Shown here one piece after another: positions 1-64,000 of a stretch of 64,000 nt of DNA. The DNA is from Sarea resinae. Lineage: Eukaryota. Under the pieces are notes generated by a model, which worked only from the letters and a program-made list of their open reading frames with translations, ran no database searches and was not told the DNA's origin. Numbering within the stretch: position 1 is the first letter of the stretch; every line of letters starts with the position of its first letter. The translations under genes were made by a program, and so were the position numbers. The stretch covers positions 186,001-250,000 of the forward strand of contig JAPEUD010000013.1 in NCBI GenBank assembly GCA_026026165.1, in the 5' to 3' direction.

Positions 1-1307
1 CCGACCTTTGTTGCTGGTCGTTCTAATTGACAAGGTAGGGAGGACACTAAAGAGCATCAAATATGTACGCCATCGCCCGGCTAAGAGTTCGAGAATGAAG
101 CGGTTCAGAACATCACTTGAATTTCGAGTGCTACAGGTGCGTCGAAGCCAATTGCACCGCACGTAGTCTTTCAAAGAAGAGACGAGAGACCGGCATCTAA
201 TTGAATCGAGAATCGCATAGGTAGGAAGGTAGATGCTTGTCACATCTGTAGGGATAAGGGTTCGACCTCCGCCTGGACTATCTAGCTTTACACAATACTA
301 GCTCTTGAGCGAGTTGTCTGACTTCTTACTTTGTGATTGCACTATACACTAGGCCTTCGAGATAGTGAGATGGGATAGTGAAGTGATAGTTATTTTATCT
401 GTCTGTCTTATTCTCCCTTCATGTAGAGAAAGGTAGGAAGTTAAGTGAATGTAGATTGAACAGTCCTTCCAATCATCCATTCGGCTGTCTGTCAACGGGG
501 CCACCCATAATGCCTCCCCTCAAGAGAGGACAAAGATGTGTGGCCAGGTCAACAAGAAGGCTGGAAAACGGGCTGATGATAACATGACAAAAGTAGTAGA
601 GGTCCTTCAAGGGACAAAAACGACGAAAACCGTGGACCACCAGAGCCCTTCTGAGTGAGTCCGATGCAGCTGAATTCGATTCATTTCATTTCATGTCATC
701 CGTCATCGTGTAGTGCGCTATGCTCTTCCTCTTTGCCAGCTCAGCCAACCAATCTGACCCAATAATACGCGACCAGACTATAATGAAAAGAAAAGGATAA
801 GGAAAGGGCGACAAATAGAATAAAGAAGAGGGAATCAAAACGCCAATTTGCGCCGTCCTGATGTTCGCTAACCCATTGTTTGAGTTCGTCAAAAGATACA
901 CATGTAGTGTATGAGGCTGTCATCGAGCCTTGATCATTCTTTCCCATTTCCCAGTGCAGACATGCTGGATTGGATTAGAAAAAGGAATTGATGAATGATG
1001 ATGAGATGACACCCAACGCCGATAATGCTCGCTAGATGTGCTGGGAATGAGGGTCTATCGTGACCTGGAAATGGTGTTGTCGTTGAGGTGGAAGTTGATG
1101 ATGATGTGAATGAGGATGAGGATGTCTTCAGTCGTGATGATGACAGTATGAGATAAGAGGCTGATTGACGTCGATGAGGTGTGAAGTCCAATGTTGAGGT
1201 AATCGTTGTTGTAGCCTTGGTGTCAATGAAGTGGATGAGATGGATTGGGATTTGTTGATCGGGCCCTAGGGAAATGAATGGGGTGATACGGAGAAGAAGG
1301 GTAGACG

Positions 1308-2939
1308 TTAGATGTAAAGAGTCTTGATACCAGCCTCGATGACAGGCGTGTTTCCTTTGCCTGTTTTCGTCGTCACGGCAATAGCAATACCGCCAGCGGT
1401 TTTGATTGCCCCATTTGTATCTCCTCGTGCGTGCCCTGCGATTTGTTTGCGCTCTTTGGCCGCGGCCTTCTGCGCCGCTTTCTTCATGTCCTTTTTCTCG
1501 CGTGCGGAAATTCGCTTGCGCTGCGGACCCGACTGTTTCTGCTGGGTCTTGCTTCCATTGGCTCCTACATTCTTGGGAATAGCATTGATGGCGTTCAGTG
1601 TTGGTGAAGGTGGTTTCGGTGGCTTGAGTGTGAGACGAACACCGCCACCGCCACCACCAATGGTACGCACTTTCTCGACTTTACCTCGCTGGGAGCTACT
1701 TGTCGTTGAATAGTCGGAAGTACTATCCGAATCTTTGATAGATTCAGGCCTCCAGTCTTCATCTTCGGTGTCATCGACGTCCTTCTCCGAGTAGTTGCCA
1801 CGAACACCCTTTCGGTCCGAATGGCTGTTCTCCTGAGAGGAGTCCGGCAAGCCGCCATGATTAGCGAACTTTGCAGCCATCTCTCTCTTTCTCCGGTCTT
1901 CCTTCTCTTTCAAGACTGTCTTCGTCGCACGACTCAGTCGGCGATCTTGCTTCTTGTTCGGCCCGTTATATGCTTCGTCGTCACTATCTGGGTCCCGTTC
2001 AACACTAGAGCTTCCTTGCGTAGATGATACGGGGCTCTCGCGGTCTTGAGAGTCCATTAATTTTGAGAAGGCATTGTCTAGATGACCCTTGCATTCTTCC
2101 AGAGCCCGCTGTATCATCGATTCAGGCAGACCCGGCATCGAGTTCTTAATGACATTCACCTGCCACGGAAAGACCTGAGGTGCTGTGGCGAGTTTCTCCT
2201 TCTGCCGATCTTCGTCCTCAGGTGAAAGGTTGACTGGTTTTACCTCGGGAGGCCCTGTATGTGGACCGGAAACGTTGCGGATCGAAGAATAATGCTCCCA
2301 GACCTATTGGGGGTCATTAGCTGGAGACTTTGGGATATCTAACCTCCCCCAGTTCAATAAGGGGACACCAACATGATATGCAATATGTACGACTCTTCGA
2401 TTTGCCTGCCCACCTCCCCCAGACACCATATAGGCAAAGTCTCTCTGGTAAATCTTGACATCCACGTCATACGCAGAACTGAAGGCAGAAATCTCCATGT
2501 TATCCCCATAAGTACCACCTCTGGCCATGCTCTGCAGATGGCTGTTGAAAACACGCTCTATCTCCTCCGGGGTAGGTGAAAGCATGTTCACCGGACTTGA
2601 ATACGCTCCGGCATTCTTGCGTTTGGGGTTGCGTCGCACCCCGCCGCCGGGCTGCACGTCCACGAATTGTTTATAGTACCCGGCATGCTCTCGCATGTAA
2701 GCGATCACACGAGCCCGGATGGCATCGTGTTCGTTTTGAGTACCGTAAAGCTGATCGGAAAGGGCGTTGAATAGGCAATTCCCTAGAGACATGTCAATTC
2801 CAGCTATCAAGAGTAACGGGCTGCACGCGGTGTTGTCGTGCAGGGCAAGCCCAGAGCAGTTCATACCGTCACCTCGGATATCAGCAGCATAGAGGCCCAG
2901 TGCCGCGAGCAGTGGGAATTCGGCGTCCGAACCCCTCAT
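1308..2939 (-). CDS. OTU-domain cysteine protease (deubiquitinase) with a CUE/UBA-like segment and basic C-terminus; 3 exons (introns ~2783-2866 and ~2304-2372)
   Basis: Splicing joins IRGDG|NCLFNALSDQLYG (OTU Cys box), YGDNMEISAF and HIAYH|VWEHYSS (His box). Both introns have GT..AG ends. The segment IQRALEECKGHLDNAFSKL resembles a CUE domain. Confidence 0.88.
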
Positions 2940-4098
2940 GCTGGGCCAAGAGGATTAGAAGAGAAGGATTAGTCGAATCGAACGAAGGCCCACATGAGGT
3001 TGGAAAAGGGAGATGATGTCGAGTAGAGAGAGGTGCAGCGATTGAGGAGCTGCGGAAGCAACAGCCCTTCACTTTTGAAAAGACCGAGAGTGTCTACACT
3101 CTCTATTGTAAGGCCCAGAGGTACCGAAAGCAGAAGTAACAGGTCAAGATGAGTAGTGACTGCAGAGGAAGTGACAACCTTGGCAGTTAGCGAACTCTTT
3201 TGAATCCTTGAACTCTCGACGTCCAGCGTATATCCGACAGCTCCAGAGGACGAATCCCTGCTACCGAAGGAGCCAAGAGACGTAGAGCGCGCGATGGGAG
3301 ATGATGCTGTAAAATTCAGGAGACCTGCATCGTCATAAGTACGGTAGGTAAGGTAGGTAGCAGAGCAGCCCAGGGTATCTATCCTTTGCTCTATTTACGA
3401 TTGCTACGTAGTCCATCCATTCACTCTGCGAACAGTAAAGCCATTGTCTCTCTATCTACGTCCCTGACAATAGACAGCTCTAGTGAATAGCCATTCGAAC
3501 GTTCACCACTCACACTCCAAGGTCAAAGTGCGCACTTGAAGTCTTCCGTATGGGGGGAATCGACGCGTTCCTCCCCGACCCGGTGCAGGCGTCATCACGA
3601 CTGAAATCTGTTCAGACCGCACGGAAGCTACCTCCTTACGGACCCAAGTACTGCGTACCTCACCTTCAGACACCTTATTTGATCCCCCTCCGTCCCGTTC
3701 GTCCCTCCCCTTTCCGACCGGGTAGGCTACCTTAAACTACTACTCCGTACTCCAGCAAGTACTAAATCGTCGGTCCTTTTCTCCCCAAGCCCCACTATCC
3801 TTCCCCACCACATCGGGACCTTACTGTACCACAATGCTGTCCCGCCGCATCATGCGATTAGATACTGGATGGGAGCAGAGTCTGAGCTGGACCCTCCCGC
3901 CATGCATCCCTTACCCTGCAATGATCTGTTTTTGAGTCATACGCAATGATGCCCACCTCCTATGGATAGTAATACTGAAGCACAAAACCCCACTGGCATT
4001 CTCACTTACCTCGCGTGGGCCCATGATCATTTTCCCATACCTAATTTTCACACCTTCTAGTCAGAGCATACCTGAAGGTACCTCATCGTCGCGCAGTG

Positions 4099-5474
4099 AT
4101 GGCTGAAGCAAATGTGGTAGTGGTTGGGTATGGTCCAGACCCTTCTCGCCGAATTCGAGTTACACGACTGATGCCATCTATGACGATCTAGAGCCGGCGT
4201 TGTCGGATTGACAACAGCCATGCTGCTGTCACGAGACGCAAGATATCAAGTTACGGTGGTGGCCAAGCATATGCCTGGCGACTACGATATAGAATATGCG
4301 TCGCCGTGGGCTGGAGCCAATTATCTGCCGTCAGTAGAGACCGATTTGACTTCCACATCTATACGCATCGCTTGAGGGTGCACTGTTATTCACCAGGTTT
4401 GCATGTGCAGAGTTTCGCTGTCGGGTACAGATGCTTCTGAATGGGACAAAAACACCTGGCCGGAGTTAGCTCGATTGGCCAAGGATGTCCCTGAGGCGGG
4501 CATTCATTTCCAGAGTATGCTCGAGTCAAGCCGAATTTCTGCAAAGCAGCGTCACTCATTGAAGCACAGATACCGTGATCTACAACAGGAAGAAGGACAT
4601 CACTACAGCCTCGGGTCAATGGTATTCAGAACTACTCAGCACCAGTCCCTGGTTCAAGGACACGGTCCCCAATGTATGTTTGCCGTCCATGATAGCTGAT
4701 CACAGGTTGATATATCTCCACTAGTTCAAATTAGTCCCCCAAGAAGAATTACCAGTCGGTATTGACACTGCCACCAACTTTACATCCGTGTGCATTAATA
4801 CTGCACTTTATCTTCCCTGGCTGGCCTCTCAATGCCTCAAGAACGGAGTCGTTCTGAAAAGAGGCATCCTGAAGCACATTTCCGAAGCAGCAGGACTGCA
4901 CCATTCAGGCCGCCCAGCTCAGCTTGTTGTGAATTGTACAGGATTGTCCTCTGCAAAACTCGGCGGTGTGGAGGACAAGAATGTCATCCCCGCCCGGGGA
5001 CAGATCGTGGTCGTGCGGAATGACCCTGGACTGATGGCTTCGATCTCCGGTACAGATGACGGGGACGACGAGGTGACATATATCATGCAACGCGCTGCGG
5101 GTGAATATATCATTTATCTAGAAGAATGACTCGTGCTGACGCCAACGCTAGGCGGTGGTACAATACTGGGAGGTTGCTATCAGAGAGGCAATTGGGAGTC
5201 ACAACCAGATCCAAACCTGGCGATCAGGATAATGAAAAGGTGTGTGGAGCTTTGCCCGGGACTGACAGATGGAAAAGGCATTGAAGCTCTGAGCATCGTG
5301 CGCCACGGTGTCGGCTTGAGACCGCTACGAATCAATGGCGTGAGGTTGGAGAAGGAGCAGATCTCTGGTCTTAACGTTGTCCACAACTATGGTCATGGAG
5401 GATTTGGGTACCAGTCGTCGTATGGCTGTGCGCAAGTTGCTGTTAAGCTTGTTGCAGAGGCGTTAGCGAATTGA
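4099..5474 (+). CDS. D-amino-acid oxidase (FAD-dependent), multi-exon
   Basis: VVVVG|AGVVGLTTA Rossmann motif split by an intron; YASPWAGANY; VVNCTGL; PARGQ; VGLRP; VVHNYGHGGFGYQSSYGCA (DAO signature). Confidence 0.93.
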
Positions 5475-6138
5475 GTAAAGCTGGGCTAGAGCAGCGTCTA
5501 CGAGCGAATGCAGAATCGCTGCAACCGACATGTTGAATTAGCATAGTTGCACAATTGAAAATAGATACTGTGTTTCACACGTGGATCTAACGTGGGCTTT
5601 TCAGCCTTGCCGGACAATTGAGTGCATTTCTGACGGGCCGTAACTTTGAGGGTTATGTCCGGAAGAAGGTGATGCGGCGACTGCTGCAAGATTAGAACAA
5701 ACACTAATGTGTAAGTATTATCACGACTGGTAATGGTGTTACAAAGTGCCAGAGCGAAATAAGTGAGAGGTAATATTCGAAAGAGAAATTCAACAGACTT
5801 AAATGTGAAAGGAATAAATGTGTTCGGCATTACGATAGTTTTTAATTCTGTATGTTATCCCCCAAAGAGAGGCACATTCTCTACAATTGACGATCTTGTC
5901 TCTATGATCTGGGGTTCTATCCCTTGAACCCGGGTCTCTATTCCTTGCATCGCTTTCAGATCGAGTGCTTCGCTACGTCTTCCTGCTCACTGCGCATCAT
6001 TTCTTTGGTCACCTAGAGATTCAAGGCTCACAAAACTTGAGATAGTCTGGATTGAAGACATCTCACTGAACAAAAAAGTAAATCAAGAAAAATCCAACTA
6101 ATCGCGCGCCGCCTTATCTGCCAATCTCATCATGCCTT

Positions 6139-6764
6139 CTAAGCCTCGGCACCGATCTCCTTCTTGATAGCGGCCTCGAGAGCACGAGGGTTGGCACCTA
6201 CTACCTCACCGACCTTCTCGCCGTTCTTGAAGAGCTGGAAGGTCGGCATGGCCTTGATGCCAAGGTCGGCGGCGACGGCAGGCACTTCGTCCACGTCGAG
6301 CTTGTAGAATTTTACTGCTGGGTAGGTGTCGGACATCCTTGAATTGTTGTCAGCGTTGTTTCTCGATTTTGATGAGCTGCCATCGAGTAAGTCTGCAAAG
6401 ATAGGGTTTGAACTCACTTAATGACTTGTGGTGCAATGACCTTGCAGGGACCGCACCAGGTGGCGAAGCAGTCGAGGACGATCAGGGAATCATCCTTGAC
6501 GTCGATGATGGAGGAGACGAAGTCTTCCTTACTATGAGTTCAACGTGTTATTAGCTACTGTCTCTTCCGAATTTTCAGTCGAGGGTGTCTGCAACAACCT
6601 CGACAACGATTTCCAGCATGGTACTCAGATTGTCTCACGCGGAAGAAATGATGTCGACGTGGGGCATATTCAATGGAAAAAGGTTGTGGGGCTTCTGAAG
6701 GTGCAGAGACAATCAGCGAGACTTACGTGGCGAGGTTGTGAACGCCTTGCTTTCCGTCAGACAT
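6139..6764 (-). CDS. TRX: Thioredoxin, 3 exons (introns ~6532-6726, ~6339-6417); possible N-terminally extended isoform from GTG at 6992
   Basis: Exon 2 encodes [17 protein letters not shown]. Exon 3 encodes FYKLDVDE...[23 protein letters not shown]. Confidence 0.93.
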
Positions 6765-9292
6765 CTTGAAGGCGAGTGCTGCTGTCGTGTGAAAAGACTT
6801 GAAGCTTGCGTTTGTTTTCGCGAGCGAGCGTTTGGATTGCTTAGGGCTCGAAGAGCAGCGGAAACCGTTGGTAGAGGTAGTGTTGCTGGAGGACGACGAT
6901 GCCGAGCGCAGTGATGGTCGAGGATTGTAAGGCTGGGTATGAGGGCGGGGACTGGTTCGTAAAAGCGTTCGTCTGAGGAGAGGTGAAGCCACGATGGGTG
7001 GTTGTTATGTGGGGGTGGATGGAGGGGTTTTTATTGTCCAGGACCGTGGTTGGTAAGGTGGTAGTAGTAGTAGTAATGGGTTGAGAGGAGAGTGTGTGAT
7101 GAGTGAATAGATGTGGAAGAAAGATTGGATGATGGCCGATCGTCTAATAGTAGAGTAGTAGAGATATGCAACTACCCAGCTACTACAGTTCAAACCAAGT
7201 CTATGCGGTCGGATAAGGTACCTAGACGCTTCGACAGCAAGAGAACGGGAGGGAAAGACTGGGAAGGGGAAGGATTGTGTGGGTTGGTAGAGAGTGAGTA
7301 CAGTAGAGGGGGGGGCGGCGATTTCGGCGGGCTGATTACGATATGTCGAGATGACGGCAGCAGGATATCGATGTGGATGCAGATGCAAGCAAGTGCGAGA
7401 TGCAGTGAAGTGAGTGCGTAGGGCGATGGGTGGGCATGGACTGAGACGGAGGAAGAAAAGATTGATCGGGTTAGGGTAGGGCGACGGCGGCAATTACAAG
7501 TTCACTCTACTTCGGTGGCCCTTGCCAAGTCTGCGGTAGGACGAGCTTGGTTCGACGTATCGTGTACTTCTATCATGGTGCATGGGATCATCCAGTCCTA
7601 GACCCTTCTCTGGAGGTCTGCTTATGAATTACAGTCCTGCCTTAAGGTTGGGCCCAGGCTTCGCTCGGAGCCTTTTCAGCGGCAATGCTCGGTGCCCGGC
7701 TTCGTTCCTCGACAGGCTGAGTAATGCAGGTGGTCATCACGCATAAATACGTACCTACAATACCTGGTATCGTGTACTACGTGGTACGAAATAGTCTCAA
7801 ACATCATCAAAATTCATATATTCATCCAAGGGCGGACATCATTACGAGATGAGATGTTATTCTTCTGCCTTTTTCAAAAACCGTACCATCAAAATCCGAT
7901 GCTCGCAAAGTCACCAGAACACAATGATTTGGATTCTTTTCATGGGCAGCAATTCAGATCTCCGTTTACTCATTGACTCATTGGGAGATGAATTCTTGAA
8001 TACCTACCTATCTATGTCGATGACTGCTAGCTGTGGATGAGAAAGGATGATCGCTGACATATAGATCTACGATTCCAAAATCACTTCCCCACTTCCAAGA
8101 TTGAAAGGCCCCTCAATTACCCGACTCTCCAGGTTCCTATCGTCATATAAGTATGCTCTATAGAGAGGGAGCGCTCTTCCTTGACTCAACGACTGCCTGA
8201 TACTGGATCCTTGATATTTGCATTCCGACCCTTGTGCGGTAACGACAACGTCATTTGTAATCTACCCCGAGGGATCTCTTCTAAACGGAGTACCGAGTAC
8301 ACAATCGAGATGCGGTCGCGTTGTTATGTGCTAATGATATCGACGGGGCGAGCAGGTGGGTTATGCGTTTCTCGGATAGCACGAATCGGCCGTGCCGAGC
8401 TATCCCAGGGTCAACGTTGAGATCCTCTGTACCCGTGTGAAGGCTTCCAGGTGAGCACACCATGTAAACAAACCTTCTTTAACAGAATATATCTTCCGCC
8501 GATAGAAAGTCAATGGAGATCAATATCTACGGTCATCTTTGTTCGATGGGATATTCGGCGCCATTTCAACCTACCCGGAAAGACGAGGTATATAAGTATG
8601 ACTCAGAATAGAGGGTTGCAAGCTTGGCTTCAATTGTATTGCATTGAATGTCGGATGTGAATCCATATATGATCCATGTTACTATGCCGCCTTATCAGTC
8701 AATACAGGTGTTCGTCTCCAAATGGACGAAGTAAAAAAAACAAAACCGCAAAGGTCACGATGCATCAGATGTTTGTCAGTGAGCGACATTCCCATATCCG
8801 ACAACGTATGACTCCGTTAAAAGAAGCTGAAGTCACGTTCCCACAATCCATTCGCCTCGTCCAATCTAAGCCCACGTTACCAGGAGAAAAAAAGGAGAAA
8901 AAAACGCGCTCATATCAATACAAATAACCCTCCCACAGGATGATGAAACATGCTCTGAAGTATCAGAGATCCAGGTCGATATCATCCACTGGCCAAAGAT
9001 TGAGAAAAAGGGCAGGTGGTTCCAATACGTTGGGGCCATCGGCTCAAAAGCAAAGTGGGAGCAGATCTTTTCTTGCGAGACGTCATGACAGGAAAAAAAG
9101 ATTCAAAAGAGAGTGACAGTTATCGGAACAAATGAAATGGTAAGGAACGTTGGAATGGATCTGGAACAAATGAAACCGTAATGAACGTCGTGTCTCGCGT
9201 GCTAGGATCCCCACAATGCTAGAGAGCCGCTCGTCGTTAATGGTATCGGCCTTCATAACCTCCCCAATTCCATCCGTTTAGGCTCATGATAA

Positions 9293-11896
9293 TTATCCGA
9301 GACTCATTCTGTTCTGTTCAGAAGAATTCCTCTGATCAACAGACGTTCTCCTCGGGATATCCAGGAGCTTTGCGCTGCCAGCGCTCATGTGGCGCACATG
9401 ACTCTTGCTGAAATCCAGACTAGTAGCATCCTGTACAAAAGGTGTCTCAGGCGGCGTTTCTGCCTCGAATTGTTCGACAGAAGCTTCGCCTTCTTGGAAA
9501 TCATTCAGGAGGCCATGTCTAGATCTGGCCCGAGCTCCCTGATGTACAACAGTTGGATGGCGACCGAGTCCATGATGCCAAGTACTTTGAATACCTTGAC
9601 CCTCATCCATCTCGCTTGCATCTCCGTCGTCCCCAGTATTTGCAGTAGTGACAGTGCTGCTTGGCTTCCTATCTGTTTCTGCCATGAGAGTGCTGCTTGG
9701 TTTCCTGTCCTTTTCCGGACCTTGACCGTATCCTAGCAAAGTATCCGGGCCTGGAGTCAAACGGCTGAAGTATTCGTCTTCAGCAACGCCAAGCTCTTCA
9801 TCCGACTGTGACATCTCGTCATACTTTCTTTGAAGAGAGCTCGCGCTCTGCCGTAAAGGATGGGTCTGTTGAGAAATTCTTTTCACAGGCTTCCCGGACA
9901 GCCAAGAACCTTCGGAATCGACAGAAGCGAGCGACTGCGACAATACTGTACTGGGCATTCGTCCTTCTGGCGAGGGGACTTCGATCGATCGATATCCGCT
10001 GATCGGTGATTCGTTGCGTGGTCCAAGACTCGGGTCTGCAAATGGGTCTCTTGAAGTGAATGAGCTCTCTGCAATGCTGCCCTTCTCAGCCAACACGGGT
10101 CCATATCGGTCTGGCTGGTAGGAGCGGCTAGGGAAGGTTGCTTCTGGAAACTGAACTCTCGAATCTGGAGGCGAGATAGGCAGTTCGGGCAAGTCTTCAC
10201 GGAATTTTGACTGTGTTCGGACAGGTGTTCCTGAGCGAGCTCGAGCACCTCTGGTAAGATGCGCAGGTGGCGGCTGACGAGACATAGACTCCCTTGAAGT
10301 ATTAGAAAATTCGGATGGTGTAGCTCTACCGCGGTCGGCCGAGCCTCTTTTAGCTTTCGCTCCACCGCGTCTAAAGAAAGAGGACCATGTACTAGCTTGT
10401 CGTGCGCTAGTGTCAGAGTCTCTGCGGTCCTGGTCGAATTGTTCGGATACATCTGGAGTACTTCTACTGGGCAGTTCGGTCATGCGTGAAACGTTTGATG
10501 CGCCTCGATTGTGTCGCTGAGGCGACGTGGGCGGTGAATTCATGCTAGCCTGTGATAGTTGGACTGCCTGGGCGGTGCTGATTACAGGCTCCTCTTGATC
10601 TTCAGCAGGCGTAGTAGAAACGTCCATGTTGGAATCATTGGCTCCACCTTCTTGATCTGCGAAGGGATTTACGGACAATCTTTCCTTGGAGGCATCTTGA
10701 AGCCAAGAGTTCTGATCGGCTGGCTTTGGCATAGTTTCCGAATCCATGGACATACGACCACTTCTTCCTGTCGCAGAGTCGTGGCCAAAGCCCATGGTCA
10801 CATCCTCAGACTGCCCGTTATGCTGACCTTGAACCCCATCGCCTGGAATTTCTGATCCACCCATATTCTGCTTCTCCTCTTCGACTTTTTGCTTTTCTGC
10901 CCGACGTAGCAATTTGAGCTGCGCACGTTCCTGATCATCTTTTCTCTTCTTCTCTCGCCGGCGCTGGTCCCTCTCCATAAGTTCTCGGAGAGCGCCGGCG
11001 TCGAGGCCGTCGGCCAGGTCCTCGATCTTTCTATTCGGCTGGATTACTTCTTCTGGTATTACCGGCTGCTTCTCCTTCCTTGAGTCGGACCGTGAAGGAC
11101 CCCACGTGCCTGATCCGGTCGCGTACCGTGAACTATCCGAATACCGGATAGTGGGTCGTGGCGAGAACACATCGAGGGCCCGAACCTTGAATTCGTGTTG
11201 GTCGGACATCGAAGAGAGAGAGGAGCGCGCGGATCCAGGAAATTGTAACGAGACGTCGGATGCTGGCCGATCAATGAGTCTATTTACACCTCCTTGTCTC
11301 TTCTTGCTGTCGCGCCTCAGTAGACCTCCACTATGGCTTACGGGCCGTTTGGGTATCGGAATAGGAGCGCTCATAGCCTTAATCTCTTCCTCTCGATCAT
11401 GGTCCCTTTTCTTCTTCTTACTTAATTTGCGACGCGGCAAGGCCGATTCATTGGCGCTCCGCTTTGCTCGCAAGGTCGGCTCTCGCGGCATAGTATATTC
11501 TGCTGGAAGGCTATAGCGAGAACCTGGGTTCTGAAAATAGTAGGATGGGATGTCGCTGCGGTCGTGAGGAACATCTCGCACGTTAGGACCGCGGTCGGCC
11601 GAATGTGCGCTCTTGTCATTTTGCGCGGACGCGGTAGCCTTCTCCTTTTCTGGATGTGATGGTAATGACTCTCTCGACTCCTTCTCCTGGGCGCGTTGGC
11701 TTGTTTTAGTAAGCCTTGCAGGCTTGTTCGATTTTCTTTTGCTCGCCTTACGACTTGGGGCACGTTTCAGCCCTTGGGGCGTGCTGCTATTGGTGGTGAC
11801 ATCAGATGTCGCGACTGCCCGTCTCCCCTTGCCCGTCCTCGTGTCTTTCTCGGACTCTGTCCTCCTCCCTTTGCGTCCAAATGGCCACATCGCCAT
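9293..11896 (-). CDS. Large Ser/Arg/Pro-rich, probably disordered fungal hypothetical protein (single exon, ~867 aa)
   Basis: Uninterrupted 2.6 kb ORF; the first ATG is at 11896 (MAMWPFGRK). Charged helical block LRELMERDQRRREKKRK. No recognisable catalytic domain. Confidence 0.8.
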   Translation of the reverse strand: MAMWPFGRKGRRTESEKDTRTGKGRRAVATSDVTTNSSTPQGLKRAPSRKASKRKSNKPARLTKTSQRAQEKESRESLPSHPEKEKATASAQNDKSAHSADRGPNVRDVPHDRSDIPSYYFQNPGSRYSLPAEYTMPREPTLRAKRSANESALPRRKLSKKKKRDHDREEEIKAMSAPIPIPKRPVSHSGGLLRRDSKKRQGGVNRLIDRPASDVSLQFPGSARSSLSSMSDQHEFKVRALDVFSPRPTIRYSDSSRYATGSGTWGPSRSDSRKEKQPVIPEEVIQPNRKIEDLADGLDAGALRELMERDQRRREKKRKDDQERAQLKLLRRAEKQKVEEEKQNMGGSEIPGDGVQGQHNGQSEDVTMGFGHDSATGRSGRMSMDSETMPKPADQNSWLQDASKERLSVNPFADQEGGANDSNMDVSTTPAEDQEEPVISTAQAVQLSQASMNSPPTSPQRHNRGASNVSRMTELPSRSTPDVSEQFDQDRRDSDTSARQASTWSSFFRRGGAKAKRGSADRGRATPSEFSNTSRESMSRQPPPAHLTRGARARSGTPVRTQSKFREDLPELPISPPDSRVQFPEATFPSRSYQPDRYGPVLAEKGSIAESSFTSRDPFADPSLGPRNESPISGYRSIEVPSPEGRMPSTVLSQSLASVDSEGSWLSGKPVKRISQQTHPLRQSASSLQRKYDEMSQSDEELGVAEDEYFSRLTPGPDTLLGYGQGPEKDRKPSSTLMAETDRKPSSTVTTANTGDDGDASEMDEGQGIQSTWHHGLGRHPTVVHQGARARSRHGLLNDFQEGEASVEQFEAETPPETPFVQDATSLDFSKSHVRHMSAGSAKLLDIPRRTSVDQRNSSEQNRMSLG

Positions 11897-14800
11897 TGTA
11901 TGCTCCGGTGATCCGCTCACCAGTTCCTCTCCACCTCTGGCCCGCCGCGCAGGGCGAAGCCAACATAGAAGATCCGTCAGTTTGGACTAGAGGTCAAAGG
12001 AGTCCGCGGTGAAGGCATGGATGACATCTATATCGAAAGGAACGGTCGAGTCGGTCGGAAGCCGTCCGTTGTTGTCGGTGCCGGTCATCTGTCTGTCTGC
12101 GCAAACTTCGAATGATTTGAGAGGGTCTTGCCGAGAACTCAGGTTATGCGAGTTCCGCGACGAAGAACAGTCGGTACAGAGGTACTTTATCACGAACACC
12201 TCTTCGATGAAGATGTAGGCGGAATAAGTAACACGATGTAAGGAGGTCTGTGCCGATAATTAGATCTAATACCGATGGTCGGTGAATTTGCGGGGAAGAA
12301 TAGAGGGTGTGGTAACAGTGGAGGAATTGCGGCTGGTGGTTGCAGAGTGTTTGTGGCCGTGGCCTTACGCACGACAGGACAGGACAGGACGGAGGTAGAG
12401 GCTGGAGACTGTACTTGGATCCATATTTGTATGAGGGTTGTACGCAGTAGTGATGAATCAACCTTGCGAAGGTGAGAAGAATACTTCAGACCTTTGAAAG
12501 GTACACGAGCAACGTCAGGGAAGAAGTATCCTTGCGAGTACCTATCAACTGTCGGCAAGAACCCAAGGTAATTTGGAAGACTACCTTACCTCCTACAAGC
12601 TGGAGAGCAGACCAGAAATGACGCAGGAGAGAGCCAACTGCTATGATCTCCAGCTATGGACACTAATCCACGATCAAGAGGACTGCCAGAGCTTGATCTC
12701 TCACATACCGGTACAAGTCTTGGAAGGAATTATTGACGAGACAAAATGGCAGCCTGCTTCCCCACGTAAGACAGTAACCGTGCTGTACTCAAGTGATCGA
12801 GAGTACTGCGGTGGTAGAAGCAGGCGGGCCACAAGTACGAAACAGAAGAGACGGGAGCTGGCTACGAATACAAATCCACCTTACTACTACGGTACATATC
12901 TGAGGAGAGAGGCGAAGTACTGTCTTATTTTCAGGTCAGGGTCTACTCGTAGTACTCCGGAGTAAGTCAATCCACTTAGGCGGTACCTAATGCTCAGTAG
13001 ACAGGAACTGTTACCGCAGGTACCTGACCTACCGCGTACTAAGGTAGGTAGATATACCATGTACAGAAGTACGAAGTACGTGTGGACTGTGTGGATTACC
13101 TCGTAGCTCCAAGCCACTCATGGACACCAATCTTGGCAAACCTTCCCGTTCATCTGGTCAGCGGATCTGTGCGGAGAGAGAGGAGTCATCGAGCGTGGAA
13201 GGCTTACTACGGAGTACTCCGTACTCTCTGGAGTATTCGTAGCTTGAGAGTGGCTTCGTTACGAGACGGACAGCTCGTTGGTCAGGGGGCAACGCCACAA
13301 CCAAGGCCCGCAGTCCTCGGACCTGCCAGCAGCTAGCGAATGACAGCTTCGCGGCATGCTAGCTTGATCACCGGTGCAAAAGGATTGCTGATGCATGCCT
13401 GTCAATGGCCCATCTGATCCTCATCCACGCCATTCAAAGAGCTTTCTACGGAGTAGTCCCACTGCCGGTCAGGAGGATCGACCGGGTAAGGCCTTGGGTG
13501 GAAGACAGATGTGCGACAGCGACTCAGTCGAAGGGCTTTCTAGCCGTCTAGTGTATTCCAAGCCGCCCAACATAGACGATGACGGATGTGTGGTCAGACT
13601 GAGAATGTTTATTAGTCGGGACGTATACCATCATTTCTATCTACACAGGAACATCATCATCGTCTTCTGTCCTCTACTAGTACATCCATGGATCACTCTC
13701 CTCAGTAACTATTTGCATCTCGCTTGGCCGAGGTCTTCCTCGCTTCTCGCCGCCCTTCTGAGTGGCACGGCACGGGGGGCCGCTGCATCCCGCCTCCGAA
13801 TGCGAGAGGATGGCCGGTTGTCGGGATGCAGCCCGTTGACCAGCCTTCGCCATGCACAACCCAGCTCGTGGCCGAATGCACCGAGTCCTCGAGCCAGCGT
13901 GTGCCAGTGATGTTGGAGACGGATATCAAATTGACTGCAGACCGCTGTACGGAGTACTCCGGAGTAGTCGGAGGATATAGTTGAAACGGTCTCCTTGGGA
14001 CACAGATCGGGAGGTTCGTATTGATGTCTAGTACATATCATTTGGTGCATCAGCGGCACGAGATCATGTACGTACGATGCCGTACAAGGTGTGGAGTAAT
14101 TCGTACGTCGTCTGATGACGGTCGCAGATGGAAGGTAAGTTGACGCGACTGAGGGGGTAGAAGCGCCATTCTTGTGTGCCTTGCAACAAACCTGCAGGCG
14201 AGATCAATAATAGAAACAATGTCTCGGTGGATCATAGTGTCATCTTGATGCATACCTAGAGTAGTTTGAAGGTCAAGATGATCCTAATCCCAATCAAGAA
14301 GGTCGTGGTATCGATGCTTAAGAGGCGGTGCAATTGGCGAATAGATAGGCATAAGGCAAACGAAGCAACAGCATACCCCACCACGTTTGCTGTGCTATCC
14401 TTACACGTCATTGTTTATGATATGAGCCCCGAGCCAACTGTCCAGGTCATCCTCCCAAGCCCTTTAGCAAGGATGGGTATTGACCACGAAACAGCTTTTC
14501 TGCCGTTTCTCTAAACGTTCTACCCTCGGCAAGGGCTCGTCTACGAAGTACCGACTGTTTCCACTGCTAGGGTGGTACTAAGCGCATCAATCGGTTCAGG
14601 AGAGCCTACGAAAACCTGAGATCAGACACTCAACATATCTGTTCAATTCGAATGCTAAGCTGAATATAAAGGGCGTCCCCATTCACCTGGCGGCCTAAGT
14701 AAACTTACAATACTTTGGACTCCGGCTGGCTAGGCCCCAGGTTGAAGCATGCCATATATGTATCTTCTACCAGTAATTGCATCCATCGAGGCTTCCTTCA

Positions 14801-15028
14801 AACAAAATTGAAGATGGCTTTAGCGTAGCTCGTGAAACTTCGAAGAGCCAGACGCCGTCCAGTCGAATGCAACTGTTGAAGGATGCTCAGGTAGTCTTCA
14901 AAGGTTGGCTGTAAGGTTTCGGTATAATATCGGTTTCAATGCTCAACGTTGATTATGCCTCAAGTGTCTTCTTTTCCTATCGACGGCCCATCGCTCCGTA
15001 ATTGTAGTCTTAGTGAATGCTCTTTGAT

Positions 15029-16860
15029 TTAGGGCCACAACCCCCTTCCTTCTCGTGTGCGTCTTTCTCTCATTGGCTTGATGACGAGGCAGGGTGGGAG
15101 ATGTAGAAGATGACCTCTCTTCAGCCGGACAAAACGAGCGTAGAGTCCTCCAGCAGCCAGTACGGCCAAGCCACTCAACAGCGCCGGGAATCGAAATTGG
15201 TCGGGACGGAACCATATCATTGTAGAAACATATGAGCAGAGTTCGAAAGCGTTCTGAACGGATGCCTCTACGGACGAGAACACTCCACGACTATCCACTT
15301 CTACACTCTAAAGAGAACGCGCTTAGTTTCATTCGAATGGTACCTCTTCGATCGGACTCACTTCTTGAATGATAACCTGAACAGTCAAATCGAATCCCCA
15401 AAGCCCGATGCGGCTCAATATTGTTCCAATCATAAGGCTCGTCGCAGCAAAAAATGGGATATTGAGGCCCCAGAACAACCCTACAGCAATCGACAAGCAG
15501 ATCGTCTGCCAAGTGACAGACCATAGTCCCGCTCTTATTGGACCCAACCTGACCATAAGGAGAGGGGCTAGCCATGTGGCAGAGAGCTCGGACAAAACGG
15601 CAACCGTTCGAATGAGACTAAGGCTCCTCGGAGTGTATCCACTGGCTAGAAGATAGGTAATCATTTGACCACCGAATGTAAGTACAGTGAGATAGCAAAT
15701 TGAAAGAGCAAACGATGGGAGGAACACGGTGTGATGTGTATATGTCGAAATGTCTTTGCGAATAGTTCGGAACCAGAACATAATTACAGATGCGGTACCA
15801 GCCGAGTGAATTGATTCGATAGACTCGATATCAGAATATCCATCATGGCGTTCGTGGAGAGATGGAACCGTCTCATAAACCTTGAAGGGTATTAAGTTGA
15901 GTGAAGTTTTAGGAGTCTCGGACCGTATACTTACTTTTGCTATCGCGCCATATTCTACAAATACTGACACCACGTTGAGACCCAACGAAACCCATATCGC
16001 TGAGATAGTGGAAAACCCGGCAATCTGAGCAACAAGGAGCGGGCCGACCAGTTTGCATGTTAGATCAATTCTTCGCATTTGAGAATTCATATCTAGGAGC
16101 CATTGTGAGTATATTTTTGCTAAATAGGTCTCGACATGGTAGCAAGATATAGGAAAGCTTTTGAGTACCTCGCAAAGAGGATTCACTGTTTCCAGCGACC
16201 ACGACAACCTGTGACCTGAAATAAGTGTTCTGGCCGTTTGCCAGAGGAGGCACTGCTCACCCAATCTCGCTCTATGGCGACCGAATTCATTACAGAACAA
16301 AGCTTCTCAACGCAAGACAACACGATCAATGCTCCCAGAAGGAAAGGTCTCGACTTCAGGATGATTGGAAGGTCCGTCATTAAAGCCCAAAAGCATAAAC
16401 ATGACAGAATCACCGAACATCTCTGACCTACTGTAGTGGCAACTAGTCAGAGGCTGGCCAATATCCAACATATTGGAACCTTATCGAGCCATGGCTCTCA
16501 GGCCCAGGATAGTGATATAAGCATAACAGAAAGCATACCGATTGATGTTCTGACCACGCTGAGACGATCATTTCGGTCCGCATATCTCCCAGTCGCTGGA
16601 GCCAGACATATGGCAGAAGCAGCGCGAATAAGTGCGTATACCGATGCCGGAAAGAGGTTGCCAGGAAATATGGCGGCGAGAAAAAGGACTGCCCCGAACT
16701 CAAAAAATCGTGAATTCCAGGCGGACAGAAAGTGCGAAATGTACAATCTCCGACGAATGGATGGCACTATCTCGGGTCCAGAAAGCTCGCCATTGTCTAG
16801 GTCTTCTTCCTCCGGAGATTCCTCTAGGAGATGCTCGAGCGAAGGTGGGGAAGATGGCAT
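15029..16860 (-). CDS. Ferroportin/IREG (SLC40) family metal exporter, multi-exon
   Basis: RLYISHFLSAWNSRFFEFGAVLFL, NSVAIERDW, MNSQMRRIDLTCKLVGP, YLTVLTFGGQM, SRIGLWGFDLTVQVIIQE and RGVFSSVEASVQN are FPN1-family motifs spread over consecutive exons. Confidence 0.92.
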
Positions 16861-17360
16861 AAAGGCTCTAGAGTAGTAAAGGGAATTGCAAAGGATTGAG
16901 CAACAATATTCTATGCTCAAGAAGCTAGAAGGTCGATTGATTGAATGGAGAGCCCAAAGGCATCAGGTTCTCATACATAGTATGACATCGGATGATGCAC
17001 GAAGTACTCGACCCTAGGGTTCAGCGGATGGATACAGACTCAAGTTCCACCTCAGTCGTTGAACGATCGTTTATCTGATGGCGGCATGAAATGCGAGGTA
17101 CAGCACTACTAACGGAGTACTTCATACGCAGTAAGCGGACTGGTACGTACCCCACCCCTACCGTACCTTACCTACCTACCCACCTAGCAACAACAGAGCT
17201 CCTCGGTGTTGTTGATGCTCGTCTGCGCGTAATGTAAACACACTTCCATTCGCGATAACTTCAAAACTTCTACTGTGCCTACGAATCCAGACGCCGAACC
17301 AGGAGCATACAGCCTGAATAAGCCTCTATCCATTTTCGCTTGCCACCTGCCCGGGCCGAT

Positions 17361-18932
17361 ATGGATTTCAATCCCCGCGTAAGCCAACAGTTTCGTGGCA
17401 CGAATCAAAATGGAAAGGGCAGGAAGAAGGAGGAGGATAGCGACGCCTTTATGCGCTTGGTAAGAATGCAATGAAGAGACAACTTCTATGATTTGCCCGA
17501 GGAAGTCTCTAACCCTTTTCTAGTCGGACAAAGAGATAGCTGGATGCATCAGCGATATTGGCGTTCCGTTCTCACCAGCTGATCTCCAGAAGCCTAATCC
17601 ACAACAAATTCAGATGGTCTTCGAGTGGTTCGCAGAGCTTCTGATGAATGTCACCCGAGAAACTATAGATCCAGCTATGCGTACAGCAGCGGAGGATGTA
17701 TGCGGAGAATACATGGACGTCGTTCCGGGGGAGACAAGGAATCTGATGGCTTTCTATATGAGCTTGCGGAAATTACTCCTGGAGGTGAGATCATCTCGTC
17801 CAAGGTGACCAGTTGAAGCAGTCTGTATATATCTAATCCGCCTTTTAGTGCGGCATCACGGATTTCTCATTCCAAGACCTTTTCAAGCCAACGCATGACC
17901 GGCTAGTCAAGATATTTTCTTATGTGATCAACTTCGTCCGATTCCGAGAGTCGCAGACAGCCATCATCGATGAGCATTTCAACAAGGCCGAAACAACCAA
18001 AGCTCGCATAGAGACTCTGTTTGGGGAGAACCAAAACATGGAGGAACGACTGGCGGAGATGAAACACAATCGCAAGGCTATGGAAGGACAGATCAAGGAG
18101 AAGATCAAGCGGAATGATGAGCTGAAAGCGCGCCTGCTAGAATTGAAAAAGGGGCAAGAGAAGGTGGCAGAGCGGCTTGAGAGGGCTAGAGGAGAGAAAG
18201 GACGAATGACAGGCATACTCGAAGATAAAACCGCGACAACCATCGATGTGAGACAGGAGTCGGCCAAGTTGAAGCCATACGTACTTCAATCACCAGCCGC
18301 GCTGCAGGCTTCGCTTACGGATTTGTCGAACAGTCTTGCAGGCGATAAGGTGCAAATTGACACACTGGACCGGAGGACACGAGCCCTGCAGACTTCCACC
18401 GATACTTTCAGTGTCATAACGAATGATGTAGCATCTTGCATCAAGCTTCTAGAAGACGTCTCGAACGAGCTACAGAAAGAGGATGAAGAGAGTCTCAAAG
18501 CCGCCAAGCATCGTGATGCCTTGTCTGAGCGGGGAAACAACGTCCGCGAGGTCGAACGTACAGAGCATCTCCTTCAGCGGCAATTAGCTCGGTGGAATGA
18601 ACGTACGGAAGCTCTGAGGCAAAGTAGCAAGGAGAAAGCTCAAGTCGCGAAAGAGCGGATGGATGAACTACGTGCCGAGCATAAGAAGCTCACCGAGGAG
18701 AGAACCGAGAAAGGAAGGGAGATGGAGAAGAGGAGAGTGAGAATAGAGCAGACTGAGAAAAAGGTGAAGCGACTCGCCCGCCATATATTTCGAATAAGGC
18801 TAATTTTAAGGAATCTAGATGGCAGACTTGAAGGAGAACATTGAGAACGAGGTTCATGCGGCACACGACGAATACCTGAAGATGGAATCTCACATTAAGC
18901 TATACATCACGGAGATGGAACAGTCGATATAA
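17361..18932 (+). CDS. NUF2: Kinetochore Ndc80-complex subunit Nuf2, multi-exon
   Basis: N-terminal ...DSDAFMRL|..[59 protein letters not shown], followed by a long coiled coil ending [13 protein letters not shown]. Confidence 0.92.
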
Positions 18933-19171
18933 GAATCCGTTGGGCTATTCAACTTGGCGTTCCTAGTACTTGGTGCGGCGTTCTATTATACCTCTTGGGC
19001 TACTGGTGGGACTTTGAGGACATGCTTGAATAGAACATAGTAGTCTGTAGGGCGAAGACTCGGCCCTTTGATCATCTAACATGACGGTATCCATGCAAAC
19101 AGAGACTGCCATTCATCAAGAACATGCGGATTTCGGAATGAAATTATGCTGACCTTAGAATTCCTCAGCAC

Positions 19172-19855
19172 CTACTGGAAAATGCACCACCTTTCCATGA
19201 CCCTTCTTATTTTCACGGTTCTCCCACTCCAGTCACTCCCGATCAAGCTCCTAGTTCCATTCAGAATAGGAACATCCCATTCCCAGGGACTACTAGCCCC
19301 TCCAATATTATCCCCATCCTCGGAACATTCTGCTATCGTCAAAGCCATGTCGACTCTAGCAGCAGCTTCTACAGCAGTAGCCAGCGTTCGGGAAAGACCC
19401 TGGGCTGACAAGTTCAATGTCTCACGATGAGCGGCTATCATATTGAGCACAACGAGCATTGGCCTTTGCTTGCTCGGCTGCGACATGTCACTGCCTGTGC
19501 CTCTCGTTGTCGGATTGTAGGTGGAGAGGTACCCTCGGAGGTGATGCAAACTTGGGCAAAATGCTATATCAACGGTGCTAGAGCGGAAGAGGAGGTGAAT
19601 GGTTGGGAGCAGGAGAGGATGGCTGAATATATTGCTATCCTCGAAGGCTGGATCGGCCTCTTCTGCTAAAGTTAGGGGGCCAGATTGAGAATGGTGTAAT
19701 GAACGTAAAAGCTGATGTAAGAATGCCTCGCGCGTAGAGCAGATGACGAGCGTTGTAGGTGGGGCGTGATGGATGAGCACGTATTCAAGAAGCTCCGATG
19801 GAAGACATAGCTTCAGCACCACAGGCAGTCTTGTCCACGAGCGGTTTGTCTCCAT
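19172..19855 (-). CDS. Conserved-looking fungal hypothetical protein (~227 aa, alpha/beta pattern)
   Basis: Intact ORF from ATG 19855 with globular-type composition: TTLVICSTREAFL, IAFCPSLHHLRGYLS, SAQGLSRTLATAVEAA, VPILNG...RRVMERW. Confidence 0.7.
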   Translation of the reverse strand: METNRSWTRLPVVLKLCLPSELLEYVLIHHAPPTTLVICSTREAFLHQLLRSLHHSQSGPLTLAEEADPAFEDSNIFSHPLLLPTIHLLFRSSTVDIAFCPSLHHLRGYLSTYNPTTRGTGSDMSQPSKQRPMLVVLNMIAAHRETLNLSAQGLSRTLATAVEAAARVDMALTIAECSEDGDNIGGASSPWEWDVPILNGTRSLIGSDWSGRTVKIRRVMERWCIFQ

Positions 19856-20272
19856 CCTATGGACATCGGCGCAAGCTTTCAGGGTCAACTGCTCCTTTTC
19901 TTGCCAAAATCTCAAGCTGGGGCATAATTTCAGAAGACGCGATGCTTCCCTGATGTTGATCTGGATAGCTAAAACGGGTTGAAGAGACGTCCGGGAATCC
20001 TAGAAAGCTGGCCGCTCGTATGAAAAGGTAGGTCAGGAGGTAGGTAATGTAGGTAGCTGAGGCTTCGTGGAAGGCTCAGACGATCTCGGCGCTGTTGGGG
20101 GCCTGTACCTAGGGTACATTCGCGGAGTACTATGATGACCTCAAGCCGAGATCTAAGTCGCGATCTTCAAAATACGCCAAGACATCCCACTATCTCAGTG
20201 CTCGACCACATCGAAGGAGACAGATGTTCACGCAGCGGTAGCTTTGTCGCGGCGAGTTGGAGGACTTACGAG

Positions 20273-22848
20273 ATGGAGTCAATCTCGAGAATCTCCAGCA
20301 TGCTGGAGACAGGTCAGTCAAACCTCTCGTTCATCCACAACGCATCAGGAATACTAAAATATAAAAGCTCGGGAACTCACTATCGAAGCCGCGCAGTCTG
20401 CGAGCTCGGCGAGAGCATCGAGAGGCACGAGTACGCCGCGGAGTGTGCACCCTGTTCAGATCAAAAAGCTTTTGGACAGCCGTAATGAGAGGGAGGTTGT
20501 GGATGGTCTCCGAAGGGTGATCTCAGTACGTCCAGTCAAGCTGTCTGTGCCGTTGCCCTCCCACTAACGTGGAATCGCAAACACAGATGATGTACCGCTC
20601 CCAGTCATATTTGCAGTATTTCTCGGCCGTTATTAAAAATGTGGCGAGCCCAAGTCTTGAAGTCAAGAAATTAGTCTACATCTATCTGCTTCACTGTGCA
20701 GAATTCGAACCCGACCTTGCTCTCCTGTCGATCAACACCATACAAAAGTCTCTCACAGACCAGAATCCCCAGGTCCGTGCCTTAGCGCTACGAGTAATGT
20801 CTGGAATACGGGTCCCCGTTATCAGCCAGATCGTGTCTTTGGCGATTAAGAGAGGCTGTGGAGACATGTCCCCTTATGTCCGGAAGGCAGCCGCGTTGGC
20901 TATCCCCAAGTGTTTCAGATTGGATCCGGGCACGCTACCACAACTTATCGAATATCTCACCATACTACTTGGAGATAAGCAATACTTCGTAGCGGGTGCC
21001 GCTGTGATTGCCTTTATGGATCTCTGTCCTGATAGAATCGACTTGATACACAAACATTACCGCAGCCTTGTGCGGAAATTAGTGGATATGGACGAGTGGA
21101 GTCAAGCTGTCACACTCAAGATGATGACGTTCTATGCGAGAGCATGTTTTCCACGGAAAACGCGGCGGGTCAAGCAGACTGGTACCAAGGGTTTCTACGA
21201 TGATGAAGACTCAAATGATGGAGATGATGACAAAGGGGAAGAGGTATTGGTACTAGATCCTGATCTTGAACTGCTTTTGAAGGCTTGCAGTCCGCTGCTT
21301 CAAAGCCGGAATCCCGCTGTCATTGTGGCAGTCGCACGATGTTACCTCTACCTTGGCACTCAAGATTACCTTGACTCTGCAGTTGGACCCTTGATATCTC
21401 TTCTACGGGGTCCAACCGACATTCATCACATTGCTCTATACGATATCGTCTCTGTCTGCTTCACAAGGCCAGAGCCATTCACCAAATACGTCGGTCATTT
21501 CTTGATTCGGGCTACCGACCCGTCACACGTCTGGCGGCTGAAGCTAGAGATTCTCACAACTGTATTTTCGTGTTGTGACGCGCATACGAAGAACATTATA
21601 CTGAGTGAGCTGGAACACTTTTCTCGTGGCTCCGACAAGGACTTAGTACGCGAAAGCGTGCGTGCTATTGGCCGCTGCGCTCAGAACGATAAAGACACAT
21701 CTGCGAGATGTCTAGGCTTGCTGTTGCGGCAAGTTGCAAGCCCGGATAGTAATCTGGTTGCAGAGTCATTGACAGTCGTACGGCATTTAATCATGCAAGA
21801 TTCTTCTTCTCACATCAAGACTGTCATTCTTTTGGCCAAACACCTCGACACCACTATCGCCCCTGAAGCCAGGGCAAATATCATCTGGCTGGTTGGCGAA
21901 TTTTCGGGTGTTGATCCTGACAACAACATTGCGCCAGATGTCCTTCGCATACTTGCAAAGGGATTTGCCAAGGAATCTGAAGCCGCCAAACTGCAGATTG
22001 TACTATTGGCAGCCAAAGTATATTTACATTACCTCAATCAGCACCCACCCGAGACGAAGCCTCTATCAAACTCCTCTCAGATAATTCCAGAGTCACTCAG
22101 CACTGATAATGAAAATACGTTCCGCGAATCTAACCTCGATACGAATGAGCATGATAGTCAGGATCGAAAAGATCATTCAGAAGATCCGGGAGAGAAAAAG
22201 CACCCCATCGAGATCCTTTGGGACTATATTGTTCTTCTCGCTCGTTACGACACATCCTATGATATCCGCGACCGCACTCGTCTTTACAAGGCACTATTGG
22301 CAGTTCCTTCCTCGACGCAGTTAGCCAGTCTTCTCCTACTTGCACCAAAGCCGGTTCCCCACACGGCCAGCCCATCCGAAGGCCGCAAAGGATTCATGCT
22401 GGGTTCGGCAAGTTTGGTCGTCGGCGAGGAAGGAGGGCTCAACGGAATCAGAGGTTACGAATCACTCCCTGATTGGGTTCAGGCTGGCAAGGAACCAGAT
22501 CTACGATTAAGAGAAGATGATTCTGCAAAGACTCAATATGGTGCTAGAGACCTTACTGCTGGTGCTAAGCTTGATAGTGCAGTAAAGTCCGCTCCAACAC
22601 CACAGCGAATGAACGGAAACGCATCAAGTGGAAAGGCAAAGACACTAGATGATTGGCTCGCAGAAGACGACGAAAAAGAGGAGGAAGAAGAAGAAGGAGA
22701 AGAAGAAGAAGAAGAAGAAGAAGAAGAAGAAGAAGAAGAAGAAGAAGAAGAAGAAGAAGAAGAGACTGAGGAGACCAGCGATGAGAGTGGGACGGAGGAA
22801 GAGACCGAGAGCGAAAGTGGCGAAGAAAACGACAGGCTGGTAAAATAG
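20273..22848 (+). CDS. APL6: AP-3 adaptor complex beta subunit
   Basis: MESISRISSMLET start; adaptin N-terminal HEAT repeats (LEVKKLVYIYLL, ALLSINTIQKSLTDQNPQVRALALRVMSGIRV, YVRKAAALAIPK, YDIRDRTR); acidic tail. Two short 5' introns. Confidence 0.93.
22679..22763 (+). repeat. (GAA)n trinucleotide tract encoding poly-Glu in the AP-3 beta tail
   Basis: Long uninterrupted gaagaagaa... run, in frame within the CDS. Confidence 0.95.
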
Positions 22849-24079
22849 ACATGGCCGAAACCTAGGTCGCATAAACTGTCTCATCAAAATGGAGAATAAA
22901 CTCTTCTTTTTGATTTTAAAATGCTGCATACCTGACTATCGGAGAAGACGCTAGGTTCGCATAAACGTATTGTACGGACTACGGTATTTCTCCGTGGCTG
23001 GCATACTCTTACAAGATTCCCTAATGCCCTGTACTGACATGGGGGTGACAATCAAGCCTATGGTTAAACAAAACGCGTCCCCCTGATTGCCTCGGGCCTC
23101 GTAGGCCTCGCAAACTCTCAATGGAATCGTACAAGCTTATTCTAGCGCTGAATAGCACCAGGGAGTGACACCACAACATCGATAGTAGAAGAGGACCCAC
23201 TAGTCCACTTGAGATACTTGAATATACCAGAGCGAATACCATAGCCAGGAAACCCTATCTTTTCTTCCTGGGTGATGAATGTGATTCATGTATTGCTTAT
23301 CCAAGCACCATAGACTTAGGTACGATCAAGCATCTGAGAGCGGCGCGGTGACGGTCGAAGACCCTCCGGCCCTTGCGAAGTTACGATTGGAAGTTTAGGT
23401 GGCTACGTATTGATCCTGGTAGCTACCGAGAAACGGGCGAATCGTTGGGCTGAAGTCTCGGGGAGGCAGCAGGTCCTCCCGACGGGGAGCGACGACCAAG
23501 CCCCGATGGGAATCTATCTGAGCCGCCAATAATGGAGTTTTGAACATTTCTCGTCGAACGTCTCACTTCTTGCTCCGAAGGGTTCCAGCCAATTGATGTT
23601 GGCCCGTCAAAACGATACGACATTGATGAATATGGCAGTAGAATCCAGGGTCGGTCCCTGGGTCGGTCCCTAGAATTTCGAACATTTTTGTGATACGTGA
23701 ACCCTTCGGAAAATAAGTGGCAGGCCGGGCGGGGTCATCGCTCACTCATTTCAGGTGGCACATAGGTTCGCTCTAGACAGAGGGGCTGGTGTCGTCAATG
23801 CGCCCGTTTCAAAGCTCGAGTTCGACTACTATGTTGACTACTCTATGTTTCAATGTATCATCTGTCGAAGTTGAGTGTACAATGAATGAGGATGATGATA
23901 TGCACCAGAGACAGAATGGTGCCAAGACATTGCCACTAGGCTACATGCGAGGCAAATCTGATATCCATGGATATGTATTCCAGTTCCTTCTATCTCACTT
24001 AAAGATTCAGAGCCGAGCGGATTTTCTATACATATTGCCACCTCCGGCTCCGGCCTAAATAAATGCGATGGTGGTTCAG

Positions 24080-25354
24080 CTAAGACTTCTTGTGCATAAC
24101 GGTAGCAGCAGCCTTCGAATACCATTAGTGATATTCCACTTGAGGTGATAGAGGCAGTGATTTGAGACTCAAGACGTGGCAAGGGACATGTCTCATAAAG
24201 CACCTGCTCTGTGGGGCAATGGCTGCGCAATATGGGATGAAGAAAGTAGAGGGTCCTTACTTGATGATTGGGAAAAATAAGAGTATCAGCCAAGATGACA
24301 TTTTCCCTCCTACCCGCCGCGAAAACAATGACCTCGGCGATATCATCAGGTGTAAGAGGTTCACAGCCACTGTAAGTCAAGTGTCAGTCTAAATCATACT
24401 ATCGGGCCAGCTGCAATGAAAGCGTACGCATATACGGCATCAGCCTTGGACTTGTCACCATAGAACCGGACAACAGAGAAATTCTACAATCATCATCTCT
24501 TAGCATCACTTCCAACGATCTTGTATTAGCAATCAAACTCACCGTCTCGACTTGGCCAGGGTCAACCTCAATCACTCTTATCCGGGTGGCAATGAGCTCC
24601 TTTCGTAGCGCATCCGTAAAGCTTCTGACTGCGGCTTTCGTCGCACAATAAATGCTTCCGCCTGGGTATGGTTCCCGCCCAGCGATACTTCCCACGTTTA
24701 TAATGTCCCCCTTTCCACCATCTGCTCGTTTGTTAAAGATGGGTAGGATCGCTTGGGTCATGTTGATGAGGCCGGTGACATTGGTGGAAAACATGGTGTT
24801 CATATCTTCTGGGTCGATATCAGGAGCTTTAGCCACCCCCTTGACCAGGCCACTGTCAGAACACAAACGTTTAGTCATTTTTATTCCAATGGGACGTTAA
24901 GGTGCTTGACTTACGCATTGTTGACAAGAACATCAATCTCTTGAAACTCCGCTGGCAAAGAGCTGACAAATTCCTTGACCTCGTTGAGATCGCTCACATC
25001 CAATTTGACTGGCAGCACCTTCACGCCTTCTCCGACTTCCTTTTTGATCTCTTCCGCAATCTCCTTTAAGACATCAATCCTCCGGGCGGTCAACACGAGC
25101 TTGAGGTTCTTCGGCGACGTCTTCGCAAACTCGATCGCTGTGCTACGCCCAATGCCAGATGAAGCCCCAGTGACCAAAACAGTCTTGCCTTCCAGGCGTT
25201 TTGCCATGGCCGATGCCATTGTTCGAGTGATATCTAAACGGCTAGTAACACGCGCTAGACCAGTGGCAGGAGATTTCGGTGGCAGAGAGGCACTGGAAGT
25301 GGCGAATTTGATAAATTTCCTAGATGTCCGGGATAGGTTTCTGGTGGGTAGCAT
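24080..25354 (-). CDS. Classical SDR, YdfG/YMR226C-like NADP-dependent 3-hydroxy-acid (serine) dehydrogenase, multi-exon; downstream in-frame ATG at 25219
   Basis: TGASSGIG cofactor motif, DVLVNNA|G, IINVGSIAG, YCATK catalytic motif, VIEVDPGQVET, PLTPDDIAEVIVF; last exon AAATVMHKKS*. Confidence 0.92.
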
Positions 25355-27535
25355 ACGGGATTTCAGGAAATGCACTTGAAGCTGAATGGATTTGAAATAT
25401 ACATGGAGAGGTATGATGTTCACCTTCGCCTTGATGAAAGTATGAGTGGTAGCCAAGGCCGATTGCGGGGACTTAAAAGAGCTTCCCCACGTAAGGACCC
25501 CACTTGGCCGAGGCAAGCTGCGCTTATTCAGCCCTTGCGTCAAGGACGGGACTCTATTCGCCATGTGTGGAGTAGCAGAGCCGCCATCCCTCTAGGTACG
25601 TGGAAACCCAATGCAAGATGAGATCAATGTAAAGCTATCTGGAAACTCTCAATCACGAGGCTGAAATTATACTGAGCATCTTTGTGGACAGGGTATCGCA
25701 GGATTGAATAATTCTGGCTCTCTGCAATAGTACAACGAAGGCTTCCTCTTTCCCCCTGCTCTTATGATTACCCTCTTCGTCCTTCTTCTGCAATGCCAAT
25801 TGTCTATACATGACAGCAACATCTCTCTCTAGTCCCGCAAGCAGGTCCAACAAAAATACTTATCCTTGATTTTGATCAATGAGAGCACCCAACGACTACA
25901 TCCGGATTTCTATAATTGTCCCTTACTGACTGATCCTAAAATCACGGAAGAAACGATCAAATTGCAAGCGTTCCTCTCTGGTCAATGTCGTTCTCGGGGC
26001 TTCGTTATGACAACAGCGATGGCTCTTGGGATTCATTGTTGATGCACTAGAGTATGATCTCATCGTCACGACTGTTCTGCTCAATCTGATATCGTCTGAT
26101 ATCGTGCCCTCTAATTGACAGTCTTTAAGAGGTTTTAGATCACGAATGAGGGAAGCAAAAAGCTCAGACACCCTTTTGAGTGGTCTTACGAAATCCCATT
26201 TGGAATTATCTCATTGGCAATTGTGGCCAGTAATGAAAGGGGTTCATAACATTATGTCGGAACTTCGTAACAGTAATATATATGCGGGGCCTCTACTTCA
26301 CTTCTCCATCTAGTCTTCAAATACTGCGATGGGTCATGGCGTATGTAAAGGCGTGCGTATATAGGACAATTGCTATTCACATCATATCGAAACCATCAAG
26401 TGCGATAATCATTCATTACTTTGTAGCAATCATGCGTTTATACCATTACGCCATACAACCTTTCGTTATAATGAGTAGTCTTAAACAGGATTATATGGCC
26501 CTTTGCCATTCACAGATGGTTCGAGCGTTCGAATCCCGTGATAACCCCGGAACGTCAACCATTCAAGTTCAGATACCTGAAGCAATAGTCTCTTCAAGGG
26601 TTGCTAAATATCAACGCTTGATTGAACTATTGTACTGCGAGCGTCTCTGAGGTAAGTTGCGAATGTCGAGCAGCGACTCTATAATAATTCTTTGCACTTT
26701 TTGGAGGAGGATATCTCTACCGGAACGCTGTTCAAGGTCACACTCATCTCGCCGATAGACCTCCTCGACCAATTGAGCAAAACAGCCACACGGATCTCGT
26801 GAACCCGACAAGTCAGATTCTTGTATATCGCGATGTTCTCTTAACCTTTTATATCATCTTTCTATCCGCGCTCTCGCATTGAGGACCAGTAGAGGCGCCG
26901 CCAACATACGTCACGAACCTTGAGGCCATCGACCGCTCTCTATCTATCATGCTCTGTGAAGCGGTTGGGCTTGAAACCGACGGGTTCGTATCTTGGGCAC
27001 ACGACCCTTCTTACTACCTTGATATCTGCCCAGAGCCACCACCCGCAGCAACAGCAATGAAAATAACACAACGGCGCCAATCATTACGCCAGAAGCTTAC
27101 GTACAATATCCTTGTTGAGCTGATGGTGCCTTTCAGACTTCGCTCCGCCTTAGTATGCTCTTCTTTTGCTCTTTAAGCAGGGACCCAGTAGTCTACTTAG
27201 ATTGTTCGAGAATTAGTTAGGAGAAGTCGCCAAGTTTCTTACGGCATCAGGTATAAATGTTGTATAGAGGCTATCATGAAGCGCTTTGCTATCGATCAAG
27301 TTATGGTCTCCTGGTGGCATTGGCAGTCACCACCGTTATGATCCCATGCTTCTATGCTATATATATCTACTTACGGCTTGCATTACTCGATCATCATTTT
27401 CATCTCCAAATCCAGATGCGCGCATATATGGAGTACTTCATACCTTTGGAGTGGACCCTTTCATGTTCACGCATATCCCTTGCCTCAGTATACTCAGACC
27501 TCGCTTGGCGGGTGGTCCGCTGCGCACGGACCACT

Positions 27536-27590
27536 ATTGCCTAAATAGGCAATCCACCAGCCAGAGGTCTGAGGCAATTTCTCTAATTTT
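27536..27590 (+). repeat. Left terminal inverted repeat of the transposon
   Basis: AATCCAC (27551-27557), 8 nt, then GGTCTGAGGCAATTT (27566-27580). This is the reverse complement of the right-end blocks with identical spacing. Confidence 0.8.
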
Positions 27591-27699
27591 CTACGTCAGC
27601 AGCGGCTAATTTGTATAGAGTCAGCGATTATTAGCAAGCATTAATTTCAAACCATAAGATATCTGCAACCACAACGCCTATAGCAGTGATAGCTATATT

Positions 27700-30380
27700 A
27701 TCTAAAAGCTACACTTCTGTTCTATAATTAATTACTATATCTGCTTCTAGGACTGATCCTAACGTGCAGAGGAAGCGCTAGCAGACAACGACTATTTCTG
27801 CACTAATATCTGCGCTAACTACGCTATAGACATCCTCTTCTGCATTGCTAACCCTTATATTAGCGCTGTTAGCATCGAATACTAATTAGTCTCTGCTAGA
27901 AGCGTTAGCAGATAAGGTTATACCTAGCAGAATAAGTGCAGAGGCTAAGCTCTACTACATTATCGCTAAGTTGTAGGAGTAGCAGGTGACGCCTTTAACT
28001 CTTATAACGTTCTAGCTAGAACATATAAAGGATAATCGAAACTTCTGCTAAGCTAAGCAAAGGAAAGACCTTGTTAGATTAGTCCTTAGATTTAATAATA
28101 TCAACGATCTTCTGTTAGAAGCAGACAAAGGCCTAGCTGTAGTAATAGACAGCAGTATTAGCCTTATCTGCAGCGAATTAAACCAGCTACAGAATCGTTG
28201 TCAGCTGTTTAGCTAATACAGTAAAGACTTAGACTTTAAGACACTTGATATAACTCGCTCTGCAAGCAACATCTTAGAGATAGCGCCTATATTGTCACAA
28301 CTAATTAGCAGTGCAGCTGAATCGCAGTATGCAGCGAAACATTAGCAGAGGACCTATTTAGCAGACGCTAGACGACTTGTTATAACAGCATCTATATTCT
28401 GTCTTAGCTACGCTAAATCGTCAATGAATTGCTTTGCCTACCTACTAGGATTATATCTATAAGACTCTAGGTTAACACAGCGTGCGCTAAGCACGCTCTA
28501 TAGCCTAGGTCTAGTAGATAGATATCGCATAATAGACATGCAGAAACAGCGGATATTAGATTAGAGCAAGGAACGTGTCCTCTAAACGCTACTGTCAGCT
28601 AGGGCTAACTAAACAAAGGCAGATATCCGCTCAGCTGCGCAGACGTAGGACTACACTATTGTATATAACAACTTTAAATAGCACGCAAAAACACAGCATT
28701 AAACAGTTAGTTATACTAGAACGCTCTACTTATACACTACTAGAAAACTCCTACACAGACGATGTTTACTAAGCAGAGGACTAACGCAGGACATGTTCTA
28801 CCCTAATGTTTGTGCTAATATAATAACTCTTCTAGAAGCAGACAGAAATCAAGTCGATAAAACGCAGGCGCAGATATTAACGCATTTAGTTGCTAGTGCT
28901 ATTTGCACAGCATGTCTAGACATTGTTGATGCTATATTCGCAGCAGATATTAATGCTTTCCTGCAAATGCCAGCTGTTAACGTTCTTCTGCCCTTGCAAA
29001 CAAAGCATATAACCCTTAGACTAATCACTAAATCTAAGGGCTCTGTAGCAGGCACATATTAGGTGTTAGACAACATCTTTGCTAGCCAACTAGGGAAGGA
29101 TACAGTCGACTTTAAAAACAAGTTAGTGTTAGTATTTAGTGACTAGAAAACAACAGCGCTGATCCGCTCTTATTAGCTTAAGCGATTAGAGGCAGCAGAT
29201 GTATATAATCGACTTAATTAGATATTATCAGTACCTAGCCTCTTTCACTTGCAGATAAACCTGCTAGCATTGATTGTCAGATCGCACTACAGCAGACAGA
29301 GCAGTCTCAACTAATACTTGACGTTATATTCGCATATAAATTACCTTAGTTGTTAGAATATACCCGCGGATAAAGCGCTGTTTCACTACTAGCAAGAGCT
29401 TGTTCAACATAGCTTTTAGGCCAGAATAGTTGCACTATTTATATCACAACTATCTGTTTTATATAGACAATAGAGTAAAGGCTGACTAGATAAGATGCTC
29501 TGCAAAATGACTCCTACAAACTTTCTTGCTTAGGTAGAGAATATCTGCAAAACTGTCTTCTTTGCTGCTAGCTATTAGGAGTTAGCTTAATACAAGAAGG
29601 ATATACATAGTAGAGATAGAGACATAGCAGGTGCTAGTCGAAAGCAGAATCATAAGCAGCAGCATCTCCTGCATAATTCTAAGTATTTTAATCACATCTG
29701 CTTTCTGCACTATATAGAAACATACTTGACCTTAAGGCATGCTATTAAATTCGCTGATATTAGTTTGCTCTGCCGCGCGATTACCTGCAGCTGTCTGTAT
29801 TTCAGCAGAAGTGGTTTGCATAACTATTTGCAAAAGATAATCTGATTTTAGCAGCTGATATTAACGCTAACGTGTGATCTGTGTCTGCAGGAGGCTATAC
29901 TTGCAAATAGTCTTGTCAGCAACCACAACAAACTAGGTGCCTTTATAGAAGTCGATCAGATAAACAAGCTGTTAAATCTAGAATTAAAGACTATCTTGCA
30001 GACTAAGGGCAATTTAACGTTTGATGTGACAGCTTTATTCAAATAGTTAGTGCTGCTGACTAGCTATCTTACTCTGCTCTGTGCTAAGTTTGAGTTTGCA
30101 TTTAGCAAGCAGACAAACACTTCTTATACCGACAAATCCGCTGCTGCAGATATTAGGAGTCTTGCAGATATTATTGCCTAAGACTCTATAATCCGCCGCG
30201 AGGATAGGATGTCTGCATATATAGCTCTAGGATTGTTGCAATTAGGTGTTATGCGACTAGCTTAGAAGGGGCTGCCTACGCTTGCTAGCAGATATATAGA
30301 TCTAGATAAGGAGGGTATTTCTAATATAGACTAACAGATAGTAGAGGCGTTAGTAGGCCTTGATGTGAGTATATCTTAGC
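27700..30380 (+). pseudogene. Academ/DUF6589-type transposase, RIP-mutated (ends approximate)
   Basis: Motifs read through the mutations: IVY(N>D)NF near 28660; VF(S>G)D(*>Q)KT at 29138; VP(S>G)LFHLQ(I>M)NLL at 29231; ILANSLVSN...FIEVDQIN(K>E)LLNLELK near 29900-29990. The last three share one frame and match the GDQxT / GLFH / DxxxExxN pattern. Confidence 0.78.
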
Positions 30381-30558
30381 GGCTTTATTGTGATTTGTAT
30401 AATAGCTGACTTTATTGTAGGCACTAGATACCTAATTAGTATAGCGGACAAACGCACGATTATACTACTTCCTAGTCATATACTAAATCATGATTGCAAT
30501 TTGATTCTATCTACTATTGTGTGCCTAACTAGCCAGCTATTAGCTTAGCCACGTTAGA

Positions 30559-32117
30559 CTAACAGCCTATGCAGCGGATAATGTTTAGGATCTTAAGGAT
30601 GTCACCTGCTATGCACGACTGCCCTGCTCTTAGATCTGTAATGTCTGCTTGTAAATCAGCTATCAAGTCATTGCTAACAGCGGCTACAGCGGCAGAAGGT
30701 CCTGCAGACGCAGAAGAAGGTGCTGTTGCAGCGACAGTATGTCTTGCAGACGCGGACAAAGCGGCTGGCTAATAAGAAGGACGTTAGCAGGGCTAGGTTT
30801 CAGCAAGAGGTGAGTCGCTAGCTGTGTCTTTATCTAGGTCATTATTATTAACAGCTTCCTTAGTCTTCTGTTGCTAAACAATTCGTTAGCTAACCTAGTC
30901 TAATATACATATGCATTAAACATACTTTCTATAGCCTTTTGCCACTGTCTAACGCATTATTCTTGCGCTTTTTACCTTTGTTAAGACGCGAAGAGGTGCA
31001 GACAGCCTTCTTAATATGTCAGCTATAGCAGATATTCACTATAACATACCACTGCTATAGCGGATATAGCAGATAGATATACTAGAGGAGTATTATTATC
31101 ATTTGCATTGATTACACACGGTTTTCCAGCCTAGCGACACCCTGCGCAACTGTCTCCTAGCTTAACTATATGCTTCTTAACTTCTTAGCAGTAGACCTTG
31201 CAAGGGATGCCTTTTTCGACACATTGTTTGCACTTGTAGGTTAGCTCTATGCCCTAGTATAGGTCGTTGAATATCAAATCAGCATAGGCATAGGCTTTCT
31301 AGCGAGTCTCCTTTAGCCTATTCTAAACAGCGTCTAAACACGTCAGCTAGTCTAGTTCGGTTAGACGTGCAATAAACCACTGTTTATTATAAAATCAGCA
31401 TTGCATACAGTTCTCTGCAGCGGCAGATAATTAGGCCGCGGCGGCAGACAGGCTAGCGGCAGACAGGTTAGCGGCAGACAGGTTAGCAGCAGACAGGTTA
31501 GCAGCAGACAGTTAGGCAGCGGCAGACAATTAGGCGATAGCGGCAGACAGCTTATCTTCGAACAATTTCAAAGCTTTAGCATTGTTATTATCCTCTAAGA
31601 CAAACCCTAAAGACTAGTCTAACGCATACTCTGCTATCCCTTTACCTTTGTCCTTTAGCCCTGTATCTGAGTTATCTTTATCTAATGATTTGTCTGCTAA
31701 CCCTTTACCTTTATCCTTTAGTGGCGCTATACCTAATTCACCTTTGTTAGAGGGTTTGTCTGCTGCCGCCCTTTTAGTATATTGTTTAATTTCTGCACGT
31801 GGCAGCAGGCAGATTAGGAAGGGATATTCCGACTAATACTTGATTGCAGGGGCGGCAGACGACTCAGCAGGGGCAGCAGACAAAACAGCAGCAGCAGACA
31901 AGACAGCAGCAGCAGCAGATAAGACAGTAGCAGCAGCAGAGACAGCAGCGGCGGCAGACTCAGCAGCGGCAGCAGACTTAGTCCTAATTAGAAGTCAGTT
32001 ATCATATCTAATATAATAAAGAAAAGTTTGAGATTAGGTTAGTTAAACAGTTAAAACTTACATGACTAATATTAAGGTTTCCTCTCTAATCAGACGAAAG
32101 TCATTAGCAGCTGACAT
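30559..32117 (-). pseudogene. RIP-mutated gene for a low-complexity protein with a Zn2Cys6-like cluster (third gene of the element)
   Basis: ATG at 32117 (MSAANDFRLIREE), a GTAAGT..CTAAC..TAG intron ~32008-32061, Ala/Ser-rich repeats, then CKQC-VEKGIP-C-x17-CAGC-R*AGKP-C at 31232-31116, and a C-terminal amphipathic helix LIADLQADITDLRAGQ. Confidence 0.6.
31441..31515. repeat. 15-bp tandem repeat GCGGCAGACAGGTTA (~5 units) inside the element; related GCRGCAGAC units at ~31850-31980
   Basis: Units start at 31441, 31456, 31471, 31486 and 31501. They differ mainly by G>A or C>T changes. Confidence 0.9.
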
Positions 32118-32436
32118 ACTATAAAGTTGCTAGTAAGAGGTTAGAGTTAGTTAGAAGTGTCAACTTACACTAGCCTTAAAGCACCTTTAGTACTATTCGC
32201 AACGTTCGACAGATATTGCTCTAATACACTGTTCTTAGCGAAGTCATCAGCTATAATAATAGCAAGGATGATATAGATATTAGTTATTAATAATTGACAG
32301 GCTGTAGCAGAGTTATTAAACAAAAGAGGTGCGATATTAACGATGTTAATAAGGTCGATAAGGTGATAAGGTTGATGATATTTGCAGGTCAGCTACACAA
32401 AGAAGTAGTTCTTTATTCGAACAAAGAAATCGCTAG

Positions 32437-34960
32437 TCAACTATTCACTCGATTTATTAGGCGTACTCGTTTGCTAGATGCAGAAGTTGACAGCAGGTAG
32501 AGGTGAGTATTTATATCTACCTTAGCTAGAGGCTGACGTCTCTTATATAATCTATTAGGTGTGTCTAACAGAGTGTCAACTTGTGGTATGTGACGCAGAT
32601 TAATGACAGGTGGCAAATCAGCTGGCTGACTAGATATATTAGATGCAGATAATAAGGACAAGTTAGCTACAGCTAGCATTAAGGCCGCAGGTTGCATAGT
32701 TAAATCCTCTACGCATATACAGGCTAACAACGCACTTAATTCAGACTAGCTAAGATCACTACCAGCCTATTCTGCACATCTTAGCAACGAACCTACATTA
32801 TAAATACTAGTCTTCTAAACGCATATCCGCTGTATAACGTCCTCTAATATTGTACATCCTGCTACAAGGACCTAGGTCATATCCTTGTACTTTGTCTGCG
32901 TCTGCTCTAACATCTACTGCTTGATCTAAACAGCTATATGTTTGTTAGGGTAGCTGGATCGCGGCGTAATACCTGAGTTCAGCGGTCAAAAGTATAGCTT
33001 CCTAGATAAAACTAGCTCTAGGTTGCAGTTCAAACAGCAACGTCTGCGCAGAACAGGTTCCTTAGTGTTTTCGTCTGCTAGCTGCTTATTAAACGCCTGC
33101 ATAAATATTGCCTACAAGCAGCCTTTCTCCTCGTTCGCAAAATTGTATAGCAGAGGAGGAAGCTCTGCTCGCTGTTTGTATACATCTTTATGCTTGACTT
33201 TCACAGGCTAAGGACCTATTTCAGCTGGTACAGCAATATGCAACCCCTCTAGACTTAGCTCTTGCATTATCCGCCGTTCAATATCTGTGTCAGCCGCGTT
33301 GTCATCTAATAATACAACAAAGGAGACAGCAGAATCAACACTTATACTGTCAGAGTCTGCGCTTTTATATGCCTGCTCTTGACTTAATAGACTTAGCTAA
33401 GACAAGGAAGTTGATGTCTGCACAGCAGATATCTGTGTGCTAGATATCTGCGATCTTAACTGCTAGCTATTATCACTACTTGCTTGCCTTGCCCTAGTCT
33501 GCACCCTAGGACCTTTACACTACTTATTGATAAAGAAAATTGCCTCTCCTTTCTGACTAGCACCTTATGCTGCCTGACTAAATCGTTGCTATACTAAGCT
33601 TAGAAGGCGATCACAAAAGATGCTAAGATAAACCACCTGCTTAATATCTGCAACGTCTGCACCCTAGGCAACTGCATCTGAACAGAGCAACACTCTTATT
33701 CTTAACTGCAGCTGTGAAAACTCCGCCTATATCTGCTCTTTGTCTTGCTCTGCAAGGGTAGCGTAGTACACATTAACTGTGTGCATTGCTAACCGCGCTA
33801 AATATCTGTAGTCCCTTAGCTACTAACAGACCTTGTTGCAGGCTTCTGCAAGCTGCTGTTTACTGTTAATAAATATCGCTGTCTTTAGGATCCGCTGCAG
33901 AGTTAGACAGTAACGTCGTTTAGTATAGCTACTATTAGCAGATAGCACAGGCGTCTTAGATTCTATAGCTAGCGCGGCTGATGCAAGAGATTCTAGCCTA
34001 ACCGCGGCAGATGTTCTAATGTTCGCGGATATAGTTAGCTAGGACCTAGCTATATCTGCAGTGTCCTTAGCACAGCCCTTAATAACAAAGTATAGGCAGT
34101 CAAATAACTTCTTATTACCGCGGCAGATATATTCGCAGATAATAGCCAGCTCTAGTCGATCAATTAAGGTGCAGATCAATTTGACATTGTTATTAAAGCA
34201 AGCAAGCTAGTATACCTCTGCAAAGGTGTTGTTATCTAGTGTTGCAGTGCAAGCAAACTAGGGCTTGTTTCCTAGAAATCTGCAGAGGATACTAAGCTTA
34301 GCATAGGAGCTGCAAAAGGAGGACTAGTTTGAAATTAGATAAACCTTATCTAGCACTACAAGCGCTATCCGCTCCTGCAATTGTATGTCTTTCTATATCT
34401 GCTTGAAATTTGTGCTAACTGCAAGCTCTAGCGAGATTAGGATGTGTGTATATTTGCAATTGCAGATATCCTTAAGGAGTTAGTTGTTATTGTTCTAACC
34501 TGTTATATAAACAGGCTTTATACCTGTAAGCTCCTTTATCTGCATAGTCTGCTTATCTCTAATCTTGTTTAGCAGAAGAATAACAACAACAATAGCGTTG
34601 CAGACTAGACACAGAATTGACTGCATAATTATACTCTTGCTAAACGAAGTTTTAGCAACTAGAAAGAGATCTTTCTTAGTGTATATCAGCTAGCAGAGCG
34701 CCTGCAGCTGACCTATCCTTCTGCTATATAGGTATATCGCGCAGATAATCGCATTAATCGCTGCGAGCTGTGCCTGTTTGTCTGCATAGTAGAGCTCTTA
34801 AAGTCTGTCTTGCAGGGCCTATATTTAACGCTCTTTATCTGTAGTAAGGTTGCTATATGCTATTGCTTCTGCTTGCAAACGTTCTTTATCTGCAGAGGGT
34901 AGCTGCAGTAGGCAGACATATTTGCCCTAGTTAGAGCGTCTTCTTTAAGGTATCTAGCAA
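32437..34960 (-). pseudogene. RecQ-like superfamily 2 helicase, RIP-mutated (ends approximate)
   Basis: Motif I DLFLVAKTSF(S>G)KS ~34665-34633; Ia IVVVIL(L>P)LNKI; YTHILIS(L>P)EL; II VVLD(K>E)V(Y>H)LISN(*>W) ~34350, then SF(C>R)SSYAKL; III FACTATLD; IV KTAIFINSK; V RVLLCSDAVALGADVADI ~33700-33650; VI QRF(S>G)(Q>R)AA(*>R)G ~33590-33562. Confidence 0.85.
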
Positions 34961-35289
34961 ATATAAGTGATCTAATAAGGAGACTATAGCTTTTTCTAAC
35001 CTTATATAATTCCCTAAAGTCGTCACAGCTGATATAGTGCAGGCGTTGTTGTGATATTAAGGTGGAAATAATTGTCCTATAGTAAATCTACTGCTTATTA
35101 GTGCAAACAGTTATTTTCACTTTAAGGCATAAGATAATCTAATCAACTGCACCTGTTACAATACAATTAGGACTATTCGATAGCCCTGTTAAAACTGTAT
35201 AGATAATTAGATTTCTATAGCTGCAGCAGATGTGGTTGTAGATATATGCTGATAAACTTATTTGCTATGCAGATGAAAAATCTGGTTTT

Positions 35290-35350
35290 GCCGCAAATTT
35301 TCAGAAAAATTGCCTCAGACCACATTTTCGTGGATTACCCTTTCGGGAAT
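35290..35350 (-). repeat. Right terminal inverted repeat of the transposon
   Basis: AAATTGCCTCAGACC (35307-35321), 8 nt, then GTGGATT (35330-35336). Coincides with the end of the TpA-rich tract. Confidence 0.8.
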
Positions 35351-38300
35351 GCTTAGTCATTCATCCGAACGGGCCGGATGTTAATCCGGATCCACGTGAT
35401 GTGGTCTGAGTCTACTGAGGCAAGCATATCCCTCGGGCTCCAGGACAACAGGGTCCGTACGTCGAGGCGAGCACGGGAAAGCACGATGTGCAGTTTCCGG
35501 GTCCGGCATCCGCGCTGTTTGGAGGGATGGATCCATCTTAGCAAATCCATGGGTTGCAGACTGCAGTGTGGTACATGAACGTATTGGACCTTTTTGAATA
35601 GATACATAAGGGTACGTGGAGACTAGAGTCTAGCGGGCCCTTTTGACCGGGTCTTAGTGTTCAGGGAGGCGATAATAGGGTACAGTGGTTCAGCGAGGGA
35701 GTAATTGCCATTTGCGTGGGACCGGATGAACCTCATGCACGACTGAATGCCTGCGGTGCATTGGCGCTGGCTCTGGCGCCGATGCTGGATCATGGATCCA
35801 TTGGCAAAAGGATGGATATGTGATGACCTCGGTGCCGAATATCTGAACCCTGGGCTCGGGCACGGACCTTGGACAGGGTGAGGACGGCAAGCTGCGCGCT
35901 CGGGAATAATGCGAGTCATCGCTGATCAGTCATTACCGGATTGATACTCGATACTGTAAGGTTCTTTCGGCGAGCTGAACTTCCAAATTTGAATTCATTT
36001 AGGAGGGAAGGTCTCATTGCAAGACTATCACTTGATTCGTATTCGGCAGATGCGAATTCTGGTCAAAGGGTTAGCCAATAATAAAGAAGCTGTCAAGGGC
36101 TCAAGAGATCACGATCTACCAAAGCTTGAACCTCTTAAACAGCTGATTCACCATTAAGGTAGAGTGAGTATCTCAGTGGATAATAATGCCTGTGACTCGG
36201 GTTGTCATCACCACAGCGGTTGCCATTGTCTCCAATCATTAGGCCAATGTCCTTCGTGGAGGCTCGTAAGTACTAAGTAAATAGTTTCTTGGTCCCAGGT
36301 AGGTAGATACAAGTAATATAGCCGGATCCTAACAGAAGTCCTTACGACCGATCCCCAGTAGACCCGTTTTACCTTCAGTGGGTAATTGAAGGTAGTGTTC
36401 ATGGACTCTTGGCCCCTTATCACGAGATTCAAGCCAGGATGAGACGGTGTTTCCTTACAACCAGTATTGTAGACCTCGGTCCGTAAAGATAAAGCAGCGG
36501 TGATTTGAAATCAGTACTGAAGTTCATAGGTATAAATTGAAACACATCATCAGTTCTTCGCGAGGCTCAGGACTGTCCAGACAGATACTCTTGGACCGAG
36601 AATTCATGTCGAGAGGGCCCGCATCTGGGGCAACGTAATGAACCGTAGATAAAGTGCGTGTGCAGGTGCACTATCGACAAAAAAGATTCTCTGACAGCAG
36701 TCCATCCAACTCATCCCTCCCTCTTTTCCTTTTTGACGCATCTCCATTCTCACTTCTGCATAATCGCTGGCAGGCTATGACTAATTTGGACACTGGTATA
36801 CTAGATCGTGAAAATGGGAAGTCAATCAGTAGCAAACAGAGAATAGATGCGTTGTTAAAATCTTGGTCAATAATGTCATAAACCCACCCGATGCGTTCGA
36901 ATTTGCTGTGTAAGACTCATGGCCAGATATATCGGTAGTGCATAGTGCCTCCTTTGTGGGGTTTCGACCGATGTCAAATGATTTCTGTTTGAGATTATCT
37001 GGGAAGCTTGCCAAAAGTAGGCATAATCATCCTCAATGGCGCAGTGAAGGACTTCGATGTGATCTGCAGAGTTGTTTTCTATGTCCATCATATTTCAATT
37101 CTCAGACGCTGGCGTCGCCTTTGACGAGCACCAGACTAGGAATCCGGTCCTCTGAATCTATTGCTATCAGCCCAGTCTCCAGGATGTGTACAATCCCTGG
37201 AACTTGTATTCAAAACCTTGTCCTGTAGGTTGGTAGTAATTATGGTGCTTAGCAAAATCACTCTCAAGTGCAGAAGGAAAGCGCTTCCATGCTGTAAAGT
37301 TCGAAAGATGTGGACTTATTTGGATTTCCCTTGCCCTGGCCTTTTTCCGTTCCATAAAGAAAAAATCAACGGTGTTCCGTTCGGATTGCACCACGGGCTT
37401 ATTCAATTCGATTGCTCGCGCTTGAGCAGCGGCTTGTCTAGGATCGAGTGCGTTCCTCGTGGGTTTTTTCAGTGTTTTCACGATAGTATCTTCTCTAGGT
37501 CCATCTCAGTGTACGGATTACCTAGTCGGTCAGCTTAACGCCCTTCATGGTCCGAAGACATACTCCTTAGCCCCAAGGACCAACGTAGATACTGAAGCTG
37601 CGTTTGATAGTCTTATAGGTCCTTCGGCTTGGAAGGCACATCCTGTAATCAAGAAGGACGAGTAAAAAAAAGGAGAGGTTGAATGGTGATAAAATAAATA
37701 GCGAATAGGGCAATCAAGAAACAGCGTATTAGCTACTGAAGTACCTACCTTAGGTTTCGCATCAAACTCAAAATCTTATCTTATCTTGTCGGTCTTTGAT
37801 ACAACAGAACCTGCAAGGGCCACCCCTTGGGTGTTCAAGGGCAACCTGCCTACTCCGGAGTATTCGAGTACCTAGGTACCTGGGTACATATTCTAGGCAG
37901 TGAAGCCCGAATGGATTTCTCATGGCTCGCGAATATTCTGTAAATTTTGCACAAAGAGACTTCTTAGTACTACCTAACACTACTAGAGAAGGTGGTATTT
38001 CAGGCAGCCATCTCCTTGAAAACGGATTCCCATCGGCGCTTGCTCCATGCAATTTCAGATAGATTGAAATATGGCACAGTTTAGACATGGGAAACACTGC
38101 CCAGCGGATGCCCAACCTAAACCCCATCATTATTATCCGTAATCTCGGAAACGAAAAGACGCTTTCTCTCCAAGAAGCTGGAAGGACCGATGAACGACGT
38201 GGCACAGAAGCTTGCCCCAAGCCCGGCTTACCTACCTAAGTAGTACCTAAGACACTCACCTATCGCCGTTAGTCCAGTGCAAGGGCGTCGCCCACCCTGC

Positions 38301-39494
38301 CCACCCCCAAATAAAATAACGACGACGCGCCCACTTCCATTGTAGATACCGAGGTTCGGTTGCAGTTACCTACAGTGATCATCATCTAACAAGGACCGAC
38401 CTGACGACCTGGAGATGCTGCTTCCATGCCCCATGTTGGGCTGACGCTGGACCAATATAGCGAAAAGTGAGAGAGCGGAGCTCAATAGCAGTAGTGAGAG
38501 TAGTGGATCCAGCCCGCGCGTTCGTTCGCTGCATGGGATGGCACAGCAGCGCATGGCCCGCCGTCCCGAAAATTGGGGATTTTCCCATCTTTATCCAAGA
38601 AAAGAGAAAAGAGACCCCAAAGTCAATCCGTAGGCGAGATGTGTCCCGTCGGTGGATAAGCGGAGATACCGTACATACGATACCGTACATGGTATGTCCG
38701 CATGGTTTCCAGAGCACGTATGGTTGGATCCATGTCTCGGCAACAACCGACCCTCGAGCCTGCTGTGCGCACGCAGGCATCCATTTTGGCTATCGAATCG
38801 TATCGTCGGACAGACCTGACTACCTACCCCATTCTATCCTTGCGCGGCCGCCCGACTGACGATCATAGTCAATTTGGCGTCGACTGCAATCGGTGATGAC
38901 TATTTTGCCACATCTGTTCCGTGTTCGAGTGCGCTGATACTTGGTCCGTGCAGGGGGATCTACGAAACGGCACGGCAGTTGTGCGCGGCAAAACAAGATC
39001 TGCAATAGATCGTTGAAAGCATCGAGAGACTAGAAAGTGCTCATTGAAGCGATACGACACCGGTGACGCATGATCATTATAGCCAATTCCGAGCGCTTAT
39101 CTGATACACTGATTGAGGTCATGCAAAGTAAGATGGAGCATCAGATGAATGTTATCGTCAATCTTTCGGAATTGCAAGTGGCAAGTAATCGCCAAACGAA
39201 GTCAAATCAGTGAAAAGAGATGGTGCACAACTAGCAACAAAGAAGAATCGTTGTCGGCCGCGATACAAGACGCTCGCTGCTCAGCTCTTTGTAGAATTGA
39301 AGATGAACGGAAAATCGATACAAGGCAAGAAAATCATTAGGTCCGTCACTCGCAAGGAGACGTCAACATTGGATCGTGACCACATTGTGGCAGGCATTTG
39401 TCTCTTGTGCGCACGCTCAAGAAACCTCTGAAACGTGATTGGCGTGATCAAATGCTTGATCAGCGAGATAGGAATCATAACGAACAGGATTGAG

Positions 39495-40787
39495 TCAGGC
39501 AACAGTAATGTTCAAGCTGATATTGGCCAATTTCTCTTGGAGGCTCTTCAGGACTTCGGGATCGGGTTCCGGCTTAGCTTTCTTGGGCCTTCATAGAAGA
39601 AAATTAGCATAGAAGGATAAGACGTCCCGGATGGAGTTGAGACTTACGGAACTCTGTTGCAGTCGTCACAGCGCTCGTGGCTACAAGAAGAGCACGTCTT
39701 TGATGATTCTGCAAACATGGAAGAGCATGAATGGCAGTACCACCGTACGCGTGTTCTGATCTTCCTATAGGTACGCTCTGCTGTTTGACGAACTTCTGGC
39801 GTAGGTTCAGCGTCCCCAGGGTACCCGTCTGGATATTTTTTAAGTTTGGCCCTGCGACAGATTAGCGCGCTTTACATCAAAATGTCAAAATGAACTACTT
39901 ACGGATCCCGCGGACACTTCTTGCATCGTACATGACCGCATTTAACACAGTCCTTCTCTCCGGGGGTGAATTCGGCCTGACACTTGTGGCAGGTTCTATG
40001 AACTCTTTGTCTGATCGGTTTCCGTACCAGATCCTGACCGCCCGTCTTCGATGGAATGGTAAGCAAGTCTCCGTGAGATCTTTTGATAGCCTTGCCCCTG
40101 GCCTTCTCAGTCCCCGGAGTGCCGGTAAGACCGCTGGCGGCTGCACCACGCTCTTTGGCTTCCTTGGACTTCTTCGCGGGAAAGCGGGGACACTTTTTAC
40201 AACGCTCGTGCTGGCAGTTTGAGCAGGTCTTCTCTCGGCCGAATGTTGTCTGGCAGCGGTGGCATTGGCGGTGGACCCTCATCCGGATAGGTTTCTCAAC
40301 TCTTTCAGCGGCCTTCCGATTCGGTAAAGCCCATTCTTGCGGAGTGTAAGTGAGACCGTACTTCTCGAAAAGCGCACGAGTCTTCTCTTGTTGCGCGGCA
40401 TATCTGGATTCAGCAGCACTAGGCTTGTCTGTAGTGGCTGTAGGAGAGGTCTCTGGAATTTTGTTAGCACTTACATTTGCATAGGAGCTGTGGGAAGACA
40501 AACTTCTCACGGGCGCGCTTCCTGTGGGTTTACTGCTTGACCCCGCGTCAGCTATCGTTGACCAATTGTAACAGAAAATCTGAAAAAAAAAAAAAAATAA
40601 CCTACATGCCCGTAGAAGCACCTGACGGGGGTGCCGCTTTGTCACCAGATCCACCGGTTATATCAGCCATGCTGGAGATGGAAGACCTTCCCCTCTTCAA
40701 GACAGTCCTAACCCTCTTCACGTACTTATTGAGGCCTTTGCCATCGTTTTCGGGAGTTCCAGACCCTGAAGGGGTTGAAGAGCTCAT
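39495..40787 (-). CDS. Cys-rich fungal protein with three tandem CxxC...CxxCxHxRCxxC putative zinc-binding repeats; 4 exons
   Basis: Repeats: RVHRQCHRCQTTFGREKTCSNCQHERCKKCPR, RVHRTCHKCQAEFTPGEKDCVKCGHVRCKKCPR, RVRWYCHSCSSMFAESSKTCSSCSHERCDDCNR. GT-AG introns join these to MSSSTPSG.. and ..EKLANISLNITVA*. Confidence 0.82.
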
Positions 40788-43556
40788 ATTCGGTGGCGAT
40801 TTTTCGTGAACTGATCACGGATAGTGTCGAAGCCAGACGTATTTTCGAAAGCCAGTCCGATTCCTATTGTGAAGGAGGTGGGAGCAAGATTTGAATCTTT
40901 ACGAGCCTGGGTAGGTCGCGATAGCCGAGTCGACGAAATAGATATGAACGGGCTAGATTATTGTACTCGCCCTCGATGGCGATTTGTTTAGTCTATCGCA
41001 GGACCGATCTGAGGAATCCAGAAGTCGAATGGAAGAATGAAGAAGTTGAATAGATATTATTGCGTATCGGAACGTCGAGGTTTGGACGAAGCGGGAGCTT
41101 GCAGCTTTCGGCCGCTAAAGCTAGTATGCTAAGGTAGGTCGTACGGAACGACTTTAGGAAGATTAGACGTCCGCAAAAGGCAAGACGAGCCTAGTTGCGC
41201 GCGTTTTATAGCGACCCAGGCCTCGTAATGATGTTGCGCACGATCTGGTTCAGACGCTCTGCTGTCTGACAACGCACAGCAACGGTACCAAGAGGAGGGA
41301 AAGCAGGAACCAGAGCGAGCAGAGGAGATGGAGGAGGAAGGAGTAGAAGAATACCTTGGCTACCTATCTAGCTACCTATGTGTCTAGGTATGTTCGGTAG
41401 GCAGGTTGACGATTACCAAAAAGCAGGAGATAGATACAGTAGTAGTCCCAGTAGTCCTTACCGTATGTTCAGTAGACCCGCCGGACGGAGAAGGAACAAG
41501 AAAGGGCTCGTTCATTATTCGTTCGCGCGCTCGTTCGCTTGTTCGTTCGTTTATTGATGGGTAGCAGTCCGTACTACTACGTACTCGGTCCACAGCGCAT
41601 ATCCATGAATGTACCTCGTAGTATGATCGTTGGTTGGCCCCGGGCACGCACCCAAGGAGCTGCCTGCCCATCGCAGTCCGAGATGCTGGAAGACGCTGGA
41701 CGAAGAGGGGAATGATACGCCTGTGGTCCCTTGCCAGGAAGAACGACGAAGAACCATCTGTACCCGTATCTGCACGCGGGCAACGTGGTGACAAAGGGAC
41801 CTTCTTCCCACGTACCGATGCTCTACCGTCCCCAGTCGGCCCCGGTCGGGTAGTGGCTCCGCACCCTGAAGATACGCCATCCATGGATCAATGGATAGCC
41901 CTCGTCTGCGAGGAGCCCAGGTATCGGTACGCAGCCGACCCTGAAGACCTCTATGAAGTAATAAGGACCTCTCGGGCCTCTACTCGCGCCGTCCCAAGAT
42001 GCCGCCCACCCCCTGGTAGACTCCCTAGCTGATACCGATGGCAGCCATCGGTCACCGATTGCAATCACCAAGACTTCACCTTTACCCTATTGGCTTTCAT
42101 TGCTTGTTGAAACCGTACAGGCCATGTACGTAGAGTAGTATCCATGTTTTCAATAGCTACCTAATTGTAGTTGCGTGGAAGTACCTCCCTGCTTGCAGGC
42201 CAAGGAGAGAGCATGAATATCACAGCTGCAGCCAGTGGAGGTATAACGTGATACGCAAAAAGGGAGTACTCCGTATGGCGAGTCCTAGGCTTCTGAACCG
42301 CGCGAGTACTCGTGCATAGTAACTAAGGTACCTTAGGTAGTGCTGTGCGACTAGCCGGAGACTACCTTACATACTCGCACTCTCCTGCCTGTCCTGTTGA
42401 ACCTCCCCGACTTTTCGGGTGTCTGTCCTCTAGCAGAAGGGAGACGAGACTTAGCTTCCACATTGACGTTTTCTCTAGGTAAGTTATGGCAGTTCCTCCT
42501 AGTCATTTCACCTCCACCGCCGCATCCCCCCTCCCGTCTACCTCGACCACAGTACAGAGTAGTGCATCTTCCTCCGGTACCCAATCACCCTACCCGCTGT
42601 CAGACTCGCATAATTGGGCTTGCCGCAGCCTAATGCAAATGGCCTCAGTCCGCGGGTCCAGCCCTTCTGGCTGGATCGGTTTGGCTCGCGCAGAGCATAG
42701 GGGCAGCCCAAGCAGAAGAAATCTTGAAGCGCTACTAGAGTAGCAATCCACCATTGCTACCTACATAAGGTAGTACTCCGGGTAGATGCTGTTGGTGCTG
42801 ATTTGACCCCGCAGCACCCAGGATCAGAGATGCGCCAAGTTCAAGTAGAGCACTAAAGAGCGAGACCGATAACGAGACCGTCTGAGATTGAAACCAAAAT
42901 CGATGCTGAATGACACGATACGATCGCGAAAGAACTGAGAAAGCATATTGGACGCAAGCTCTCTTAACAGAGACCGATGAATTGGAGGAGCGCATATTCG
43001 CCGCATACCACTATCAATACATAGTACTGTCAACTTAGGTGACATCTGTACCTCCTAGCTACCTAAGCTCCATATTGCTAGCAAAAAATGGGAAGTAGAT
43101 ACCTTGGCTGATAACCTTTGCTGCCTTGAAATCTAAATACCAGTGGGGACCTTCTCCGAGTACAGACACTACGGACTAATGCTCTACCTTCCCATCGATG
43201 ACTTTTCTTTCAAGAACATCATTTTCTTGCTACGTATATTGATTTTGCTACGGTAGGTAAGTAGGTACTCGTGCTATCTTTTGGTTCACCTCCTAATCAA
43301 CTTTCTTCGTTCACATCCAATATTATCTCGACTCTGTCGTTAACCTACCTATTTTTACAGGTAAGTACTATTAAGCGTAAAAGGCGCGAGTTTCTGGGCG
43401 ATCTCGATAATAATTTATATGATACATAATGCCAGACTCTCCTCCTCTTCTAGCTATTATGTAGTTGTAACATTGCGAAGATGTTAAGCTGCCAAGGTAT
43501 CTTAAAGGTCATAGAGCTTGATTTAATATACCATTAACAAGAGCTTATTTAAGTAT

Positions 43557-43639
43557 GGCCTGCTGGCTCAATGGTAGAGTGCTTGACTACGACCGCCTAG
43601 TCAATCAAGTGGTTGCAGGTTCGAGCCCTGCGTAGGTCA
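43557..43639 (+). tRNA. tRNA-Arg(ACG) with an 11-nt intron (43593-43603)
   Basis: GGCCTGC acceptor stem, TGGCTCAATGG A-box, CTTGA-CT-ACG-A anticodon arm, GGTTCGAGCC B-box, followed by an oligo-T Pol III terminator. Confidence 0.95.
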
Positions 43640-43947
43640 TTTTTATTTTTTGGGAGCTATATGACTTTAATTGCTTCAGCCTGGAATTTTTTTCACATCA
43701 ATTTTCAGCATATGGTTTTAGTAAAACTTTAGCGATACAAAACAAAAGCTTGTAGCTTTATTAATGTACTTCGTAAGAAGCTGCTTCCTTTCTTTTATAT
43801 CGCTGTCTTAAGTGGATGCAAGTGATAATATCCTGTAGGGTACGTAGTAATTGTACAAAAATAAGATTCTTACAAAACCCTAAGAATTAGGTACTGAAGT
43901 GTACTGAAGTACTTTAAGGATCTTAACAGTTAAGACGCAAAAACAAT

Positions 43948-44030
43948 TGACCTACGCAGGGCTCGAACCTGCAACCACTTGATTGACTAGGCGGTCGTAG
44001 TCAAGCACTCTACCATTGAGCCAGCAGGCC
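43948..44030 (-). tRNA. tRNA-Arg(ACG) with intron, identical second copy in inverted orientation
   Basis: Exact reverse complement of 43557-43639; followed on the minus strand by TTGTTTTT. Confidence 0.95.
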
Positions 44031-46930
44031 TTTCTTATTGGTCAATTAGTCAATATTGTAATTGATATAGTCTTAGGCTCAGATATAAGCCAGCATGCAT
44101 GAATAGAAAACATGCTCTACTGCGTACTACGTACTATGAGGTCGGCACTCTAACGCAGAGGTATGGATTGAAATCTCTCGTACGAAAAGGAGCTAGGAGC
44201 GTACCAGCGGCTACTGCCATCGAGTAATCACTTTTCCGGAGTAGGGCTCGTGCTGTGATCTCTTCACTCGTTCCATCCGGGTTCCAGACAGCTCACACGA
44301 CATCGATCGTCACCACTGCAGGGACTCGAAAGTGGCATGCCATCTAGCTTACTACGTGGAATTTGATTTTGATCTCAACGGAGCACGTTAATAAGAGTGC
44401 AGTATTCAAGTTGAGTTGCAAATTCGCATGGTGACTAAGTTACCTACTCCGAACCTCCAGTCCATCATGGATACTGTGTATTACTTCGTACCTCAGGAAA
44501 CTTCATACCTTACTAGGTAGGTACCTTACATTATTCTACTAAGATGCCTATCCACTTCAGGAGGAACCGAATCCACGGAGGGCCAACTTTTGCTAGCGGC
44601 CGGCAACGTCTTTGCTGCAAATGGAACTCCTTGATTGTGAAACCCCAGCTTCCTCAATTGTTCAGCCTCAATTGAATCAAGCTTTTCTGTCAAAAGTATG
44701 AGTTTCTTCGCTAGCCCAGAATTCGAGTGCCGTTCAAATTAGGATGGTACATAAGTTGATCGTCCGGCAGAGACCGCATGGAGAATCGTTTGGTATTCAT
44801 TCCTGATAGAGTACTCCGGAATAGCTGGCCTCCAGTTCCGCCATCCTTGACCTAAATGTCTCCACATTTCGCTAACCCGCACCCTTCGGTTGATGCCGTC
44901 CTCGAAGGCCAATTGATAGTCTTCGCAATGATGCGATGCTTGAGGTAATTTCTAGCTATCTTGCCTAACGGAACAATAAGGTATTTCAAGGTAAAGCGCA
45001 GCCCATGAACGACGCTGACGAGATCCAGCGTTTAAGCTTGATATGCGACAGCCAGAACGAGAAGACCGTCTATCAATTCTAGATCACTCAGGACCTTCCT
45101 ACATACCAAGGCAGTACCCCATACGGGGCTCGAGACTTCCTGCTGCGGAGACGCTGCCGCATGCTGTCAAAAACTAGGTACCTGACAATAAGAGTAGAAA
45201 CGCCCGGAAATAACATTGTCATCCGACGTCTATCCATAGATTTTGGCCAACTCGCACGTCTCTGTCCGACTCGGTTTCAAATCCAAGCCGCAGACAGGAT
45301 TTTGTACATCGCTCATTGACGAATGAGGGGTCGGCCACGATATTCTCTGTTCATAGAAGGCCAGTCCTCAATGCCTTGAAGATCCGTCTGATCTAAGGTC
45401 TCATCGCTCGGCCTTCGATGGCGCATTATTAGCCCAGTAATTCTGGGACTCCGCCTGACCAGTCAATAGTCAGCAACACCATCTGATGCCCACGGCACAA
45501 CATAGGAACGTTAATCCTGCCATTCCTGGCAAGATGCAGAGGGGCATCAACCAACGTGAGCAGGCTTAAGTGCCGGGATCGACATCATAGCTTTCCTGAA
45601 GCATGATGAACTATGGAGATGCACTATGAACGCCGTGCTAGCATGCATCCTTGTTCATTGTAAGTATAGCGGCAAGCTGTGTACTGTTTATTTCTATTCC
45701 AATCCAACTCCATCTGTACGTTCGGTAGGTAGACTTGATCTCTGATAACGATGAAGCTGATTGAATATCTTGACTGAAGATCATAATTGATTCTATAGGC
45801 CTTGAAAATCGTATAAATCCTGCCTGTCTGCACGCAGGTCTCGAGCACCTATCATTTGGTGGGGTAACTTTCTCGAGTCTCTACTAGTCCTGTCAAGTTC
45901 AATAAGGGCTTGGGTTAGTACCAATCTATGAATGAGTTAATACCGTCTTAAGCTGAACGGCCTTGATCGGTAGAAAGGCTCAAAGGTCTCCGTGGTATCT
46001 GAAGGTGCGCGATGATATTACAGCCGCCTTATTATTTTTGAGGGTGAATCTACATACTTAGAGATGCTATTTACCTCAAAGTATTCCCGCTGAGCCGACA
46101 TTAGAACAGGACAGAAAGAACTTTCGAGGTACCTCAAGATGTTCTCAGGTGCATTAGATATTTTGCTCATATTTGGCTATCTAAACGGATGACAATATCC
46201 CAATATCTATTTAGGTTGCGAAAGGCATTTACTACTCCAGACGAATCGAATGTTTCGGGCGAATTCTAAGTCATTTTCTGCTGTCTGAATATCGCTCTAC
46301 AAGCCTCATCATAGAGATAGGGAGGCCGATTCATCCAAATCCAAAGAGGGAAAACTCTTGAAATACAATCGGCCACCTCGTTACCAGCGAGGCCTGCAAA
46401 TTCAACCCATCAAGGTCTTTAGCCTGATACAACTTTAGATCAGTCCATAAAACTTCGAATCTCTGGAAACAATACCAAATTCTACGCTTTCAAGCTCTAT
46501 GGCTACCTCCTTGCCACCGGCTCAACCATGAGCTACAATATTTCAATCTTGACTTTGGACTTTATGCAGATTGAAAAGAGCCGGTAGGCAGCGTGACTAC
46601 AGCTATATGCGGCCTTACACAAGATTGCACTGGACATAATAGAATCTTAATATTTTCTTACTGGTCCTCCAATTCTCCAACTTGGACGATTTGTGGATCG
46701 GTGTCAATTCAAAATCTCGGCGGCTCACCAAGCGGGATGCGCCATTTAGATATGAAATAATCAAAACTATTTTGGGAAGCTCATCTCAACATGTCACGCA
46801 TTCAGACAACGCTCTACGCCCACAGAGCTTTCAAATGCATAAGAAAGATGCATTACCCCATCCTGAAGCCATTATCTCTTTCGTTTGATCAAAAATTTCA
46901 CATTCGTTTCTATTTCCCTGATCGCCGAAC

Positions 46931-49900
46931 ATGAAGGTTGACTATATGCTCGCTGGTGGCCCCGCGGTCTTGCTGGCCCTGCTCAATCTGGTTCCTACAT
47001 CTGCTGCCTTGACTTGGCCACGAGGACTCGAAGCCCGACAAGCTACGTCTTCTATTTCATCTTCGGTCTCATCATCTTCGGTCTCGGTTTCCACTACCTT
47101 GTCACCGTCGGCCAATTCAACCTCAAGCGTGAATTCGAACTCCTTTCTATCTGCTCCAAGCTCGTCGATTCCGTCCGTATCATCGAATTCGACATCCGCA
47201 CCGTTTGCATTTTCGACCCCGAACGCAACGGCATTCCCTACGGCCTTCCCGACTGGACTGTATCCAACTGGCTTTGCCGCAGCTAGCGGAGTGACTCCAT
47301 TCCCAGTCCCACCAGTGAACGCATCCTCATCGTCCACTCCATTCGGGATCCCACCATTCAATTCATCTTCGTCAGGATTCTTTCCCCCTAATGCAACGTC
47401 TGGAGTTGCAGCCCCTACTGGAGCGTCTGGGTCCGTACTACCTTCGAACCCCGCCTCGTCGCCGTCTCAGAACAGCACAGCCACCTCTCCTAGTAGTATT
47501 GGCACTAGCGCTAGCAGTTCCGCAACGCCAGACCTAGGATCGGGAAATCTCATCATCGTGGTCAACATTGATGTTACGAACAATGAGCGCAGAAAGCGTC
47601 AGGTAGCCTCCTCTTCTTCTGCATCCCCTGCTGCTGCTGCTGCTGCTACCTCTTCATACGAATACGCAGGCGGGCCTGGTGATGGAGTGGGCCCAAATGC
47701 CCATGGATCCGGTGATCATCAGGGTGACGCTGAGGGGGTTGCAAATAATCAATACATCAATGCTTATGGGCAAATGTACTCGTACAATGGTTGCGGTGCA
47801 GGAGTTCCGTGCTGCGGCGGCAGCCCTTGCGGAGCAGGAGGTCCGAATGGCCCGCAAGGCGGTGAGGGCCCTCCTGGTCCACCGGGACCGGCTGGGGCTC
47901 CTGGATCACCTGGTGCACCTGGTCCTCCGGGTGCAAATGGCGCAAATGGAGCCTCAGGTGGCCCTGGAGCCCCTGGTCCCCCAGGAGCCCCCGGCGCCCC
48001 TGCTGCACCCGGAGCCCCCGGAGCCCCCGGATCTCCCGGCGCCCCTGGAGCCCCTGGTGCCCCCGGAGCGCCTGGAGCGCCTGGAGCACCTGGGGCGCCT
48101 GGAGCGCCTGGTCCTGCAGGCGGCTCGCCTTCTTCCACTAGTAGCACTGCCACCGCTTCTGCAACAATGGCTGCCCGTGACCTGTCAAAGAAAGCTGCTA
48201 ATCTGTCCCAACGTCAGATCGGCAATATCGAAGAAAACGGAAGCGGCGGCTACATCGGCGGAGGCGGTTCAGTGGTGAACACCTGTGAAGAGGCAGCGAC
48301 ATGGGCTCTAGAGGATGGAATGCTGGGTAACACCGGCGGTGTTGTCTCCGTCAACTTTGGCGAGGCATTCACACTCATTACCCCCTCCGACTCAGAAATC
48401 TCTACTGAGTGGACTGGCCCTGCGCTGAGCTGGACGAATGGCCAGTTCCTCAATGGTGCAGCTACTTTCTGCCAAGACGACGGTGCAGTGTACGCCGTGG
48501 TAGGTGCAGGAGGACCTAATGCTTGTACTCCTGTGGCTCTTTCGTTGATCACAGGTCAGTATCGTCATCTGTTCGTATCAACCAATGTATTTTGCTAACG
48601 CCTCTTAGTGGATGAGTGTGTCGATCCTGCTTCTAACTCACCTACCAACCACAATGGTAACGGTGAAAGTACCAATAACAATATCAACAACAACAACAAC
48701 AACAACAACGACAACATCAACGACAATTTCAATAACAACACAAATGTCAACAACAATGACAATTTCAATAACAACACAAATGTCAACAACAATGACAATT
48801 TCAATAACAACACAAATGTCAACAACAACTACATCAATGGCACAGATGTCAACTATAACACTAATACCAGCACTTTCTACAACACGGAGAACAACTACAA
48901 CAATTATAACATCACGAACAACAATTACAACAGCTACAACATTTCCAACAACAACATTGTGAGCAACGTTATTAACAATCTGAACATCGACATCGACGCT
49001 CAATTCAGTTCTTACGATGTCAATTACTATTGCTATGACGAGAGCAACTATCTCGCCAAATTCTGCTACGACTGCCCGATTGTTAACGTTCAAAACAATA
49101 TCTTCATTGGTCAAACTTGCCCCACATGCCCGCCTGAGACCGTTGAAGTCACCTTCAACCAGATTGAGGAGCTGCAGGTTTGCCCTGCGCCAAGCGGAGT
49201 GTCGTTTCCCGCGACCAAGGGATTCGTCACTTACAACCTCGTCCCTGCTCCATCTTCTAGTGCTTCGGCTTCGACGAAGACCAAAACCAAGACCCAGACT
49301 GAGGAGACCAACACAATGGCTAAAATCAGCAATCAGACGTCAACTGTCCTTCCGAGCAACTCTACCACAACTAACACGATCGCACCTGGTAGTTCCTTAA
49401 CTGCACCATTCGCCAACTCTACTATCCTAAGCACAACCACTGCTACAGGCTCAGCTGTCACAGGCGAATCAGTCCAGACGATGCTCACTACTGTCACTGT
49501 CACGAAGTCCAGCACAACCATCACAACTGTCGCACCAGTGTCGTCGGTTTCATCTTTCGTTACTTCTTCAACCATTACATCAACTATCTTCCAAACTTCA
49601 GTCTCAAATGGGAAGACCGTCACTGTCCCAGTGGCAACCTCGACCGCAGTAGTCCCAGTCACTAGCATCTCTGTTGCCGCAAGTGGAGTTGAGACTGAGG
49701 TCGGAAGCCAAGAGGCCGAAACTGCTATGGCCAAAGTAATTGGAACCGCTTCTGCTATTGATATCGAGAGCCTTCCAAGTACATTTGTTGCCCAGTCGAC
49801 TGTCCTTCCAGGACAGACTATTGCCTCGGGTGTGACTATTCCGGCCGGAGTGACCATCATTCCAGGACAAACAGTGATTCCTGAATCCAGTACCGTTGCT

Positions 49901-50476
49901 CAATCGACGATTCTTCCAGGAGAGACTATTGCTCCAGGAGTCACCGTCCCAGCTGGAACGACCATCGTACCCGGACAGACCATCGTCCCAGGGTCAATCA
50001 TCTCGGAAGCCTCTGCTAACTCTCCCGGCGAGACTGCGGTTTCCTCAGGCGAGACTGCCGTTGCTCCAGGCGAGACTGCCGCTTCCTCAGGGGAGACTGC
50101 CGTTGCTCCAGGCGAGACTGCTGTTGCCCAAGGTGAGACAGCTGTTGCTACGGGCGCGACTGCCGTTGTCCAAGGTGAGACAGCTGTTGCTACGGGCGCG
50201 ACTGCGTCTGCAGGCGAGACCGGAGCCCCAGGCGCAACGATTGCCCCAGAAGAATCTATTTCAGCAGGAAGCATTGCCACTTCCGCGGAAACTGGCTCAG
50301 AAACTGCCGCCCCCAGTAAGTTCTCACACCCTTGCTTTTATCTCCTCGGCGCGAGATCTAATACTGATTACCTACCAGGCCACACTGTCGCCGCTTTCAC
50401 AGGAGCAGCTACCATGCCTACTGCACCGGCTATTGCAGGCATGGTTGCAGCCGCCGTCGCTGCTTTTGTCTTCTAA
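46931..50476 (+). CDS. Large secreted, probably GPI-anchored collagen-like surface protein/adhesin; introns ~48555-48608 and ~50316-50378
   Basis: Signal peptide; Ser/Pro-rich region; RRKRQ; ~33 Gly-X-Y triplets; Cys-containing globular module; Asn-rich repeats; Cys-rich segment; Thr/Ser/Val stalk with GETAVAP repeats; C-terminal AAFTGAA...IAGMVAAAVAAFVF. Intron 1 (GTCAGT..GCTAAC..TTAG) joins the two long ORFs in frame. Confidence 0.85.
48684..48835 (+). repeat. (AAC)n run plus a 36-bp tandem repeat encoding DNFNNNTNVNNN (~3 units)
   Basis: gacaatttcaataacaacacaaatgtcaacaacaa(t/c) repeated three times. Confidence 0.9.
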
Positions 50477-51814
50477 AGGCTGCCTGCCTTGATCGACGAA
50501 ATCGCAACGTTTCCGCTGGGCTGAATTTCTTCTCTCTTTCGGGGATAGTGCTTTACGGAGCTGAGCGTGTGGCTTTTCGACAACTATAATAACGTATGGC
50601 CTTGTTGCGAACTTCTGGCTCATCGCATGCTTTCTTCATGCTGAAAGAGGTCCGCCTTGGCCTGATACCTTGACTTGAGTATCTACGAAGTCCTCAAGCT
50701 TGAGGCAATTAATGCCTTCTATAGAGTTTCTAATGCTAATCAAAACCAAAATTTGTCATTTTTTACCTACCTCTCTAATGTGATTGCCTCGGACAATACT
50801 CCTCCCTTCCACGTACATGGATTGAGACGAAGATGTGTAATAAGCTGCATTATCGTATTCTGCGTATGCAAATGATCCGAGAAATACAACTCTCCTACCG
50901 TTCGCTCCTTTAATCCCGCGACAGACGAGATTCGACCTCAAACCCCAACAGCTATTTTCAAGACGCCTCTAGGTCGTTTCTTGATGAGGAGGCAGGTTTT
51001 GCGTGGTTTGAATCCCATTGTCATTTGGGCTGTAAATTCGCAAGGTGTTCGTACTCCCTCGAGGTCATGGGTCGGATGGCCAGGCTGCCACGTTTACTAG
51101 AAATGATCAGGCTTGACTGGACGTCCGGCCACGGCGCCTCGACACCCCATATAGATTGAAGCCCGGTCTGAGAGTAGGGATACTGAAGTTTAGCGATGTT
51201 CACTTCCAGATGTCGGTTGCGGCGCATCGTGCGTTCGGCCATCAACTCCATAACTGTACGTTAGGACAGAGAGAACGATATTTGATGCGTAGTGGTAACG
51301 CTTGCGAACCGTTCGTCTTCTATGAGGTCTGATTCGAAAGTCTAAAGAGATACTCGCCTAGCTACGCCTAGGGCGCATCGATAGAGGCGATATAGCAATC
51401 GCGTTGAATGAAATTGCTACTGCACCCCGTACTGCGAGGATCTTTCTGACTGCAGCATTAGCATGCTAAATCTGGCGTGTACCGAAGGGGAAGATCGAGG
51501 GGGTTCGCAACATCAACGAGAGATAGTTGGGGATGTTGTACTGCGCGGTGAGTGTTGGAAGTCGACTTGTGGTATTGACAATGACTAGACCAAATATAGA
51601 AAATTAGCCGACCGGTCTCGTGCTCCTCGGTCTTCGGACTCCTTGGCCGTCATCTTTCACTTCATCTCATTAAACAAAATCTTAAACTCTTCGTATCCTC
51701 AGCTTCATCTTTACCTCGCATTCGCGTCCTCTCGGTATCAGGTCTGTACTGGAATCTTCGCTCGGACAGACCTAGCACAATCAGCAGGGAGAGGGAATCT
51801 CTGATACTGACGAG

Positions 51815-52878
51815 ATGTGGTCTCCCACGCGGTTGTTCCGCATTCCTCGACCAAGGGTAAGGACCCTCATCTCTATAATCACACATGCCTTTGCCTTTCG
51901 TCATTTCCTCATAGAGAGCGTCTACTGATTCTCGGTAATATACAGACATTCCTCTATCTCATGTCCCTCCGTACAGGCACGGAATTAATTTCGCTCTCCG
52001 TGCTTCTGAACAAGGTCTCCGGCCTATATGGCTTACTCGCCATCCTCACCGGCGTCCATCTCTCGCCCCTCCAACTTAGCATGTATATCTATAGTATCAT
52101 TGCCCTCGTCTTGGTCGCTTTCTTGACTCCCTACATTCGCCGTCAGGCCCCGCTACAATGCCTTGCTCTTTCTTGGCTGTACATATTCGACACACTCATC
52201 AATGCTGCTTATACTGCTGCTTTCGGAGTTACGTGGTTCATGGTTGTAAGCAGACATGAGATTTCCGGCGGCAAGATTCCTGGAGGCGGCGGGCAGATGA
52301 TGGACGATACCGCTGGATTCACAAATCCCAAGTACAACGTTACTCGGGTCGATGTTGTCGCAACACCAGCTGCAGGACTGACGAAGGGTCAGGACGCTGT
52401 CGCTGTTGGCCAGCCCGGCGCAGACGGTTCTGTCCCAAGTCTGAGTCATGGCGTGCTGCAGCCTGAAAGCGTCTTCAGTATTGTCGTCATCTGTATCTTG
52501 TGGATGGTCCGCATCTACTTCGTGCTTGTCGTCATGGCATATGCGCGCAGCGTGCTGCGCCTATCCGCATACTCGACATCGCGGACAAATTTCTATGTCC
52601 CGACTGATCAATCTACCGAGAATCCGTTCAAAGAGGGTTCGTCAGAGGGTCAAGGCTGGAAGGGCAAGCTGGGCAGAGCCATGGTGACCGTCGGAAAGAG
52701 CTATTGGCTTGGCAATTCTAGCACGGAGGATGAAAACTGGGCGCAAGGCATGGGGTGGAAATTCATGCGCAATCGCGAAGTTCAGGGCCCGGTTGAGAGG
52801 GAGAGAAGGCGAAGGAGTGGCACAGGGCCTCCGCCGCCACCGCCTCCACAGCCTCAGCCGTTGAAGGAAGTACGGTAA
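51815..52878 (+). CDS. KEI1: Inositolphosphorylceramide synthase regulatory subunit Kei1 (DUF1753); intron ~51857-51945
   Basis: MWSPTRLFRIPRPR|TFLYLMSLRTGTELISLSVLLNKVSGLYGLLAILTG...QLSMYIYS; further TM helices; LWMVRIYFVLVVMAYAR. Confidence 0.85.
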
Positions 52879-53802
52879 TGACCTGAATGTGGAAGTTGCA
52901 CTTAATGAGGGCGTGTACATGAGGCTGTAATCAGACGGAAATGGATATGAGAAGGATGGAACCACACGTCATCAGCCGGCCCTGGCGACCGACCGGCGCC
53001 TCCGATGCAGCAGAACTAAGGATACCTGCTTGATATTACATATATGCATAATTTTCATGAAGCAGGCGCTCGGAACATTCTCCTGTGCTTGATGGATACG
53101 ATCGCACCCATGCCCCGTTCGAGTTCTTTGGAAAAGTGAAATAAGGGGGTTGCGCTGGTCTGTCTGTAAATCCGTGCACAATCTATTAAGGGGTCTGTTT
53201 CGTCCTTGAGTATGTTTGCCTCTCGTCAACTTTGGAAAGGACTCCAATACGCCGGTATTTCGTCCTACTTTCACGAGAAGATAAATATACGCATACTATT
53301 CAGCTTCTCTTGGCTATAGCATTCAAATAGATCTCACACTACTGTTGCATTACTTGTGCATTAATCAAAAGGTACTTTGACAGTAAACAAAGTGCAGAAG
53401 GACAGTAGACTAATGGCAAACACCATCTGTCACATCTTAAAGTGTATGCTATCTAACGCACATGTGAACTTGAATATCGGCGCAAGTACTTCAAAGCAAA
53501 GATAAACTTGCGAGACCGCGTTGAGCGTTGACATTAACCCCCCAATGCTTTGGGAGCGCAGAATCAAATTCAACGGCAAGAGAAATATCGAATATCCATG
53601 AAGAGCGACGTGGCGTAAGAGATTTTTCGTCATCTTCAGAGTATATTACATACGACAAGTGCTCGGAGGGGTGTACTGATTACATGAGTAAGAAGGAGAA
53701 AGGGGAAGGTATGATGGCTATGGAAGTCGTGACGATCATGATGCTTGCCGGACAGGGCAGTGTGACGAGGATCGGGTAGAAGATGGAGGAACCAGCTGCT
53801 GT

Positions 53803-54860
<1,058 letters not shown>

Positions 54861-55266
54861 ATTGGAATTCTTCGAGCCGGACTGGAGGAGAGAAGAAGAG
54901 GAGAGGTCTGATCTCGATCGTCAACCAAGATGACAGTTCAGGATCGCGGTGGAATTAATTAAATTGCTGGAGAAGGGCGGTTGTATTTCAGGAGACAACT
55001 GGTATCGATGGCTGCAGTTGACGAGTGTCGCTTCCACTCCCGCTTCCTGCGCCAAAAGGTGACGGAGTAGAAGTTCCTTCGTACCAGTCCAGCCAGGGTC
55101 GGCCAATGACACCGCTTAGTCATCCACACATTCCCTATCTGCTTTCGGCTCGCTTTTGTCGACAAGCAGAAAATAATTGCCTACGAAGATTTCGGGAAAG
55201 CCGCAGCCCTCTGCCCGCCCAACTGACGACTTTCACAAATAAGGCCTTTGCTTTGTGTAGAACACG

Positions 55267-56688
55267 ATGTCCGCCACCGTTGCAGCCCCGAGGCAATTTA
55301 AGCAGCCATCCCGAAAGGGCAAGAAAGCCTGGAGAAAAAATGTCGATATAACCCAACTTCAGGAAGGCCTGGAGGAGGTTCGCGATGAAGTGATCAAAGG
55401 GTACGCATTTCTTTGTCTCACTCTATGCTTAGGGTCTTCTTTCAACTGACATACCTTACAGTGGTATCATTGCAGAAAAGCCTTCGTCCGCTCTCTTTAC
55501 ACTCGATACCACTGGCTCGAAAGCAATCCAAAAGGCCTACCACAAGGTCCACAAGCCGTTGAAAGCAGATGAGATACTCGCACAGCGTTCGGCGATTCCA
55601 GCGGTTGATTCTCGCAAGCGCCCAGGCTCGTACGTCACTGATGGGGTCACTGAGCCTAGCAGCAAGAAGCCCAAGCGTGGAGGCGTTTCGCATAAGGAGC
55701 TCATGAGACTTAAGAAACTCGCGTATGGAGGAGGCGCCGTGCATAAGGATGTCGTTAAGGCCGATGGAGAGGTCTCTCACGATCCATGGGCAGAGAATCT
55801 GCCCGAGAGCGCCGAACGGGATCCTCAATTTTCTTTCCTGGAGCCGCCAAAGCCCAAAAGAGAGCCAAAGACCTTAAAGCGAGCACCAATATCTCTTGTA
55901 GCTAGCGGCAAGGATGCTCCGGCCGTGAAAAAGCCGGAGGCTGGGTTTAGTTACAATCCTTCCTTTCAAGATTGGGATGAAATCTTGACGAGGGAGGGCC
56001 AGAAAGAGGTCGTGGCCGAGAGGAAGAAGTTGCAAGAAGAGCAGAAGGAGAAGGAAAAGCAGGAAAGAGTTGCGGCTTCAGCGTTGGAGCAAGATCAAGA
56101 AGTTGATAGCGGAGAGGAAAGTGTATGGGAAGGAATCGAGACCGAGGCCGAGGCTGATGAAGAGGGGCCGGTGACGAAGAAGCAACCAGAGCGGAAAACA
56201 CCGGCGCAGAGGAACAAGATCAAGAAGAGGAAAGAGGCAGAGAGGCAAGCACGGTGGGACGCGCAAATGAAGAAGAGGGCGCGTCAAGCTGAGCAGATCA
56301 AAATGATCGCTAAGGCTGTCGAGGCCAGAGAAAAGGCCAAGTCCGATATTGAAGGAGACTCATTGGAGGAAGAGGACATAGACGATCGTGTCTTGCGGAG
56401 GAGAAAGCTTGGCAGAATTCCGTATGTGCTCATGTCTGAGGATCAATACTCCTATGAACCCAAACTCATTTTTTCACTAGAGTACCAGAGCAGCCACTGG
56501 AGCTCGTACTGCCCGAGGAGCTGCGTGAATCCCTACGTTTGCTCAAACCGGAAGGTAATCTCTTGAAAGATAGATACCGCAGTATGCTGGTCAGAGGGAG
56601 AGTCGAATCACGAAGGCCAATCACGCAGCCGAAGAAAGCTAGACGTGCTTATACGGAGAAGTGGACGTATAAGGATTTCAAAATTTGA
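55267..56688 (+). CDS. NOP53: 60S ribosome biogenesis factor Nop53; 2 introns
   Basis: QPSRKGKKAWRKNVD, LFTLDTTG, KPLKADEILAQRS, SYNPSFQDW; final exon PLELVLPEELRESLRLLKPEGNLLKDRYRSMLVRG..KWTYKDFKI*. Confidence 0.93.
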
Positions 56689-57235
56689 GAGGGCTGGGTT
56701 TCCTGCATATGATGATATTTAAATAGTCTTCTGTATGGTGGAACGCCAAGATGAGACTGCTTCGGCGTTTTGAGATAACCCAGTTGACCATCCACCAGCT
56801 CCCCTAGCTATGGGTTCTGCCTGTGGGATTCGGCGTTTCTGAAATGTAAATCGTATACCACGCCAAACATTTGCCTTTATGACCATATTCCCAGCGCTTC
56901 TGGATTTAGAAAGCCCTCGCGACTTATTGATATATTTTGACCGTGGCTGTCTTGTGCGTCTACTGCGTAGGGTTGCGATTCAAAAATCTTGGCATATCAA
57001 TTAGCATGGCCGGCAGCAGGGAGTTGGGGCGTGATTGCCGCACCTCGCCTCGCTCAGACTCTAAACGCCCTATGCGCCTGCCCAACTAGCGTTACGAAAT
57101 TCGATAACTCAGCGAACCCCAGAAGGTCCAGACCAGACTCGATCTCAGCATTGAACAACAACCTCAACGAGGCAGTGTCGACCGAACACCTATGCACCAT
57201 GAATCCATAGAGGGAAACAGAACATAACATCTATC

Positions 57236-58429
57236 ATGGCTCCAATCCTCCCAGCGATGGAGCACAAAGATCTCTCGTCCAACTGGAAAAAATTACAGGC
57301 CTCTTTACCCAAGAAACCAGTGCCTTCGACTACAACTACCACTCCAGCATCAGACCGCAAGCGCAAATCAACTTTCGCTCAAACCCACGCCGCGAGTCCA
57401 AGGAATCGCCGGCCGACGGAGCCGACGGGAGCGAATTCTACACACGTGTCTAAGAAGAGGAAAAGGACCGGCGGCATGGAGGACTCGGAAAGCAAGAAAA
57501 ACAATCACACCGCCAAACCCTTTACGCAATCGCCCGCGGGCAAGAATCCCTCGGCGTCTCTCGCGCTCTGGGCCCAAGATAACGATATCTCTGCCACCGA
57601 CCTCGCGGCGGCGTATGGAACAGACATCCAATCCACATCCCTAGGCAGGAGCAACACCAAGAACGACGCCAGTGAGGGCATAAATGCGGGTCTGAACAAA
57701 TCGTAAGTCTCTCATCCAAGCTTTGTCGCCAGCTACTAGCCAGCAGAGCCTGTTCTCAGCTAACAATGCGCCCTCCCACAAAGTATCCAGCCAGGCAAAT
57801 ACATCGCCCTGGACTGCGAAATGGTCGGCGTTGGCGGTAACCCCAGCGCTCCAACCCTAAGCACATCCTCGGACCGCTCCGTTCTCGCCCGTGTTTCCAT
57901 AGTCGACTACACAGGCGCCCAACTCTATGACTCCTTTGTGCTCCCCAAAGAGCGCGTCACGGACTGGCGGACTCCCGTCTCGGGTATAAGCCCTCATCAC
58001 ATGAAAGCCGCGCGGACGCTCGAGACCGTGCAAGCGGAGGTGGCGGAATTACTGCAGGATCGGATCCTCGTTGGCCATAGTATCAGACATGACCTTGACG
58101 CGTTGATGCTGGGGCATCCGAAGAGGGATATTAGGGATACGTCAAGGTTGCCTTCGTTTCGTAAATTGGCGGCGGGACGGACGCCGAGTTTGAAGAGGTT
58201 GGCGGGAGAGCTATTAGGGGTCGAGATTCAGGGCGGTGAGCACAGTAGTGTGGAAGATGCGAGGGCGAGCATGCTGTTGTTCAGGAGAAATAAAGAGGAG
58301 TTTGAGAGGGAGCATGCGAAGAAATGGCCTAGCGTGAGAGAAAAGGGAACCGAGGACATTGGAGAGGTGGATGGGGAAAAGGCGGGGCCGGCGAAGAAAA
58401 AGAAGAAGAAGAAGAAGAGTAAGAAGTGA
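57236..58429 (+). CDS. REX4: RNA exonuclease 4 (DEDDh); intron ~57703-57783
   Basis: LSSNWKKL N-terminal motif, [55 protein letters not shown], poly-Lys tail. Confidence 0.93.
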
Positions 58430-58644
58430 GCGAAAATTGTTTGTGGGTGGCAGCGTGTAAGCCTGGCATGAGTGTATTGATGGTTCTATTTGTAACCGAA
58501 TGGGAGCAATCTACACTATGATTGTCCGCCATTGTTGGCGAAAGAGTGGGAAAGGGGAATCTATTTATTCCTGCAATTACAGCCAAGGCGACCGCAAACA
58601 CAAATATGTCCTAGTAATTGCAGAGAATATGCTCGCAATCGCAC

Positions 58645-60238
58645 TCACGGCGCCTGAACCACCATCGGCACATCCTCCAACAATTCCACAGCCCCCTCCC
58701 TCCCAACCGTAATAATAACATCTCCCAGTGTCTTCGCACTAAACCCGGCCTCGCAATACGCAAAGTAGTACTCCCACTTCCTCCGAAAGATCTCGACGTC
58801 CCTATTCGTCATGCCCCTATGCTCGTCTAGTAGCGCTGGCTTGATGCGAGAATCGAAATTCCGACTGAAATTCTGGCTCCAGAGACGTAAGGTTTTGGCG
58901 TAGTGTGGACCGATGTTTTCGACAGAGTCAATGATGAGAGTGCCGTTGGAGCCGCGGTTAATAGATTCAGCGAGTTGAGTGACGGTGGGAAGGTGGCCGC
59001 CTGGGAAGATGTACTGTCGAATGAAGTCTGTGGATTTGGAGTAGGCTTCGTATCTCTGTGAAGGCGTCAGTACCGTGCGCATAAGTGAGTGTCTCGAGCT
59101 GGCAAGTTGCTCTTTTCTTCGCTATAGACACAAAGGGGCGACGTACTGTTTCTGGCATGGTGATGCACTGGAAGACTGCTACGCCACCGTCCTTTTTTAA
59201 CAATCGATCGATGCATTCGAAATACGTAGCCAGGTATTCCCGACCGACTGCTTCCAGCATTTCTATGCTCACAACCTTATCATAGTGTCCTGATTTTGGC
59301 ATGGGCAGTGCTCGATAATCACACAGCAAAACCTCCACTCTGTCCGTATACCCCGCAGCAGCTATCCTTCTCTCTGCCAGCTCTTTCTGCTCGATACTCA
59401 AGGTCAATGAAGTTACTCGGCATCCGGTCGCTTTGACCGCTGCTATAGCAAAGGATCCCCAGCCAGTTCCAATCTCAAGGACGTGATCCGAGGATTTGAT
59501 TCTTGCATTGGTGATGAATCTTTCCAACTTCCTCTCTTGGGCGCTCTCGAGATTCTCGTCAAGATGTTTCGGATCCGTTCTTGGTAACCATATGGGACAG
59601 GAGTAAGTCATATCGTCCGAAAGGAAGGCCGCGAACATTTCGTTGCTGATGTCATAGTGGGCGGCGACATTCAATTGTGACCGAGAAAGAGTGTTCGCGC
59701 TGCGGAGTAGACCAGTTATTGCCGAAGACACCGACGAGCTCAAGGTAGTCCCGTTGGAGAGCTGATTTCGATTGAGGATGAATATCTTCAAGGCCAAAAG
59801 TCAGCACAGCACTGAGGCCTACAAGACTCCGAAGGAGACAGACCTGGAAGAAGGCGACAAGGTCTGAACATTTTACCTCACCGAGCATGCAGCTCTCCGC
59901 AAAGCCCTATGGTGGGTAATTAGCACCTGTCCTTTCAATGTAACCGAAAGCCCAGAACATACCATATCTGCAAACAATGCCAGTCTGACCCAGAAGTGAT
60001 CGGACATAACTGCCAGCTCTGTCCATGGTTTACCATCGGAACCTTTAGCTATCTTCACCGGGCCGCAAACCGTAAATGCTCCGTCCGCCTCTGTAATGAT
60101 TATCTGCCCAATCTCTATGCGCCCGAGCAGACCAAGGACCGCATTTCGAGATAAAGAGACAATAGGGCCCCACGTATAATACCCTGCTTGACGCCGCAAC
60201 GCGTCAAGAATGGTCGAGACAACGCCATTGACTGCCAT
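58645..60238 (-). CDS. Cyclopropane-fatty-acyl-phospholipid synthase-like SAM methyltransferase, multi-exon
   Basis: NVAAHYDISNEMFAAFLSDDMTYSC, VLEIGTGWGSFA, YDKVVSIEMLEAVG, DFIRQYIFPGGHLP, HYAKTLRLW, RKWEYYFAYCEAGF. Confidence 0.92.
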
Positions 60239-61332
60239 GATGAGACCAAGTACAGTCGGGGATGTCAGAACACAGATAGATGAGTATCGAGGCCGTATTG
60301 CCAAGATATTGTGGGTAGATGGGAGAGATAGGTTGTGTCTGATGCGAGCAGACGAAACTAATCAAGGAAAGATCACCATTCTCAGGCGTGCCTCAGATTG
60401 AATTCACTGGGGTATGTGCATGAAAGAGAGCATGCGGGTTGGGGGCCCAGGTGAGAGAAAGGTCTCTCATAGAGGTGAATATTCAATAACGAACCAGAGG
60501 CTGTCGGCCGTGTAAGGCGGGACGACATCTGGAGAAGGTGAGCAATGGACAGACATGGTTGTAATATTAGTGAGATGGCTTGAGAGAAGCGCGAAGCCCC
60601 CGAAGAATAGTGGAGCGGTGCCAGACACATGCATCAGGAATGGAGAATTGATTGACTGGAAGACTGAGGTGAGCGGAAGCTGCATCCTACGATTACCCTT
60701 TGAAGCGTGTCATGACGTCTTCTCCGACTTAGACTCGAACAGAGCGATACGACTCATGGACCTCAATACGAGATTCGAAGACGATCAACCGTACTCACTA
60801 TCGCATGTAGTTCGAGAGGAAATGAATCAACCGTTCGCGCGTTTGCAGCAACATATGTGATCACGATTAACGTTTGCAGGCGGGCCGTTTCTACGATGCC
60901 CTCGAGTTGCACAACTGACCGAAGATCGCGTCGGCCAGGAACGTAGAGAGACCCTGGTCCTTCCCGTCGCGACCTCATCTTCGCTATCTCCCCGCAGTAA
61001 ACGCCCGATCGACAACAATAAGGTAGCGGATTTGAACAGCGTAGACAAGTTTTCATTAGAATGATGCGCCATACTATATTGTGAGCCGATGGGTGAAGCT
61101 TCAAGGCATCCGTCACTGTTGAGCTCCCCTCATCCTCATTTGACCACAATCGACGAATGACGACGGCTCTCGGTAAGGGCCGCCAGATGGGCTTTCTCGC
61201 GTCGCGTCGCGTCGACCGTCCCGGAATTCTCAACCTGCGATCAAGCAGAAACCCTCAGGTTGATACGATACGCGCATCGCTCAGGTCGCCAAATTGCACG
61301 ACCATTGTTTAAGCAAATTCAGACTCTCCAAT

Positions 61333-61995
61333 ATGCTCGCATTACAACCCGATAAGGGCAGTCGGGTCAGATATACGCCGAATGTACTCCCTTGCCGCGT
61401 AGACCGCAACGGACCAGTCAACGCATCGGAGAGATATTGGGCGCCGGCGACCGAAGGTATCAGCATACGCCTCCTCCATCACATCCTATAGTTTCAAGCA
61501 GCTGACAAGTTCAAGATGGAAAGACTACGGCTTATTTTCGAGGGCGCAAGCTTCATGGAAAAAGTGTGAGAATCCCGGAAAAGTATAGGGGTACGTGCCG
61601 CCGAAAGCTTTCCCAAGGTATGTCTTAATGAGTTGCTAAAGGTATTGTTGCCTATACTACGGATCGTGCTCTCAGAGAGAATGCGGTACAAGATGCGAAT
61701 GGAATGGATATGCGGGAGAGCGCTGGAGCAGCACGGGAAGAGGAAGACGAACAAGACGTAGAAGAAGTCCAGATACTCCAGGAGAGCGGATCATTCAGCG
61801 AAATCCTCGTGTGGGGCCATGAGGCCGAAGCAGAGGACGAAAATGACCCTTATCTAAAAGGCATGCAGGAGTGGATCTCCTTTGCTGAAACGGTATGGAT
61901 TATCCAGACGTTGCTGGGATCTTTATCTTGCTGAGATATTTCAGTTGCACGCCTATCCTTCGTCGGACGAAACAAAAGCGCCCGGTAACACCTAA
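61333..61995 (+). CDS. RNH203: Ribonuclease H2 subunit C (Rnh203-like), multi-exon
   Basis: TPNVLPCRVDRNGPV, TAYFRGRKLHGKSVRIPEKYRG, FSEILVWGHE...DPYLKGMQEWISFAET|LH. Confidence 0.85.
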
Positions 61996-62094
61996 TCCAG
62001 ATCCGAGTTTTTAACGGCATTTGTACCAGTGGCGAAAGTAGCGTTGGTGTTTGGGAGTACTATAGAGATATCCTTTGATTATCCATTGTTGTCG

Positions 62095-62671
62095 TTAACC
62101 TGTTTTGACCTTGAGATCATCTTGAAATTCGCCACTGGCTGCTTGCTTGTCCCATTCCTTTTGATCCTTCAAAAACTGCGCTTTCAAGGTCAGATACGTC
62201 TTGCAGCTGCGACATCTATTCCAATACTCGCGGAAAACTATTGATGACTCCAGCTTCTCCTTGGAATCATGATGTTCCGAGGTCTTTTCCAGTTCCTGAC
62301 CGGTGGCTTTTGAGTACTTGCGCCCACCAGCATGATTGGCATACCGTTTCGCTCTGGTCATGCCCTACACGCGTCGAATATTTAGAGGTGAGCGATTACA
62401 GCATTAAAGGGAGAATAATATATGAAGTCTAACATACCATCTGGATGAATTTCCTCGTCATGTCCATACCAACAAAGTCAGCCTGCTTTTCATATTCTTC
62501 AAACTTTTGCCAGAGATCATTTGCACTCTTCTGTGCAATATCGACCGTGCGGAACCTCCACAGAGGGAGGAGGGCACTCTTGTAAGGCTCAAAGGTCAGA
62601 ACACCTTGCTCCCCGCGCCCGATGCGGTAGCTCATGCGCGTGGCTCTATCTGTTGTGGTGGCCATGGCCAT
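62095..62671 (-). CDS. DUF4385 family protein; one intron
   Basis: YRIGRGEQGVLTFEPYKSALLPLWRFRT...DFVGMDMTRKFIQM|GMTRAKRYANHAGGRKY. Confidence 0.85.
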
Positions 62672-63024
62672 TGTATGGCATCAAACGTGTATTGAACATG
62701 CGAATTGACACAAATCTTCTAGAGTCATTTTCCAAATTGGTAAGACAATGGGTTCAAATAGTAGTCGGTGAGAATGTGAAAATGTATGGGTGACTTCGGT
62801 CTTGAGGTAATAGAGGCATCAACACTCTCCGGTCGCTGCATTCGCCACTAGTGCTAAAAACAGAAACATTGGATCCTCGCTTCGCGCGTCAATGAGGCGG
62901 ATAAAAAGCCTTCAAGACGACGACATTCCATCTTTGCGACCGTATGGTCATCGACGAATCACCACCACGAGGTCTCCCATCCTAAAAGAAGATACTATCA
63001 GAGGAACTTGCCCTCAGAGCCCAT

Positions 63025-64000
63025 ATGGCGCCCCGAGATTCGTCACAGGAGCCTGTAGGGACGCCTGATCCCGTTCACAAAGGTTTCGCCACTTTGGCCA
63101 CCTTACAGTATGTCTCTTTCTCTTTTCCAGCATATTTCCTGGATTCTTCCATATCGCTCAACCTCGAATCCGTTGCTAATTCTCTTCCAGGATCGGCGTG
63201 AAGGCGTTCGTTGAGAAAGTAAGTGGCTGCATGACTTGTTGCCATATTTCGCTTGTTGTTTGCACTGGCTTCCGTATTCATGTTGTCTGGCAACTTTTTG
63301 ATATTGACCTTAGATTGCAATTCTCTGGCGATTTTTACCTTTGGCGGTCTTTTTGCACCTGATCTAAATCCTAAGTCCTTACTGTGTGCTTGAATTTTTT
63401 TCCTTATAATTCGTCGCCGGGCAATATCCTAGTTCTATCTTCATGACGGCGTATCTGGTCTTGGCGCTGACCCCATTCTTCAGGATGGAGAGAAACGCAA
63501 AGCAGAAATTTTATCCATGCAACATCGAAAAGGACAGCCGTACTTCTAGTAAGAATTCCTTTTTATTCGAAACGTCTCCGTCTGGCGCTAATAAAACAAC
63601 AGTGTTCATTACGAGGAATTCAACAAGCGGCTAGACGGTCAGTATCTGCTCGAGATAATCTTATCACACCGTACTGACGAGAGCAGAGTGGGTTCCCGCG
63701 GATCGTCTGGACCTCTCAAAAGAAGTCGAATGGCCCGCCCCAGAAAAGCCCGAAAAGAAAAAAAGCGGTGCCATCAAGTCAAAAGCCCAGACCTCGAAAG
63801 CGGAATCTAAGGTTACTAAGAGCTTGAAACGGCCCCGGCAATCTTCAAGTCGTGATGTCTCGGCCACCCCCGAAGCGGCATCCGTCAACATCCCTGGGAA
63901 AGCACCTCGACCTTCTAAAGCAGGAGGAAAAGAAAACAATGAGTCTATCGCCGTCGTCCAGACAGAAGTAATCGATGGCACCCCCAAGCCTGAAGATGAA
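63025..64000 (+). CDS. ESA1: MYST histone acetyltransferase Esa1 (NuA4), 5' part only (chromo/Tudor-knot domain), runs off the window
   Basis: Manual splicing of short exons gives [87 protein letters not shown]. YVHYxxxNKRLDEWV is the Esa1/Tip60 motif. Not shown by the ORF track. Confidence 0.9.

What the first reader, a model, noticed from the sequence alone, without database searches (positions are those of the whole stretch)
27535..35351. Hidden, apparently full-length helicase-encoding (AcademH-like) DNA transposon destroyed by RIP
Seen: a 7.8 kb stop-riddled TpA-rich block bounded by inverted termini. Reverting transitions recovers a GDQxT/GLFH/DxxxE transposase on + and RecQ-type helicase motifs I-VI on -, arranged convergently. 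Established: AcademH is the Academ lineage pairing a transposase with a RecQ-like helicase, known from fungi and animals and poorly characterised. Inference: this is a complete, reconstructable AcademH-type family in a Pezizomycotina genome, missed by ORF-based annotation. RIP acts on duplicated DNA, so other copies should exist or have existed.
Basis: partly seen in the sequence, partly recalled or inferred. Interest (0 to 1): 0.8.

Follow-up and report, generated by a model that had tools for sequence, protein, structure and literature searches.

The report
Dead helicase-carrying Academ transposon copy
This is one mutated, dead copy of a 7.9-kb jumping gene of an ascomycete fungus that carries its own cutting enzyme and a RecQ-type helicase; it belongs to a rare but already described kind.

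Summary
The element spans 27480-35423 (7,944 bp). It has 21-bp inverted termini (20/21) and a perfect 9-bp target-site duplication, GCATATCCC.

The + strand carries one stop-riddled frame that matches Pfam DUF6589 (E 4.6e-43). The - strand carries a stop-riddled RecQ-type SF2 helicase, convergent with it.

Differences from conserved family residues are explained about ten times more often by C>T/G>A than by the reverse (40 v 4; 50 v 5), mostly at CpA and CpG. Contigs of the probable source run break 30 nt inside each terminus. Inside the element they shatter into many variants that differ mostly by transitions, so the genome holds several diverged copies. This fits RIP.

Among 55 related metagenome loci, 19 carry the same helicase downstream on the opposite strand (13 of 17 with at least 8 kb downstream). 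The terminal motif recurs, and four relatives show 9-bp duplications.

A predicted structure has the DDE/RNase H transposase fold. Four catalytic blocks match a published Academ profile in order and spacing. The rival KolobokH fails on target duplication and termini.

Verdict: a RIP-degraded AcademH-type transposon, a new member of a known kind. By-products: DUF6589 is the Academ transposase core, and a third Cys-rich module is conserved.

The parts
27471..27479 (.). Left target-site duplication GCATATCCC
   Evidence: It is identical to 35424-35432 and directly abuts the terminal inverted repeat. It is the only such configuration in the window, with none in 10 resamples.
27480..27500 (+). Left terminal inverted repeat TTGCCTCAGTATACTCAGACC
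   Evidence: It matches the reverse complement of 35403-35423 at 20/21. The same motif, TT[GA]CCTCAG-N3-5-CTCAG[AG]CC, lies about 1.1 kb upstream of the transposase match in relatives. A flank contig of run X1 ends at 27508, about 30 nt inside the repeat.
27566..27577 (-). Subterminal inverted copy of the terminal core (GGTCTGAGGCAA), a possible second transposase-binding site
   Evidence: It was read. Its mirror lies at 35310-35321. It is part of the degenerate terminal similarity of about 260 bp. The binding role is inferred.
27737..30283 (+). Transposase pseudogene (Academ-type DDE, Pfam DUF6589), one frame, 34 in-frame stops
   Evidence: tblastn of relatives P0016, L002 ORFs, L009 ORF and P0038 covers 27737-30283 in a single frame. 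The DUF6589 domain maps to about 28862-30112 (residues 441-857 of the frame from 27542). phmmer gave 544 relatives at E<=1e-3. The first catalytic D is now N and the E is now K; the second D is kept.
31116..31232 (-). Cys-rich CX2CX6C...CX2CX6C module (Zn2Cys6-like), degraded
   Evidence: The pattern and about 80 flanking residues are conserved on the same strand and in the same position in L001, L002 (twice), L004, L036, L041 and L050. Zn_clus hits are only sub-threshold, E 0.012-0.04 in 4 of 4 relatives tested. Whether it is a separate gene or the 3' exon of the helicase gene is not resolved.
31441..31977 (.). Internal tandem repeats (15-nt x5 at 31441-31515; 18-39-nt arrays at 31852-31977)
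   Evidence: Found by Tandem Repeats Finder. The 30300-32900 stretch has no similarity to relatives and no Pfam match.
32818..34851 (-). RecQ-type SF2 helicase pseudogene, 26 in-frame stops, convergent with the transposase
   Evidence: tblastn of P0006 (residues 37-673 of 1022) and of the L002 helicase (37-713 of 1181) covers this span. Helicase_C maps to about 33616-33897. Motif I reads AKTSFSKS, motif II DKVYL and motif VI QRFSQAAX, against AKTSFGKS, DEVHL and QRFGRAAR in relatives. PDB relatives of P0006 are RecQ-family helicases.
35403..35423 (-). Right terminal inverted repeat (reverse complement TTGCCTCAGTAGACTCAGACC)
   Evidence: A flank contig of run X1 starts at 35394, 30 nt inside the repeat.
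35424..35432 (.). Right target-site duplication GCATATCCC

Best explanation
Bases 27480-35423 are one inactivated copy of an Academ-superfamily DNA transposon of the helicase-encoding (AcademH) type. It sits in a gene-rich region of an ascomycete chromosome.

Shown:
- It has 21-bp terminal inverted repeats and a 9-bp target-site duplication.
- It carries a DDE transposase gene (Pfam DUF6589) on the + strand.
- It carries a RecQ-type SF2 helicase gene on the - strand, convergent with the transposase.
- Between the two lies a small conserved Cys-rich module.

Inferred from the DDE fold and from the general mechanism of cut-and-paste transposases:
- An active relative's transposase binds the conserved terminal motif and its subterminal copy.
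- It excises the element and inserts it through cuts staggered by 9 bp, whose repair gives the duplication.
- The role of the helicase in the reaction is not known. My guess is unwinding or remodelling of the ends or of the gapped donor and target.

This copy cannot act. Both genes are full of stops. The first catalytic D, the catalytic E, helicase motif I (Walker A) and the DExH box are all changed.

The damage is directional C:G to T:A mutation, mainly at CpA and CpG. The genome holds several diverged copies. This is what repeat-induced point mutation (RIP) produces.
For: Ends:
- TIR 20/21 and TSD 9/9.
- Unique in the window; absent from 10 resamples.
- Flank contigs of run X1 stop at 27508 and start at 35394.

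Genes:
- DUF6589 at E 4.6e-43; 544 relatives by phmmer.
- Helicase relatives at 28-40% identity carrying DEAD plus Helicase_C.
- RecQ-family best PDB hits.

One mobile unit:
- 19 of 55 related loci have the helicase downstream on the opposite strand. That is 13 of 17 loci with at least 8 kb downstream.
- The pairs come from several samples and from lineages with different spacing (0.7-5.0 kb).
- The terminal motif is conserved.
- 9-bp duplications in relatives: L021 9/9, L016 9/9, L007 8/9, L015 8/9.

Transposase nature:
- AlphaFold model pLDDT 89.3.
- The 31 best structural rows are all DDE transposases or integrases. P element: Z 9.7, rmsd 5.4, 278 aligned. Hermes: Z 8.2, rmsd 7.2, 277 aligned.

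Academ identity (Academ RNase H HMM in the supplement of PMC5751038, parts read):
- f-D-N-w-D, t-n-g, vvltGDQply, wlvpflGfFH and D-e-a-l-E-...-K match the DUF6589 consensus blocks YDNFD, TTG, LVYGDQKT, WxLPxPGLFH and DRxNELLN..LK.
- Second D to E spacing is 263 states against 266 residues.
- Ungapped log-odds are 50 bits over 26 positions, against -18.9 for reversed peptides.
- AcademH makes 9-10-bp TSDs and AcademX 3-4 bp (passage in PMC10045372).

RIP:
- Transposase: 40 of 63 differences from conserved columns are explainable by C>T/G>A only, against 4 by T>C/A>G.
- Helicase: 50 of 105 against 5.
- Contexts over both genes: CpA 50, CpG 29, CpT 13, CpC 4.
- 57 of 60 stops are TAA/TAG.
- 420 of 488 difference places among X1 contigs are transitions, and summed contig depth is 2-10 times the flank value.
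Against: - No Repbase Academ, AcademH or AcademX protein could be compared, and the AcademH paper is not held. The match to the Academ profile rests on five of about nineteen text parts of the HMM that I read, scored by hand. It is not a full HMM search.
- The D1-D2 spacing differs: 188 states against 158 residues.
- The K after the catalytic E is offset by one position.
- Foldseek alone gave no match at E<=0.001; the best was Hermes at E 0.04.
- The classical RIP index (CA+TG)/(AC+GT) is not lowered (1.17 v 1.22).
- No second copy lies in the window and no genome is held. Multi-copy status rests on Logan contigs of one run that may be the source. The tool warns that their summed depth is not a copy number.
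- 4 of 17 loci with long downstream flanks lack a downstream helicase (L017, L020, L027, L040). L021 has lost it by deletion.
- I do not know from any call whether described AcademH elements carry the helicase on the opposite strand.
Confidence: 0.85

Rival explanations
1. It is a KolobokH element: a fungal Kolobok-superfamily transposon that encodes a RecQ helicase.
For: The Background of PMC9587614 says KolobokH encodes a RecQ helicase, has been found only in fungi, and that one Kolobok carries the helicase on the complementary strand. The best structural matches, P element and Hermes, belong to the group that shares the C/DxxH signature with Kolobok. A conserved H follows the second D here.
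Against: Kolobok makes TTAA 4-bp duplications and has 5'-RR...YY-3' termini. Here the duplications are 9 bp and not TTAA in 5 elements, and the termini are 5'-TT...AA-3'. The residue three places before the conserved H is mostly G or A, not C or D (pattern [GAD][LI][WF]H). The catalytic blocks match the Academ profile.
Confidence: 0.03
2. It is a divergent MuDR/Mutator-like element, the other superfamily that I recall as making 9-10-bp duplications, which happens to carry a helicase.
For: The TSD is 9 bp and the terminal similarity is long and degenerate, about 260 bp. The TSD length of MuDR is recalled, not taken from a call.
Against: No MULE or other transposase Pfam family matched at E<=0.01 in ten proteins of relatives: four transposase ORFs from loci, three helicases and three full-length family members. 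Only DUF6589 matched, in five of the seven transposase sequences; the two N-terminal ORFs matched nothing. The blocks DN[WF]D, GDQ, G.FH and DxxxE match the Academ profile.
Confidence: 0.03
3. The decay is not RIP. It is ordinary pseudogene drift or spontaneous deamination of methylated cytosines in a silenced repeat.
For: The (CA+TG)/(AC+GT) index is not lowered. 29 of 96 inferred changes lie at CpG, the classical deamination context. RIP competence of this host was not tested.
Against: The asymmetry is 10:1 for C>T/G>A over the reverse in both genes. CpA is the commonest context (50 of 96). 57 of 60 stops are TAA/TAG. The block ends sharply at the element's ends while flanking genes are intact. 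The host is an ascomycete and the element is repeated in its genome. Related copies in other samples show strong classical RIP indices: TA/AT 1.3-1.6 and (CA+TG)/(AC+GT) 0.4-0.9.
Confidence: 0.1
4. The transposase-like and helicase-like remnants are unrelated neighbours, for example a decayed host RecQ paralogue beside a DUF6589 pseudogene, and not one mobile unit.
For: Within this window alone there is only one copy.
Against: TIRs and a TSD enclose both. The same pair in the same convergent order recurs in 19 related loci. In full-length relatives L016, L007 and L015 both genes lie between the same termini with 9-bp duplications. Contigs of X1 break at exactly these termini.
Confidence: 0.01

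Closest known systems
AcademH lineage of the Academ superfamily (Kojima 2020, Mob DNA 11:15; not held, known here only through citing passages in PMC10045372 and PMC10799480)
   Same: It combines a DDE transposase of Academ type with an SF2 helicase carrying DEAD and Helicase_C domains. The TSD is 9 bp and TIRs are present. It occurs in fungi: citing text names Ascomycota, Basidiomycota and Mucoromycota, and the Atlas clusters of DUF6589 are commonest in Basidiomycota and Mucoromycota.
   Different: Three features could not be compared with the described families: the helicase on the opposite strand (convergent), the specific 21-bp terminal motif, and the Cys-rich third module. This copy is dead and mutated.
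AcademX (classical Academ with XPG nuclease)
   Same: It has the same transposase catalytic blocks as the Academ RNase H profile, which was built before AcademH was named.
   Different: AcademX makes 3-4-bp duplications and encodes a nuclease. Here the duplications are 9 bp, there is a helicase, and no XPG domain matched in any of the six frames read through the element or in L002's spacer.
KolobokH (fungal Kolobok with RecQ helicase; PMC9587614)
   Same: It is a fungal DNA transposon that pairs a DDE transposase with a RecQ-type helicase.
   Different: Kolobok has a TTAA 4-bp TSD and RR..YY termini, against a 9-bp non-TTAA TSD and TT..AA termini here. The catalytic signature also differs.
Helitrons
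   Same: They are eukaryotic transposons that carry their own helicase (passage).
   Different: Helitrons use a Rep/PIF1-type protein (Pfam Helitron_like_N and PIF1). That they have no TIRs and no TSD is recalled, not taken from a call. Here there is a DDE transposase, TIRs, a TSD and a RecQ-type SF2 helicase.

Membership tests
Academ superfamily | DDE transposase whose RNase H-like core carries the Academ catalytic blocks | tested here: met
   Blocks DN[WF]D, T.G, GDQ, W..P..G.FH and D...E of the published Academ HMM (supplement of PMC5751038, parts 1, 2, 8, 9, 18 and 19) match the DUF6589 family consensus in the same order. D2-E spacing is 263 v 266. Hand-scored log-odds are 50 bits over 26 positions. 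The model has the DDE fold. Limits: only part of the HMM was read and no full HMM search was possible.
AcademH lineage | Target-site duplication of 9 or 10 bp (passage in PMC10045372) | tested here: met
   Window 9/9, L021 9/9, L016 9/9, L007 8/9, L015 8/9.
AcademH lineage | A helicase encoded within the element beside the transposase | tested here: met
   A RecQ-type SF2 helicase lies between the same termini. It recurs in 19 of 55 related loci.
AcademH lineage | Transposase groups with AcademH rather than AcademX references in a tree | not testable with these tools
   No Repbase sequences are available and the AcademH paper is not held.
Kolobok / KolobokH | TTAA-specific 4-bp TSD and 5'-RR...YY-3' termini (PMC9587614) | tested here: not met
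   The duplications are 9 bp (GCATATCCC, GCGTGTTAA, TATATACAC) and the termini are 5'-TT...AA-3'.
Kolobok / hAT / P / MuDR / Dada group | [quoted passage not shown] | tested here: inconclusive
   A conserved H lies 35 residues after the second D, but the residue three before it is G, A or D ([GAD][LI][WF]H). The Academ HMM has G.FH at the same place.
RecQ helicase family | SF2 core with the DExH box followed by WG..FR..Y, and best similarity to RecQ-family proteins | tested here: met
   Relatives read DEVHL..WG..FR..Y and the window reads DKVYLISN-XSSFCSSY. The best PDB hits of P0006 are WRN, RecQ, BLM, RECQ5, RECQ1 and RECQ4, which fill the top 37 of 45 rows. RecQ_Zn_bind is only sub-threshold: E 2.2e-4, 22.4 bits against a cut-off of 25.
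RIP-affected repeat | Directional C:G>T:A transitions with dinucleotide bias, confined to repeated DNA | tested here: met
   40 v 4 and 50 v 5; CpA then CpG contexts. Boundaries are sharp. The element is repeated in run X1, with 420 of 488 difference places being transitions. One classical index, (CA+TG)/(AC+GT), is not shifted.
Fungal Zn(2)-Cys(6) binuclear cluster (for the third module) | Pfam Zn_clus match above threshold; CX2CX6CX5-12CX2CX6-8C spacing | tested here: inconclusive
   Zn_clus scores 14.5-16.1 bits against a cut-off of 21 in 4 of 4 relatives. The third gap is 14-17 residues.

The most novel reading that the evidence does not exclude
This family would be a distinct, so far undescribed fungal branch of helicase-carrying Academ elements. 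Its marks are a helicase on the opposite strand, a strongly conserved 21-bp terminal motif (TTRCCTCAG-N3-5-CTCAGRCC) with a subterminal inverted copy, and a third conserved Zn-cluster-like module. It would also show that the widespread 'unknown function' family DUF6589 is the Academ DDE transposase core. Hundreds of fungal 'DUF6589 proteins', which one preprint proposes as possible virulence factors, would then be transposase genes.
Probability: 0.35. Interest if true: 0.45.

Novelty: new member of a known kind. Interest (0 to 1): 0.3.

Why it matters
For this genome it is a repeat-annotation point. The 7.9-kb block is a dead transposon, not genes, and it shows that RIP-like mutation acts in this host at CpA and CpG.

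More generally, the work ties Pfam DUF6589 to the Academ transposase by fold, catalytic blocks, termini and duplications. In the searchable literature the term DUF6589 occurs in one preprint only (search). There it is listed among domains that 'may represent novel virulence factors' (passage). Reading such genes as transposases would avoid that mis-annotation.

It also gives exact ends, a terminal consensus and intact reference copies (L009, L002) for a poorly characterised class of transposon that carries its own RecQ-type helicase. These are the materials needed to test what the helicase does in transposition.

Tried and rejected
- Whole genome of the window: none is held. A copy census and a de-RIPed consensus were therefore not possible.
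- The AcademH paper is not held, either by DOI or by PMC id.
- The search 'Academ' + 'XPG' returned only 'academic' hits. PMC12730594 does not mention Academ. PMC12210899 and PMC9970103 only cite the paper.
- The word-based search for proteins of 1870-5000 aa related to the transposase found nothing. That is weak evidence against giant fusions. No hit longer than 1062 aa was among the best 150 phmmer hits.
It was repeated with 6 closer sequences.
- The element has no nucleotide-level relatives among the 55 loci, apart from one 186-bp stretch at 69%. Copy-to-copy RIP analysis with those loci was therefore impossible.
- The central 30300-32900 stretch gave no Pfam family and no tblastx similarity to loci. 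L002's 5-kb spacer gave no Pfam family at E<=0.01.
- Sequence search of a full-length family member against the PDB gave nothing meaningful; the best E was 0.24.
- L012 and L009 could not be used for TSDs because the contigs end 2-8 nt outside the left terminus. In L012 the 8 available flank bases do not match the right flank.
- L024's flanks at the left motif copy checked (595) do not match; the other copy (538) was not checked.
- Earlier notes of this scan: none for this genome, and none on Academ or DUF6589.
- Run X2 (another organism) holds only short low-depth contigs 80-95% alike inside the element, plus one identical 151-nt piece of the left flank. No contig joins across the element, so no empty site was seen.

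Full report
**Observation**

The region stands out from its surroundings. Over 27480-35423, GC is 0.405 and TA/AT is 1.39. The rest of the window has GC 0.494 and TA/AT 0.73. Its 55 flank 1-kb bins have mean TA/AT 0.74, sd 0.18 and max 1.36. No ORF of 100 aa or more lies inside; the longest is 97 aa.

Read with X at stops, the + frame from 27542 matches Pfam DUF6589 at E 4.6e-43 over almost the whole profile. The - frame from 35349 matches Helicase_C just at threshold (E 6.7e-5).

**True ends**

Further out lies a 21-bp inverted repeat, 27480-27500 against 35403-35423, matching at 20/21. It is directly flanked by the identical 9-mer GCATATCCC at 27471-27479 and 35424-35432. The element is therefore 27480-35423, 7,944 bp.

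I scanned the window for inverted 21-mers (at most 1 mismatch, 2-15 kb apart) with at least 8/9 flanking direct repeats. Only this pair was found, and ten first-order Markov resamples gave none.

Independent support comes from Logan contigs of run X1, which may be the source of this DNA. The single-copy flank contigs (depth about 360) end at 27508 and begin at 35394, about 30 nt inside each terminus. That is what a repeat boundary does to a k-mer assembly.

**Genes**

- Transposase. Relatives of the + strand protein map to 27737-30283 in one frame. A full scan of 1.84 billion representatives gave 544 relatives at E<=1e-3. The best had 35% identity. Full-length members run about 830-1060 aa, and none of the best 150 is fused to a helicase.
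- Helicase. The - strand protein maps to 34851-32818 against intact relatives of 935-1181 aa that carry DEAD plus Helicase_C. The closest solved structures of relative P0006 are WRN, RecQ, BLM, RECQ5, RECQ1 and RECQ4, which fill the top 37 of 45 rows. The DExH box is followed by the RecQ-like WG..FR..Y.
- Damage. In this copy motif I reads AKTSFSKS, motif II DKVYL and motif VI QRFSQAAX. The transposase's first catalytic D is N and its E is K. There are 34 and 26 in-frame stops, and 57 of the 60 are TAA/TAG.
- Unrecognised part. The last third of the helicase, relative to P0006, is not recognisable.

**One mobile unit**

A scan of metagenome contigs with an alignment of six relatives gave 55 loci.

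- Helicase relatives lie in 20 of them, always on the strand opposite the transposase. In 19 the helicase is downstream, so the pair is convergent. In L017 it lies upstream.
- Of 17 loci with at least 8 kb downstream, 13 have the downstream helicase. L017, L020, L027 and L040 do not.
- The pairs come from several samples and from lineages with different spacing: 0.7-2.1 kb in L001, L009, L012, L028, L037 and L044, and 4.5-5.0 kb in a large multi-copy family.
- The terminal motif TT[GA]CCTCAG-N3-5-CTCAG[AG]CC lies about 1.1 kb upstream of the transposase match in about 20 loci. In L009, L012 and L021 it also lies in inverted orientation at the other end.
- 9-bp duplications flank relatives: L021 GCGTGTTAA 9/9; L016 TATATACAC 9/9; L007 8/9; L015 8/9. 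The two mismatches are C/T.
- L016, L007 and L015 are full-length elements of about 11.2 kb, with both genes between these ends.
- L021 is a deletion derivative without the helicase and with a 5.9-kb nested insertion.
- L009 (6.4 kb) and L002 carry open reading frames for both genes.

**What the transposase is**

An AlphaFold model of relative P0012, built with 85 aligned sequences, has mean pLDDT 89.3.

Foldseek gave only weak rows, the best being Hermes at E 0.04. The exhaustive structural comparison placed DDE transposases and retroviral integrases in all 31 top rows. The P element transposase scored Z 9.7 (rmsd 5.4, 278 aligned) and Hermes Z 8.2 (rmsd 7.2, 277 aligned). The matches span model residues 1-480, which means an RNase H-like core split by a large helical insertion.

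The supplement of Muszewska et al. 2017 (PMC5751038) holds an HMM of the Academ RNase H-like domain. It was built from the Yuan and Wessler alignment plus Repbase sequences (text passage). I read parts 1, 2, 8, 9, 18 and 19 of that file.

| Academ HMM states | HMM consensus | DUF6589 family consensus |
|---|---|---|
| 2-6 | f-D-N-w-D | YDNFD |
| 24-26 | t-n-g | TTG |
| 186-195 | v-v-l-t-G-D-Q-p-l-y | LVYGDQKT |
| 214-223 | w-l-v-p-f-l-G-f-F-H | WxLPxPGLFH |
| 450-462 | D-e-a-l-E-q-l-i-v-R-d-l-K | DRxNELLN..LK |

The spacing from the second D to the E is 263 states against 266 residues. Ungapped emission log-odds for 26 positions sum to 50 bits, against -18.9 for the reversed peptides.

Differences remain. 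D1-D2 spacing is 188 against 158, and the lysine after the E is offset by one. This is a partial, hand-made comparison, not a full HMM search. Even so, it identifies DUF6589 as the Academ catalytic core.

**Lineage**

A passage in PMC10045372 states that AcademH makes 9- or 10-bp duplications and AcademX 3- or 4-bp ones. PMC10799480 states that AcademH and KolobokH contribute DEAD/Helicase_C helicases, and that AcademH occurs at low copy number in Basidiomycota, Ascomycota and Mucoromycota. The Atlas clusters of DUF6589 are commonest in Basidiomycota and Mucoromycota.

The serious rival is KolobokH, which is fungal and carries a RecQ helicase. It fails because Kolobok makes TTAA 4-bp duplications and has RR..YY termini.

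The element therefore fits AcademH on every feature I could test. A tree with AcademH and AcademX references could not be made. Neither the AcademH paper nor Repbase sequences were available.

**RIP**

For columns where relatives agree (at least 60%), I asked which single class of base change could turn a codon of the consensus residue into the window's codon.

| Gene | Conserved columns | Columns that differ | Explained by C>T/G>A only | Explained by T>C/A>G only |
|---|---|---|---|---|
| Transposase | 174 | 63 | 40 | 4 |
| Helicase | 232 | 105 | 50 | 5 |

The contexts of the inferred changes are CpA 50, CpG 29, CpT 13 and CpC 4. Mutation at CpG creates new CpA/TpG. This explains why (CA+TG)/(AC+GT) is not lowered (1.17 against 1.22).

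No second copy lies in the window. In run X1, however, 716 contig pieces lie on the stretch laid (24500-38500), nearly all of them inside the element: 342 at 99% or more, 177 at 95-99%, 97 at 90-95% and 100 below 90%. Summed depth inside the element is 2-10 times that of the flanks. Of the 488 difference places, 420 are transitions.

The tool warns that summed contig depth is not a copy number and that X1 may be the source. So this shows repetition, not a count. A second organism (X2) holds short related pieces. No empty site was seen.

Most related metagenome copies show strong classical RIP indices and have no ORF of 120 aa or more. The host is an ascomycete. The flanking genes (adaptin, Nuf2, a short-chain dehydrogenase, Kei1) are ordinary and intact.

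**Mechanism**

- Shown: the ends, the duplication, the two genes, their conservation as a unit, and the DDE fold.
- Inferred: the transposase binds the terminal motif and its subterminal inverted copy (27566-27577 / 35310-35321). It excises the element and integrates it through cuts staggered by 9 bp.
- Unknown: what the RecQ-type helicase does. I guess that it unwinds or remodels the ends or the gapped intermediates. The citing passage also links the TSD difference between AcademH and AcademX to their different accessory enzymes.
- This copy is inert.

**Extra finding**

Between the two genes, on the helicase strand, lies a conserved segment of about 80 residues with the pattern CX2CX6C...CX2CX6C (window 31232-31116). 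It recurs in L001, L002 (twice), L004, L036, L041 and L050. Pfam Zn_clus is only sub-threshold (E 0.012-0.04 in 4 of 4). The compact L009/L012 lineage shows no such pattern. Whether it is a separate gene or a helicase exon is open.

**Novelty**

This is a new, dead member of a described kind, so overall interest is modest. Three things may be new:
- the explicit link of DUF6589 to Academ. Search of the library for 'DUF6589' found one preprint, which lists it as a possible virulence factor;
- the terminal consensus;
- the third module.

The supplements and text of the AcademH paper, which I could not see, may already cover the last two.

Noticed in passing
window 43550-44037: A pair of 99-bp inverted repeats (43550-43648 and 43939-44037, 95% identical) encloses about 290 bp in an AT-rich stretch (GC 0.39, TA/AT 1.36). 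It looks like a miniature inverted-repeat element or a foldback.
   Followed up: no
window 26170-26440: In run X1 the flank contigs break at 26313 and 26440. Summed depth is about three times the flank value, with several small joints. This suggests a short repeated segment just upstream of the transposon.
   Followed up: no
window 31116-31232 (-); L002 6173-6280 and 4216-4323; L001 2946-3056; L004 10571-10678; L036, L041, L050: A conserved Cys-rich CX2CX6C...CX2CX6C module of about 80 residues lies between the transposase and the helicase on the helicase strand. Similarity to Zn_clus and DUF3716 is sub-threshold. It is duplicated in L002. L001 and L036 share an in-frame stop at the same position.
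   Followed up: partly
L021 2818-8727: A 5.9-kb insertion interrupts the transposase gene of an internally deleted family member, which still has perfect termini and a 9-bp duplication. The inserted sequence was not examined.
   Followed up: no
L013 6892-8255 and 18859-19383; L019 228 and 3071: Copies of the related family lie head to head or close together in the same contigs. This gives long spurious inverted repeats and suggests clustering of copies in that genome.
   Followed up: no
L003-L030 (contigs of two related metagenome samples): More than 20 copies of an 11-kb sister family are almost all stop-riddled with strong RIP-type indices (TA/AT 1.3-1.6). The 4.5-5-kb spacer between their two genes has no Pfam match in the intact copy L002.
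   Followed up: partly
window 46931-48598 (+): A 555-aa ORF combines collagen triple-helix repeats with a DUF7908 domain. This is unusual for a fungal gene.
   Followed up: no
window 27480-35423: The heptamer-like word GCAGA(C/T)A recurs very often through the element, both in its tandem arrays (31441-31549, 31852-31977) and elsewhere. It was not tested against chance.
   Followed up: no

Follow-up and report, generated by a model that had tools for sequence, protein, structure and literature searches.

The window, a stretch of 64,000 nucleotides of Sarea resinae DNA (contig JAPEUD010000013.1, positions 186,001 to 250,000), contains a dead AcademH-like transposon of 7,944 bp at positions 27480-35423. 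Two core genes, for a transposase and a RecQ-like helicase, face each other within it, and between them on the minus strand lies a third gene, referred to here as gene 3. Apart from gene 3, the element is made up as follows.

27471..27479: left TSD, 9 bp, GCATATCCC, identical to 35424-35432
27480..27500, plus strand: left TIR, 21 bp, 20 of 21 positions matching the right end
27512-27534 and 35362-35380: small palindromes CCG-N7-CGG near both element ends
27548-27584 and 35303-35339: second, internal inverted pair, 37 nt
27660..34893, both strands: 40 dispersed copies of the word GCGGATA (9) or its CpG-decayed form GCAGATA (31)
27737..30480 (approximate ends), plus strand: DUF6589 DDE-type transposase gene, broken by stops; PF20231 matched on the copy L033
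32437..35000 (5' end approximate), minus strand: RecQ-like helicase gene, broken by stops; domains matched on L033
35403..35423, minus strand: right TIR, pairing with the left TIR
35424..35432: right TSD, 9 bp, copy of the left TSD

The element is RIP-mutated and depleted of CpG, with a CG/GC ratio of 0.36 compared with 0.91 in the flanks. Elsewhere in the window (43550-44037) there is a 488-bp MITE-like element with 99-nt arms that are 95% complementary and no copy of GCGGATA.

The domains of the core genes are best seen in L033, the least mutated copy of the element. The transposase of this copy matches PF20231 (DUF6589; E 6e-36), and pieces of its minus strand match DEAD (E 6.5e-5), Helicase_C (E 4e-6) and RecQ_Zn_bind (E 1e-4). 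The transposase alignment retains YDN, GDQ and D-x3-E motifs. When a structure model of a close intact transposase (P0020) was compared with known structures, all of the top ten matches were to Hermes transposase; these were weak (best E 0.014), and no structure was matched at E ≤ 0.001.

The AcademH lineage of Academ DNA transposons was reportedly described by Kojima in 2020 in Mob DNA 11:15. Its members have TSDs of 9 or 10 bp, according to the accessible part of PMC10045372. A 9-bp TSD of its own surrounds every one of the 12 own-genome copies examined, full-length or deleted but with both ends present, and the same length is found at the metagenome loci L073, L076 and L087. The DDE transposase, the 21-bp TIRs and the RecQ-like superfamily-2 helicase, the last as seen on the L033 pieces, are also those of AcademH, and the TTRCCTCAG-type terminus of the window TIR recurs in the metagenome relatives. 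KolobokH, for which the accessible part of PMC9587614 gives a TTAA-specific duplication of 4 bp, was rejected as an identity since the TSDs here are non-specific and 9 bp long. On the published criteria the element therefore appears to work like AcademH; DUF6589 would then be the Academ transposase.

A search of the Sarea resinae genome gave 48 matches to the element, which form three subfamilies about 65-74% alike: A (the window copy, L002 and L003), B (L031-L033, L040 and L042) and C (L034-L039). Gene 3 was found in all three. The B copy L032 (5,585 bp) has a central deletion that takes out the exon encoding the cysteines. Two B copies (L040-L042 and L161; G000:C118 and C11) are interrupted by a Gypsy-like insert of about 11 kb and, as they agree in both left flank and Cys exon, represent one insertion held twice. 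A 927-bp non-autonomous derivative, L043 (G000:C88, about 178,100-179,100), has the same termini and a 9-bp TSD, and contains no GCGGATA.

The exons and the start of gene 3 were placed by homology and splice signals. The resulting hand-made splice model for the window has 5 exons, 4 introns and 469 codons, with 16 internal stops and no frameshifts, and that for L033 has 474 codons with 4 stops in a single frame. All of the features of the window gene are on the minus strand.

32169..32254: exon 1, predicted, homologous to the L033 first exon with its ATG
32062..32085: exon 2, predicted, 24 bp, its opening resembling L033 exon 2
31083..31983: exon 3, low-complexity repeats followed by the conserved domain
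31233..31400: conserved extension of about 45-55 aa, helical, on the N-terminal side of the domain, common to the metagenome loci L045 and L067 and the database proteins P0007-P0016
31116..31232: six-cysteine cluster C-x2-C-x6-C-x17-C-x2-C-x6-C, complete in 12 of 13 copies
30926..31009: exon 4, short, basic, nuclear-localisation-like, of the same type in L033 and L045
30559..30873: exon 5, an Ala/Ser/Pro-rich stretch and a C-terminal heptad-like helix (about 30672-30580)

A preliminary description of this DNA, made from the window alone, had proposed a gene with one intron, beginning with an ATG at 32117. The intron that it recognized (32061-31984) is present as one of four. The ATG falls within predicted intron 1 and the homologous start is near 32254, so that on homology and splice signals the ATG is probably intronic and the start lies upstream, even though a version beginning at the ATG also splices in frame. 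At the predicted start all three subfamily A copies read ATA. The Ala/Ser-rich repeats and C-terminal heptad-like helix of the preliminary description are present, and a similar terminal helix, judged by eye to be a coiled coil, closes gene 3 in subfamilies B and C, L045 and L067. Its six-cysteine pattern at 31232-31116 also stood: such a pattern did not arise once when the element was dinucleotide-shuffled 200 times, and two further matches in the window are low-complexity repeats read off-frame. The junctions of exon 4 agree with those of the database models P0003 and P0044. In P0003, a gene model labelled Sarea resinae, splicing skips the Cys-coding part and the annotation thus hides the domain.

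The cysteines could have been products of RIP, or their exon part of an unrelated nested insertion missing from other copies; both possibilities had been raised at the outset and neither held. The Cys exon is present in 13 of the 15 own-genome loci searched (two of the 13 being the insertion held twice); it is absent from L032, where the deletion removes it, and from L041, a locus made up mostly of nested insert. Twelve of the 13 retain all six cysteines and the remaining copy has a single Tyr; Arg stands at a Cys position in none, and genuine Arg-to-Cys changes are seen at other positions. Comparisons between the subfamilies give a dN of 0.32-0.40, with dS at saturation. For two intact paralogs at L045, described below, dN/dS is 0.35 (P=0.003) and 0.25 (P=0.0003). 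Comparison of the copies shows gene 3 to be a real, spliced and conserved gene under purifying selection. The window copy of the gene is dead, as is its element.

To place the gene outside this genome, a metagenome was scanned with a 7-sequence transposase alignment and the best 80 of 143 confirmed loci were taken, of which 37 have a convergent helicase. A domain profile built without any of these loci recognized gene 3 between the two core genes at 7 of the 37, and the domain at four more loci without a helicase match. Several fungi thus have the gene in this place; the other 30 loci have no gene 3. The gene-3 loci belong to three lineages, namely the L045 family, L076 and L067. The L045 element is intact and carries two tandem gene 3 paralogs (L045:3606-7245) that are 78% identical in the domain. 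Their gene plan resembles that in the window, with a short acidic exon 1, a low-complexity region, the domain, an intron directly behind it, a short basic exon and a C-terminal heptad helix; the introns and spacers hold GCGGATA in tandem copies. One L045 paralog is 95% identical to a database protein that bears the label Cenococcum geophilum, and the splice junctions following the domain coincide in the two. An own-genome search with the L045 domain, of low sensitivity, matched the L033 copy alone. At L057:1004-2649 a 1.6-kb non-autonomous derivative of the L045 family adjoins an element of a family without gene 3.

In a quick tree of 35 transposases the gene-3 elements come together in a single clade (SH-aLRT 99). 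Nested within this clade (SH-aLRT 99 and 89) is a two-gene family (L046, L048, L084 and P0020). The consensus of this two-gene family contains no trace of gene 3, and most simply the family would have lost the gene. It is found on the same contigs as the L045 family, and the two therefore share a host. Intact two-gene elements with the same termini are also known (L101 and L105).

These comparisons bear on a further reading, by which gene 3 does nothing for the element and is either cargo acquired from the host a short time ago or an artefact of RIP. Of the 37 loci where both core genes are present 30 lack the gene, which fits such an origin, as do the related domains of host-like C2H2-finger proteins (P0007-P0009, P0011 and P0043). 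It is nevertheless highly improbable, and largely refuted, since the Cys codons are conserved, the gene is under purifying selection, an intact duplication is retained in L045, and the position and exon plan of gene 3 stay the same between elements with a transposase identity of only about 45%. The proposal that the element carries an accessory gene beyond the transposase and helicase is accordingly upheld in all three subfamilies and in the 7 metagenome loci.

The six cysteines of the domain are arranged in two C-x2-C-x6-C halves that are invariant in all 16 aligned domains. A domain search of 1.84 billion representative proteins returned 14 matches, of which three were spurious (P0004-P0006, the top three, dropped as repeat or cytochrome proteins), one was P0003 and ten have the six Cys together with the N-terminal extension. 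Zn_clus is matched by 15 of the 16 family members. Against a PF00172 cut-off of 21 bits the scores are 21.7 for a 71-aa piece of L033, 17.2 for a 133-aa piece and 18.3 for L045, with no match for the window copy. DUF3716 (PF12511) gives weak matches in 7 of 16 members (best E 0.0065) and its gathering cut-off was not reached (15 bits for L045 against 22).

Canonical domains for comparison were taken from this genome, where 27 Zn2Cys6 domains were recovered from 30 loci and 24 were used for profiles. The central loop is 5-9 residues long in the 27 canonical domains and 13-22 here, in agreement with the earlier remark that the canonical spacer is usually shorter. In all 15 domains compared, one of the 16 rows being skipped for its spacing, the first half resembles canonical half 2, and in 4 of the 15 the second half lies nearer to canonical half 1. 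A circular permutation of the Gal4 cluster, prompted by half-swapped HMM alignments, found no support, because the second half resembles canonical half 1 in only those 4, and because the alignment to Pho7 is colinear. The basic first half of the Gal4 cluster contacts CGG; a canonical basic recognition half was not found in the gene 3 domain.

The preliminary description had called for structure prediction of the Cys segment. The resulting model of the 86-residue domain has a mean pLDDT of 90, with extension helices predicted at residues 19-22 and 25-38, and its best structural neighbours are Leu3, Put3, Pho7 and Gal4. In Foldseek 17 of the 18 matches listed are fungal zinc-cluster proteins, but all have E>1. 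The match to Pho7 has a Z of 2.0 and an r.m.s.d. of 1.8 over 35 residues, and a wide structure search with the model gave nothing above Z 2.1. The ESM Atlas returned scores of 0.82-0.83 only, with one cluster 28% DUF3716. With Gal4-type clusters (PF00172) the gene 3 protein shares the two C-x2-C-x6-C halves and a putative dimerisation helix. It differs in the longer loop, the lack of a basic recognition half, the added N-terminal helical extension, and the mid-protein position of the domain, the heptad helix lying at the extreme C-terminal end. On these comparisons the domain is a long-loop Zn2Cys6-like, weakly DUF3716-like variant and a canonical member of neither class, and the gene 3 product is probably DNA-binding.

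Seven proteins of 450-660 aa (P0007-P0009, P0011, P0040, P0041 and P0043) combine one or two such domains with C2H2 fingers, and two of them are labelled Dothideomycetes. They are a possible source, or a domesticated form, of the gene 3 domain.

The word GCGGATA fills the DNA of these elements. In L033, L037, L038 and L045 it, or ATATCCG, which overlaps it, heads the ranking of 7-mers, with 29 copies in L033 where 2.8 are expected and 55 in L045 where 3.9 are expected. The ratio of observed to expected counts is 7.0-12.5 in all 7 gene-3 elements tested. Among 13 elements without gene 3 the excess is not significant in 11; the exceptions are L084 (8.8-fold) and L056 (7.1-fold), both from the two-gene family that most simply lost gene 3. 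The lineage L067 has only 4 exact copies. In the window most sites read GCAGATA as a result of the strong CpG depletion of the element; RIP'd copies in the L045 host retain the CG of the word. The 55.9 kb of window flanks contain 5 copies against 5.3 expected (ratio 0.9). The word is missing from the Gypsy-like insert within a B copy and from the other genome repeats examined. Close pairs of the intact word are as frequent genome-wide as those of a control (26 vs 25), while pairs of the decayed word number 74 against 13, and 47 of the 74 lie in element copies by hand count. Six other pair sites lack a gene-3 domain and reach about 1 site per kb at the most, compared with 5 per kb. The closest clades outside have the same termini, transposase and helicase, without the word. 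The word is thus confined to the same clade as gene 3. Given the single origin on the tree, the association of gene and word represents one event and not repeated co-evolution. The two-gene element L105 shows a small excess of TCGGAAA (7 vs 1.0) and ATTTCCG (6 vs 0.8), which may be chance.

Two causes of the excess were rejected. Synonymous-codon shuffles of four genes gave 2.9, 1.8, 1.3 and 1.8 copies where 17, 8, 8 and 11 are observed, with 0 of 500 shuffles reaching the observed number in each case, and the sites fall in all six frame/strand classes; protein or codon bias is thereby excluded. The word ranks first and second in L033 and L045 among 1,624 RIP-immune CG 7-mers. RIP immunity does not explain it, because the median 7-mer of this class shows no enrichment and GCGGATA stands near the bottom of the ranking in L101 and L105. 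The sites show a roughly 2-fold preference for non-coding DNA in L045 (17 in 3.1 kb, vs 23 in 8.9 kb coding) and none in L033 (3 in 1.3 kb, vs 26 in 6.7 kb coding), and no fixed spacing between them was found. Their positions turn over while the density holds, with 2 of 11 L045 sites common to each subfamily, and the word itself is identical across hosts whose domains are about 22% identical.

The preliminary description had named end recognition, self-regulation and anti-silencing as possible roles for the gene. End recognition is the least likely of these, and the element-wide excess of GCGGATA lends indirect support to the other two. A part in transposition itself, gene 3 binding the element ends or bridging transposase and helicase as a cofactor, is unlikely. 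Its fixed position inside the element, a C-terminal helix that suits oligomerisation and the CCG-N7-CGG palindromes close to both ends of the window element speak for such a cofactor. Against it, the word is scattered over the whole element and not placed at the ends, the L043 derivative has its 9-bp TSD with zero copies of the word (one case), and L101 and L105 are intact with the same termini and two genes.

The sequences suggest instead that the element makes its own regulator. Gene 3 would encode a nuclear, probably dimeric zinc-cluster protein that binds GCGGATA(T) at 30-50 dispersed sites in its own element. Coating of the element could keep it transcribed or shield it from host silencing, and elements that have lost gene 3 could retain the word and be served in trans by the protein of another family in the same host. 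Zinc clusters of yeast bind dense CGG half-sites, as the accessible part of PMC10250231 describes, and the motifs to which VANC proteins bind have accumulated in the elements of these proteins as well as in an unrelated hitchhiker (PMC5735166, accessible part). The chance of such a VANC-like mode of action, in which the gene 3 protein recognizes the CGG-containing word throughout its element and maintains the activity of the element, is close to even, though a little below it. Counted against self-binding are the single origin of the association between gene and word, the presence of the word without the gene in one family, the non-canonical recognition surface, the constancy of the word, the inconsistent preference for non-coding DNA, the sparse sites of L067 and the transposase as a possible reader.

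Alternatively, the transposase, the helicase or a conserved host factor may read the word, with gene 3 an independent passenger that would act on the host, for example in development or as a decoy of host zinc-cluster factors, along the lines suggested for the DUF3716 gene REP9-1. The word is kept in a family without gene 3 and is constant across distant hosts, the domain is without the canonical recognition half, a transposase alone can act as a sequence-specific activator of cognate copies (bioRxiv 10.64898/2026.08.24.746577, accessible part), and expression of the accessory gene REP9-1 affects pycnidia formation in the portion of PMC8232023 available. On the other side, the nearest outside clades with the same termini, transposase and helicase have no word, host flanks show no excess of it, and the gene-3-less exception family lives in the same host as gene-3 elements. 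A different reader of the word is a real possibility but a doubtful one.

The following comparisons with known systems rest on the accessible parts of the papers cited. AcademH elements have the same transposase and RecQ-like helicase, TIRs, 9-bp TSDs and low copy number in an ascomycete (PMC10045372, PMC10799480); neither a third spliced six-cysteine gene, duplicated here in one family, nor an excess of GCGGATA is mentioned there. In Zymoseptoria tritici the IS3EU-like element REP9 carries the DUF3716 genes REP9-1 and REP9-2 (PMC8232023). They are likewise tandem accessory genes of a fungal DNA transposon, and the domain described here is weakly DUF3716-like. REP9 belongs to another transposon superfamily with a 6-bp TSD and has no DNA motif reported in that part of the paper, and the gene 3 domain is below the DUF3716 cut-off where shown (15 vs 22 bits). 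The brtn gene, an antisense gene of Boty-like Gypsy elements, is also an extra gene on a fungal transposon, but of a retrotransposon (PMC8365987). VANC of the Arabidopsis VANDAL elements is closest in working (PMC5735166): it is the third gene of a DNA transposon, has a conserved domain among variable peptide repeats and variable exon plans, and is accompanied by a short motif that has built up specifically in the family of elements encoding it and is carried by a non-coding hitchhiker. The VANC motifs are family-specific and concentrated in non-coding tandem repeats, whereas GCGGATA is dispersed, largely coding and constant across families. The likeness to VANC is one of working only, for an element known from its sequence; homology is not expected.

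Cys-type accessory genes on fungal transposons are thus known from REP9-1 and REP9-2 (PMC8232023, accessible part) and from brtn (PMC8365987, accessible part). What is new is a three-gene AcademH-like element with GCGGATA enrichment in all 7 gene-3 elements tested. In keeping with the suspicion that this layout had gone undescribed, no third Academ gene and no GCGGATA word was found in the accessible open literature on AcademH, DUF6589 and DUF3716.

A broader proposal, by analogy with VANC, is that the AcademH-like clade encodes its own non-canonical, sequence-specific zinc-cluster chromatin regulator and that the whole element sequence, synonymous codons and amino-acid choices included, has been rewritten to provide this regulator with dozens of RIP-immune binding sites, as an independently evolved fungal counterpart of VANC anti-silencing with hitchhiking families in which the sites remain and the gene is lost. 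It is offered tentatively, the balance lying somewhat against it; if true, it could also account for the six-cysteine accessory genes on other fungal transposons. The 10-fold element-wide excess of the word stands even if gene 3 does not bind it. While REP9-1, REP9-2 and brtn are accessory genes without a molecular function, the intact duplicate in L045 comes with a candidate target, GCGGATA(T). Should gene 3 bind the word, fungi would have a transposon-encoded sequence-specific regulator or anti-silencer, zinc clusters would have a new mode of reading DNA, and the element would be shaping its codons to recruit its own protein.
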